64,000 bases of DNA from Catajapyx aquilonaris. Taxonomy: Eukaryota. The notes below the pieces were generated by a model that worked only from the letters and a program-made list of their open reading frames with translations, did no database searches and was not told the DNA's origin. The position numbers and the translations under genes are program-made. Of the stretch, positions 1 through 64,000 are shown piece by piece. Location: assembly GCA_000934665.2 (NCBI GenBank), contig JYFJ02001142.1:62001-126000 (forward strand), written 5' to 3'. The number at the start of each line of letters is the position of its first letter. The stretch's first letter is position 1.

Positions 1-201
1 CCGGTTTGGAAAGAGACAAGAGCCGGCGGGGGAATTGCCACACTCGACACATAATATATTAAAGGATTCCCGGAGCATATTTCGCCAAACTTGGCAGAAT
101 AAAGGCAAACGCTGAAACTTTTCGCTGAAGATGAAAGGGGTGTGCAAGAAAAAGAAACGTAGCAGAAAAAAGTCGTCCAAGAAAGGAAACAGTCCTTCTA
201 A

Positions 202-489
202 TTACTCGGGAACCTTGGCCCCCACAGTTCCTGAGAGGGAATTAAATCTGCTCACGGAACGACAGCTTCCCAACACGTCAAGGAAAAAAATAAGTATATA
301 GTGTCTCTCTTCCCACGCCCATTTCCAAAAGTCTCTTTTCTTTTCTCGCACACTAGATAAAAACCCATAAAACTTATCAGAAAGCCAAGGCCAAATGTTG
401 CTTTCAGTCAAAGAACACTGCACGAATATATAAGCAAGGTCATAATCAACAAAACTATTAAATTTAACATAATCTTCTCTTTTGATCAT
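202..489 (-). mobile_element. Decayed non-LTR retrotransposon (LINE) reverse-transcriptase fragment
   Basis: Translation FVDYDLAYIFV...IWPWL...DVLG..RSVSRFNSLSG resembles the LINE RT segment FVDxxKAYDSV...IWxxL...VxGxxSxxFxxxxG. Degenerate; by-eye match only. Confidence 0.35.
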
Positions 490-1678
490 ATCACTGGCAT
501 TTGGAATAAATTATTCCACTTTAAAGGACAATACAGTAGTGCCAGTCATTCAGAAATTATTCGATCCCTTCTAAAAATGATTCTATTTCATAACCGGGCC
601 AGCATGTTGCAAAACTATGGCGCAATGTTTATCTGCTTACTTTCGAGAAGGCGTGACAAAAGTATTAAATGGGGCCTGTGCTGCGTAAGTGTGGATGAGG
701 AAGGTACTTTCAGATCGTCAAGGCACATTAGCCTCATACTTGGGAACATGATGGCGGTGGGTCTATCACGGACAGAAATTTTAATTTCCCGTTATATGCA
801 GGTTCCTCGCCCCCGTACAGGTTTAGTAAGATGCCAGTTTTAATTTACTGCGCACAGCGTGTAATACCACACTTTAATCCTACAAATGAATCAAGGATTC
901 AATTTAAAATAATAACGGAACCGAACCTTTATCACTCGGCCAGGCAGCCGTGTAATACACTCGAATAATGTATCTAAACCATTATATTCCAAAACGCCTT
1001 TTACCACGTGAAACACTCGTTTGACTACGTACGCCGCACCTGTTAAGCCGATTTGGGAGGACACGAGAAAAATTGTTGACAGGTGCATGACTAAGTGGTG
1101 GTTTAGTAACACATCACCTGGCGAAGGAAGAAAAAAAATATTCTCTCATATGCACAGTTGACTGCTGACATCGTCATATCCGCCCTAAACGGACGGGTCC
1201 TTTTTTTTATATACACACTGTATATACCTTGGGCTCTTTGTTTGAGAAGACGTGTGGGAACCAGAAGTGCGGGGAATTGCCTGGTAGGTATAAGGCTCCA
1301 TTGTTCGAAGGCGAAGGAAGAAAGGAAGAAGGGAAATGAGCGTGGCTGCTTCGTTAGTTGCTGCAAGTAGGCAATTGGGGTGGCAAAGTGGAAAAAGAGC
1401 CCAATTATCCGCCGGCTACTGCCTTCGGGCTGCCATTGAAAGGGGCCCCACATGAGCAAGCAGAAGAAGAAGAGTCGTGTCCACCACGCTCCCGCCCTGG
1501 CTTTATTCTAATTTCGACCAGTTTCACAGAAATATTAAAGGGTTGGCGGGGGGGGGGGGGNGGGGGGGGGGGAACTAATCCTTCCTTCGTTTGAATGAAA
1601 ACCTCGCCGGATTTACTCCCAAATTGAAGGCGGAGCTTCCTGTTTAACTGTTTAAGCACAAAAACAGCAGGGACTGAC

Positions 1679-2192
1679 CTTTAGTTGAATCCGGAGGGAG
1701 CTGTCGGTGGTCGTCGTCGTCGTCTGTCAGGCTGCAGTCGCTGTCTATGTGCGGGATTAGTCCAGCGACCGCCTCGAGTGGACAGGCCTGTGTTGAGCTG
1801 TCCCTGGTTTGTACAGGACAGCAGGGTCCCAATGCGGCTCCCCTGCATGGACACTGCGTCCACCTCCTTCGGCTGGATCCGTCCTGGTCCTCCGGAGGCG
1901 CACATGCCCACCACACTACCAGCTGGTCCATGGGGATGCGCTCAACCCCTCTCTCCACCCCCACCACCAAGTTCCTCACCAAACCCAACACTCTGTCCCC
2001 ACCGTCCTCATCGTCACCTTTGCTGTTATCCTCATCTTCTTCCGTCGCTTCATCGTCGTCTTCGTCCACCGCCGCCGCCTCCTCCAGCCACTGATGCAGC
2101 CGTCCTGGATGACGCAGCATCGTCTCTGGAGCCACGGCGCTACACACTTTCCCTCCCAGCTTCCACACTGCTGCCAACTCGCAATGTCCGTC
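1679..2192 (-). CDS. RhoGEF gene coding exon (DGHCELAAVW...PPDSTK)
   Basis: Acceptor tattttcag| at 2193, donor AAAG|gtcagt at 1678; open frame with an acidic insert; in frame with exon 2321-2485. Confidence 0.8.
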
Positions 2193-3339
2193 CTGAAAAT
2201 AATAGAAAATGTTAAAACTCCATTTGAACGATGCAGCCTGTTCCATATCCATGCTCTTGTTCTATATCGGGCCATTCATTTCCTTCTGGCAACCCATGAA
2301 TGAAGTGTGAAATACCTCACCTGCGTGGATTTCCGGATGCACACGTAGCAGTCACCGTTCCTGAGAAGCTCCGGGTCCAGCAACCCCAAGTGAAGCACCA
2401 CCCGCCGACTCCCCCAGGTCAAAGGCCAACCGAGGTCGCCCTCCTCCAACTCGTCGTCCTCCTCCTCTTCACACCCTCCTTGCCTCTGCAAATGGAACAT
2501 TAGCACCATTTAGCCTCGTGAAATTTGTTGCTTTCGGATGGATGGCACGTCAATGTGGATCATTATGACATGCCGCGGATTGAATTGGTCCCCTCCCTCC
2601 CCCTGCATGGAAGAGGAAGTGGGGCGGAGGGAGCCTGATGGATGACCTCGTCCCTCGGAGGCCGACTACCAACCAACCAACCAACCAACCAACCAGCTCA
2701 GCAACTTCTATGATACCCCCTCCACCCTTATAATAATCCCAGCACTCATTCCGTCCTCCTGCTGCCCATTCAGCAATAGAACAACCAGCAATAAGCCGTA
2801 ATGGGCCGGGACAGATGCTGGCACCGGCATGGCACCGCATATCTTGTGCTGCGGTCAACACGTGGCCTCCCACAAATGGCCACAATTGGGAGCCAATTGA
2901 TCCCCGCTGATCTGTGTGCTTAGGGGTCTCGTGTGTTTGTTGTTTCGTATGACACATCCCCAGACTCTTAAAGGACGGACGCAAGGCCGAGCTTTTCCTG
3001 CTCGGACCACTTTTTTACCCGCATTGTACTGTGTATGCCCGACGTGTCATCTAAATAAAGCTGAGACTCAAACCTTGTACCAGGCTGGGGGAAAACACAA
3101 GATTGCATGCTGCATGTTTGTTGGAAATGAAAAGAGAAGACAGACAAGATCGATGCTGGTAATGGAAGAAAAAGGTCCGGATTAATGGCCCAGGGGAAGA
3201 AGGGATAGTAGCTGCCATCTCCGCCAAGCCCCACCTACAACACCATCACTATAATCCAGGTGGCCAGACCCCCACACAACCAAAAGCAAGCAGATGGAAC
3301 TGGAAGAAAGGGTCGATATATTCCAGCAGTGTGTGCCCT

Positions 3340-3386
<47 letters not shown>

Positions 3387-6300
3387 CACACCTGCCCTTT
3401 TCGCTCAGCTGGGGCAATATATGAAAAACCTTACACCTGGCGCACCCTCGCAGCTTCCCCTGCGGAAAATAAACACCCTCTTTTGGGTGCTGCACATCCA
3501 TGGAGGAAGTAACACCCATCCCCCAGCGCAGCACGAAGACAATAAAAACCACTTTTATCCCTCCACCTACCATCTCCGACAGGAACATAAATCGCAGTTT
3601 GCCTTTACTGTAAGCACAATAAACCTCCACTATTTGGCATCGTTCGCGGATGCAGTGACCTTTGTAGGCGCGCCGGGGCAAAACACCCTTATGCCATAAC
3701 ACTTACCCCATTGACCCGGTAACGAGATGCAAATCAATGGATTGCCCGGCCGGATTTCCATCACCGTTTTAAATGCCAAAAAGTGTCCCCCAGGATCCGC
3801 GTAGGTGTGAAAGGGTTTTGCGTAGGTGTAAAGGACAAGCGTGGTCGTGATCGGAGTTTAGGAAGAGGAGGCGGGTATCCCCTTATGCTGCGTGGTCCGG
3901 GCCGAAGGGCGGATCCTGGGAAAGAGTTTGGCAAGTGGTTCTTTGGAATGTCGTTTCCAAACACAAAACTGCACCTTTGTGTATCTTTCCCCCTCCGGGC
4001 GACCATCGGCAAAGGAATGCATTCGCAGCAGGTGCCACTGAAGAACAAGTGTGTATATGCCTGAGTCGCTGATGGCCATTATGCTTCTCAATTGGAAGCA
4101 AATCCGACGCCCTTGTTACGCTTTGATTCCGGGGGACTAAAAACGGTCCCATAAATCTCCGGGACTCTTGTAGAAAAACGACGGGGATGAATGATGATGA
4201 CGGTGCGGATGAGGGGAAGTTGCCGGAAGGAACGAAACAAGGAAGAAGGTCATTCTTTCCACGAGCATTCCCCAGCACGTGCTCAGCCAAAAAGCTTCTC
4301 AAGACCGGTCCATAAAAGTGACAGAACGGAGGCCTTTCCCTCGGAATGTCATTATTTTCAAGCACATGTTTTGTACGAGTGTGTACACGCCTGTAAGTTT
4401 TTTTTATTGCCCCCTTAGAGAAGGAAATGTCTTGTATTACTTTTCGAGAGGAATGGACGAAACAATGGGAGGATTCAATGCCCCTAGGATCGTTGAGGAA
4501 TGAATGGCCCAGGCTTTCACGCCTCCTGCATTTCGGCAGGATCCGATTTTTTTTCTCTCTCTCTTCTTCTTCTAGTTTGTCTCCTAGGGAGCGGAACGAC
4601 GCAATTGGCACTAATCTGATTTCTGATGGCGGTTATGCCTCCCAACACGGCCAGCCTGGAGGGATTGACCACAACTCTTTCCCTCTTGCGCCGATGTTCC
4701 TAAGGAACCGCCCTTTAGCTGGCGACTCCAGCAGGCAGGTCAGTCACGACCTCCGAAGCCGCCTTGAAGTTTCTTTTAGCCTGACCCTACTAAACCTGCT
4801 CACTGCCGGACCTTATTATTTACCGTACACCGTCCAGTGTTTAGACTAGATAAATCTCCGCTTATGAAAAGTGTATTTAATTATTTCTCCCCTAGCCCTA
4901 GCAAGCAAGCCCCCCTGTGAGACTTGGAGTGGATGAGAGTGTGCCCAGATGGGCGTGCAAGGGATGAGATCAAATGGCACGTATGTTCCCCTCTCCTTTC
5001 CGGAACCTATGAAGGTCTGCTTCCTTTTGTTGGGTATCCCCCCTCTGATGGCGCCCTACCGGAGCCTGCTATTTGCTTTAGCAGTTGGTCACATAATACG
5101 GGAGGACTTCCCACGCACATCCCCAGGCTGGAACCGATCAATCTATATATTCGGCAGTGGGGGGAGGCGGGGGGGAAGGAACCGCTGACATGAAGCTTGG
5201 TAATGGAAAGTGGGTAAGGAGGAAGGAAGGGGGCCAATGGCGCCGGCGGTATAGTGTTGAGGAGCCATCAAATTACGGGCTCTCAACACACTCACCTACA
5301 TCTTGTATTCTTCAATCTGGCTGCAACTGCAGCCATTTAGGTTGACCACGCTCCGGGACGCCACACGTTTCTTTCGCTATCACTTGCCAATTATCTCGAC
5401 CCCTTCAATTACTCACACTCGGTGCCCCCACTCATTTGGGACATCCCCCAATTGCACGCCTCGGATAATTTGCCAGAACAATGCAAAATAAGCTGGGGGA
5501 CAATTTGAGAAAAGTTCGCAATATTGCAAGTTTATTTTTGGGTCTTAGCCCAAAAATTGAGAATAGCCATTCCAAGAGTCCGGAATGGCTCAATCACGAA
5601 CTGAACCAGTGCAGTAGTACAGTTCTCCTGAAAGGCCATCACGCCTCTTTTGCAACAGAAAAAGGCGATGGCATATTTTTAGCCAGATAATCCTGACCGA
5701 AAGGGGACGACGCCTCGATCAATTTTCTCCAGCAGACCATACACAGGTATCGCCCAGAATATGACTCCCGAGACTTTCTTGTCGACGCTCGCCTTTCACA
5801 CGCTTTTTCCAACGCTCTTTTCACTCAACTTGGGGCTTCACTAATCAGTCTTTCTCCCAGCCTGTTAATGATGAGAACACTGCATCCTACGCACTTGAAC
5901 TTCACAGCCTGAGACCCCTATATTAGGACGACGGGACAACATGCAAACCCAGTCGAGCGTCCCTCCCAGCTAAAACAGACCCCCACACACTCTCCCCCCC
6001 ACTTCCGAACACACATACACACACGTCAAGGTCCCGTTGTGACTAACGGATCCCGCGCCTAAAATGTAGACAGGCATATATGTGCGTGTGCACAATCAGC
6101 AGCACTTTCTCCTCTTTGGTCCTTTTGCTGGGTGTTGTCTCTTTAGCCCCCTTCCGATGACTAATTATGATGAGCAAGAGAGCGACATTATACGTCCGTC
6201 ATCAGGTCGCCATTTGGCCGATGGCAAATTTCTCTTTGTTTTATTTATTGTCAGCGGAAGGTCCACTTTATTCATCTGGCGCGTTATGAAAATATAATCA

Positions 6301-8918
6301 GGCCACAGTCGGGCTTGGAATTATTTAACACGCGACATGCACTTTGGAGCAGCTACCGAGTTTAGTCCTATTAAGTTATCAAAAGTTGGCACGTTACTTT
6401 AACTTGCAAATTCCTGCTGGGTGCATGCCAATGCCTTCCCGTTTTTTCACCTTCTCTTTTTATCAAGGGAAAGGTGTGGACCGTGGAGCTCGATAACATC
6501 CTGGGAGGCAGACAAAACTGCAGGTCAAGATAAGCCTCAAAAGGTTCACGCCGGTCGACAATGATATGCCAGAATATAACTGAAACCCTTTGAAATTATT
6601 GGCCTTCGAAAATTGGCCTGCCTCAAAATCTGATTAGCTGAGCAGGTCATGCCACATAACGCCAGTCTCAATTCTCTGTATCCTATGAAGACATCTCGGG
6701 GAAACAAAAGATGAGACATTCCGTTTCCCTCTTGGGCAGTGTACAGTTAGGTCCACCTCTCATTAGGCTTTTATCGTGACAAAAATCAAATTGCGGTTCG
6801 CCATCCGGCTGTTTATTGCCAGGTTTTTCTTTCTGTTGACCACCCTCCATTTCTTCGAGGGTATACAGCGGAATGTGGAGTGTGACGAATAAAATGGAAT
6901 CAGGACGATCGGTGTGGATCCTCTTCTTGCCAGTTTGCTGCCTTCTTTATTCACTTTCTCCACGCCTTCCTTCCATGAGATAATGGGGCAGTCTCAGGCA
7001 ACACGGTCCAGATCAAGATTGCAACTAGCTCGTGACGGCCACTGCCTCCTCCTCCTTGACGTCCCCTGACGCAACACCCAACAGCACCCATCACCGGTGT
7101 GGCACCAGCATTTATCCGACATCTACCCCGTCAAATATCCGTCGAGCCTCGAGGGCAACTCCTCCTCCTTTTTCCTTTGACATTATTCCCCGAGCCAATT
7201 TCCTTGGTCTTCAATCATACGGTAACTGCTGTCGTCTTTTGTCGGCTCCAAAAGTGGTCCACGCGACTGCCAAATGTGGCTCATCAAACGACGGTTCGCC
7301 CTAAATAGATACTCCAGGCACTACAAATAATGTACGGTCGCATAAATTCAAAACGGCACCCTGCAGGTCTCCCAATTACCCCCTACATTGTAGCATGCAA
7401 ACGAAATGCTAATCAACCTGTAAGGTGACGTCACCCTCGATATATCACTGATCAGCACAAGGACTAAATAGTAGCGAGATGACCTCATATTTATTAGGAA
7501 CAAAAACAATCTCAATGCCAGTGGTTGAAATCGAAAAAAATATAACGCACGCTAAGGTGATTGGACGGCTATAATCAAGGTGAGATTAAAATATGCAAAG
7601 TTTCACCCAATATTATCTAGTGTCGTTATTACGCCCGCGGGGAAAGACATAACAATTAATTGTTTTCGGTGTGAATTAGCTTGCAGAGAGAGTTATCATT
7701 GCAAACATGCAACTCACGACATTTCCTTACCGAAAAACTTTCCCTCGTACAATGCAATCTGTATCACGCCATTCTGATGAGCTTCGTTTTTGGCTCCACC
7801 GCATTGCAGCTCAATGATTTTTTTTTTCATTCTTAGCTTAGTTTTTTTTCTTAGAAGAGTTCCAGGTGGCAGACTGTTGCTAAGAAGTGGGCAAGTTGGC
7901 TAACGGCAAAGATGCGAAACTGATTGGAGAGTTAAGCACAAGGGACCAGTCAGAAAACCTAGCCAAGGCCAGCCGCTTTAATACCTTTAGAACTTCCCTA
8001 CAACTTCTGCCAGCCATTTCGCAACAACAAAAAAGGTCTCCTAAAAATTAACCATAATTCTGTACTCGGTTATTACGCCTTGGCCTCTGACTCTGCACTT
8101 TTTCCATGACGGGGCTTGCTATTTTGTTTCTTCCCATCACGGAAAAAGGAAGGACTGGTTTTCAATCAATACCTCCGTGCAAATTTTACTGCAGTAAACA
8201 CAACAACAGTAGCACACATTCTCAAAATAGCAAATTTGCATATTCAGGAAGGGAGCCATTCCAGTTCATTTCAGAAGCCAATTTCCCTGATAATATCTCG
8301 AATGGTCCAGCCGGGAGTTATAAAAGGAATTGGACAATAGTCGGCGTAACCAGGATTCCCGGTTGGCAAATCTCAAAAAATCGTGAGCTGCAAAGTGGAC
8401 GAGTCTAGTACCAATTGGGTCAGGCCGTGTCCTTGTCCCACCGTAGTGAAAGTGACAAGAGGGAGACGTACGGCTGTTCCGTTTTTTTATTATTATTCTA
8501 CCTCCTCTTCTTTTTTTTTACTATTCAAGGGTTGTCAACTCCCATGCACCTGACTCGTGGGTACTCCTCCTATTAAATTAGCTGGATACACCCGCCCTGC
8601 ACACTCCAGACCAACCAAGCATTGCCGCCATGCTCAAAAGCCCATCATTGCACTCAAGGCTATCCTATTTTGGGGGACTTGCAACCAGGTGAGTTATTAC
8701 TCTTGGGACTAAAAACAATAATTTCCTCTGTCCACAAATGGACTCCTTAGCCTTCCTTCTTGCACACTTCGGAATATTGCTTCCACCTTTTGAACTCATT
8801 GGCCACCTTGACAGGTAAAAGTGCCACACAGCTGTTCAGACCTGCATTACGGATCTGGAGCTGAAGGACAGGAATTAGTATGGGAAGTTCAAACAGGAGA
8901 TACGGCTAGGGGTGGGCC

Positions 8919-8962
<44 letters not shown>

Positions 8963-9336
8963 TGTGAAGGTCGTTGTCGCGAATAATATTTGGCTAGGAG
9001 CAACACAGCAGGTATTCAGCAAGCCACATAGGCGGAAGTGAACCTATATTCGCACTTCCATAACCTGCCTGAAGTCACAGCGTAACAGCGGCAACAAAAA
9101 GTTTTGCTTATTGCTACTCGATCTGCTGGATGACTTCTCCCTTCCGCCTATCAACAATACTTGGCCAGTCCCCGAATCCTTCCGGGCATTGTAGGCTCAC
9201 TCTTCCAGTTCCTTTTCACATCTATCTCGCAGGCTGCCTAATCCACCAATGCCATTTTCCTAAGCCCAATAAATCATCTGACACTAAACACTGCAATTAA
9301 AACTTTCAGCTATCGTAATCATCATCATCATCATCA

Positions 9337-9387
<51 letters not shown>

Positions 9388-12300
9388 CAGAGTCAACAAT
9401 ACCGGCGGAAGTAAAACCTGGTGTTACAAATAAGCCTTGTTATCATGTTCTGATCACATATGTGAAAGGAAAATACACTTCCAAAACATTTAAAACATGT
9501 GTTTTCACGATACTTAAGCAAAGTAAACAAAACAATCGGAACAAAGGTGAGAAAGGAAAAGCCGCAGAGGTATATGCTCGGAACATATGGAGGTGCCATG
9601 TGCTCTATGCTACTAAATTAACAATGATCGAATGTTGACGAATTCCGGATATTACGTAATTGCATAATGTAAAATTCATTAGCTTAATCAGCACGAGCCC
9701 CCAAAAAATCGCAGCAAAGTACTATTATTTACGAACCATTGCCTCTAAAAAATATGGGTCAGATTATCCAGTGATGATCTTAATGGCATGCAAATTACCA
9801 CAAAAAATTACGGATAATTGTAGAATAAACAGAAAGCGTACTGAGACCTGCCTGTAAAACGCATCTGTGGGAACCACAATAATCGTGCTGTGGTGGGTTA
9901 TGTGAACTTTATGTCGCGTGGAATCCAGCAGCGTGCACAGTGGCTATCTGTCTCCAGCACAAGAGAAAGACGACAATCGCAAGAGAGGTGGAAAGATGGA
10001 AAAGAGTGAAAGCGTGAAATATAATAAAAAAAGAGGCAGAAGACGACTATATCATTCCCAGAAACTTCCTCCATCTCTCACAAAAATATACTTCTTTTTT
10101 TCATCTGACTTGAAAAGAGGCCCACAAGACTGCCAGACCCTTCAACTTCGGGTCCCAAACTTTTTTCCGTCCCCTTTATATTCCGCTTTGGCGCCATTTA
10201 AATTTAGCTGCCAAAATATATCTGGTTGGAAAAAAAACGAGGGGTGGCCCTGGCAACGTCCCCAAATTCCAACTAGTTGAGCATTTACTAACTGCGGCTT
10301 CCTTAACTATTCCAGCACCGATTCATTCATGTTGTCAACCACCGAGGGGGTGGCCTTTGACCCATAGCCCTTGACACTGCCCTTCTTTGTCCAATATCTG
10401 TGGGATCCATCCCGCTACCCAGCTCTTTGGAGCGTGGAACCTTTGACGCTTTTTGAAACGTGTCCATCAACATTTTCGCCAACTTCCTGGCTGGGAAACT
10501 CCCAACTGGTTCCAGCAATTTATTTATATTTTTTTGACCCCCCATACCAATGAACGTCATTTTTTTTCTTAAAGCGATAAGAAAAACGGCCAGATTTATG
10601 GATATAGACGCCAGCTGAGGAACGGATCCGCCGCAATTACCGGGTCCCATTCGTCATAATTTTGAGTCCAGGTGTGGCCCTGTATCAGGAAATTATGCTC
10701 CACAACTCCTCCTTCCCCCTCTTTAAATTGCGCCCTTCCAAAATTTATTTCACCCTCATCTAAACTGAAATGGCCCGCCAGAAGGGGAACTTTACGACTC
10801 TTCATTCATGGCACAAATCTGGCAGCCCCCAATATCTACGTACCAACACTGGAGAAATATGGGTAACATATTAAATTAAAATATGGAAATAATTGCAGCA
10901 TTTTTTGGAAGGAGCTTTGTGCATATGGTGACAATAAAATAATATTATTTAAAAAAGTTGATTACCCGCCATGGTTTCTCTTTCAAAGGAAGTTTGCAAG
11001 AAATGGCCATAAAGCCATAATTTGCAATAGACGTCGATTGCCGTAATAGCTGCTGTATCTGCAGTATTGCAACTTGGGAAAAAAATCTCAAGAACTGGCT
11101 AACCTTGCAAACCCTCTTCGGGAAGGGCACCCTGCAATGCAAATGCCGAGAAAGTGCAAAATTGTGTAATATTCCCAACTATTATCCCTACCTACATAGC
11201 ATGGGACCAGCTGTCACCCTGGGCACAAAAAAAGGCCAACCCACCCCCGCTTGAATTGGCAAACCCGAACCAGCAGGCGCTCACCGGCCGTGAATCTGGC
11301 GGCAACACAACAAAGACCTCTCTAGCCGGGTCCATGAACTTGGCCAGTGCTCCAAAAATAGAGTGTGCCTCCAGGGGAGGTTGGTTTGGTGCAGCAGACA
11401 CACGTGGGTCGAGGTTATTGTCTGGACATGGCAAAAGGGCATGGAGGTGTAAATGTTACAAGAGGAAGTTACCTTCCATAAGGAGGTGACAACGGATGTC
11501 CGTTGCTCCAGGCAGCTGGGGAGAGTTCTTTTCCCGCCGAGTGAGTGAGGGCGTCTGAGCAACAGACCAATGCAAGTCCGCCTCCGCAACCAGCAAACCC
11601 CCCCTTTCCACCAACCAGCCTTGCCTCGACTGTGCTGCCCTCTGAAGTTACCACCAACTACAAACGGCCAAGCAGCTGCCCACTGGTCAGGCCGGAAAAA
11701 ATACCACTGGACATTACCATACATTGCTCCAAAAAAAACCGAAATTGTACGCCAATAATTAATATAATTTTTGCCTAATGAAATTAAGTGCCGAGGTTCA
11801 AATTTGGCCTACCTTGTTTATGCAAATATTACATGTTTTTGCGTTCAGGGCTTGCAGTTCAGCAACTGACTATAAACAGTTATTACATTATGTTTTTGTT
11901 GCGCTCTCCCGCCAATTTCTGCCAAAGGGATCAATGAACGCGTTGGAGGGACTGCAATATGGTAATTCCGGTGCGTGTTGCGAGATTTCGAGCCAATTTT
12001 TGAGTGGGCGGTTACGCTCTTCCAGTTACATGATAATCTTCATTCACCCGCTTTTTTTAACGGTCTCAGGGGTGTCTAAGGGTCACGGCCATTCCTTGAA
12101 CTTAACGTACAGGACGTCCAGACATGTTTTGTTCTCAGAGTACGAGGTGAAATTTTATTTCGAATCTTGCAATTTCAAAAGGCGCTAAAATGCTGGCGAC
12201 AATATTAGTTACCTATATCCGGAGGGGAAACTTATTATTGGTTCCATCTGTAGGTGAATGGGACAGTGAGTCATCCCCCCATTTCCGCCAAGCTGTATAC

Positions 12301-15300
12301 AAAAGAAAACATGCGCAGGCCCTTCTGTCACACACCATTAGATCTGGATGGGGAGACGGCAACATCTATTGAAAGTTTCCAGACTGGAAAAAACTATTCA
12401 CTTTGGCTTATCTGCCTACGCCTACATAGACAGGGCTATATAGTAAACCGTATAGTACCAATAAATCTACCTGCCCTTGACTAGTAAAGATCGTATGATT
12501 GTATACCGAATGTTTTAAAAATACTACAAGTCTCTTGGCCCGGAGGTAACAATGTCTTCATTGATCCAATCCGCTGACAGAACTTCTGCGCACGCATCGC
12601 TGCACCCTGCAAAGTGCCTTCATGAATAGCGTAAAAAATTGATGCCACCAGTCCTCTCGAGATGACACAACATTGAATCCCGCGTGAATGCAAACAATTG
12701 CGCAACTCGCAATCTTGAATTCCGCAAGTGGAGAGCGGAAAGACGGGTCCTGCCAAGGCGTTTAGGCAACACTGCCATGCAAGGGGCTCCATTCACAATT
12801 CAGGCCCCACTTTACAGGCTTTCCTCGACTCTTCAAGAAGAAGAAGGAGGGAAAAAAAAAAGGTGGAAGGTCCTTTGGAGACCCCCATTCACGAGGCAAG
12901 TCCTATCGGTTGACATTTACGACACAAGTTGTCGCTTCCCGGACGGAAGAGATAAATCCCTCTCTCGGAATATTTGCAGGTCGGAGAGAAAGGAAAAGGA
13001 ATTTGGCAGTGGGGAAATGCAGACTGGCATGCCTTGCTTGTAATGAGAGGGCCTAATAAACTGGTTTGTCGAGCAAGCAGAAATAATAATAAAAAAAGTA
13101 GAAGGCAGCAGAAGTTTCCTTCCGCCTGATGGCGCCTCAAAGTAGTTGCCTCATCTTAATTACCATCAGATGGCCATCCTGCAACAGCCTCCATCATTTT
13201 ATACTTTTCCTATATTAATAACATAATTGCTGCCATCCACTTTGAAGGGAAAGTCCGCTTTGATTCTGTCCCCGATCGACAGCAATCTTTTAAAAAATCT
13301 TTTGGTTCCAGCCCCTCCCTCCATTTTTAATTTTTTTTGTGTATTCTCCCCGGAACACACTGCGTTGACTTTTGTAGAAAGCTCCTTTTCCCAATAATTA
13401 AACTTGATGAACCCTTTGTCCGGCCAAGAGCTGGACTGTCAAGCACCTCTCTAGCGAAATTTTTCCAACCAGGCCAATAATGTGTGACAAAAGAGTGGAG
13501 GACGACACATGACAGGTGCGAATAATGACGAGCGCACGTGTGTGTCTAATGGCCCTACACAGATGTGATAAAAAAGAGAAGGTATGGAAGAGAAGGGGTA
13601 GTACCAAGAATACATAACACGTGGCACTAAACATCTGCATAATTATACGATCCAGGGGCAACACTGCAGCTCGAGGCTTATGTATAACACACACTCGACA
13701 CACCTATATGTATGTGTGGGGCTCCAGGGGATGCCTGCATGCATCAGGCCAGAATCTCTCAGCTCGAGTACGTGCTCCCACACTAATCTTCCCGTTCATC
13801 ACCGCCCATCACAAACTCACTTTCGCCCACTCACATGCATTGGGACGGTGTTCTTCATACCCAGGACCAGACTCGCACAGAGAGAGAGAGAGAGAGAGCC
13901 CCATCGGCACAGCCCCAGCCGGTTCGCATGCTCAAAATCTAACGGATTTCTTCCCGCGCACTGCTTATGAATTATGGTGTAATAACCCGCAGTGTTTGCA
14001 CACATGATCTGGTGTTTTCGTTCCACCAGCTACTATACTCAAAAGGCAGAGTGTGGGACGTGGCCATGCACTGATCAGCAATGCAGGCCTTGTGTATGCT
14101 GTAACTTCTCATCCAGATGGTATACAACGCGTTCCGATTGTGGTGTCCTTTATGTAGCTATTTTTGGTACTAATCTGCATATTTTTAAACAGTTACTTAT
14201 ATAGGCGAACCATCAAAATATTAACATCCAAAGCACTAATCACCGAGGAGTTTAAATCAGTGTTCCATAAAACGTTAATTTAATTTCGACAGAATCTGCA
14301 ATTGTAATAACAGTTCATATTGTTTATGAATACCCCCCAGTGTGCACGATGGTATGAATAATATTACACGCGGGTTGGGAGGGAAGCTAATGAATGAAAT
14401 GAAACATGTCAAAAGGCAGCCCTATACCAATGTCATACCGCGCTTTAGGATACTGCAGCAAATCACAGCGCTCTAATCGGTTGACACGTTCATTCTTTCT
14501 TAGGTAATGACACATTTCGTCACTTAGTTCAATTAGCGTCTGATCTAGATGACCTCCTTCGGTCGCCGGTGACCAACCCAGCTGGCATGCGCCTACTCAT
14601 GAACAGTCCCGCAGGTGAATGATATCGCGAATCAAGTTGTGACTGGCCGAAACAGTTTCACGACCTAGCAGACAGGCCAAGAATGCAGTGCTAATATCCG
14701 TAACAATCGATCCCCAGCGAAACTGAGTGTTTAAGAGGTGTGTACGCGCAGATAGAGAGAAAACGTGCGCCCCAGAGAGATGGATATGGAAAAAAAATAA
14801 GGAGGGCAACCTTGGGGCGAGGCTCTCCCGATCATTTGGGGCACGAGCTTCAAAAATGGGGCCAATACCTCCCCAACAATACTCCGCAATAATGACTCAC
14901 CGTGGGTGTTTGAATGAAGAGCCGTCTGAGCAGGCAACTGGCCGAGTCGAGGAAGTGTCGTCGGAACAGAGCCAGATTCCCTCCGAAACCGCAGACGAGG
15001 AAGTCTCTGGCCTCTCTGCCAACAATGGCCTGGGTGCCTTCCAAGCATCGTCGACACCTCAGCACTTCACACAGCAGTTCGCCCACCACTTGGTCCACAG
15101 ACTGCCGAGGGAAGCACACAAACAATTACAACTTCTTGCGCGCAAACACCATTTCGATATGGCTCAGCCAACAATTCGTGCTGCTGATGGGGAGATGGAT
15201 GGATGAAGGTGAAAGAATCAAAGCGAAACAATGGGCGTGACCCTGGGCCCCGGAGATTATAATGGAGTGAGAGCAGGGCAGAGCATGCAAGGAAAGGCAG

Positions 15301-18300
15301 CGTCGACTGGAGGGGGGAAATGTCGGCTGTATCTGATTCAGCCCCAGATTAAATGATGTATGGTTGGATGGATGGATGGAAAGGAAGGAAGGAAGGAAGA
15401 AGGGAGGGAACCAGAAGGCCCACGTGCCTGTCTATTGCTGTATTTCCCTTTTGCTAATGATGCTTTTAAGGCCTAAACGCAGCCATTCTGGTTCTTGTCA
15501 TCACCACTTCTAATCATGCATACCACCCTGCCACATAGTTCATACCATCAGGTCTGTGTACAAAATGAACATCATACCCCCAATAATTGAGCACCTGAAA
15601 CAATGAGAACTGTCGATATAATTCGTGCAATCCTAGTAATTATAGCACCAGGAAATATTAGTGACAAGGCGACAAAATTATGAGGGTATCACCGTGCAAC
15701 ATGCATCATTGTTAGCCTCTAAACTAAAGAGAAAACTGACGTATTTGGAAGCGTCAACACCACACCCTGGGTTGGAAAAAAAAAATCACGTGGGAAGATC
15801 ACAAGATATCCTTGAAGTTTGGCCTTTTGTTCATGGGTGAAAACTTTGATTATTTGGAGCTGTGTCACTCTCTTCTGGGCATGGTGCGAAGTATGCAAAG
15901 AGTTATAATTATGTACTCCGAACCAGAGCAGGTGGCGTTTAAAAAAAATATATATGCCGCGTGGGTGAGTCAGGAGGGCACCCTAATTAAGGTTGTGGAT
16001 GATGATGGCAGCAGGAAATCACGACTAGGTTTCAAGGTTCCAGGCTTCCCATTTCCCATGGATCCGGTACTGCTGCGACAATCCAGAAGATCCGGGCCTG
16101 TTTTTTTTCCATCACCTCGTCACCAAGTCCGGATATATGCATCCGCTTTTTTTAAAAAAATCCGGGGCTAATTGGAACCTGCGGATTTCATCTGACAAAA
16201 CTCTTTGGATGGATCTTCCCCCCACTTCTACTAATTGGATTACTCTGACAACTCTTGGAAAATTGGAACAAATAAGGGGAGGTCTGGCAAAACAAGGGAT
16301 TGAGTGACTAATGCCACTCTATGTACCTGCCAAGGCAGTTCCCTACTTAAGAACTATTTTTTCAAGGTGTCAAATATCGTCTTTAATGACCTTGGACTAA
16401 ACCGTATATCCTGACAGTTACGACAACCATCACATTCGCTTAAGAAAAGTATATCCGGCAGGGGCAACAATCAGGACCAGATCCTTTAATTTTTTTTTTA
16501 ATGCACATGTTCGTTGGGTTGCATCATGCAAGGATGACAAAGTCGAGGTGGAATGGTGTCTATTTTACGAGTATTTTTAAAAATCAGGCTGCATATGCTG
16601 CCAATCATCCATGGAATTAAAGATCGGCATGCAATTGACGCCCTCGAAATGCGACCTTGCGAAATTCATCCTCAGGGGTTGGTCACGTCATGCCAATTTT
16701 GGCTTCTAGAGTGGGTCCATTGTTTTTTTTTAAAGGTGGGGGGGGGGGGGTATAACAGGGGCGGGGGACTCACGGGAGTGTTTGGTAGGCTGGCTGCAGA
16801 TACATGAAAGGAGAGGAGGAGGCGCTGGCAACGTGGGCCGAGGGCTCGTTCAATAACCCAAAACTCCCGAGGCCGCCGCCACCGCCACACCAAAAGGGAT
16901 GCGCCCCTTCGTTTTACACCTCATCCTGATCACATTATAGACACACAAACTTGTGCAATCACTCAATACCGCCTCAAAGCATATGTGTGTTCAACTTGGG
17001 GCCGACCGCTCCCCAAAATCTTAATGACTGGCGGCCCTTTCAACGCCCTCCTTTTTTGCATGTCGACTGACGACACCGTGACTTCACAGATCGGGCCAGG
17101 TGACAGGCAGGTGTGTCAAACATGACCAAAAGTGTGTCCGAGCCATTGTAATGTGTGTGTTACTACTACTAACTACACCGTGGGTGCAGCCGCGCACTAA
17201 TCAAGATATCAGGGGAGAGTAGTTGTGATGGAATAATGGTATTATGCAGAGTGGTTCGTTACTTGACAGCCAGTTCCTCATCAGCATGGCTATTGACATT
17301 TCGCATGGCGGATGTCGCTATTTGAGCGTCACATCAGTTTCCGATTTGTGTGAATTGAAAAGAAGGAACTATTTTTAGCATATATTTATACTAGAACAAC
17401 TGTTAGGCTCATTAAGTAGCACATGGCAATACCTGACTCGTGTGTCGCAGCTCGGTTTCAGGGCAATGTGACCAAGGCTCTTTGAGAATACATTTCACAA
17501 AGGGCTCCTATATTTCATTACACGCCCAATTTAATGCCACTTGTGTACAGCAAATGCTATTAGAACCATGTCAAAATTATATTTTACCTTTTAAAATATA
17601 TTACGACCACTTTAAGCTACATTAGACTACATGATTTAATGCTGGTGGTCCTGCTGCGATTGTCCTGTGCTACTGCAATGTAAGTCAGTTCTCTGCTGCC
17701 CTTTACGGTCCATACAGTGGCGAGAAATGAATTTATGAAACACCCAGTGCTGAGAATGTTAAAAAATCATTACACGAGCAACAGTCAGGCCAATGATTCA
17801 ACGCACCGCAGTACTTCATATATTAATCCCTCTCCTTCAGCTGGATATGCAAATCAATATTTCCATAGTTTAAAAAAAAACTCTGTTCTCCTGGCGTTAA
17901 TGTGCAGCTGGCAGATGACGGTTGTTAATATTACATTCCGTGTAAAGCGTAGCATTTTATCGAGCCGCGACTCGTTTTCCGCTCGCAATATATTTGATGC
18001 CGAGTATTCATTGCCGTGTCGTTAATCGAGTGGAATATCAAGTTTTTCACTCTCACACATATACACATCAGCGTCCTTAATTTCGCCAGGTACTTCGGAG
18101 CACACTAATCGGTCAAGTTTAGGAATGCCACGAAAAATTGCCGAGAATATGTCAGATCATAGAGGATGGGAGGTACGGAGCGAGATATTTCAGTGGAGCC
18201 CCGTGACAAGTGGAGGCTGAAGACTAGAAAATTTTGATTGCCAAGCGGAAATGACGTGAGGCGAATGACCTCACCTGGCCCAGGCAAGAATGGGACGACA

Positions 18301-21300
18301 GCCGGGGATATAAGAACGATATTAAATTGAAAATGTGGGAAAGAAGCTGTACGGAAAACGAGCCGGATCCATATCTGTACCCAAAATCGCATTTTTTTTT
18401 TGTTATCTCTCTCCCGGGGGTCTGTATAACATTCTCCTTAGTCATGCGCACTGAACCAGCCTATTTATTACTGTGCGAAAAATCCGAACTTCTCAAGGAT
18501 GTGACACTCGACACTGCTAGGAATAAACCGGCTTAGGAATCGAATCTCTTTCCCAACATAAAGCGCGCGCCTGGTTTTTATTGCAATTAAGCACGGAAAG
18601 AGCTATTTCAAGTCGCGAACAAAAAAGGGACGACACGAGCAGATATCACGGAATAAGATCAAGCGTGTTAAGAGGCACGGAAGGTCAACTCTAGGACCGT
18701 GTCAAGACCGTTTTTTGACACAAGACACTGCAATTCCGGAAAAAAAACGGCAGCTCTTGAAGAGATGCTCCGTCATAGTACCGGCAACAGGATCTCTTAT
18801 AGGTGTCATTGAGGGTACAGTCTGCTGCAGACCCTAATGACTTGTGTTAACATTTGATTTAAATTAATAAAGGCGCGGTCGCACGGTGGGTTGCATACCT
18901 GCTAGGATAGCACTGGCCCCTTTTAAAATGGTTAAATCTTGAGGGAGCCAAATTGTTGGCAACGATCGAATCTGCGGGCCTAGTAGTCTCGCGGCACACA
19001 TATTTCTCCTCGAGAATCAGCCTCTGAACAAACCCGCCATAGATTTTCCGTTAATCACCGGGCACGAGCGGACGGGCATGATTCCTGAGGAGTTATATGG
19101 CACCAGAGCAAGCCTCCCGGAACAATTAATCCTCCGGGAAGTTTGAATTGAAGAGGTGGGCTCCAGGCGCCCTTGGATCGACTGACTCTTTATGAGAACG
19201 AATGAGTCACGTGCATGGGAGAAAAAGGGGGGCGGTTTCAGCAGGCGTCACGTCTCCAGGTGAAAAGGGGGACAGCATGAAAGAGACTGTACCTTGTCCT
19301 TGTGAGGCGTCGGCGGCGGGTGAGGTGGGTCGGGTTGGACCAAGGGCGGCCCGTGGGTGTGGCAGACCGGGGCGTCCTGCTGGGGGCCCACCCGGTTGCC
19401 CTTCTTCCTCTTCTTAATCTTGCTCGCCCAGCCGGTGGTGATCCATTGGGAGGACATGGTGTCCACGCACCTTCCATCCGGAGCTACCTCTCCTGTTTCT
19501 TCTTCCTCCGCCGGAGCTACCGGCTGCTCTTTGGAAGCGCCGGCGCACTCGCCTCTACCCCCTCCCGCCGCCTCTACCCCACCACCACCACCATTCTTCC
19601 TCCTCCGCCTCCGCCTCTTGTTCCTCTTCATCTGATGCTGCTGGTCCTCCTCCTCTTCTTCCTCCTCCTCGTCGCCTTCCTCCAGCACGGCCACCGCCCC
19701 ACCGGCTACATCTCCGTCCCAGGGACCTCCCCCGTCTCCTCCGCCGGACTCCAGAGCGGCCCGTCTGCCCTGCTGAGACAACAACGGCAGACAATCAGCA
19801 GCGGGCACGTGACGTGTATACTGTACACACATGAACACAGCGACCTCCACCAATCGCCCACGGGTGGTGCCGTCCGTCGCCCCCTCCCCGACCTGTTCTC
19901 TCTTTATGGGCAAAGTCACAGGCACCATTCATCCCCAGGAGCACATCGCTCATGGGTTGAAAGGCATCGCCCGCGCGACACGTACAGGGTGATACTTAAA
20001 GGGAGAATGAGTGAAATTTTCGTACCACTGCTAGTTACTGCTAACTTAGCAGTAACTAGCAGCACTGTTGAAAATTCCACCGGAAGATGAAGCCATTACT
20101 CTGCAATGAAATTGCCAAAATGGTGATGTCAGTCGGAACTTTACAGAAATTGGAGTATCATGTATCAACTGTGCGCTAACAGTGGTTTGCATGCAGGTTG
20201 CATACGTGTGCAGGCGCTGATACGGCTTCTTTGACGGACTCTCGCGCCCAACTAGGACACCACCGACCCATATTATGTTCTCCTTACCAGCAGGTTGATT
20301 CACTCGGAGCGTCAAGTTTGCCTGTAGCATTCATGTGAACACTACGCAGCGTGCGCTATGAGTTTTGGGACATCTGCAAAACTTATACTGTACCTCAATA
20401 TGCATGCACCATACAACATATTTCCCAGAAAAGGGGCAGATGCAGGAGAGCCAGTTAAATCACAAATGAATAGGGCTGGCAAAATGAAACTGCCTTAAAT
20501 TGTGCTGATGAAGAATGATGTGTCTCTTGGGCAAGCACCAAGATCCCATATAACAATCTTCCTATGCATTTGGGAAGGGTCTTATAGGTGTAACAAAATT
20601 ATGTTTATACGTGGAAGCTGTCTCCGGACAACATATACTCCAAACTCACAATCTTTCCGGGGCTCCCAAACTCTCTACTTTATAGCCACTTCACGACGCT
20701 AATGCATATTTCATCCTCCCGAGAGTCTTCCTCGCTCAAAACATCTTCCAGACTACCCAAAGACGTTTCCATTACTCCCGCTCACTAGTGCTTATAATCG
20801 ATCAGTATAGTATCCGGCGACCTATACCGTGCAAGGTTGCAGTAACCTCCAGACACTATAAATTAGGCCCTCCTAATTGAGGGTTACCCATCCCTCCAAC
20901 ATGGAGATCGCAAATCCGTTTAATTAGTAGGAGAAAATAATCTTTGATATGACTCCGCCCTTTTGACCCATCTGACAAGTACACGCATGAAGCAGCGTAC
21001 ACCTTCAGGCCACATGCAATGAATTTCAACGCCACGCTTGATTTATTAACAATTCAATGTCGACTTGCCGCTTTCGATTCACCGGATTCCTCTGCATAGC
21101 CCCTTGCAGCAGCTCTCCCCGGAGCCAGGATGCAATCGGTCATGCATGATTATGACTCACCATCCTTTATTAACAAATCTTATGGCCTACCTACCTCCGC
21201 TAACTGGCTAAACAGAAACTGCATTTTCAACAGTGGAGCCCTATAGCCCCGCTGGTGACAATTAGTGTGACTCTAAAGGGACCCTGGCGACACACTCCCC

Positions 21301-23892
21301 CCCTAAAACGAATTAGTCCCTTCTGACCCCCAAGCGCGAAATGGACCGAGAGTGGACACCAAAATGTGCTCCACTTACATATACACTTGTCCTGTACTAC
21401 AAATTATCACTGGTGTTTACTTTACGCTCAGTGTGCATACAGGGTGTGTCGCAACTTCATGTCGGGGCAGTTGTGACTCACCCTGTACTTGTGTATACAG
21501 TGCTTTCATATACACGGTTGGGCCTAGAGCATGCTGGACATTTTGCTCCTTTGAAACTCAGCCGGGTTCCGGTAATGAGATTTAGGCCCGGTCGTTGTGC
21601 TCCGGACTCGCAAGCTACACTCGCGTATGAAAATGAAGTAATATGCGGCATATGCCCGGGACACATTGTACCAATTTGATCCTGGCGAATAATGCAAGGC
21701 CAGAGTGGCATGATGCATTCACTCGCCGGCTCAAATTTTACGCACAATTACCCACGGATTTTTTCTCCCTTTCAAAAAATCGTGCAAGCGCGATTCATTA
21801 ATACGAACCCAGAAAAGGTGTCGAGAAATTTTTACGAAAATGTTTTAGTTCCAATGTATTGTGTATTGAGCTGGTTACATCTTCCCACAGGAGGAACATG
21901 TTTACTCCCTCGCCCGATTGAAATCTGGCAGTGAATTACATCCCTAATTAGTGCATAATTCTGATTGGACCGCAGCAAGTTCGTTGACTTCTATCTCCGG
22001 CACGCGATGAATTAAGCCTTGCAGAACTTTTTTCTCCTCTTTTTTTCTCTCATTTTTTTCCCCCACCCACCCACCCACTATACTGCACTTTTCTTACCGG
22101 AACACTTCAAGAGGCCAAGGTCTTGCGCCTACCGCTTCCCTTATACCCGCCTAATGTTGTCTTCTCCACCTTAACCAAGGCCGTCCCCTACCCGAAATAG
22201 ACCTGCCATTCCTCTCATCCATTATGCAATAGGACAAGAGACCCATCCGACTAACTTGCGCATCAGTTAATCCCTGGATCCATCTTTGTCTGGACTAAGC
22301 CACACCTTTTTGTCTATGAGTATTCACCTCACAAGCCCAACTTCCTGCGAGTCCAATCCTTGGCCGCGTTTTTTTTTAAAGGGAGAGTTCAATGTCGTTT
22401 TGGCCCAATATTACATCAGCGCAACGAGTCATGAGTTACCCAATTTTGGTCAGGAACTTTTCGGGGATGATCTTGCCACACTTTTCTCTCCAGGAAAAAT
22501 AGAGCAAGTTGGGCCAACTGGAGCGTAGATTTTCGAAATTCCGTGGGATTTAATAGAGCGGGCCTTGATGGAAGTGTCGTGACAGCCTGGCAATAATGCT
22601 GATTATGTCAGCAACAATGGTTTTCGTCTCTCCCACAGGGTCTGGGTGATGATGAAGGACGGGGCTGTGGCGGCAGTTGGCATCCGGATTTCGTCCCAGG
22701 TCGATTAATGGCATGGGCCTGTAGCTATTCTGTTGCATTATGCACAACCAACGACAACGACATGCTGCCGCTCGCGGTATATATGGTCAACGTACCCACT
22801 TAGTAAAGCTGCAGAGTTGGCACTCGCCTGAGAAGATGTGGTAAGAGATTTTACAAATTGATGGAGTCAGCCACTGTACGACGTTAGCAGTTCTTCTTGA
22901 GTTACAAATTGCACCATCCAAATAACTTGAGCTCGAACGTTTTTTTTCCCTGCCCTATGAAATTTAACTGCTACGATGTGGCAGCGGATCAAGAAAACAC
23001 ATTAACTACACCTATGCCACTCGGATGTCGCATGACATCACACATTTTTTTTGCGCCCCGAATTATATCCGACAAACAAGCCGCGTCATCATCCATATTC
23101 TTATGCTCAGCAACGCATTTTCTGGCTGCTCATAAACATAAAAAACCAATTGCATAACGTGATTGATCGGCTTCATCCCCCTATACCCGGCCCTACAGGG
23201 TGCTTGATTCTGATAATAATGGTGGCGCCGAGGGTTTTGGTCGCCACCATGACCAACGCTTCTGCTTCCAAGGCATACGATCTGTCAGCAATTACGACTA
23301 ATGAGGAGGAAAAGGAGATTCCCATGGCCGCAAAAAAAAAGCTCAGGACGTAAGGTGGAGAAATGAATATCATCTCTGAAACTGTTTTGGGCCGCCTCCA
23401 GGAACAAAAGGAAAGCCTGCGCCGAAAAAGAGGAGCGTGGAAAAAAAGTGACTTTCCCCCTGCGGACTATCGCACGCTAATTAATCGCTCGTATCCACTG
23501 CAGAAATGTCTTTCTCTTCCCTTTCTAACTGTTTCGGGTAGGGCTCTTTCCAACGGGAATGGAAAAGGAAGAAAGCAGTCCCGAAATGTCTGAAGGCTTC
23601 CCCCCCATATACCATTCTTGAATAAGCTTAACAATAATGGTAGCTTGCATTGATGCCCTCAGAGTGACTCATTCTCCTATTAAGAGCCCCACAACAGGTT
23701 GTCGTCGTGATTCCGCCCCAGCAACCAGTCTCATCACCATTATTTTTGGTCCCCCCTTGAGGATGAAAAATGGAACCAAATGCCAGCAATTGGCTCTGGG
23801 CTTGTCTAGGGTTGATTTATAGTACTCACCCTGAATCCGAACCGCAGCTTGACGTACTTTTTGACGAACATGCGCCAGAGTAAGAAGGCCAT
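1679..23892 (-). CDS. PLEKHG4B/ARHGEF40 (puratrophin-1/Solo-like) RhoGEF family gene, 5' portion; continues beyond the left edge of the window
   Basis: Frame-compatible GT-AG exons: 23830-23892, 19293-19772, 14901-15101, 2321-2485, 1679-2192 (the last ends in phase 1). The spliced product SVDQVVGELL...HFLDSASCLLRRL / GWPLTWGSRRVVLHLGLLDPELLRNGDCYVCI / QWLEE...GVERIPMDQLV aligns by eye with the conserved ARHGEF40/PLEKHG4B N-terminal domain (recalled as [31 protein letters not shown] ... GIQRLPWAELI). The DH-PH domains are not in this window. Confidence 0.75.
2321..2485 (-). CDS. RhoGEF gene coding exon (GWPL...LLRNGDCY motif)
   Basis: Acceptor ccatttgcag|, donor CAG|gtgagg; 165 nt, phase 0-0; carries the most conserved motif of the ARHGEF40/PLEKHG4B N-terminal domain. 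Confidence 0.85.
3343..3384. repeat. (AG)n microsatellite
   Basis: Uninterrupted AG dinucleotide run. Confidence 0.95.
3800..4520 (-). mobile_element. Decayed tyrosine-recombinase retroelement (DIRS/Ngaro-like) remnant
   Basis: KKTYRRVH...NNDIP...VLRSFLAE resembles the N-terminal SAM-like part of YR proteins. After a frameshift, RIRPSARTTQHKGIPAS resembles the catalytic HSFRIGAATxAAxxGIP box. Catalytic residues are not intact. Confidence 0.35.
8922..8953. repeat. (CT)n microsatellite followed by a short (AC)n
   Basis: Direct observation. Confidence 0.95.
9318..9386. repeat. Compound (ATC)n(ATT)n microsatellite
   Basis: Direct observation. Confidence 0.95.
10270..10940 (-). mobile_element. 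Decayed DIRS-like tyrosine recombinase remnant
   Basis: Frameshifted pieces NYDEWDPVIAADPFLSW, RKLAKMLM, KSWVAGWIPQIL and GAGIVKEAA occur in the order expected for DIRS YR (RYxxxWDxxxVLxxL, KLxxLL, IxRWIxxxL, IxxAAxW). By-eye match only. Confidence 0.35.
14901..15101 (-). CDS. RhoGEF gene coding exon (SVDQVVGELL...FIQTPT)
   Basis: Acceptor cttccctcggcag|, donor ACG|gtgagt; 201 nt, phase 0-0; resembles the first helices of the ARHGEF40/PLEKHG4B N-terminal domain. Confidence 0.8.
19293..19772 (-). CDS. RhoGEF gene low-complexity exon (poly-E, poly-R, poly-G), with a possible internal start MSSQWITTGW at 19457
   Basis: Tandem CAGCAG acceptor at 19774-19770, donor AAG|gtacag at 19292; phase 0-0 open frame; ACC-ATG context at 19457. 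Confidence 0.55.
21440..21485. mobile_element. 46-bp Tc1/mariner-type miniature element
   Basis: TA|CAGGGTGTGTCGCAACT...AGTTGTGACTCACCCTG|TA: 17-bp imperfect TIRs with CAGGGTG termini and a TA duplication. Confidence 0.7.
23830..23892 (-). CDS. Putative first coding exon of the RhoGEF gene (MAFLLWRMFVKKYVKLRFGFR)
   Basis: gacATGG start, 21 open codons, consensus donor AGG|gtgagt in phase 0, compatible with both downstream phase-0 acceptors. Too short for the supplied ORF track. Confidence 0.6.
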
Positions 23893-26800
23893 GTCTTGGC
23901 TCGTGATCCGTGCATGCACATACACTACACCCGGCACAAGTCACTGGTCCGCACTAACTGCTGACACTTGAGCGCACGTGGGTCGTGGGCCAAGTGAGAC
24001 CGAGCACAACCGCCTCCACACCTCCAGGGCCTTTTTCCGTTGCTTTCCCATTGGCTACTTCTCACCTGCCCTCACCTGCCCTCACCTCAACTCCACTACC
24101 CTTCCTCCCCCTAACCTTCAGGCATCTACCTGCACTTGTTGGGGTACAACATGTCTCCTGCATCCAGACAGCAACACACACACACACGCTTTTGACTTTA
24201 TTCCCACAGCACACTAACCTCCTTCACTCGTCATCCCAACTGTTTACCCTGCCATATACACACATTCCTCCCACACACTCCTTGGTCCATTCCATGCCGG
24301 AGCATAAATCACTCTGTTTCGCACACTCTTATTACGGCCGGACATTCCTGACGCGTTCCGGGTGGTCTTTTGCTCCGTACACTTTATGGGTTGGGACAAA
24401 CGTATCCTGACATTAAGCAACCAGCATCACTCAACGGTGCTGACAGTTGCGTATCGCCAGGATACTTCGGCCGAAACTTTTTTTGTGACAAAACTTGCAC
24501 TGGAAAACCTTGCATTCGTAAGGATCGTAACATGCTGGTCATCATGAGCCCTGCAGGGGGTTCTCACACATAAAAATACGCCATTCAAACACCGATGTAG
24601 CAAACTCCCAATTTAAAATAGAGTCAGGCTCCGCCCTGGGCTGTCACGATGTTCAGACACGTTCTGGTACACTGACTGTGAGTATATGTAGTTACTGTAC
24701 ATCAATGTTATGTCTGCCTGTCTCGATTCAAGCATAATTTTGGTACACGACGTAGCATACATTCCGGTATATCCCAGCGGCAATGATCTGTGTGCTTCGG
24801 GATATGTAAAACTGCTGGGGTAAGGAGTTAGACCCTATATAGCATTAGGTGGAGGGGGACGAAGAGCTGTTTCCCTGGCTGGTGGAGACGTGAAGGTGAA
24901 TATTCATGGTGAGCAACAAGGTGGAAGGAAAATATGGCAGAGCAACGGAGCAAGGAGAGGGGGAGCACGCAGAGAACATATACTACGTGTAATATGTCCC
25001 ACAGGAGGCTTTTGTAACTGGAAACGCCTTTCCTGTTGCTTTTTATTAGCACTTGGCCGCTTGCTGCCTTTCCAACCAAGCCCAACTATATACTGTGGGT
25101 ATAAACACTGCACCGGCTACTCTTATCTTCATGGGCAAGCTGTATGGAATTCGGATTGTTACGGAGAGAGATGAGTCCCATGCAAGCAGAGAGATCGTTT
25201 TCCACCTATCAGCAGGCTTTCTCTCTGTTCGCCAATAATACAGTCTGAGGGCCTCTCTGACATCACTATTTTTTGTACGCCTCTTCCTTCCCTCTTAATT
25301 AATCCTTTTCTTTCGCGGGGAAAGGAACAAAGGCAGATTCTTGCACGTCGATAAATCATATTACTATCCGAAAGGTGTAAGACCTGCGCCAACCCAACCA
25401 TCTACAACCCACATTTTTGTGTCTGGGGAGGATGGTCAATGAGACAGGTTGAATACACCTCGCAGGCTGTAACTCTGAACTTGTACGCTTCTTTGATTTA
25501 TGCAGTGGAACGAGGAAAATGGTACTTTTCTAAAATAAATATCAAGTTTGGAGGGGCTCCAAACTGGTTTTAGCATACAGCCCAAATGAGTAATCTTGAT
25601 TTTACTCTTGAGAAATATGACTCCTTATGACGTGATATCTTTTCATAAGTGAAGGCTTACCAACCTTCACGCTGGCGTTTTCTTCCCAGCATTATCGGTG
25701 GTGGCTTATCACCAATGGAAACCGTTGAAATCAGTTTCAGGCCAGCTTGATGTAGTGGTTACGGATGCTACTCTCTGTCCCCTGGCGATCTACGTCCTCT
25801 TTTCATCTGAATCATCAATAGAAAAAGGTCTGGTTAGTTGCGAGGCTATGACTAATGCTATGCTCCCTTGGGAACTCCCGCCCCCGCTTCCCCAACATGA
25901 CTCCACCCTCTTCTAATGGGGTATCGAAAAATGAGAGCAAATTAAAGCAAGAAACAAAGTGGTCATTATTGTTGTCTGAAGGCGTGCAACCACCATTAGG
26001 GATGGCATCTCCAAGTAGGAGTAATAAATTAAGTAATTATTTGTAACAATTTTTAGTAAGACATTAGATTAGGCTACTGAGTACGAACCATTCATGAAAA
26101 GAAAGACAGGAAATTGACAGTATTTGGTTTGAATAGTCAGTGCATTGTGAAGGTTAATGGTCATACTAGTTAGCCTGCATGTTTTTCATTTCCCACACAT
26201 TCAAATTGTGGCAATGTTCTAATTATTCTCTATTTATGAGTTTATCATTATCGCCGCACATACAACTGCTAACAATACATAGAGAGTTTCACACAAACCG
26301 TAATAAGCGCGTACAGTAGTTGATTCGTTTAGAGATACGATTAAATCTGTGCTCCTGTGTGCATACGCATGATATGTGCTTCCGTTCTTCTTGCTCCAGT
26401 TAAGACAATGCCGAGACTAAAGTGTTAGCATATTAACTCGCCGCATCAATGAGAATATCTACGATCAGTAGAAATAAGTTGTGCGCCTAAACCGATATAT
26501 CAAATCTAAAATGTTGCGAAAACAAAATAATGTGACATTAAATTATAGTGGCTGATGGAATTATGTCGAGTTGTTGTATGTAGGGTCTGTAATTATCTGC
26601 ACTGCCAAGTTACCGATTGTAGAGCTTGAACAATCCACATACGGATGAAGTTGTGTACTAATGTACGATTATTCAGTCCGGTAAGTGTACATGCAGCACG
26701 TGAGTACTGCGTCAAAGAAAAATGTGGCCCAGCAACTGTTGCAGGCTCTCTGCGGTTTGTTTGCTTTTGTAAGCTTCCAATAAAAAATAGAAAAATTCAT

Positions 26801-29315
26801 TTCCCAAAGTAAGCGACATTGGAAACGGCTATCCGGGAATTGATATGGTTGGGGAGAGAATGAGCGGTATAGTCATTAAAATACGCACAGCAGCAGAATG
26901 TCAATAATTGCTCATGCCTGCCATTCACCTCTCCTGCACCACAAGGGGGTCCAGCTAGCTAGAAGTAAACGAGGTGCACGGGTTTGCAAAAACGAAGCTA
27001 TTTAACTGAATTACGATGGGAATGAATTTCGACTGCAAACTGCATATCTTGTGCAGTCATTGTAATTTGCCATTTTGATTTCACTGATGGAAGACATTGC
27101 CTTCCACCACCGTCCTGCTTTCATGGTTTGAAAAATATTTTGAACTATTTTTGCTGCTCATTTGTAGCCCATAGCTATCGCTATATCACCGTGGATTTGG
27201 CTATACAACAGAAGGCGCAATGGTTACTCGTCAATAATATTGTTTGCGTTATATTTTCATGAATTTTCCATCGTGTACTATATTCATACACTGTCTTCTT
27301 TTCTCCATGGGAAAGCACAGGTAGGCTACGACAAAAATATGATACGTAAATTCCCACAACTGACTTCATTTAAGCAATCAATTACTGCAAGCTGCGAGTC
27401 ACTATAGTACAGTAGGCCTGTAGGGTACTTCCTTCATAATTGAACGGTTCAGAAAAAGTGTCAAGCCTAAAATACTGTACAGTAATAAGCAAACAAAATA
27501 CCAACTTGGAGACCGGGTTTCGGGGTCAACCGTTATCGCACAGCTTCAAATGAACTTTTCCATATTTTGGCTGGAGGGTGTTCCACGGCATCATCGCATT
27601 AATTAAGTCATTATCCACTTTTCAAACTATATCCTTCCCCTCTTTCCGGGCAACTCGGGTTCAACTAAATTGAGCAGTTTTGTCAAGCGAAAATTGCCAG
27701 ACTGAAACAGCTGGTTAATGACACCATTTAATTCGGACGTAATTAGGCGCTGTTCACATAGGTACGGTCACCGAACTTTACTCCCAGACGGTCACACCAT
27801 ATTCCACAGATCAGCGAGAGAGCGGCCTGATGCCTTGGGAACATGGCATTGTGGAAATATTGGGCGGCAGGACCTACTCTCCCGTTCGTTGGTGTGGTGG
27901 ACAAAGAACGTCTCTATTAGGTGTTTGTTTGCTTGGATGGAACTCGAGGGAATAAGAAAGACATAGATGCGGTAGGGTACGGATCGTATGGGGCAAGGGA
28001 GTGGAGCCAAGAGCGTTCAACCCGGATGGCGCCCCCAGGCCGAGCTCCGTTGCCTTGGTGACCATACACACACACACACACATCTAGGCAAGGCAGGGAG
28101 GCAGACAGACCGCGCCATTCCAGCATCTCACACACACACACAGGGGAACCAGCAGCGTGGGAGGAGCCATCGAGGCCCCTCTCACACCTACACCCTCTCT
28201 TTGTGTTCACCTTTGTGCGCCCATCACACGCGTCTTCCCAACTGGAAGCCACCACCAAAGGGTCACTCCTTTTTGTTGTTGTTGTCGAGCCAGTTGTATA
28301 CTCCCCCACGAGAGTGGCCCGCCGTGTATCTCCCCTGCTGATGATGACTGCTCACAATGGAGGATTTAACCTGCCCTCTCTGCCCATTTCTATGACCCTT
28401 GAGGTTTCCCCAGCCACTCAATCCCTCCCATTCCCCCCTTTGACGCCTTTCATTCTTGTCATGGTGCTGTACTACCGCTCTTTGACTAAGCACTTCTTCA
28501 GATGCTTGAGGCAATGCAAAGTGCTTCCTGCCTGCCATGTAACATATCAGACTCACAAATTCAAACAGCTTGCGTATGGTACGCTGGAGGAAGTTGCAAG
28601 TCAGGGAGTGAGGAGAGGATGACCACCAGTGGAAGCGAGACTATTGATAGATTTCATTACAGTGGTTCCAGAGGACCACTGCCATGCTCTCATTGCATAT
28701 ATACATAACCATCATGACATATCCGTATTACAGTGATGAAACACCAGGAGCGCCTACTAATTAGCAGAGAAACAATTCTCGGACCATGTATTCACACCCT
28801 GTTGTTGGCCGCAGAATTGTTCATGCTTATTTAGTAAGGGATGTTTGTTCAAGGTTATCACACTCAATCACCACAGAGCCAATAATTTTTTTATTCAATT
28901 AACATGGGCTGCAGAAAGCCTTACAGTGAAAAAATAACACCTCTTGTTATAATGCAACTGAAGCACATAAATCTGCGTATAGACCCAGTGGCAAGACGTG
29001 CAATGGGAAAAATAAAACACATGATAATAATGGCACTCCTTTATGGGACACCTAATGACCCTCATAAAATGATAACTTGTGACCTAATGTGGGGAGTGCC
29101 TCGAATAACAATTAGCAATTATTTTCACGTCCTGTACATCTTATTGAATATTCACAGTTGCATCTCTTATAAATCTGCAAACCTTCTGTGAGGGTGCAGG
29201 TGCCTCCCAGGCTGTATGGCACTGGTTCCAGTAAGTCTCATAATATCGACAAAAATTACTACATTGCTGCTTCTCTTGCTGCCTTTTACCTTTGCCCTTT
29301 GTTCCAAGGAGGTTC

Positions 29316-30685
29316 TTATTCATTCTCTTGGGATTTAAGGAACTTTTCATATGAACTCTCATCCATGAGGTCATTGAGCTCCTCAGGTTTGGTAAACTCC
29401 AACTTGAAGAGCCAGCCTAGAAGGATATGTGGATGAGAAGTTGGTACAGCAGTACAACCACTTTTTGGTATCAAGGCAAGATATAGTCAACTTGGCCGAC
29501 AGCCAATGAATCTTGAGTCTTACGAGTTTATCATTATGGAGGTGCAGAGGTCAACTCTCCCCTTCAGAAGCAACCCTTCAAAGGCATAACTTTGCTCTTT
29601 TTTCAAGCTGTGTAAATGTGGCATACCCACCCTTATCGTAACATGATTGATTAATCAGAGCAGGTGTGTCCTCGACATTGGTGTTCTTTTCCACAACCTT
29701 CCCAGAAACTGGGCAGTATAATTCACTGGCTGCTTTAACGCTCTCCAACGCCCCGCATTCATCTGAAATGAGATTAATTAGAGGGGTTCAAGGCCACATC
29801 CCAATATGTCCCATAATCAGTGGAATAATCTTCCATATTTACCCATTAGGCTAAATTCACTTCCAACGTCAGGCAGCTGAGCGTACACAACATCACCCAG
29901 GGCATCCTGTATGGCAAACCTGTGCTGTTAAAACTGCACATCATCGTGTGATTTAAAGTTTGTTAAACATACCTGTGCATAGCGAGATATGCCGACAGTC
30001 CCAGTCTTGCCATCAATCAGCACCCATTCGTGCTTTTCTGTGAACTTCTTGACTGCAATTGGGCAAAGAAAAATTGGCAATTTCACAATGCAATAATGCG
30101 ACAAAGACAGCAGGCCATGAATTCTGGAAAACTTTTACATGTCATCGTTGCACTTTTGCTCGACTGATTACATTGAATTTTAATACCAAAAAATAATATT
30201 CCCTCTTTCTATCGTGCTCATTTGACACAAATTCCAGACTTGAGATCATCCAGTCTTCAAGCACATTCAGGAACAACTGAAATGTTTAATGTGGCTCTTG
30301 CTACTAAGTTGAGGAACCACTTGTGATCCTCTTGAGGTGCACTTAACCCAAGTGGGAAAAAGGAAGCTCTGCCATTGAGTTTAGACCTTGGCTCCGCCAT
30401 GGCAGCAAGCGGTTAGGCACTAGCAGTGGAGTGTGCACTAGTGCAAGACCGATGCACTGCAGTGCCTCAGTGCCTAACCACCCGCACGCTCAAGAGGCAT
30501 TTCTTCTACTACGCTGCACTTGCAATACATGTGTAGATGCACCCTTTGGGCAGGAGGTGGTTGCAGTGTGACTTGCCTAGGTCCCTGAGGTGGTGTGTGG
30601 TTGAGATGAGCCTGGTGGTGGGTCGGGTCACAGCAGATGCAGGCCCCCTCAGCATCCCTCTAAGCACGAGCCTGGCACACGCCAT
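29316..30685 (-). CDS. GCSH: Glycine cleavage system H protein, mitochondrial (161 aa)
   Basis: Exons 30577-30685, 29973-30052, 29843-29906, 29631-29762, 29316-29416 (486 nt). Arg-rich transit peptide, [24 protein letters not shown], lipoyl-lysine motif [13 protein letters not shown]. Intron 1 has a GC donor. AATAAA on the minus strand at 28890-28895. Confidence 0.95.
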
Positions 30686-31495
30686 TGCTTCTTCGTCCCT
30701 TATTCCCTCTTCTTCTTCTTCTCTCAGCACCGGCTTCCGAGTCCTCCCCACGCTGTCCCCCGATTGAGAGAGAGAGAGAGAGACTCGTCGTCCGCGTGCG
30801 TGTGTCGCGCGGATCAGCTGCCTGCTCAGCGCCTCTCCGGAGAGAAGCCCTGTTTTCTGGTCGAGATGAGGCCACGTGAGGTGGTGTGGCAGGGCCACTG
30901 GGCAGGGTGGCTGCTACTGCACTCACCCCTCCCTCCCAGGCACCGACGACCCGCACTCTTTGCCCTATTTCAATTGCATCTGAACTGATTACACTTTAAT
31001 GAGCTACACCCGTGCACTTTGGACACCCTTTGATTTTCCGCCCATCTGGGTGTCCCCCGCAGCGGGGCGACACTGTGCAAGGCAGCGGCGTAAAAGTGGC
31101 AGTGCGTCCCCCCGTGTCGGTACCACCCCCAGCCGCTTCCCTCCCTCCCCCCCACCCCCTCTTCCTCCTTCTTCGAAGTGGTGTGGACGAGAGGAGGAGG
31201 AGGACGACAAGAAGACCGGTCGTTGGCGCTGCCTGGCCGCATGGCATGATGGACGCCTTTGTGCTCCTCCACCGACACCAGGCCTCCTCCTGCTGAACAC
31301 CGCCAACCCACCCTCACTTCCCTAGTTGCTCTTCGTCGTCTTCCCTGCAACCCAGCAGCAGCACCCGCTGTGACTAGTCCCTCCTCTTCCGCACTAGTAG
31401 TGCACCAGAAGCTGCACTGGTGAGTCAGGAATGGAAGTCTTCTTGACATTTTGTGTCTCTTAACGACAGTGATCCTTCACAGGTTAGGGCAAAGG
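30686..31495. promoter_or_regulatory. Shared bidirectional promoter/5'UTR region of GCSH and PRMT5
   Basis: Divergent start codons ~810 bp apart; GC/CpG-rich relative to both gene bodies; candidate PRMT5 5'UTR intron 31420-31482 (gtgagt...ccttcacag). Confidence 0.65.
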
Positions 31496-34205
31496 ATGGC
31501 GCAACCCAGACGTGCATCTTGTGGCCTCGACTTTTGCGCCGTGGCTGACTTGAGTGCTAGCTTGCAGGTGGCCAACAATGCCAGGTGAGGCCTCCTGAAC
31601 CCTTGGACAACAGCTTCATTGGAAAATCCAGGTTGACATACCAATTGCACGAAATCATAAAATTCTCCTTACAGCTATCACTTTGTGTGCCTGCCAATCA
31701 TCCACCCTCGGCTCAAGCGGGAGTTCCTACGTGAAAGACCCGACCGCCCTGGACCCCTCACTCGATCTGACCTGCTCCTGCAGAGCTCAGACTGGAACAA
31801 CCTGGTGGTGGGCAAGCTCTCTCCGTACATAGCCACAGATTCCCCATTGGAGAGTGTGCGCAAACAGTCCGAGCAAGCTCTGGTGCAGGAGCTGACCTAC
31901 GCTTCCCACCTGGGCCTCCCTGCAGTGACCTTCCCGCTAAGAGGTCCACAGAACACCAATTTGGCCAGGATAGTTCATGATAAGATATCTGCAGGGGCCA
32001 GCTACCAGGTTTGGGTGGAAGTGCCCATGGAGAGCAGAAGTACCACAGCTCTACATTTCAGATCTGACATCGATGAAGGGGCCAGTGGGGATGGGCCTGA
32101 CTCTGAGGATGAGACGTGGGAGTGGTTAGTCATTTTACCGTCATATACTCATATCTTGCCAATTACTAGTTCAACTCATACATACCCTGCTTATTTAGGT
32201 GGACCCAATTCCACTTGACGTGCAACAGTGAGCGGAAGTTGGGGCTCTGCCTGGAAGTCACTGCGGACATTCCTTCTGATAATGTGGTTGAGCGGTGGCT
32301 TGGTGAGCCAGTCAAGAGCCTGGTGCTGTCCACCTCCTTGTTCATGACCAACAAACGGGGCTTCCCAGTGATGAGTCGTCCTCACCAGGTCCTAATGCGC
32401 AGGTTTGCAGCCATAAACGTCCAGGTGGTCCTGAGAGGGGCCAACAGACACTCCCACATTCGCTACTACCAGCAGTATTTGGATCACATCTGGCAAGGAG
32501 TGGACGCCGCCCAAGGAGGGGACACCACTCTTGGCAATTTTGCTCGGGGATACGAGGACTACCTGCAGTGTCCCCTGCAGCCCCTCATGGACAACCTGGA
32601 GTCACAGACTTATGAAGTGTTTGAAAAGGATCCAGTCAAGTATACAGAGTACCAGAGGGCCATCTACCATGTGCTCATCGACAAAGTGAATTCTCAGGAC
32701 AAGGCTAATGCAACACTGTACGTAATGGTCAGGGAGGGGCTCAGATAATGCATCAGTTACACTTCTCCATATTTGTTTCAATCGAACATTGAATTCTGTT
32801 TAAAGGCAGTTGTGATTCAAACTTGATATTGCAGTTCAGTAATTAAGAACCATGACTTTTGTTTTCCAGGGTTGTGATGGTGGTGGGTGCTGGAAGAGGT
32901 CCCCTGATAAAAGCTGCCTTCAATGCAGCAGCTCAAGCTGATCGTCGCATCAAGGTGTACGCAGTGGAGAAGAACCCCAGTGCTGTCATAACGTAAGTCC
33001 TTGCAATATTGTCAGTGAGTAATCAAGCCCACATGCAAATGTGTAACAATAACTTAACAAGTTGAGGGCAATACGCAAGGAACAGCGCCGTCTTAAGACA
33101 CCAACTAATAAATTTACATTTCCTTAGCCTGCAGGCGCTCCAGGCTGAGATGTGGCCAGGGCTGGTGACAGTAGTGTCGTGTGATATGCGGGACTTTAAT
33201 CCCCCAGAGAAGGCAGATGTGATAGTGTCAGAGCTCTTGGGCTCCTTTGGAGACAACGAGCTCTCTCCAGAGTGCCTGGATGGAGCGCAGAAGTTTCTCA
33301 AGGAGGATGGAGTGATGATTCCTCAAAGCTACACTTCCTACTTGGTCCCTATCCAGTCCTCCAAGCTGTACAACGAAGTCAGGGGATGTCAGGAGAGGAA
33401 CAAGCACCCACTGACGCACTTTGAGACAGCCTATGTTGTCCACCTCCAGAACAGGACGGAGCTGGATGAGCCACAAGCACTCTTCAAGTTTCATCATCCC
33501 AATCATGGTGAGTTTTAAAAAATATCATGGGACATACAGGCAATGAATATAAGCACTTACGGGTTTATATGGGAATTGGATTGTGGGCAAAATTTTAAGA
33601 CAGCCGTAGTTCAATGGGAAACAGCTGCAGCACTGCACTTTTTGTTTTCCAGATGCTGTGGTGGACAACACTCGATATGAGATCCGAACCTTCTCACCAA
33701 AGCAAAAGAGCATCCTGCATGGATTTGCGGGATACTTTGACACAATGCTGTACAAGGATGTGATGCTCAGCATTCTCCCTAAGACCCATTCCCCTGGGAT
33801 GTTCAGCTGGTTCCCTATCTTCTTCCCAATCAAGGCAAGTCTATTTCTACATGATGTTCACTATGAGACTTAAAATGATGGTAATTGGCCTATTGCCACA
33901 AGATCTATGCATGTCTTATTAACGACTGTATTTGGTATGGTTGGATGAGTATCTTAGAAATTGCGAGGAGTGGGGGAGTTATTCTTTACATAATATGCAG
34001 CAGTTTTAGACACGAGATCCTGTACTCATCTGCATGTGTTTCCTTCCTGCAGGATCCAGTGGTGGTGAATGAAGGGGACAAGATTGAAGTTCACTTTTGG
34101 CGCCTGTGCAACAAGAAGAATGTTTGGTATGAATGGTGTGTAACCAAGCCACAAGCAGGTGTGGTGCACAACCCAAATGGACGCTCCTACACTATAGGAC
34201 TGTGA
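31496..34205 (+). CDS. PRMT5: Protein arginine N-methyltransferase 5 (631 aa)
   Basis: Exons 31496-31584, 31675-32124, 32199-32717, 32870-32992, 33128-33507, 33653-33834, 34053-34205 (1896 nt). TIM-barrel [36 protein letters not shown] motif VVGAGRGPL, double-E loop [23 protein letters not shown]-terminal GRSYTIGL. The last intron has a GC donor. Confidence 0.97.
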
Positions 34206-34823
34206 CTTTTTTTTCCTACAGTACAATGTTTTATGTCTGCAGCTGCCATGCCTCTCATCGAACTTTTTTTGTTATGTCAATAAGTGTTTGTCTTTTTTAC
34301 ATTTGAGAACTAACGGTGGAACATCTCCAAAGGCGCTTTTAAAATAATTATTATTACCCTCACTTTGCAGAGCATGTTAGAACTTTGAAAAAGTTTAGTA
34401 GAATCCGTGACAATGGGCCCTTCAAGACCAAATGATTAATCTGTGGAGTGAACTTCAAAAATTGTTACAGGCATACGCTTCGGAGAGGGGAGCACATTAA
34501 AATGTTTCAATGTTCATGGACTCTGTTTCCCTACGTGAAAACGTGATATTTCATTCCAATAGGTTTAACTTGGAAACTACTAGCCTACTTTACCCATTAC
34601 ACACAGTATTGCTGGTAGGTACTTAACCATCGATTACCCCAGTGGTTTTCAAGCTGGGTTACGCGGAAACAATTTTGGGGGTATGCGAAAGATAATGCGT
34701 AATGGCGTCCAGTCGCTACATTTGTGGGAAGCATAATATTCTGATTCAACGAGAAGGAACCAACTTCTGAGAAAAACCAAAAAACAGTCCTACTTATTCC
34801 CATCTTTCTTTTTGCTATTATTA

Positions 34824-34924
34824 CAGTTGAATCCGGATATAACAGACTTCAAGGGACAGAGGAAATCAGTCTGTTATAACCGAAAGTCTGTTACAGCTGA
34901 AGCTGTTATATCCGGATTCAACTG
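34824..34924. mobile_element. 101-bp MITE, Tc1/mariner (pogo/Tigger-like)
   Basis: Perfect 22-bp TIRs CAGTTGAATCCGGATATAACAG / CTGTTATATCCGGATTCAACTG, flanked by TA on both sides. Confidence 0.85.
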
Positions 34925-36179
34925 TATTATTTTAGGGATGATTTATTATATGCAGAGGCATTTTCTTGCCATTTTCATTCAGCGCACACATTGAAATTAA
35001 AGAAGCAACATGGTAGTGTTAACTTGAAAATGCCAAAAAGTGGAATTATGTCCTTTCCCTAATATCTGGTTCAATTCCTCCACTGCGCTTTGCAACGTTC
35101 TGAAGGATTTGAAAATAAACTCTGGCTGCCCAGGCTGATCTACGTGGCCTTAAACATTTTGAGTCTCAACGAATGAAACAGAGGGCTTCAAGACATCACC
35201 GGGAATACAGCATTTCATGTGCAAAACACGGAATTATCAAAAATTCCAGTTTTGGGAATGTTGAGTAGGCTGCAAGGTAGCAAATTTTCTTGCTCTCCAA
35301 CACTCCAAGAATTTCAAAGCGGCAGTGGAGACCCCAGTTGAAGTCAGCTTTCAAGTCAACATATTGGATCAAAAGAATCAACTGGCGCAATAGTTTATAA
35401 ACATTAATTTTCAGAGATGGACATGCCTATAATTTGCATAATTATGGACTTTGTGATTTCTTTACCCTTCCCAACATGTCAGAGCAGAATCAGGAAAAGA
35501 TCAGCAAAATTTCTTGTGTTGACGTCCATGATAACAAAGTGCCTCCATAGACTCTATGTTGGCGCCATTTGTGAAAGAAAGAAAGCACACCCCATCGTGC
35601 ACTAACTGATAAGACAGCGCCCACAATTAGTACAATTTTCTGGTAGCCCAACAGGTTGGGGGGGGGGGGGGGGNNNGGGGGGTGTACGTGACAAAAAAGT
35701 TTGGGAACCACTGGATTACCCCAACCAGCTGGGATGACTTTCCGGCATTTGCCAATAGATACTTGTAATGGAGGCAGGATATGCTCTATTAAATGAGACA
35801 GGTTAAAAAATTCAATGCGAGTCTTTCCTAGAATGCCATCGTAATGATTGTTCTACACATTGTCTTCGAGGTGAAGATAAAAAATTACAGGTTTTGATCT
35901 TAGATGGCGTAATCATTTATTATCCGCCTACAACACACTTACAGTATAAAGAAAATCCCTACCCAGGGAACATTATTTTCGTTGCTGCAAAAAGTGAGCA
36001 GTTAAATTTGCAATAAACGTAACAACACATTAAGCCATAAAAGGATGCTGTATGAATGGCACTCATGACAATGAAGTAAGTAAACAAAATAAGCCATTAT
36101 TTACAGCCCAAAACCTGCCTCGTGCCACACTGACACATTTGTTAAAAATTTGTATTTATCTCTCTCTCTCTCTCTCTCT

Positions 36180-37500
36180 TGAAACAAAAATAATCTGGTA
36201 ACTCATTAAATTTTGTGTTGACTGCTTTGTACCTCAAAACGGACGGATTCCCATAACTTGGGATTTTTTTCCCCCTTTCTTTCAAACGTTTGAACTTTGA
36301 AGCGTACTTGATTCCAATCTCAACTACAACTTTGGGTGACTTTGAGCGATTATCAACGATTCACACACAATTTCCTAGGAACATGAGAAACTAAATTATT
36401 CGTCCAGTGTGTGGCAGCACTCTTAAGAGGAGAGTCAAAATAAATGAGTGACTTGAACATTCCTGCTAAGCGACATGTTCCTGGCTGCAGCCCTGTTATC
36501 TCAACACAAATTAAGAAATCATCTCAATATGCTTTAGGAATGTTACACATAAGATATCCCGTGTTAATTTGTGTCCAAACAACTGGGCTCATTTGTGTGG
36601 GTGTCCTGACACTTACGAATTCAAACTGTAGAAATATTAAGTCACTCTTGTTAACTCCACCCTGATAATCCCCAAGGAATCCATCACTTTTGCTAATAAA
36701 TTGAGGCTCATATAAAAATATATCTAGAGAGCTTACAATAAACCAAGATGCCCTTTGGCACATTATGCTTCTTACATGTCAGGCTTCAATATTCCGCCTT
36801 TGTCATAAAGCATGGCAACAATTAGAGAGTGCAATTTATTAGAGAACACAACTGTGCAAATAATTCTATGCCCACTTGATCATAAGGCATCGTGACTACA
36901 AGATATCGAGAAGACAATAAATCGATGTGTTCTACCCGTAAGATTTGTCACTAACCTTTGAGACTTCCTTTTTTTCTTCATTGGCTCCTAATGGCTTTGC
37001 AATCATGCTTATTACTTCTCCAAGACTTGGAAGTGGCAATGCTATTTCAATAATAATCTTTGCTTGCTAACCTTTTCCAAGTAATTCTCAAATTATAATT
37101 ATCACTAAGTTAGCAACATCACAGACATCTAGGGCTGAAATAGCTGTTATTCCAACTAGTCTTGTAAGAGTCAATTGCACTGCTTTGCACTCTGCCAATG
37201 CAATACCATGCTTCAATAACACTGCAGTACTTCCCTTATTACAGTTTGGAAAGTTGGGAGGATAAACAATTTGTTTCTGCAGAGTACATGCTTCTTTGGA
37301 TTGAGAGCTTATTATTAGCACCTATAATACTCTTTGACTGAAGTAGCTGAACCACAAACTACAATTATTATCAACTACTCTGGTGAAACGTCTTTGTCAA
37401 CCAGTTATCTTTTTCATATGCAGCTAATTTGAGACTTGTTAGATGACATTTGCAGAAGAATAAAAATTCCAACAAACAACTTCAAAGAGACATACATCTA
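36180..37500 (-). pseudogene. Decayed coding-like tract; candidate endogenous viral element with weak resemblance to orthomyxovirus PB2
   Basis: Four abutting or overlapping minus-strand frames with few stops in AT-rich DNA: 37321-36935 (2 internal stops), 36987-36775 (1), 36763-36356 (1), 36360-36181 (0). Short PB2-like blocks occur in order, but none is individually significant. Confidence 0.3.
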
Positions 37501-38881
37501 TTTAAAAATATGGCAACACACTGATAACTGACTGACAAATACCAACTTCATATTTCAAACTAAAATTAGTTCCTCTCCAACTATACAGGGATCACACTTC
37601 GTCGTAAATTCCTTAAATCTGGTTCCAACTATTTTAAAGATTACTAATTATTTTTGACTAATCCTGTACTTAAAAAGTGACTTCCAAATATTTTGGTATA
37701 CTACTGGAAAAATTAGCCTTGTACCCCCGCAAGCAGCATCAAGCGGCCAGGCAAAGCTATTTTTTTCCAGTAGTGTACCATTCTACTGCTACTAAACAAA
37801 AAATAAAATACTTCAGCCAATATTCAAAATGTGGTTTGTACGCATTGCAGTCATCGACTGGAGTCAATCCTTTCCTGACACTGCTTTACCCTAGTAAATG
37901 TAAAAAACAGCCATGTTTTGGACGAGAAGAATTGCACATGTAGATAAAAACTCCCCATAAGCAGACAACACAACAGGGCCATTCACACAGGGAAGAACTA
38001 TTCAGGTTGGGCTCAGGCTGACCAGTATAGTCTATGTAGCATTTGGAAGCATACAAATAGTGAATCCCAAGCACATTGAGGCTCTACCAGAAAACAAGCG
38101 AACAATGTCATTAATTTTTTGCCCACAAACAGGAACAAAATGACTTGTATTCTGGTCAGCCTCCCACATTCACGTGGGCAGTCATAAAGGAAGTTCCCTA
38201 TTTACAGGAAGTTAGACTGTTACTAAATAGGAAGCATGGTCAGATAGTAAAAATTAAATCAAAATGGCAGTGGGAAAAAAAAATCCGAAACATATGGGGC
38301 CAGCAGCCTTGGCACTAATAATTGTTCAGCACAGCCACTGGTCTTGCAGCGAATGCACACATTTCAATACCCACCCATGACATTTCTTTCCTGTGCGAAT
38401 GGCCTTCATAAATGCATCCTTGCTCATTTTCATGTTGCTGGTGTTTGTAACGGAAGAGGAGGAGACCACATACTGGTTGCAGTGGCATTATTGCATTGTT
38501 TAAAAGCCCACTACGAGTTGCACACATTTGGATCAAATACTACCCAGATGTTCAATTGCATGACTGGCACAAGTGAGAGCAAATGTGGGGATCAAATCCA
38601 TAGCCAAATGCAGAATAATTTTTTGTCAATACGCTCTCTTTACCCAACTGATCCCTCTCATCGTATCTCCTGTGTTAACTTTCGTTATTGAGAATCTCTT
38701 TCCTAAATTACATGGGATTACTTGTTCCCTTTATCATGCCTGAGGCATGATTTTGCACATGACAATGCTTTTCTTCCTCATTCTAAAAGAATAATTTGAG
38801 CATTTAATATTGCTTCCACTACCCCTCCTTGCCCCTACAAACACACACCAACTCTCAAACGCAACCACGGAACAGCCCTGC

Positions 38882-40832
38882 TTACGTGTCCCTGGCCCAC
38901 ATGCCCATGTCTAGAGGGCTACCAGCAGCGGATGCAAGTTCTGGGGCGCCAGGTGAGAAATCAGTAGTGGCGACGCTTGAAGTTACAGTGGCAACAATGG
39001 AGTAGTCTTGCCCATCTTGAAGTACCTTAAGCACATCTTCAACTTCATCTCCATCCATGTTGGGCAAGCAGTCGAGGCGGTCGTCTTCTGCCAACAGGGA
39101 GTCAAACTGGTCCTTCTTGGGGTCGAGCGTGTCCAGTTCCTCACCCATTATTGAGTCCAGGTCGATGTCAAGCAACCCGCCAGTTTGAAGTAGGAAGTCA
39201 CTCAAACCTTCGTCGTCTTCTGGGATTGTCACCACTTCAGGTTCTTGAATGTGCTGCGCTTCAACAGCCCTCTCTATTTCTTGTATTTCCTTGACAATCA
39301 TCATCTTGCGAGAGGCCTCTTGGTCGACTGGTTCTGGCTCCTGCTCAGGTTCTGGATCAGCAGCCCGTTGCAAAAGCTCTTTACCAAAAAAAGCTTCTTG
39401 CAAATATGCTGGGAAGGTCTCAAGAAGCTTTACTCTGGGTTTTCGACGGCGCTTGGAGTCTTCCGATCGCTTCTGAGAGCGCGGTACGAACCCACCAATG
39501 CCAAAACGTGTGTACCGTGACTTCTTCTGAGGCATAACGTCTGGTGAATCAGGTGTTCCAGACACCACAGACTCTATGGCAGCCAGTATTCCGTCTTCTG
39601 GATTCTTTCGGTTCTTCCTCTTACGATGTTCGTCCAACCCCAATGACTTCATCTGTGCCATTCCAGTTTCAGATAAGCAAATGCCATCCACCAGGTACGA
39701 GGAAGGAGTTCGGCGCTTCAAGGTAGCCAAGTGTGGTGGCGGGACATCATTTGGACGGCATAATGGACAGTTGTACCCCACCTCACCGCATCGCTCGGCC
39801 TCCCACTCAGTGCGTATCTGGTCACAACTTCCATGCAGCCACCTGCGACACTGCATGCAACGTACTATGAGCTGACCTTCATTGTATGATGCATTGCACG
39901 AGGGACAAACTGACAGACTTGCACATGGACCGCAACGTGTGTACTCCTGCTGCCACCCACTGTTGAACCCAGGATCACGTGCACCACATGCGTCACACCC
40001 AGCGCACCTCCCACATTTCCAAGTGCCATCAGGCACATGATCAAGTGGTGGAGTGGCACAGTAGGTGTGGTAGGACACATCACATCCATCACACAACAAA
40101 AGCTGGGACTCGTCGTCCCGACTTCCACATCCCTCGCACACAGTGCACTCGATGCACCGCCAACCCTTAAGCAGCACAATGCGCGAGACCTTCACGCCAG
40201 CACAGTACGGATGGTAGCACTGCCCACATTGCACGCATGCAATAAGCCGTCCCTCCGAGTCACTCCCGACAGCACCACACAACACGCATGCATCCTGCTT
40301 AAGCACAAATGGCGAGGAGCACAGAGTCGTGTGGTACTCTGCCCTTGGCTCTACCGGTGTGACCACGGAGGCTGTCAGAGTCTGAGTTTCAGTCTTCCTC
40401 TTGGTGTTGAGTGTGGGCCGCCTTGACTTGACAGGCGCCGACCTGTTCCGCACCCTGCTCCTGCTCCGCTCCACCTGGTCGTGAACCTCGTCAGGCGAGT
40501 CGCAATCCAGGGACCTCCTCCTGGCAGGCTTCCTCTTGGGCGCCGTCCGCTTCTGGTCTTCCTCGTGGAACTCATACACGTCCTTCTTGATCATGCTTTG
40601 CGTGCTGCACCTGCAAAACATGCAAACATGTAAACCAAGCTCTGCAATGTCACAACCCCACATCGTTCCCTGCGGCGGGCGTCAAAATCCCCCCCCACTT
40701 TCTATCCCCCAGCTCGACCTACGGTTCGGCCCGTTCCCTTGGGACGCACCGTGGCTTGCAGGAGGCCATCACTTGGACGGAAGAGGCTGGAGAGACTCAC
40801 CTGCTGGGTGGCAAGCAACTGGAGGGAGTCAT
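38882..40832 (-). CDS. KMT2C/KMT2D (MLL3/4; trr/Lpt)-related triple-PHD-finger protein lacking HMG/FYR/SET (~586 aa)
   Basis: Short exon 40801-40832 (MTPSSCLPPS, donor AG|gtgagt, phase 2) joins in frame to a 1.73-kb exon 38882-40610; an alternative start lies at 40594. Three PHD fingers with all Cys/His ligands plus an intervening CxxC..CxxC match the second PHD cluster of KMT2C (QDxCxxCG..GRLxACxQCGQCYHPYC..KGWRCxEC). They are followed by GIGGF and LETFPAYLQEAFFGKELL, motifs I recall from KMT2C. Confidence 0.85.
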
Positions 40833-40837
40833 GTTTC

Positions 40838-40945
40838 TCAGGAAGCCATCTTGCACGCTGTGACGTCAATCAAACGATTGCAATGGCATCCGATGGTATC
40901 GCGCACACCAAGTAGTTCTCCTCCGGCACACCAGGCGGCACCACC
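40838..40945 (-). promoter_or_regulatory. Putative promoter of the PHD gene
   Basis: Perfect CRE palindrome TGACGTCA at 40861-40868; YY1-like CAAGATGGC overlapping an upstream ATG at 40849; CTCF-like CACCAGGCGGCACC at 40929-40942; locally CpG-rich. Confidence 0.5.
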
Positions 40946-43900
40946 TGCGCAAATGAGACGCGCGCGTTTTGTATTCCGCATGCAACAGCATCGCACAGTG
41001 CTGTCCAGTGTACAGTACATTAACATTATTGCTCATTACGAAGCTCATTACTCGACATCAGTACATTGTTCTACTGACAATGAGAACAATCCAATGCTAA
41101 ACCATCCATCCTTTCGAGACACAACAATAACTACATTACATTAATAGAAACATGAGCTTCTTCCAATATATTGTACGGTCCCCTCAATTGCATTTGTAAC
41201 AATGTAAATGAAATTACTTCAAGTCACAAATCCCATTTAAAATATAAACTAAACGACCAAATCGCTTACTGTGCATGATGCACTCGGATCAAGGTAGAAC
41301 GACACTTTCAGCATGGTATCAGCAGTTAGATTATGTTTGGAAACTGGCAAGCGTAACTAAATTGATGACATTTTCAGTCATGATTGGACTCCCTAGTAGG
41401 AATACTACTTACAGCACCTGTTCTGCATTGCTTTACACATAATTATGCATGCGATGTATTTACTTCAATCATTCAGCCAAAATCCCGAGACACAAAATTC
41501 AGCACCAAGTCTTTATTTGAGATGAACAAGTGACATAGTTGTTGTAATAAATGGGGGAATTGGTGGTGGGTGGGGGTGAGAGGGGGATTAAAAGTAGGTA
41601 AAGTTGGAAGTACCCTACTATCATTGGATAGCATACAAAGGAAGTACAGAGCCATCATGTGTTTGCCTTTCCTTTTTTATATAAAAAAAAAATTGGGAAG
41701 AGAAATACACCCAACACATGAAGGCAAAAAGGGCGACCCAAGTTCCATGATTCTGTTTAGTCCCTGAACATGGAAGAAAGTAAGAACTTAAGAGACAAAA
41801 AAAAAAAAATGACAAACACACACACATACATACATATTATAATATTTATGTCCCTCTAAAATTGGGAATTTCCACAGACCCGACTAGATGGCGACATGTT
41901 GCCCAGCTGAACAAGTCCATGCTCTCACCGAGTTAAAAACGATTGACCAAAGGTGACAAGAACCGGACAAACAAAACATGCACTTTTATCGCCCTTTTCA
42001 TGGTTATTACTTTATTTTTCAGTATGCAGCTATGGTCACGAGATCAGTGATTCTATACAAAGCATCACCGGAATTCTTTAGTCAAGATATACAACAATGT
42101 CATGAAGGGAAAAAATGTTGAATGTCATTCGCCAAATCCAGTACATGTTCTGCACGATGACGTGCATCTACTAAGTAAAGATGACTATTTCTTCCCTCCC
42201 TGCCTCCCCCCCCCCTTCCCCAAAATTGATATGAGGAAAAAACAGTTGGTGGAATTTTTTGGGGAGTATAGATGAGAATGAATCTGAAGAAATTCGATGC
42301 CAAAAAAAGAGCACGTCTCTGAACTCCTACAAGTGGTAACATTTCAAATGGAAGAAATCCTGATTGCACGGAAAACCTTCAACAAATGTCCCCAAAATTG
42401 TCCTCTGGCAAGTCACCAGTACCACACAATCCTCCTTGAAAGAGGAGGATGCACTTGGGAGACAGGGGGAAGTGAGGGGGAGAAAGGAAAAAAAAGAGAA
42501 AAAAACCATTCACAGTCTTGATGTTGTGAAATAACACTTTTTCAAGCAATCGCTTTGACTTGGCCACAGGAATAAAGAAAAAAAAACACTTGTTGCCACT
42601 CTCCCCCCACATGTAAATGTCTTATTTTGTGCAGGGCAGGTATGGGGAGAGGTTGACTTGACCTGTGTTGGGTGGTAGATTGATTGACTGACCAACAGCA
42701 GCAGCAGCAGAAGGAATATTGTTAACATCGCACATAACACTTGTCAGGATGCGTACACAATTTTAACTGAAATTACAAAACAATCACAAGTCCTCGTAGG
42801 AAAGAAGGTAACTGGTTAACCATGTTTAAGTAACCATCCTGAATAATATATAGAAATAACACCATATTCAATAACATAGCCACTGGGAATGATAACAGCA
42901 TGGGATGGGTGAGGGAGGCTCACTTGTAAGGGTGGGATTTACTATGCAACACAAAATGTCAAGCGCTTTCAGGAATTCAGTTTTGTGTTTCCGTTTCTCA
43001 TCTAACTCGCATGTTCTCGTGAGCAAGTATTATTTGAAAAATAGAGCCGTTGTAAAAAAGTCCGGCTGTAATTCTACAATGAGCAAAGTGATTTTCTTAT
43101 TCTCTCATAGTGCAAAGTAACTCTTGCATGTTCCTAGGGAATGATGGTCAGGGATATCTACACCACGTTTCCAAAAGTGCAAAGGAAAAGGAAAACAACT
43201 AGTACAGGTGTGTGTGTACGCACGTGTGCGAGTGGTGGGGTAAGGCATTATTATTATTCCCTGCCAGTTCTTTACCACCTTTGCACCTAGTCTAAATGAA
43301 TTGGGTCACGCTCAAGTTCCCTTCACACTACGCAACTAAATTTCTTAGAAAATAACCTCATTTTGCTCTGGCCAATTCAATGGTTTCTAATAAATCATTT
43401 CAAACAATTAATCTGCAAACTAGTGTGTAGGTCACACACACAAAGCGTAACTTCGATTCCCAAAAGGTAGTCAAGTGTCGGCTGGAAAATCCTTCGTTTA
43501 CTTGGAAGTTGTCTCCTGGTTTTAAACTCGTTAGGCAAGTTCTGTAATAGTCGCATGCCTGCACTGGCTGTATTGTGCTCTGGAGAAATGGATTTGCACA
43601 AGCCTTGCATTAATTTTATTTCACTCGGCCCTTCAAATATGGGTGAAACTAAGCAGACTAATGCAGCACAATAGAGAGAGCCATGCTCTCCAATCCCTGA
43701 AGACAAAGGGTAAGGTGCACAAGTGGAAACTGAATTCCTGAGCCTCATATCTCTCCTTCTTTTCTTTGAACTTGTTGCCTGGAAATTCTCTCACAGCTAC
43801 TAAATACTATCTATTAATCAAATGCCACTGTGAACTATCTTCTGACTTCAAAAAGGAACATTTTAGTAGAAACTCACAATGGACATTTAAATTGCAAAAG

Positions 43901-45556
43901 GTCACCAACTCCCTCGCCATTCCAAAAAACAACCAGCCTACAAGTCACAATTAAAAAATAACTGACCAATAAGTACTGCCAAGTTTACTGGACCAACATA
44001 CGAACACTACTGTAGTTTTAAAAGGACGTAAAAGAGACACAATCCTTTCTTCGATTTCAGCTTTCCTCACCCTCCTTTTCCTCTGTGTTCTGTCTCCGTG
44101 TCTGTGCGCTAGCAACTACGACTTCCAAGACTCTTGCAGGAGGTCTGCTAGCCCGCTTTAGTTCTCCAAATGGTTCTCCTCTAGACGGCAATGTTATCAG
44201 TCTTGGCAGGGTCTTTAGTGATTCTGAGTGACTTGGCGCTAAGAATGTTCCTCAGAGCACCAGCTCCCAATTAATTGCCTTCAAAAAAAAAACTCACCCT
44301 GCTGCTGCATTTTTAAGTCACAAGAAAAGATAAAAGCAGTAATAACAACAACAACAACAACAATAATTATAATAAAATAATACAAGTACCCCCTAATATT
44401 CTTTCCACATGTTATCAATCACATTCTGTCTTTTCCACTTCACAAAATTTTGCTCTGCTCCCACAAAATAATGTCACCCAAAAACTAAACAAAAACCTAT
44501 TATCTGTACAAAAGAACAACAAAGAATGAGACCCAGAAGAGGAGGAGCAAAAGGAAACTAAGCTGAACGTAATACTTTTCAAACCCGCTTTTCTCCCTGG
44601 CAGAGAAATCTGACGCTGAATGGAAAATACCCCAACTTTCTTCCACAGTTTATGAAATGTACTGCAACTTAGGCCACTTTTGTTTCATTTTTTTTTTCTT
44701 TAACTTATCTGATATCAATAAAAAAAGTTAATTTCACAGTGGAACTGTTTCAGGCCGTACCTTGGCCTCTATAATTTCTACATTCTCTACTCCTACAAAC
44801 TGTATCTATGCAGTCCTGTTTCAACATTTGTGGAGAAAAACATGAACAAGTCAACACTGATTACCAGCAGTGTTGTCCCTACACAAGAAGGGAGGGGGAG
44901 GGAGGGAAGGGGGAATCTCTGAACAAGTAGATCACGACCAATCCATGGTCTCTGCACCAGAAACATTTTTCAAAGTGGTTATGTAATATAGAAAAGACAC
45001 TTGTAGTATTCAAATACACCAAACTACACAAAGACTTTCGCCAAGATCCCTGCCTCGACTGCAAGACACATGACTCACTGGCACCTTTGAGGAAGGAAAA
45101 GGGGAGAGAGGAGTTTTCCTTGCAAGGGGTGGAAAAAAAAGCAGAAAATGAGATTATTTCAGCACAACAAAGAGTCAACTTTTTGTTAACGATGCTCATG
45201 TTACAGAGGGAGAAAAAAAAAGTAGGCCAATATGAAAAAACAAGGCAAATTCACATCCTCCACCTCCTCCTCCTTTCCTTGGGGGAATGGCGCACATAAT
45301 GTTGAGTGCTGTACAGGAAGCCTGTACATCTCTCTCTCCCCCATCCCTTGCCCACCACATACAGTACCTCAAAAGTGCATTGCTTGCAACCACTGCACTG
45401 GCTACAGTCAAGTCTCATGGGGTGAGTGTAACATGAAGTGAAATTGTGGGGTCTCTAGGTTTGGAGAGTAGAAGGTATTTAGAGAGAGAGAGAGACAGTG
45501 TATACATGTAGAGAAAAAGTGGGAAAGGATGTTTCGCCGCTGGACAAACAGGAGGC

Positions 45557-48500
45557 TTACTGATTGGCCTGTGGGTCACACTGTAACAGTCTAACGATGG
45601 AAGGGTCGCTTTTGGCACCTTCAATGAACTCTTCTAGGGACAACTTTCCATCCATGTTCTTATCCATCTGCCGGAAGATCTTGTCTGTCCGCTTCTCAGG
45701 TGTTGACTCATCCTCTGGCATTTTCATCACTGAACCTACCATTTTATAGATTGCCTGCAAGAGAGAACCAGCACGTCAATTCACCAAACACCAATTGCGC
45801 CTGAGTCACAAAAGAACCCATTCAAATTGTTTCACCACGAAACAGGCAAAAAAATGTTCCCATTAGGAATGGACAGTTGCCACTTCTCATGTGCAGAAGC
45901 TACAGAATTTAGCCTGGTTTCAGTATCAATTTCACAGACTCTTGCATTAATCACCTCACATTTAGGCACAAAGTTATGCTTACTGTTGAATTTTACAAAT
46001 GCCATTGCAATGGGTGCAAATGTCAGAAGCAACTCCTTTTCACTTTTAGAACACTAAAATATCTTTGGTGCTCACGTATAAGTTTCGTTGCTCCTCCTCA
46101 CCAGAACCATATGAACTAACATTTTTCTGAGAAATTCCTCTCTCAAAGAGCACAGATATTAAGAAGTGAAAAGCAAGGATCCTAGACTTCATCTGGTTTC
46201 TTATACTTATCCCATTAGAGATAATCTCATTCTCAATGTTCACCAAATATCAACATAACCAGATGTCACACTACAACATACACTATTTCCTTTCCTTCTT
46301 TCAAAGTTTTCATAATCAACTACTAGCTAAGCAAGTCTCGCACAATAACACTGGTCTACCATTTCCTGCCTGCCTTGAAAAGGATAGTGACTTGTTTTGA
46401 AAACAAACATGCAAAAAGTAATGCTGCTTATACAAGTAGAGAAAGCCTATCAAGATGTGGATTGCAAAATGTTGCCCTTTACTAACACACGTCAGCAAAA
46501 ATTTCACATACGACTTTTGCTTATGCCTTGTAGATATGCACTTAAATTTTGCCTCCAAATCCCATATACCCATGACATAATATATGTCAAAACATCACGA
46601 GAAAAAAATTAGCAGCCATATGTCCCCATTTTTCAATGGGTCACAACAATGAAACAGGCCTACCAAGTAAACTGACAACTTGGGTCACTGGACAAAACGT
46701 GCATCAGATGCATTATAACTGTGGTATTTCAAGTAAGATCAGCAGCCAGTTATCGGGCCGCCAGAGTTGTTCCAGGTGTGTAGCAAACTAATCGAAAAAT
46801 TCATGCTACTGGAGTTTAACTAGCAAATGATAATATGTTATAACCCCTTCACTACCAGCCACCTAGAAGCTAGGTGACGAGAACTCGACCACCAGGTATC
46901 ATCAGTCCAAAAAGAATTGTCCCAGTCATCCTGATGTGTGTGCTGCCCGCTCGACACACACCATGTAACTTACATGGTGTGTGTCGAGCGGATGACTGGG
47001 ACAGTTCTTTTTGAACTGTTGATACCAGCTATACAGCAATCGCCTAGATTCTCTTCACTTCCATTCCACTTGCAAATAAGGACAAGATATTTTACAAATA
47101 ATAACAGCTATACTCTTACATTCATGCTCTACACAATGCATGTGTTGTAAACAATTTTACTCGCATAGAAGTCCGTAAATTAATTTCCAAAAAGATTGCC
47201 GCACAGTATACCCACTATATTTCTGCCTAGATTTTCCCTCCTGTTCAACTTACAAGTACGCTGAAGTAAGGGCAAGATATTTTACAAGTAGTAACAGCTG
47301 TACTTATCCATCCATGCAAAACACAACATATGTATTGGAAACAATTTTCCTTGTCTCAAAGGCTGTAAATTAATTTCCAAAAGAAGATGAAAATCCTAGT
47401 ACTACCATCCAACTGTTACAGTGATTTAATTATGAAATACGCTAAAATATACAGAATAACAATCTTGAGAACCATGCCAGATAACTTTGTTGAAATCGTT
47501 GCACTTTCCGAGAAATAAATTAATACTTTTCTGCGACTTGCCAATCACTTCGGATAACTCCCAAATTTATTTATTTCTCGAAAAGTACGACGAATTCATC
47601 AAATTCATCTGGCACGCTTCCAGGATTGTTATTCCGTATATCTTAAAAGTATTTCAAAATTAAATCAACCTAACAGTTGGCCGGGAGTACTCGAATTTCC
47701 AATTTTTTACAGAGATCTTTTTGGTAATTAATTTAGGGACTTCTATGGGAGGAAAATTGTTTCCAATACATTCAGTGTGTTTTCCATGAAAGGATAAGCA
47801 GAGCTGTTATTATTTGTAACATATCTTATTCATATCTTCAGCGTATGCTTAAGCGGAAAACTAGGTGGTGACGGGTATAACTGGGACTGTGCGGTTGAGT
47901 TCTCATCGCCTAGATTCTAAGGTGGCTGGTAGTGACGGGGCTAATAAGGCTATTGGCCAAAGGAAGTCTTCAGATCCTTTGCTCCTCACTAACAGTAAGT
48001 GTTCAAAAAAGGTATGAGAAGTACAGCATCACAAAGACTCCAAATGAGCCAAGGTTTTGTTTTAAAGGACCACAAACCTTCCACAATATTACTTTCACTT
48101 GGAACAGAAATGACCATCTCACCGTAACAATTTCCAGCATTTCTTGCCTGGAGATGTATCCATTACCATCCAGATCATACATGCTGAATGCCCACTTCAG
48201 CTTCTGCTCCAACTTCCCTCGAGACGTCACAGAAAGTGCACACAAGAATTCCCTGAAGTCAATGGTTCCATCACCATTGGCATCAAACGTCCTAAAGACA
48301 TGCTCTGCAAACTAATTCACAAGAAAGGTAAGTGTCTCTGGTCTGACAAACTTGGAGCAAACTGATGCTGCAATACCTTGGAGGCATCCCCATATGGAAA
48401 AAAATTCCCATATATTTTCTTGAACTCTTCTACACTGAGATGGCCACTGGGACAGTCCTTCAGGAATCCTTTGTACCATTCTTGGATTTCAGCATCTGTA

Positions 48501-48642
48501 TACAATTAAAATTACACAATTACATACATTCCAAGTGAAACAGCCAGATACTTTCCCAATCTCACAACCAACCTGAAAACTCTGTGTTCTGCCGGAGATC
48601 CTCCAGCACTTCAGGCTTTAATTTACTGTTTTGTTTACCCAT
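45557..48642 (-). CDS. Nca: Neurocalcin/hippocalcin-like neuronal calcium sensor (191 aa)
   Basis: Exons 48573-48642, 48377-48495, 48123-48311, 45557-45754 (576 nt). Myristoylation motif MGKQNSKL; inactive EF1 (DCPSG); EF loops [36 protein letters not shown]. Confidence 0.95.
46844..47940. mobile_element. ~1.1-kb non-autonomous foldback DNA element (piggyBac-like termini) in neurocalcin intron 3
   Basis: ~50-bp imperfect TIRs CCCCTTCACTACCAGCCACC... / ...GGTGGCTGGTAGTGACGGGG; flanks ATAA and CTAA, each one mismatch from TTAA; long internal inverted arms centred near 47545; internal tandem duplication ~47030-47200 vs ~47210-47380. Confidence 0.8.
46895..47026. repeat. Nested hairpin/MITE with a perfect 22-bp palindrome core
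   Basis: CCGCTCGACACACACCATGTAA (46947-46968), one base, then its exact reverse complement (46970-46991); flanked by ~35-bp imperfect outer arms. Confidence 0.85.
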
Positions 48643-51600
48643 TGTTCGGAAGAATTATATATGTACTTGGAATGACACGCTATCTCATGCAAACCCTGAA
48701 ATTGCAAGAAATCAGGTATTAGAAATGCTCATAATATAATTAAAAATATAGTTTACACTGACACGTCAGCATGCAATATTTTGCCATGTTGGAGGAAGCA
48801 GTTCTGACTTTGGGCATGCAGAATTACATACTGCATGACTCACCTTAACCTGAGAGCCAAAATATCTGTCCAAATATGCATACACCAATAGTCTTCTGGC
48901 AAAGATTACCTCATAAGCTGTTCCTACCATTCCTCTTGTTACCCGAGAACCTGACTGGTAAAATAATTAGCAGCCAAAATAAATTAAATGTTCTCGTGCT
49001 TGATGGTTATCTGCTCACAATATTTTTGCAAGCTTCACAATGGAACACACAGATAAAAGGCTGCAAAGTGTTCACCTCTCTAATACTACAACTTCCTGTC
49101 AGATTCTCACTTAAAGGCACAAGAATGAAGAATCAAATCCCAAGTGTACCATATTGATCATCGATTTTCTCATGCTGTCTATAACCAGTAACATGGCACC
49201 AATAAATTCTACCCCTTTACCTTAAAAGACAAAATGCTGCAAAAGAAGAAAAAAAATAGGGAGAATGCAGGTAAAATGACATATTCTCACAGTTTTGGTT
49301 TGGAAATATGTGTATTGAGAAGGAAGAGTGCAAGACGTACAAAAATATTAACTAGAGAGGGCATTTGAGAGGTGTGCCAGGAGGAATGTGTGCTCGCTAA
49401 ACCAACAGTCAGAGTGAACAAAACGGCGACTAGAGCAGAGCTCAGGAGGATTGTCGTGGAAACTGGCAAGCGAGTCAACAGTAGAGTCAAGATGCAAGCG
49501 CAAGTGTCCTACCACCAAACATACAGTACAAGTGCCGCAAAATCATCCTGCCAATAATTGTCTGCTTCTCTGCACACACACCGCTGGCATGTTGTTTCCT
49601 ATTACTTCCTTCCACAATCTACTAGCAAACACTCTGGGACCTAGCTTAGTGAGATTTGTCACATGTTCCCTGAAAGCAAGCACAGGGTCAAAGCACATAG
49701 AATGTCAACTACATTGCAAATAAATTTCTTGCACATATTTCCAGCATACTTGGAGCAGTGGCAGGAATGTACCCTACACTCCTCAACAGGAGTTCAAGTA
49801 ACTTAATGCAACTCGAGTAGATACAAAAACGAAAAATATGGCTGGGCCGTTGTTCATGGCTGGAAGTTGTCTGCTATGTAAATGCCTACTCTCGGTCACT
49901 GGCTTGAATTCTTGCTTGCTTGCTTTTTTATCCTAAACTTTGGAATATTTCCCCTGCTTCAAAAATATACTGAACATCGTAAAACACCAAAACAAATTTA
50001 AAAACGCAAAATATTCACCAGTCGTCCTCCTAGTACAGGCTTCGCGGTTCCCTCTCACTTTCTCTCTCTTGACTACCTTTGATCTCATAAAAATCCCATG
50101 ACCTGTTGACAATACTGTTTCTTTTTTCTTTCTTCTTTGTGAAGAGCTGAGCAAAAATTGTCACTGTAAATGTCTTATACTCTCTTGCCAGGAAACAAGC
50201 GTCCTTCTCTTCTCGGGACTGCAGCAAAAAAAGTTATTTTGGGTCCCCAACTGCACAAAGTGACAGATAAAAAGTTGTGTACCTTGTACAGCCATCCGTT
50301 TTCACTTGGTGAAAGTTAACAAGTACGTAGTCACACACCAACAGGTGGGAAATAACGACAAACGATGAAAAGCCCACCTTTGTACACTCCTAACTTGGGC
50401 AACTGCAGTTCAATCTTGCAAGGCAACAAGAATAACCACCAACTGCTTGTAATACAAAACGGAACAAGAAATGTATGACACCCAACTAGGACCTATACAC
50501 AATTTTATGCACATTATATAAAATTCACACTGGAATGTTTGATGACTACAACCATTACTTTGCCCCCCGGTCAAAAAAAGACTTCATCCAACCGTGCAGC
50601 CCTTCCCACCCCCCATGGAAAAGAAAATGCAATAGTATACATGGTCCAAAATAATCCTGATATGTCACTGGATGTGTCTGGTGTGCAAAACCTCCTATCC
50701 TGTTCTATATCCTTTGAAATAGCTCAGTGCTTGTATGATGATGATTTCAGATCCCTTCTATCTCGTGAGATCCATGTGCTATCAGGCACATAAAGTTTGG
50801 GCGCTTGGGTTAAATTCTCAACTGCCTCATTTTTGGCCCATAGAGTGTCCTGAGGAAAAAAGCAGACATGACCCATTCAGTCTCAGACATCAAGAGAAAA
50901 GGAGCAAAAATTGCCCGCTCTTGCCCAACATCCACAGGCCAACAGTGACGTATTTGAGAATGGAGAAGTGTCTGAACCTTTATGGGCCCAATAGCAAACA
51001 GTAATATCAAAGTACCTGAAATATTATACGGGGTAAAATAAGCAACAGGAGTTTCGAATGAATCAAAGGTAATACTGTCAAGGTACATTCATGCGTATGT
51101 CTTGGTCCCTTCTGCACACCATAATTTTTGACATGTGAAATGTGAAGTGTGTATATGTGAACCTATGGGTAACCACAGCTTAACAAATGGATTGAGAAGA
51201 TAAAGCAGTGAGTACGTGGTGCAGGACTGCAAACCTTAACGCAGCTCTCTCTCCTTACATCCTGATTGTCATCTTTTCTATCCAGTCAATGAGGAAAAGT
51301 AAGGAACAAAAACGCAACACCCTGGCCAATGATCATTGCCCAATCCCGACAGCAGGTGTTCTCTCAGTGCCTTCTTTGGGCATTAGACAACCACTTGAAT
51401 ACTTTGTGGAAGGTCAAAAAGGAGAAGGTATTGGCACGCATGCCCATTGGGAACTTTCAACTCTCCCTTCACTTATACACTTTGTGCTAGAGATAGTCCC
51501 TCTATAAGCTCGGAAAGTAGTGGAGTTATTGTCAGAAGAAAGTTGACGACTTCCAAGAACCTCATTGGTAACACACAATTATCAAAATGCAGATGTCTCG

Positions 51601-51987
51601 ACTTGGAATGTAACGTATCTATTTGAGAAAGAGTAAATTTTGCAGGTGCTGTTGTAAGGCTATTGATATGCACAGGTAGAAAAACTAGAGGCTCAGGTTC
51701 GCCATTACTTGAGAGCACTACAGGAAAGTAATGCAGTATTACACTTTGGAAGAATTTCTCATGTAAGCAAATGAATCATCAACAAGATCACAATCATCAT
51801 CTTCATGTCCATGAGATACCTTCCCAATAATTGTGCCAATATTATCTTGGAGGTGAAAAAGTGGAGAGAGTTGGATACAGGAGCGGGCAGTGGGAAGTAA
51901 GAATTCAATGAGCATATAGGGCCAGCTTAAACATTATCATCCCCTCTCGTTTTCTCTCCCTTTTCCCCTTCCCTGAAGTTTTAGTTC

Positions 51988-54102
51988 CTATGGTCCAGGA
52001 GCAAGCATCTTGGAAAGCTCGTCATCTTGGAGGCAGCCTTTCAAAAATTCCTCTTGCGTAAGTTGGCCATCATTGTTTTCATCCATCTTCGCAAATATGC
52101 TCTTGGCCCTTTCCTCCGAAGAATCTTGCGGCCTATTCGCCGAGTTGGTACCCAACATGTCATAAATGGCCTGCAGGCAAACACGATCTTTAAGCCTCCC
52201 AATACATGGAATTCCCTTCTTTTTAGCCAGAGTCAGACCCACCTGAACAATCTTGGTCATCTCCTGCAGGTCTATCACCCCGTTTCCATCAACATCATAC
52301 ATTCGGAATGCCCACTTTAGTTTCTCTTCAGGGGTGCCTGACGAGGTTACATCAATGGCCAACAAAAATTCCTAATGGAACGTAATGAGAGTTAAGTCAC
52401 GCTGTTGCATCAGGCTAGAACTAGTTCCTTGTCACATGAGCTAAAGTTACAGCCAATGACTGGGACTGAATGTATCGATTATTATTTACATGAACTTGTT
52501 TAACTCGTCCAAGTCTGAAAATAGCCCTGGCATTGTCTTTCATCAAATATTTAAAAAGCAGCAGTACCTGTATGGTTACGCAATTGTGAAACTAACCTTG
52601 AAGTCAATATATCCGTTCTTGTCCATATCAAATGTTCTAAACACATGGTCACAAAACTCCTCGGCATTTCCGCTGGGGAAGAACATTTTATACATATCTA
52701 CAAACTTGGCAGGGGTCAGTCTCCCATTGGGACAATCTTGCTGAAAGAGGCGGGGAGGAAGACCTCATTAGGCATTTACAGGTGCAAGTGAGTCGAGGAG
52801 AGAAGAGGCCCTGAACTGGCTGGTGCCTAACGCTTTACTGCCACAGAAAATGTCCAGGTCGTCCTGGGCTACTCCAACCCTATTGATCCCCCCTCATTCA
52901 AAGCTCCCCTGCCACCTCTTCAGCTTCTCCTTTCCTCGAGCTCTGCAAACACACGAACAGAACTGAGCGAACTACTGCCAGATCAAGTTGCTTGCCAATC
53001 ACATGCTTTCCTCGACCACCCCAGCGGATTAAGCTCACTTCAACGCACATCACTCATTTCTGTCCTCCGCCTCTTCGACAGAATATATCCCACTTAAACC
53101 TCCCCATTCAGACACAAGCTGTGGTTTAATACTGCCACCCGACATATATTTCCTAATCGTTTTCTTACGTTCAGTTAGTCTAACTCCCAGTTACGAAATG
53201 ATTTGCCCAAGTGGATTCGTACAGGTAGACCAGAAATGCACAATGATCAGTGTAACATTTTACAGTTTTAATATTTCAGTTTCTTATTTGAACCCATCAT
53301 ATCACCAAATCATTCCAATGTGACTTTCACACTTACGCATTTCTGGTCTTCCCACGCAATTGCAATGAAAACATTTCTTTGAATGCGCGTTTTAACACCT
53401 TTCAAGTGACTGCTGACATATCGTTCCTGCCATCTCACAGCCCTTGCTACTAAAGTAATGCAGTTAACTTGACTCAAATCTGCAAGCAGCTGCGACATTT
53501 CCCGGGCTAATTGCTAATGTCATCCGACTTTCGTCCGGACGTCTGAAAAATGGTGTCAGCAAATGAGCGCGAAAGTCTAGCCCTCTGTCATCTACTCATC
53601 TCGGCTTCATCACACTAATATTCTCCTTGAGGTTGATGCCTGTGACACACTGCATTCATCAAGAAGAGCGATAAGCTGGAGGGGGAAACTGCAAAGTGCC
53701 AGCTGTGCAATGGCGAGGGTTTGAAGACGGAAGGAAGGAAGGAAGGAAGGAAAGGTGGTGCGGGGGCCGGCGGCGAGATCATCTGAAGTCTGTGGAAACA
53801 GTGAGCGCCGGAAGAGGCGGCAGTGATTAGGGGAGGGGTAGAGCAAGGAAAGGATAATCCTGAGTGGGAAATGCGGCATGCAAATGCTAGCCTGCCACCG
53901 GGGGCTAATCAGGCATTCTTGTGAGCCGGTGGGGCGGCGCGGACTGCAAATCGATCAACTTTTGTGCGCATAATTGGAGCCGTAAACCAACCTTGAATCC
54001 CTTGTACCATTCTTTGATAGTTGCTTCGTCGTAACGAGTGTGATTTTTCAGAAAATCCAGGTCCTCTTTGGACAGTTTCTCTTTGCTGGTGAAGCATCCC
54101 AT
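51988..54102 (-). CDS. Neuronal calcium sensor 2-like protein (NCS family, 188 aa)
   Basis: Exons 53992-54102, 52597-52740, 52243-52371, 51988-52170 (567 nt, all introns phase 0). MGCFTS N-terminus; DCPNG in EF1; EF loops [36 protein letters not shown]. Confidence 0.93.
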
Positions 54103-56093
54103 GGCCGACACCACTCGCCGATCCTAAGTACAGAGGAGGGGAACCCCAAATGCCACATGATGAGTCCCACTGGAGCCAAATCATGCCTAATGAACGGGCA
54201 ACTGCCCATGCTCATCTCGTTCGCTCTTCATCAGCCACCAGGCCAGAACCCACACACACACACACACAGACCCACACACAGACCATGCATGCGAATGAAT
54301 CACGGATTGAAATCCTTGCTGCTCATCAATTCATATCAGCTCCGGATTACCGGGAATTTTTATTCCTTGCCTGTCGCTTTAACACACGCATGCAAGCGTT
54401 GCTTACACACCATGACGGCACTTGATAAATTCACGACTGATTGTCCAAAGCTCAATGCTGAGTCGTCTCGGATTACAAAATGCTTTAATCACTTCGGTAA
54501 CGAGTGCTGCAGGGCGTGTGTGGCTGCTACAGACCGCTTTGTCACAGTCGATTACGCAATCTCGAATAAATCCTAGGGGCGATCCAGACGTTTGGGTCTA
54601 CTGAATGTTTAGACGCATGCCACGCAACGCCGAGTTCGTGTGTGCTAAACGTCCCTAAAGACCTAAATTATGCACAGAGTTCTTGCGGGAAGCCCTCCTG
54701 CCCCGGAAAGGAGGCGAGTTTCGCAACAACTAAAACTTTATTACCTATGAAAACAACATCGGTCACCGTTTAGGACACACTCCAGGGTGCAAAGAAAACA
54801 CGAGGAAATACGCACGTGTGCTACTGAAATTTCCTTCCTGAGCGGCACTAACACACTCAAGCCACCAAGCCTGAAGGAACGACTTCCTCAACGTCCGATA
54901 TAAAGAACGAAAAAGCCTTGAAAGTGACCTTCTGTTGCATTCCTCCTTCACCAAGTGCTGGCCTTGGCCAATGCTCTTTTCCCTTACGAGGTGTGCATGT
55001 ACCAAGCTAGGCCTAACTCAGCAGGCATCCAGAATATTAGTTTCCGGGGAACCCACTCTCCAGATCACGTTCCTTTCCAATTTATTCATTCGGTCCAAAA
55101 AAAAAAAAAAAAAGTCGGCTGTCTCGCTAATGATGCTCCGTCGGGAGTGCTCAAAACTCCCTCAACTATAAAAGGTCCTGCCTCCCAATTCCCCTCGATT
55201 TCTCTGTAATGCCTGCACCGAAATCTCAGATTGGTTTTAAGAAAGTGGCTCGAACTTTTCCATCGACAGCTCTACGCGTCTTGGTGCCTGTCGCCAAGAG
55301 AGAAAAGAAGATGTCACGATAAAAAGCGTGAGTTTTCGCTGCCTTTCAAGTCTCCCAGGCCAACCAATTCTTCCAACTTCTTCGCGTCAAATGTCAAGTT
55401 AAGTAGCGCAATCAATCTAGCGAGTGCTGGATACGACGGGTGGCGTTGAAATGTACTCTGTGCAAGTGCTGCGGACCACCATGAGAAAAAAAAGTGCTCC
55501 CTTCGGTGTCATTTATACCCATATTAACGATGCTTTCGCTGCTCCTTTTTTAATGCGCCCGTGTGTGTGTGTTTGCCCGGTGCCAGCCTCAGGGCCCCCG
55601 GACATGGAAACTTAACCACAGGCGATACACACGAGCCAAGCAAGCCGGCATAGCAGAGGCAGGCGGGGAAGTGGATGAAATAACCTTTTTTTATCGCCCA
55701 GCCTCAGACAATGTCGTGATCAAAGCTTCAGCAAATGGCCTACATTGCAGGTCGGGATATATTCAGACCATGCATATCAAACGAGTTCCTGTGCCGCATT
55801 CAATACTCGCCATAAACACGCTTTTTATATCAAGTAAAGGCTGAAATGGCCCGAGGCATGTAAACCTAACCTAACCCAACCTGAATCCAGCGGCAGTTGT
55901 AGTGTAATCTGCATCCAGTCCGGTCATATACCGGTAACTTAAAAAGAGTCGGAATCACACCGGTACCACTCACTTCACAACCAACACCCGGGTGAATGAC
56001 ACCGCGTCACTTCTCCGTGATTCCTCGCACACAACACCAAGCACAACACCGAGGCAAAGACAGGTAGAGAGGTGCGGACAGGTGGAATTTTAC

Positions 56094-56310
56094 CTTTCAA
56101 AAGCAAAGGTAAATTAGGAAGTGCTCATAAGGGAAGCCGGTCGGTCGAAGGTCAGAAAGAGCAGTAGCACAGTGTGGGTATCCAGTCCCGGGAACTTGTG
56201 TGTCCTGCGAGCCTTCCGCAGCTCAGCTCGACGAGTCCACTTGCAACGGGGAACTGTGCCTGCCTGCCTTCCCTGCTAGTCCCTGCCTCCTCCAGCCTGC
56301 CTGCCTATAG
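56094..56310 (-). promoter_or_regulatory. Candidate promoter and non-coding first exon for the NCS gene pair
   Basis: Donor AAAG|gtaaaa at 56093; GC-rich stretch upstream with a weak TATA-like CTATAG near 56305-56310 and a G-tract region. The first coding exons of both NCS genes are preceded by acceptors, so an upstream exon is needed. Confidence 0.4.
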
Positions 56311-59300
56311 GTGGGTGGGGCCACTCCCACTCCCCCCCCCCCCCCCCCNCCCCCCCCCCCCCCTTCCATACCTCCACCCCCTGCCTCCCCCCATCCTACC
56401 ACCACCATCACTACAAACCCACCCACCGCCATGGGCCCCTCCAAAATTTCGCCCTGTGACGTACCCTAATAAACCCCAGTCGATCAGTCATTCCTCGGTT
56501 CCAAATATGAATAGCGTCAAGATATACTGTACAGTCGACCCTGTTATCCTGGGACTACCCGGGCAATATTTCTTCCTCCTGCTCTCTCCCCTCAGGCACT
56601 GCACAGGCCATATCGGACAGGTGTACAGTACCTCCTTGCCAGTCTCATTTCACGCATGGGGTGTGCGAGGACTCATTTTGTTTACCAGCAATAATAATAA
56701 GTCACGTGGCCAGCCGGCAGCAGACCTCATCTGGACGCAAGGGGGCCAGTTATTGCTGTAGGGGGTCCCAGGTGACACGCCCGAATTGCACCTTTCTTTC
56801 CGTTTTCCCCACTGGCATGTCATCATTTTCCCAAGTGGTGGCACAATAAAGCAGCACAGATATCTGGAGCCCCCGTCACTCACTCCTTTGTACAAAGATA
56901 TTCCACAAAGCCTCCCGTGATTATAATCTTTGCAGATAGAGGTGACGACGGCCGCTCTTTAATCACACTTTCTTACACGACGTCATTTTAGTCGGCCCCG
57001 ACTCATTTCTTGCTTTTTTTTCCAGCCAACCCTTATCTAGCACTATGCCATGTGACGCTAAGAAGAACTTGCATAATAGGTCGCCCCGTAATGGCATTCT
57101 CTCATTTTAAGGGACTGCAGCAGTTTATTATCTTATCCTCATTGTTACCCGCGCCGGCCACATTATTCTTCACGTCAGGCTCAGTTTCCCATTCAAGGTG
57201 TTTAGCTCTAATTAGTTGCTGTGCCGCAAGTTACTATGCTCACAGCGCCAGGCCACAAAGGGCTTCCCTTCTGTTGCTGCCAAGGGGTCCCCCCCTGTCC
57301 TCCGAAAGCACGCCCCATTTGGCTAACCTCAGGAAGCGACACCTGTAAAACCGAGTGTCCAAGTTTCCGGGAACTAGTTTGCCTGATTTCCATGTAAAAT
57401 CCCCCCTTCCTGAGCCACTCCATCCACCTCTTTAGCCACACTAAGCACGTTGCACAAGTGGCCAACCCAAGCGCGACGGGTGCCTTTCGAACCAATTTTT
57501 TTTTGCTGGTCCGGAACCCTCTCAAAAAGTCAAAGCTTACACAGGGTCATTTCATTACGGGCGCCATAAAAATGAGAATCTTTTCGGTGGTAAAAAGCCA
57601 TCCGTTTTCATCAGCCAGTGCTTAAGGTACGTATATAAAATTGCCACACCCACCCTCTACACCCACCCACCCGCCCGCCCGCCCGCCTCGCACCTCTGCG
57701 ACCCCGGCAGCTGCCCCACCTCCCGTTTCCTAGGCAACCCCTCGTGATCCTTCGACCGGGCAAGCCCCATGTTTGCTCCACTTCTTCGCTAAATTCAATT
57801 TTGCTCACTAACGTTGTATGTCCACACCGCGTGTATGATGATGCTTTTTGTCCCCCCCACTTTACACAGCAACCCTGCTGTCTTCCTGATACAAAGCGGC
57901 CCCTTGCAATCCGGAGGTGTGATCTTCCGGAACATGTGTCCGCATTTTCATTCCGGTAATGCGGGTGACAGGCGTTATGGAAAGCAGGATTAGTGCATGA
58001 CACCGGCAGGGGTCTTGCATGTACATGCGCGACTCCACACTCCTCGCTAAATCTTCCTTGTTGTGCTGCTGGTGCGGTGGAAATCAGAGCCCTGTTTATT
58101 CCCGAGGGGTAAAGAGCGATATACAGCAGAAGTAAATTTTCCAGGCTTGTGTGCTGGAAAGAGAACATCTCCAGCCCAGGGCAACTAGGCATCGTTTCTG
58201 CCTCCTAGAGCTCTTTTAACCAAACAACTTTGCTTCCTAAAAACTCCTCTGGCTTCCTGCAGCCCAACAAATCTCTCCCGCAGTCTCTCTTGCTGCTACT
58301 GTGCTGCTTGTATTGCCTTTTGCACACCAGCCCCAGCCGGAAAAAAACAACAACAAAAAAACAAACTGAAGGTAATTTCTTCTCCGCTTCGGATGCAAGA
58401 GGGAAAAAATACGCCTGGTTTCCACGTTCATCCACAGCCGATATTAATAACGATAATTGCGCTTTCAGGCTTCCCTGGCCTCGCTTTCGATTTGGCAGAG
58501 ATGAAGTTCTAAATCTGGGATCGCATTTCTCCTAGCTTGTTACAAGTTTCGCGGATCAAGTGCTTAAAAGAATCACGAGATGTGCATCGAATAGTGCTGG
58601 AAATTACAGATACAGCCGGCCTTCTCTGCATGCTAATGAAACAATGAGAAACTCTACGTGGATGATATTTTTTAGCGAGGACGAACACAGCTCGTGATGC
58701 GGTCGCTCATCTGTACTGTCAGTGTCAGTGTTTTATATGACAATGAGTACACCCAGTGCGTAACAGCTTCATTTTGTGTCAATTAACCAGCCAAAGTAGG
58801 GCTGATTTTTAAATGCTGCTTAGTGCCGAGTATCCCAAGCTCTGGGGACGTGTACAGTATTGGAGCCACCCGGTTTTGAAAAGATACCCCCCAAAAAATT
58901 GATGAAAAATGCACGATTACATTTCATACTGCAATGCTGTTGGCTACAGTCTGACTTCAAAATGAGACAGCAAAAAATTAAATTTAAAAAGTAATAACCA
59001 CCACTTCACTACCGAGATCATAATTTCATTAGCGTTGTTCGGGCCACGCGATCTGAAAACAGTGCTAAAAATGTAAGGCTCAAAGGGCAGCAAAATTTGC
59101 TGCGCTTATACACGGTTAGGTCTATAAGAGAATTCGAACAATCGCGAGCGGGTTGTAACGTTATATGCATAAGCAGGAATGTTTAAATATCATACGTGAA
59201 GTGTTGCGAAAAGAGAGAGTGATGCATTGAAGGCACAACGCATGCATTTGGCTGCAAATCATGAATGGATGGACAAAATGTGACAAAATTCATTGTTTCA

Positions 59301-61109
59301 AGCTTATCAAAGTGACGTAATATCGTGCTAAAAGTGGACAATGTGTGGCACATGTGAAGAGGAGGTGCATGCTTTCGGCAAATAGTCGCAACATCTAGAT
59401 ATCAATTTGCCTCTATATGATTTCCTTTTAATGTACTAATTTTCGCAGCTTGACGCCAAATTTACTACATACAGATACGGAGCTATAATTATTTACTCAC
59501 GAGAGCTCAACTAAAAGCTGGGTTCACATGGATAATTTATATAAACAGATCCTTCCTTTCTAAACTTGCTATCATACAACGAACCTGGAGTGACTGATGT
59601 GTTGTAAAATCGGCGGTTGATGATTCACAACTGTACGGCCGCCCGCCGGTTCAAGAGTTTTACAGCACGCAACAGTAATAAGTGACATGATCTTCCGTGA
59701 GAGGAATGTGCTTGCCAGAGCTGAATCCAAGGTCCTCTGTTCAGACATTGTTGCAAGTACTTTCACCCAGCCACATGTGAACGAACCGGGCAAAGTTATG
59801 CCATCACTCAGATCCTTCAACTCACGAAAGGACGTAACAACCTTCCGAACCCCTTGCAAGTTGCAACCCTAGTAAAACCCCATTTCTCGCTGCCCAGATA
59901 CATTTCTCATTATAAAAAATGATTGACCTACTTGCATATACGTAAAGTAAATTTCACTGTACATGACGCGTGCGAAAATTGTACAGCATATTCACATGTG
60001 CACGGAGTCATGAGCAAGTGACACATCAATTGCGCCAGGAATGACGTAACCTATACACTGATGACGCATTGAATATCCTCGCGCAGATTGATTAGTATAC
60101 TTCCGGAAGTCAGTCATGAGTTTCTCCCAAGACGCGCCCAAATCCCTCACCAAACCCCGCTCTTCAAGAAGTCATCGTCTATCTTCGTTTCTCTGTGATG
60201 TCCAAGGCCGGACCTCCGTCATCGTTTCGCATACGCAACCTGTTTTTACTTCGCATTGCAGTACATAGAAGGCCACCAAGGTCGCTCCGTCTCAGAGATA
60301 ATAACACCCCACGACTGTACAAGTCGCAACGCTGTCCACACAGGAAATGTGGCCGCGAGCCTTCCGCTCTCGTCACTTCAAAGCTGCAAATTACAATGTC
60401 AACTTTGATCAGCACAGCCGACAGACTCGTTATCGACCAAATTTCTTTCGCAAAACCGACGTTCAAGTGCTTCAACATTCACATTACACCCATCAGCATC
60501 CATCGCAATGTGTCAACAATAGTCAAGTAATGCAGCCCCATGCGCTGGGAATGGCTAATTGGTTGTGGTTCTGGAGTGTGTTGGCATAAGGCCGGCTTAT
60601 GAACTAGTAAATTATGCGCTCGGTACGCCAGGTCAAACGTTGAGCCACATGAGGCATCCCATATGAGTCAATTGAAATGGCCCAGTGTACGACATAATCT
60701 GCACGCCATCAGGCCCAGGGCATAATGTAGTGGTGCTGGAAATCCTGCTCAGAAGCTCACGTTCATTACAACAATCCATGATCAATTCAGCGATGGTCTA
60801 CTTAATTCGTACATCGCTGATCGACTTACCCACCAAATTCCCCTCCGCTCGGTTAACTTAATTATGATCACATTTTCTCAACAAAGGAAACGGATTAATC
60901 GGATTAAAATTTCAGAATACTCCCGTGAGCCGTCACAGTACATTAATTAAGGCATGTTGAAGTTGCACTAGAAGCATCGCAGAAAATGTCTCTGTTCATC
61001 TTGCCCGCAGCATAGGTCAGCGCAGGCAATTCCTCCAACATTGTGCCAACAAAGGTGCTTATCATCGATGCGCAAATGGTATTAGAGAGGGCTCAGTTGT
61101 GCAGGTCGG

Positions 61110-61450
61110 ATCAACAGAGCAAGAAGAAGGGAAAAAATGTGGCGGAAGAATCGGACTGCCACTAAGGTTATCCAGAGGCGAAAAAGAGGTTTGCGCGAGA
61201 TGAGGCAATTTCCTGCGGGAGAGGCGATAGAAAAGAGGAAAAGAGGCGATAAGGGTGACTCCTCTCAGCAATTCAAGCCAGTAGAAGGAGAAGGGGGGAG
61301 TATTTGGTTGAAAAAAAGAGGTGAAGAAAGCCGCAAATGGAGCTACAGAGCGCTTGGCCGTCCGCCCATTCCCAGGACCGAATTCATTGGGCTTGATTCG
61401 AAAGCCTTTCATCCTGGCCGGGCGGCAACCTGGCGAGCAGAGTGGCGCGG
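61110..61450 (-). mobile_element. Decayed CR1/Jockey-like LINE ORF2 linker fragment
   Basis: VAPFAAFFTSFFQP...LPHL..TSFSPLDN..PILPP resembles the region just before the RT domain (AxxFAxFFxSVF...LxxLxxxKSxGPDxIPP). By-eye match only. Confidence 0.3.
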
Positions 61451-63099
61451 GTTGCCGTCCGTTCAGGATGAACCGAACCACCTCTGACGTTTCCATTTGC
61501 GTCATTGGACGCACTTTGTTCTCCGCGGTTCCCGCAACTTCCCCTTCAAGTGAATGAACCGATACACGGGTTCACACTGCGCTGATCAAAGGAATATCTC
61601 CCGGTCCCATCGCCCTACGTGATGTAGCAACTCTGCTTTGCAGATCCGCTGGTTACAGCGTTCTTATCTTCTGGTATAACGTTGCAGTCCAATACACCCT
61701 CACACAACGGTCACGTCTATTTATACTGTATTGTACCAATATTACAGCTCTGGATTTCCCCACCGCGATACGATATATCGCCGAGACGTGCTTAATAATC
61801 AGGAGGTGACTTTTGTAACCGCACGCCGTTTTAAGACCATTAATGTCGTAAATTAATTCATTATTCACTCAACAAGGTCTTTTCATTTATTGGCCCCGAG
61901 GCTTATTACGGCACGTCTTCGGTGTCACGAGCTGGGACCCCCCCCCCACTCGCGACGACACAATCAGATTTATGGCTGATAAGCCAGACCTTAGCCTCAA
62001 GGAAGAGGGTGTACGTGTATGTCGTCTCACGATTTTCCCTCTTATCTCTCTAATAGCCTTTATCCCCAGGTGGGACGGAACCGACCTTATAGCGCAAAAT
62101 GTATCAGGGTTTTAGCAGGTGCTGGTTGCCCCTCCCCCGATGGTTCCCAAGCAGGCGGCGAGACGCCACCGCCCCTAATGTGTAAAATGATCGATTCCGA
62201 AACCTAGTTTCCCTTGCCTGCCTTGTTGTGACAGCTTTCGCGCCTTTCCAACTTCGGTATTTAATTATTTCACACTGAGCGTGCAGGAAGTCGAAGGAAA
62301 AGGCATCCCCTAAAGTGGTAAGAAGACACCGTTGACAGGCTAAAGCATTCACTTCATTTTTTTCTTTCTCTCGTTTCCAGTTTCTACGGATCCCCATAGT
62401 CGTGTCACTAGGACAGCTGTGTCTGGAGGGCGAATTTCAGGGCGATGCAAGAAGGCGATTGCGAGACCCCCTTGCCCGCCCCCTTGTCCCCCAACCATCC
62501 CCCCGAAAAAAGTGCGGCTCACGCAAGGAAAGATGGCGCCGCACGCAGAAACACAAACTACTCCCTCTAATTCACGTTTATCTGTCCCTCAGGCAACTCC
62601 CTATCCTAGAGGAATTGCCATTTTCATCGCATACTGCACGCTCGATCCCGTTTTTGCCGCAGACATCTTTCTTTCCGTCGGCCATATAAATATAGGACGC
62701 GTCGGTTATAATGCCATTCGTATGCATCGCGGTGCTTCGGCATGCAAATCAATCCTCCAACCGTTTTAACTGTGCGGATAGGTCTGTGTACCGTGGATCC
62801 TGCTCTTTCTCTCCTTATGCGGGCTATGGTATAACCGCACAAAGTCCATCACGTCATCAAACAGAGCAAAGTGGTTTATCTGGTATTTGCATCTGCGGGA
62901 GAATGTAACGCGGCTCAAAGGTCGGACACCCATTACTCCGATGAAAACACTTTAACCAGATGGATCTTATAGCAGCACACCCGTACTACACCGCTGCAAG
63001 ACAAGGCTTGGGAACCTATACACCGCTTATGATAAACCCTTCCACTGATTCAATTATACATGCGCCAGACTGATGGGGAGCTCCGAAGCTCAGAGTGGC

Positions 63100-63390
63100 A
63101 TTTGATGAGCGGAGATGAATAATTTCTGGGCGAGCCGTCCCTTTTCCATCGATATCAGAAAAGAGGCTATATATTCCCGCAGCAGCAGGAAGGCGCGTCT
63201 CGGATGAGGCATGCCAGGAGGCGGTGGCAGGATTTGCATGCTCAGGAGATGCGGGGGTCCCAGCCGGAAAAAAAACCCTGCTCGTTATCAGTTGGCGTTG
63301 ATCTGTTAAGTCGCCGTACACATGAGACCAGCATAGCAACATGCGTGCCCCGTATCCGATGGCGTGTGCCACCCAACTTCTTCGGACCCG
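63100..63390 (-). mobile_element. Decayed Ty3/gypsy-type integrase fragment
   Basis: VAHAI...WSHVYGDLTDQRQLITSRVF...ASPEHAN...LPAAAGIY...GTARPEII follows the integrase core order (W..FG.P..I.TDQG.QFTS..F; YHPQ.NG; LP.A..AY; TG.SP.EL) with deletions. Confidence 0.4.
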
Positions 63391-64000
63391 CATTGCACCC
63401 TTCTCGCTATGTTTTTATTTTTATTTTTATTCTTAAACACCCCCCTTTCCGTGCCCTAGAACTTGCTTGCTCTATACCTACTAATACCCTTCCTAGCAAA
63501 CATTGCTGTCCTCCCCCCCTAATTACTCCATTTATTCGCGTGCAGCACATCCAAGACGGGGGAGTAGGTTAGGGGGGAAGAGAAGATAAGAAAATGCCAT
63601 TTCTAGGCAAAGACCGCCAGGCAATTCCAACCTCCAGTGCAAAACTGACGAGATTTTTTCTTTTAAAGAAAATTATTATTCCCAACAAGTGCAGCACCAG
63701 GGTTAGCGGGAGTTTGCGTTCGTCACTTCGGGAGTTGCCAAACAATATTTTTTCAAGCCGGGTTGACGCCCACAGAGCAGCTGCGGCGCACACTTGCAGC
63801 ACATGCTAATTCCATTATTTACTGCTATGAAATTTCCAGCCCTGAAATTTCAACCGCAACGTGACAACTTTTACACCGCAGTCCTTGTGTGAAGAACTAA
63901 CAGGACACTCGGCACCAGCATGCTATGACATTGTCAAAATGCAAGGCATATTCATGCTGCCTCTGATGGAACCCTAGAACGCACTGTTTCCGGGCCCGCA

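Follow-up and report, generated by a model that had tools for sequence, protein, structure and literature searches.

The minus strand of the window, which is the whole stretch of 64 kb that was analysed, carries what we hold with moderate confidence to be a separate, compact and transcribed gene of a hexapod-like arthropod that corresponds to one segment of the ancestral KMT2C/D gene (MLR; trr/Lpt). The gene is probably real, expressed and reader-only. Its segment would start with the linker in front of the PHDb cassette, the second PHD cluster of the ancestral KMT2C/D gene, and extend through the whole of the conserved region behind these fingers, and may have originated either by fission of that gene or as a partial duplicate, DNA- or RNA-mediated.

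The coding region consists for the most part of a 599-codon open frame on the minus strand (40681-38882) that closes with a TAA at 38884-38882. By arithmetic, 599 random codons would be free of stops with a probability of about (61/64)^599, roughly 3e-13. An earlier note on this DNA had described a single uninterrupted exon of 1.73 kb and this was borne out, since the frame holds PHDb, both downstream motifs, an acidic tail and the TAA. The main coding exon (38882..40610, minus strand) begins at 40610, following the acceptor ttttgcag/G, and contributes 1729 nt of CDS including the TAA, the frame itself being open from 40681; tblastn matches fall on it and an RNA contig lies on its tail. Sequence reading further gives a putative first coding exon of 32 nt (40801..40832, minus strand), which starts with an ATG at 40832-40830, encodes MTPSSCLPPS plus 2 nt and is directly followed by the donor CAG/GTGAGT (exon end 40801), with a reading frame that matches exon 2. 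The putative intron in between is 190 nt long (40611..40800, minus strand) and has the form GT...ttttgcAG. Thus, the short in-frame first exon that had been proposed is present in the sequence with donor, acceptor and frame, but among the contigs of RNA run X5 no joint at this intron was seen. Alternative start ATGs occur in frame within the long ORF (MWGC... and MIKKD...). The gene probably has two exons, with a product of about 570-593 aa that varies with the start used.

The encoded protein is laid out as a disordered basic N-terminus, PHDb, a small structured element, GIGGF, FPAYLQEAFFG with its helix, and lastly an acidic tail whose C-terminus is conserved. The PHDb cassette (PHD finger 1, PHD finger 2, zinc spacer and PHD finger 3) occupies aa 123-316 (39734..40315, minus strand). 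Pfam PHD matches three stretches of the frame (E 2.9e-19), aa 123-316 align with PHD4-6 of human KMT2D (9yle_K) over 194 residues with zero gaps (E 3e-74) and aa 228-311 can be aligned with 6mlc, a structure of MLL3 ePHD6 (E 1.7e-22). AlphaFold2 predicts most of aa 131-320 with 10-residue block-mean pLDDT values of 76-95, apart from a dip within the PHDb region to 57-67 at residues 231-250. The claim that every zinc ligand is retained held for the nearly invariant Cys/His columns of the PHDb region, which are all kept except for C145R. This column shows His in the human KMT2D chain and Arg in the hagfish row, and the position is presumably not a zinc ligand. The GIGGF motif (aa 393-397; 39491..39505, minus strand) lies within RFGIGGF (aa 391-397) and reads LGIGGF in homologs. 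FPAYLQEAFFG (aa 423-433; 39383..39415, minus strand) is conserved in homologs and predicted helical: block-mean pLDDT is 81-82 for the predicted helices at 425-441 and 81-89 for two C-terminal helices.

The window was searched for remaining parts of KMT2C/D. With 15 long homologs, one of which bears FYR and SET, tblastn gave 36 matches in the window, all inside 40354-38900. With the flanking segments of homologs as queries, a search under relaxed settings returned only cross-matches of PHDa, the first PHD cluster, onto PHDb and noise across the 64 kb, and a profile of 83 homologs that covers the motif and the HMG box had no match in the six frames of the window (best E 6). The Pfam scan took in 350 of the 359 window ORFs of at least 65 aa and assigned a family in only 9 of those scanned (GCV_H, PRMT5 and EF-hand). 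Within the 64 kb, neither SET or post-SET nor FYRN/FYRC was matched by tblastn with the 15 long homologs or by Pfam in the 350 ORFs, the HMG box was matched by neither the 83-homolog profile nor tblastn, and PHDa queries only cross-matched PHDb in tblastn. The statement that HMG, FYR and SET exons as well as an upstream PHD cluster are lacking is therefore upheld by tblastn, Pfam and profile over the full 64 kb. With PHDa, HMG, FYR and SET missing, it follows that the gene has no methyltransferase domain. As a positive control, in 6 of the 19 longer relative loci with matches the same tblastn identified PHDa exons that lie ~4-6 kb upstream of PHDb, and HMG-region exons were detected 1.6-2 kb downstream of PHDb in one relative locus, L005. 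A weak tblastn match in the putative UTR (37767-37687, E 0.23) to a conserved motif, '...DEALG..ATIS.VLYAN', was considered as a decayed downstream exon and rejected as noise, given that the 83-sequence profile gave no support.

Transcription was assessed with run X5, which contains cDNA as is shown by a spliced PRMT5 contig. Its contigs are strandless, and strand is hinted at only by an AATAAA where a contig ends. Record 12 lies on the coding tail (38969-39379) with 0 differences, whereas two records lie past the stop, record 11 at 37831-38259 and record 10 at 35909-37283. The end of record 10 (35909) is found 7 nt beyond a minus-strand AATAAA at 35921-35916, and records 10 and 11 together with this signal outline a probable 3' UTR of ~3 kb (35909..38881, minus strand). 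Stops occur throughout all three minus-strand frames of these 3 kb, which leave no open frame. The linkage between the CDS and the downstream contigs is inferred, because none of the X5 contigs bridges the stop. X5 depth is 0 at 39463-40113 and small in the bins 40114-41415, and by arithmetic from bin means no contig lies on 38812-38968; such blanks are not evidence either way. The RNA contigs are in keeping with a separate transcription unit that ends near 35909.

An unlikely explanation, in our estimate, is that the frame represents a single big exon within a more extensive KMT2C/D or Lpt-like gene, either because GTAAG is a used donor or because upstream exons exist. PHDa, HMG and SET exons would then lie outside the window, beyond the neighbours, or be unusually joined. 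Speaking for it, the TAA sits in a good donor consensus, AC/GTAAGC (38882..38886, minus strand), which had been overlooked in the earlier note, and is unbridged by any RNA contig. The nearest relative, P0274, ends at the same residue, as would be expected whether a donor or a stop is conserved, and other arthropod homologs do not end here but head for the HMG box within some 70 aa. The exon end is also near an exon end in collembolan-like relatives. Equating the stop with their exon end after ...SPSPHPG was rejected, since the two are close but the phase is 1 there versus 2 here, a comparison read by eye in a low-complexity tail where the alignment is uncertain. Against a longer gene, the 3 kb behind the stop lack an open frame, and the nearby acceptors at 38835 and 38783, read by eye, would extend the coding sequence by just 4 or 15 codons. 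RNA contigs lie on the 3 kb past the stop, with one ending just past the minus-strand AATAAA. Neither the 39 kb downstream nor the 23 kb upstream shows any HMG, FYR, SET or PHDa signal, while relatives carry such exons within 2-6 kb. Moreover, the genes on either side, one on the same strand and one convergent, would have to nest in introns.

The upstream neighbour is a gene for an EF-hand protein (neuronal-calcium-sensor-like) on the minus strand, the last exon and ~4-kb 3' UTR of which (41553..45753) bound the 5' side of the PHDb gene. EF-hand Pfam matches are found at 45560-45775, 48006-48311 and 51991-52371. X5 record 13 is contiguous on 41553-45753, with its final 565 letters mapping outside that stretch, and the acceptor at 45753, the stop at 45560-45558 and an AATAAA at about 41516-41511 were read from the sequence. 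Downstream, a PRMT5 gene (31661..34495, plus strand) is convergent, as had been claimed: Pfam PRMT5_TIM, PRMT5 and PRMT5_C match five plus-strand ORFs that form its coding pieces (31661-34202). Its spliced contig, X5 record 9, ends at 34495 and skips a GT-AG intron of 74 nt.

Between PRMT5 and the PHDb gene lies a high-copy repeat with an NNN gap (34800-35680). The adjacency of these two genes rests on the scaffold, because the DNA contigs of run X1 break in this NNN-bearing repeat. The break lends something to the idea of an assembly artefact, in which a piece of the genuine KMT2C/D locus is misjoined between unrelated genes, yet we deem this highly improbable. One Logan DNA contig of X1 spans 35680-46921 with 6 differences and takes in the gene, the putative UTR and the 3' part of the EF-hand neighbour, although X1 may be the assembly's own data. 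In addition, RNA contigs of X5, which come from a second sample and a second study, match the CDS tail and its flanks with 0-3 differences.

The closest relatives are arthropod KMT2C/Lpt-type proteins and in a tree of 28 rows the PHD module groups with pterygote insects. P0274, a protein of 323 aa on a contig of 1340 nt, is 59% identical to aa 344-599. The two share the C-terminus ...WARDT and the stretch C-terminal of VLK is well conserved between them. Their alignment has 16 gap blocks, all in the window protein and all in frame (16/16). The suggestion that linkers are shortened thus applies to the disordered linkers, where these gap blocks occur, but not to the PHD module, which is gapless when compared with human KMT2D. 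Of 125 nearly invariant columns of the PHD module, 20 are changed in the window protein, against 0-8% in the 32 other arthropod-like rows; the changes include K224G and W225R, within finger 2. The window branch measures 0.56 versus a median of 0.24 in the tree of 28 rows. By these comparisons the module evolves faster here than in the other arthropod-like sequences, and the column departures and the long branch could mean relaxed constraint. The in-frame indel blocks and the retained zinc ligands, on the other hand, support constraint on the reading frame. The purifying selection that had been suggested is hence backed at the level of the frame and qualified by the 20 changed columns.

These departures bear on another explanation, namely that the gene, though transcribed, is a functionless and drifting partial duplicate or retrocopy while a full-length KMT2C/D works elsewhere. 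Besides the altered columns and the long branch in an otherwise very conserved module, it can draw on two losses. The basic linker before PHDb, conserved in homologs (GLGKGKP...GRKRGPK.KMRG...), is unrecognisable in the window protein, and a conserved stretch of ~60 aa ahead of GIGGF is gone. Furthermore, the gene is intronless at three sites where other arthropod sequences appear to carry introns, in L005 one that separates finger 1 from finger 2 and another that separates RDTG from LPNMD, and in P0012 and P0014 one after ...IFK; several single-ORF homologs likewise read through those three positions. However, the 599-codon frame is intact, the indel blocks with respect to P0274 are in frame, the post-VLK stretch is well conserved, and the nearly invariant Cys/His columns are retained along with four residues that contact H4. 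The truncated C-terminus shared with a diverged relative also argues for an old, maintained gene. Neither the stretch read behind the stop nor the one read behind 35909 shows a poly(A) tract, which counts for little given that such tracts are lost from old retrocopies. Altogether we regard a drifting copy as quite unlikely.

A separate reader gene has counterparts in known systems. Drosophila Lpt/Cmi (cara mitad) is, like the window gene, separate, PHD-reader-bearing and SET-less, and their PHDb is homologous. Lpt/Cmi is reported to contain both PHD clusters and the HMG box and to complex with Trr (PMC10570056, PMC7608747), whereas in the window gene PHDb stands alone. In planarians, Smed-LPT together with trr-1 and trr-2 is described as a case of KMT2C/D represented by partial orthologs in separate genes (PMC6128892), which gives a precedent outside flies for a split KMT2C/D; there the complementary trr genes have been identified. 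Full-length KMT2C/KMT2D (MLL3/MLL4) share the PHD4-6 cassette of 194 gapless residues with the window gene, but the latter lacks PHDa, HMG, FYRN/FYRC and SET within the 64 kb and its protein measures ~590 aa versus roughly 4,500-5,900 aa for the long relatives. GIGGF and FPxYLQEAFFG are common to the window protein, arthropod-like rows and a hagfish sequence. In the open-access literature searched we found no KMT2C/D split with PHDb only, thus without PHDa or HMG box, and no paper on a KMT2C/D-derived gene of this kind or on its retrogene. Partial KMT2C copies that give separately transcribed units do exist in the human BAGE / KMT2C juxtacentromeric duplicates. These are primate and copied a different part of the gene than is found in the window, and they are not known to retain a PHDb reader function.

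PHDb is presented as an ancient unit of three fingers with affinity for H4 and H3 (PMC10570056), and for PHDb of MLL3/4 and fly Cmi binding is reported to H3 as well as to the H4 tail in the region of K16-R19. The H4-contact residues of MLL3 are mapped in PMC6318328, Y1094, I1100, W1109 and E1120 among them, and the same source reports PHD4-6 of MLL3/4 as required for nucleosome methylation in vitro. According to the alignment to solved structures, the equivalents of these four residues are conserved in the window protein, whereas MLL3 D1098, an acidic H4-contact position, is replaced by Q. Given the H4/H3 binding of PHDb in MLL3/4 and Cmi and the four kept contacts, we propose that the window protein may work as a histone-tail reader. 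A free reader appears somewhat more likely than a stable subunit of the catalytic complex, because the HMG box that is reported as necessary for Lpt to pull down Trr (PMC7608747, citing Chauhan 2012) is absent. Such a free reader might occupy or compete for MLR target nucleosomes, or dock through the conserved C-terminal motifs. As the earlier note suggested, it might assist or compete with the COMPASS-like complex.

A more far-reaching and doubtful proposal is that a hexapod-like lineage has split its KMT2C/D gene such that PHDb and the downstream motifs became a small protein that lacks PHDa as well as the HMG box linking fly Lpt to Trr, and that at least two diverged species have kept. The module reported as required for H3K4 methylation of nucleosomes would in that case work in trans or compete freely. 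If true, such a gene, with PHDb but neither PHDa, HMG nor SET, would amount to a natural separation-of-function allele, one that shows reader action off the enzyme by trans targeting or H4-tail competition, and the break-up of the MLR gene would go beyond fly Lpt/trr and planarian LPT/trr. If a full-length gene is also present in the same genome, the gene would instead be an ordinary partial duplicate under some constraint.

Fingers 1-2 also match the double-PHD modules of DPF2/DPF3 and KAT6A (E 1e-18 to 1e-14). These belong to different families, without zinc spacer, third finger or KMT2C/D-specific downstream motifs, and provide an example of a PHD-only module that is able to read histone tails.

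On the minus strand, a 599-codon open frame (40681-38882) ending in TAA encodes three PHD stretches according to Pfam. In a search against solved structures, aa 123-316 aligned without gaps to PHD4-6 of human KMT2D (9yle_K, E 3e-74) and aa 228-311 to the extended PHD6 of MLL3 (6mlc, E 1.7e-22). Open frame, Pfam and KMT2D alignment together confirm the KMT2C/D-type PHD exon described in the earlier note, and the motifs RFGIGGF (aa 391-397) and FPAYLQEAFFG (aa 423-433), the acidic stretch and the stop are present in the sequence as it claimed.

The window was screened for other KMT2C/D parts by tblastn with 15 long homologs, one of which has FYR and SET. All 36 hits fell within 40354-38900 and correspond to the second PHD cluster (PHDb) and the sequence after it, e.g. 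residues 717-1300 of a 1483-aa springtail protein. Relaxed searches of the window with upstream and downstream segments of the homologs gave nothing more than cross-matches of the first cluster (PHDa) onto the second and low-complexity noise, and a profile of the conserved motif and HMG box (83 homologs) had no match in the six frames of the window. Of the 359 stop-to-stop ORFs of at least 65 aa, 350 were scanned with Pfam, the other nine overlapping the PHD gene, the main one of which was scanned separately; only nine of the 350 were assigned a family (one GCV_H, five PRMT5, three EF-hand). As a positive control, 43 loci of relatives taken from metagenome contigs were submitted to the same tblastn. 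Six of the 19 longer control loci with hits had first-cluster exons lying approximately 4-6 kb upstream of the second cluster, and in L005, a springtail-like locus, HMG-region exons followed the big exon at a distance of 1.6-2 kb; the method therefore detects these parts where present. L005 (1038-5320), which has the usual layout and is a useful reference for intron positions, contains the PHDb finger 1 exon, the big exon, a 55-aa exon (GLPNMD...SPSPHPG), two small exons and, within 2 kb, the HMG-region exon. Long low-complexity open frames (197-269 aa) occur in the window at 19251-20087 (both strands, Ser/Pro-rich) and 56168-56758 (plus strand, Pro-rich); these received no Pfam family and matched proline-rich segments of KMT2C homologs at noise level only.

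The kind of run X5 is not on record, and its sample and study differ from those of the DNA runs; it contains cDNA, as a 74-nt GT-AG intron of PRMT5 is spliced out of one contig. Its record 12 (38969-39379) covers the coding tail with 0 differences and is unspliced across AAG/GTACTT at ~39033, an apparent intron site in some other arthropods. Records 11 (37831-38259) and 10 (35909-37283) lie downstream of the stop, the latter ending 7 nt past a minus-strand AATAAA at 35921-35916. No open frame exists in the 3 kb following the stop, all three frames being interrupted by stop codons. A single contig of DNA run X1, possibly the assembly's own data, covers 35680-46921, so the entire PHD transcription unit lies in unbroken sequence. 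The short in-frame first exon that had been proposed can be read from sequence alone, with an ATG at 40832-40830, donor CAG/GTGAGT and a putative 190-nt intron with acceptor ttttgcag/G at 40610. No X5 RNA contig crosses either this first intron or the stop, and the join of coding sequence and UTR is therefore one that we infer. PHDa, HMG, FYR and SET are absent from the window, and a stand-alone, reader-only gene is probably the right reading.

The earlier note overlooked that the TAA (within 38882-38886, minus strand) is embedded in AC/GTAAGC, a good donor consensus. Two nearby acceptors, read by eye, would add only 4 codons (38835) or 15 codons (38783) before a stop; for a longer protein, splicing would have to skip PRMT5 and reach exons beyond the window, which we consider unlikely. 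P0274, a database protein of 323 aa encoded on a 1340-nt contig and the single close relative in the representative library, also ends in ...WARDT; this shared ending is compatible with a conserved donor and equally with a conserved stop. Springtail-like relatives have an exon whose end lies near the position of the stop. A minus-strand ATTAAA is located at 38808-38803, ~75 nt beyond the TAA.

The closest relatives of the window protein are arthropod KMT2C/Lpt-type proteins, to which identity is 40-57% overall and reaches 68% within the PHD module; none of the proteins of 329-2995 aa in the collection searched was identical or nearly so. In a 28-row tree the module clusters with pterygote insects and separately from the springtail, crustacean, chelicerate and non-arthropod rows, on a branch of 0.56 (median 0.24, fly Lpt 1.76). 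Of the 125 nearly invariant columns, 20 (16%) deviate from the consensus in this module, which makes it the most divergent arthropod-like row of the panel; the 32 other arthropod-like rows deviate at 0-8% of them and the hagfish row at 29%. P0274 lies outside the region of this comparison. Retention of every zinc ligand had been claimed, and the nearly invariant Cys/His columns are indeed kept except for C145R, a position occupied by His in human KMT2D and Arg in the hagfish row. Across aa 344-599, P0274 is 59% identical, and none of the 16 gap blocks breaks the frame; by our own arithmetic the chance of this would be ~(1/3)^16, assuming that two thirds of neutral indels shift the frame. All 16 gaps are in the window protein, its disordered linkers being shorter, as had been noted. 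The stretch C-terminal of VLK is one of the better-conserved regions between the two proteins, both of which miss a conserved stretch of ~60 aa before GIGGF. The basic linker before the PHD cluster has no recognisable counterpart in the window protein.

PMC10570056 describes PHDb as an ancient unit of three fingers, binding the tails of H4 and H3 and antagonised by H4K5/8/12 acetylation. Contacts of MLL3 ePHD6 with H4(14-19), as given in PMC6318328, include Y1094, E1097, D1098, I1100, L1101, W1109, E1120, V1123 and A1127. According to our alignment Y1094, I1100, W1109 and E1120 are kept, while L1101 is V, V1123 is A, A1127 is G, D1098 is Q and E1097 is G, the last as in arthropod-like rows. 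PMC6318328 also reports that nucleosomal methylation needs PHD4-6 fused to the C-terminus. For fly Lpt, the HMG box is reported in PMC7608747 to be required for pulling down Trr. Having no HMG box, the window protein would be a putative free reader or competitor, or would dock via its conserved C-terminal motifs. An AlphaFold2 model from a 36-row alignment gave 10-residue block means of pLDDT of 76-95 over most of the PHDb region, 75-77 for a small hairpin-helix element (aa 329-346), 81-82 for the FPAYLQEAFFG helices, up to 89 for a helix at aa 454-476, and below 50 both for residues 1-123 and for the tail at the C-terminus.

The window gene belongs with split or partial KMT2C/D-type genes, such as fly Lpt/trr and planarian LPT/trr. 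Its origin may be fission, segmental partial duplication or retroposition of a short isoform. Three introns are absent from it, namely those between fingers 1 and 2 and between RDTG and LPNMD (both inferred in L005) and that after ...IFK (inferred in database proteins P0012 and P0014); several single-ORF homologs are also uninterrupted at these positions. Homology stops close to the end of an ancestral exon, consistent with a break within an intron at the DNA level.

Among the neighbours, the EF-hand gene (three exons, 45560-52371, minus strand), whose last-exon product looks like the neurocalcin/hippocalcin type, has its last acceptor at 45753 and, by our reading, its stop at 45560-45558 and an AATAAA at ~41516-41511. 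X5 record 13 runs contiguously over 41553-45753, its last 565 letters not being located there, and this one RNA contig covers what we read as an unusually long 3' UTR of ~4 kb. Between the end of this gene and the proposed first exon, ~600-700 bp are left. On the other side, PRMT5 comprises five ORF pieces at 31661-34202 (plus strand, gene region to 34495); one of its exons shows no more than 63% identity with any named insect protein, and with most crustacean proteins 54-58%. These identities and the tree point to a hexapod-like arthropod that has no close relative in the databases. The link between PRMT5 and the PHD gene crosses a high-copy repeat (34800-35560) beside an NNN gap (35674-35676); there and at a second such repeat (46900-47750) DNA contigs have depths in the thousands, many joints and loose ends. 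Opposite to PRMT5 in orientation, a GCV_H (glycine-cleavage H-protein) exon occupies 29581-29787 on the minus strand, ~2 kb upstream of the first PRMT5 coding ORF, and the two look like a divergent pair. Wasp protein P0467 (785 aa) has PRMT5 and GCV_H domains together; this is probably a fused annotation and hints at a neighbourhood conserved among insects.
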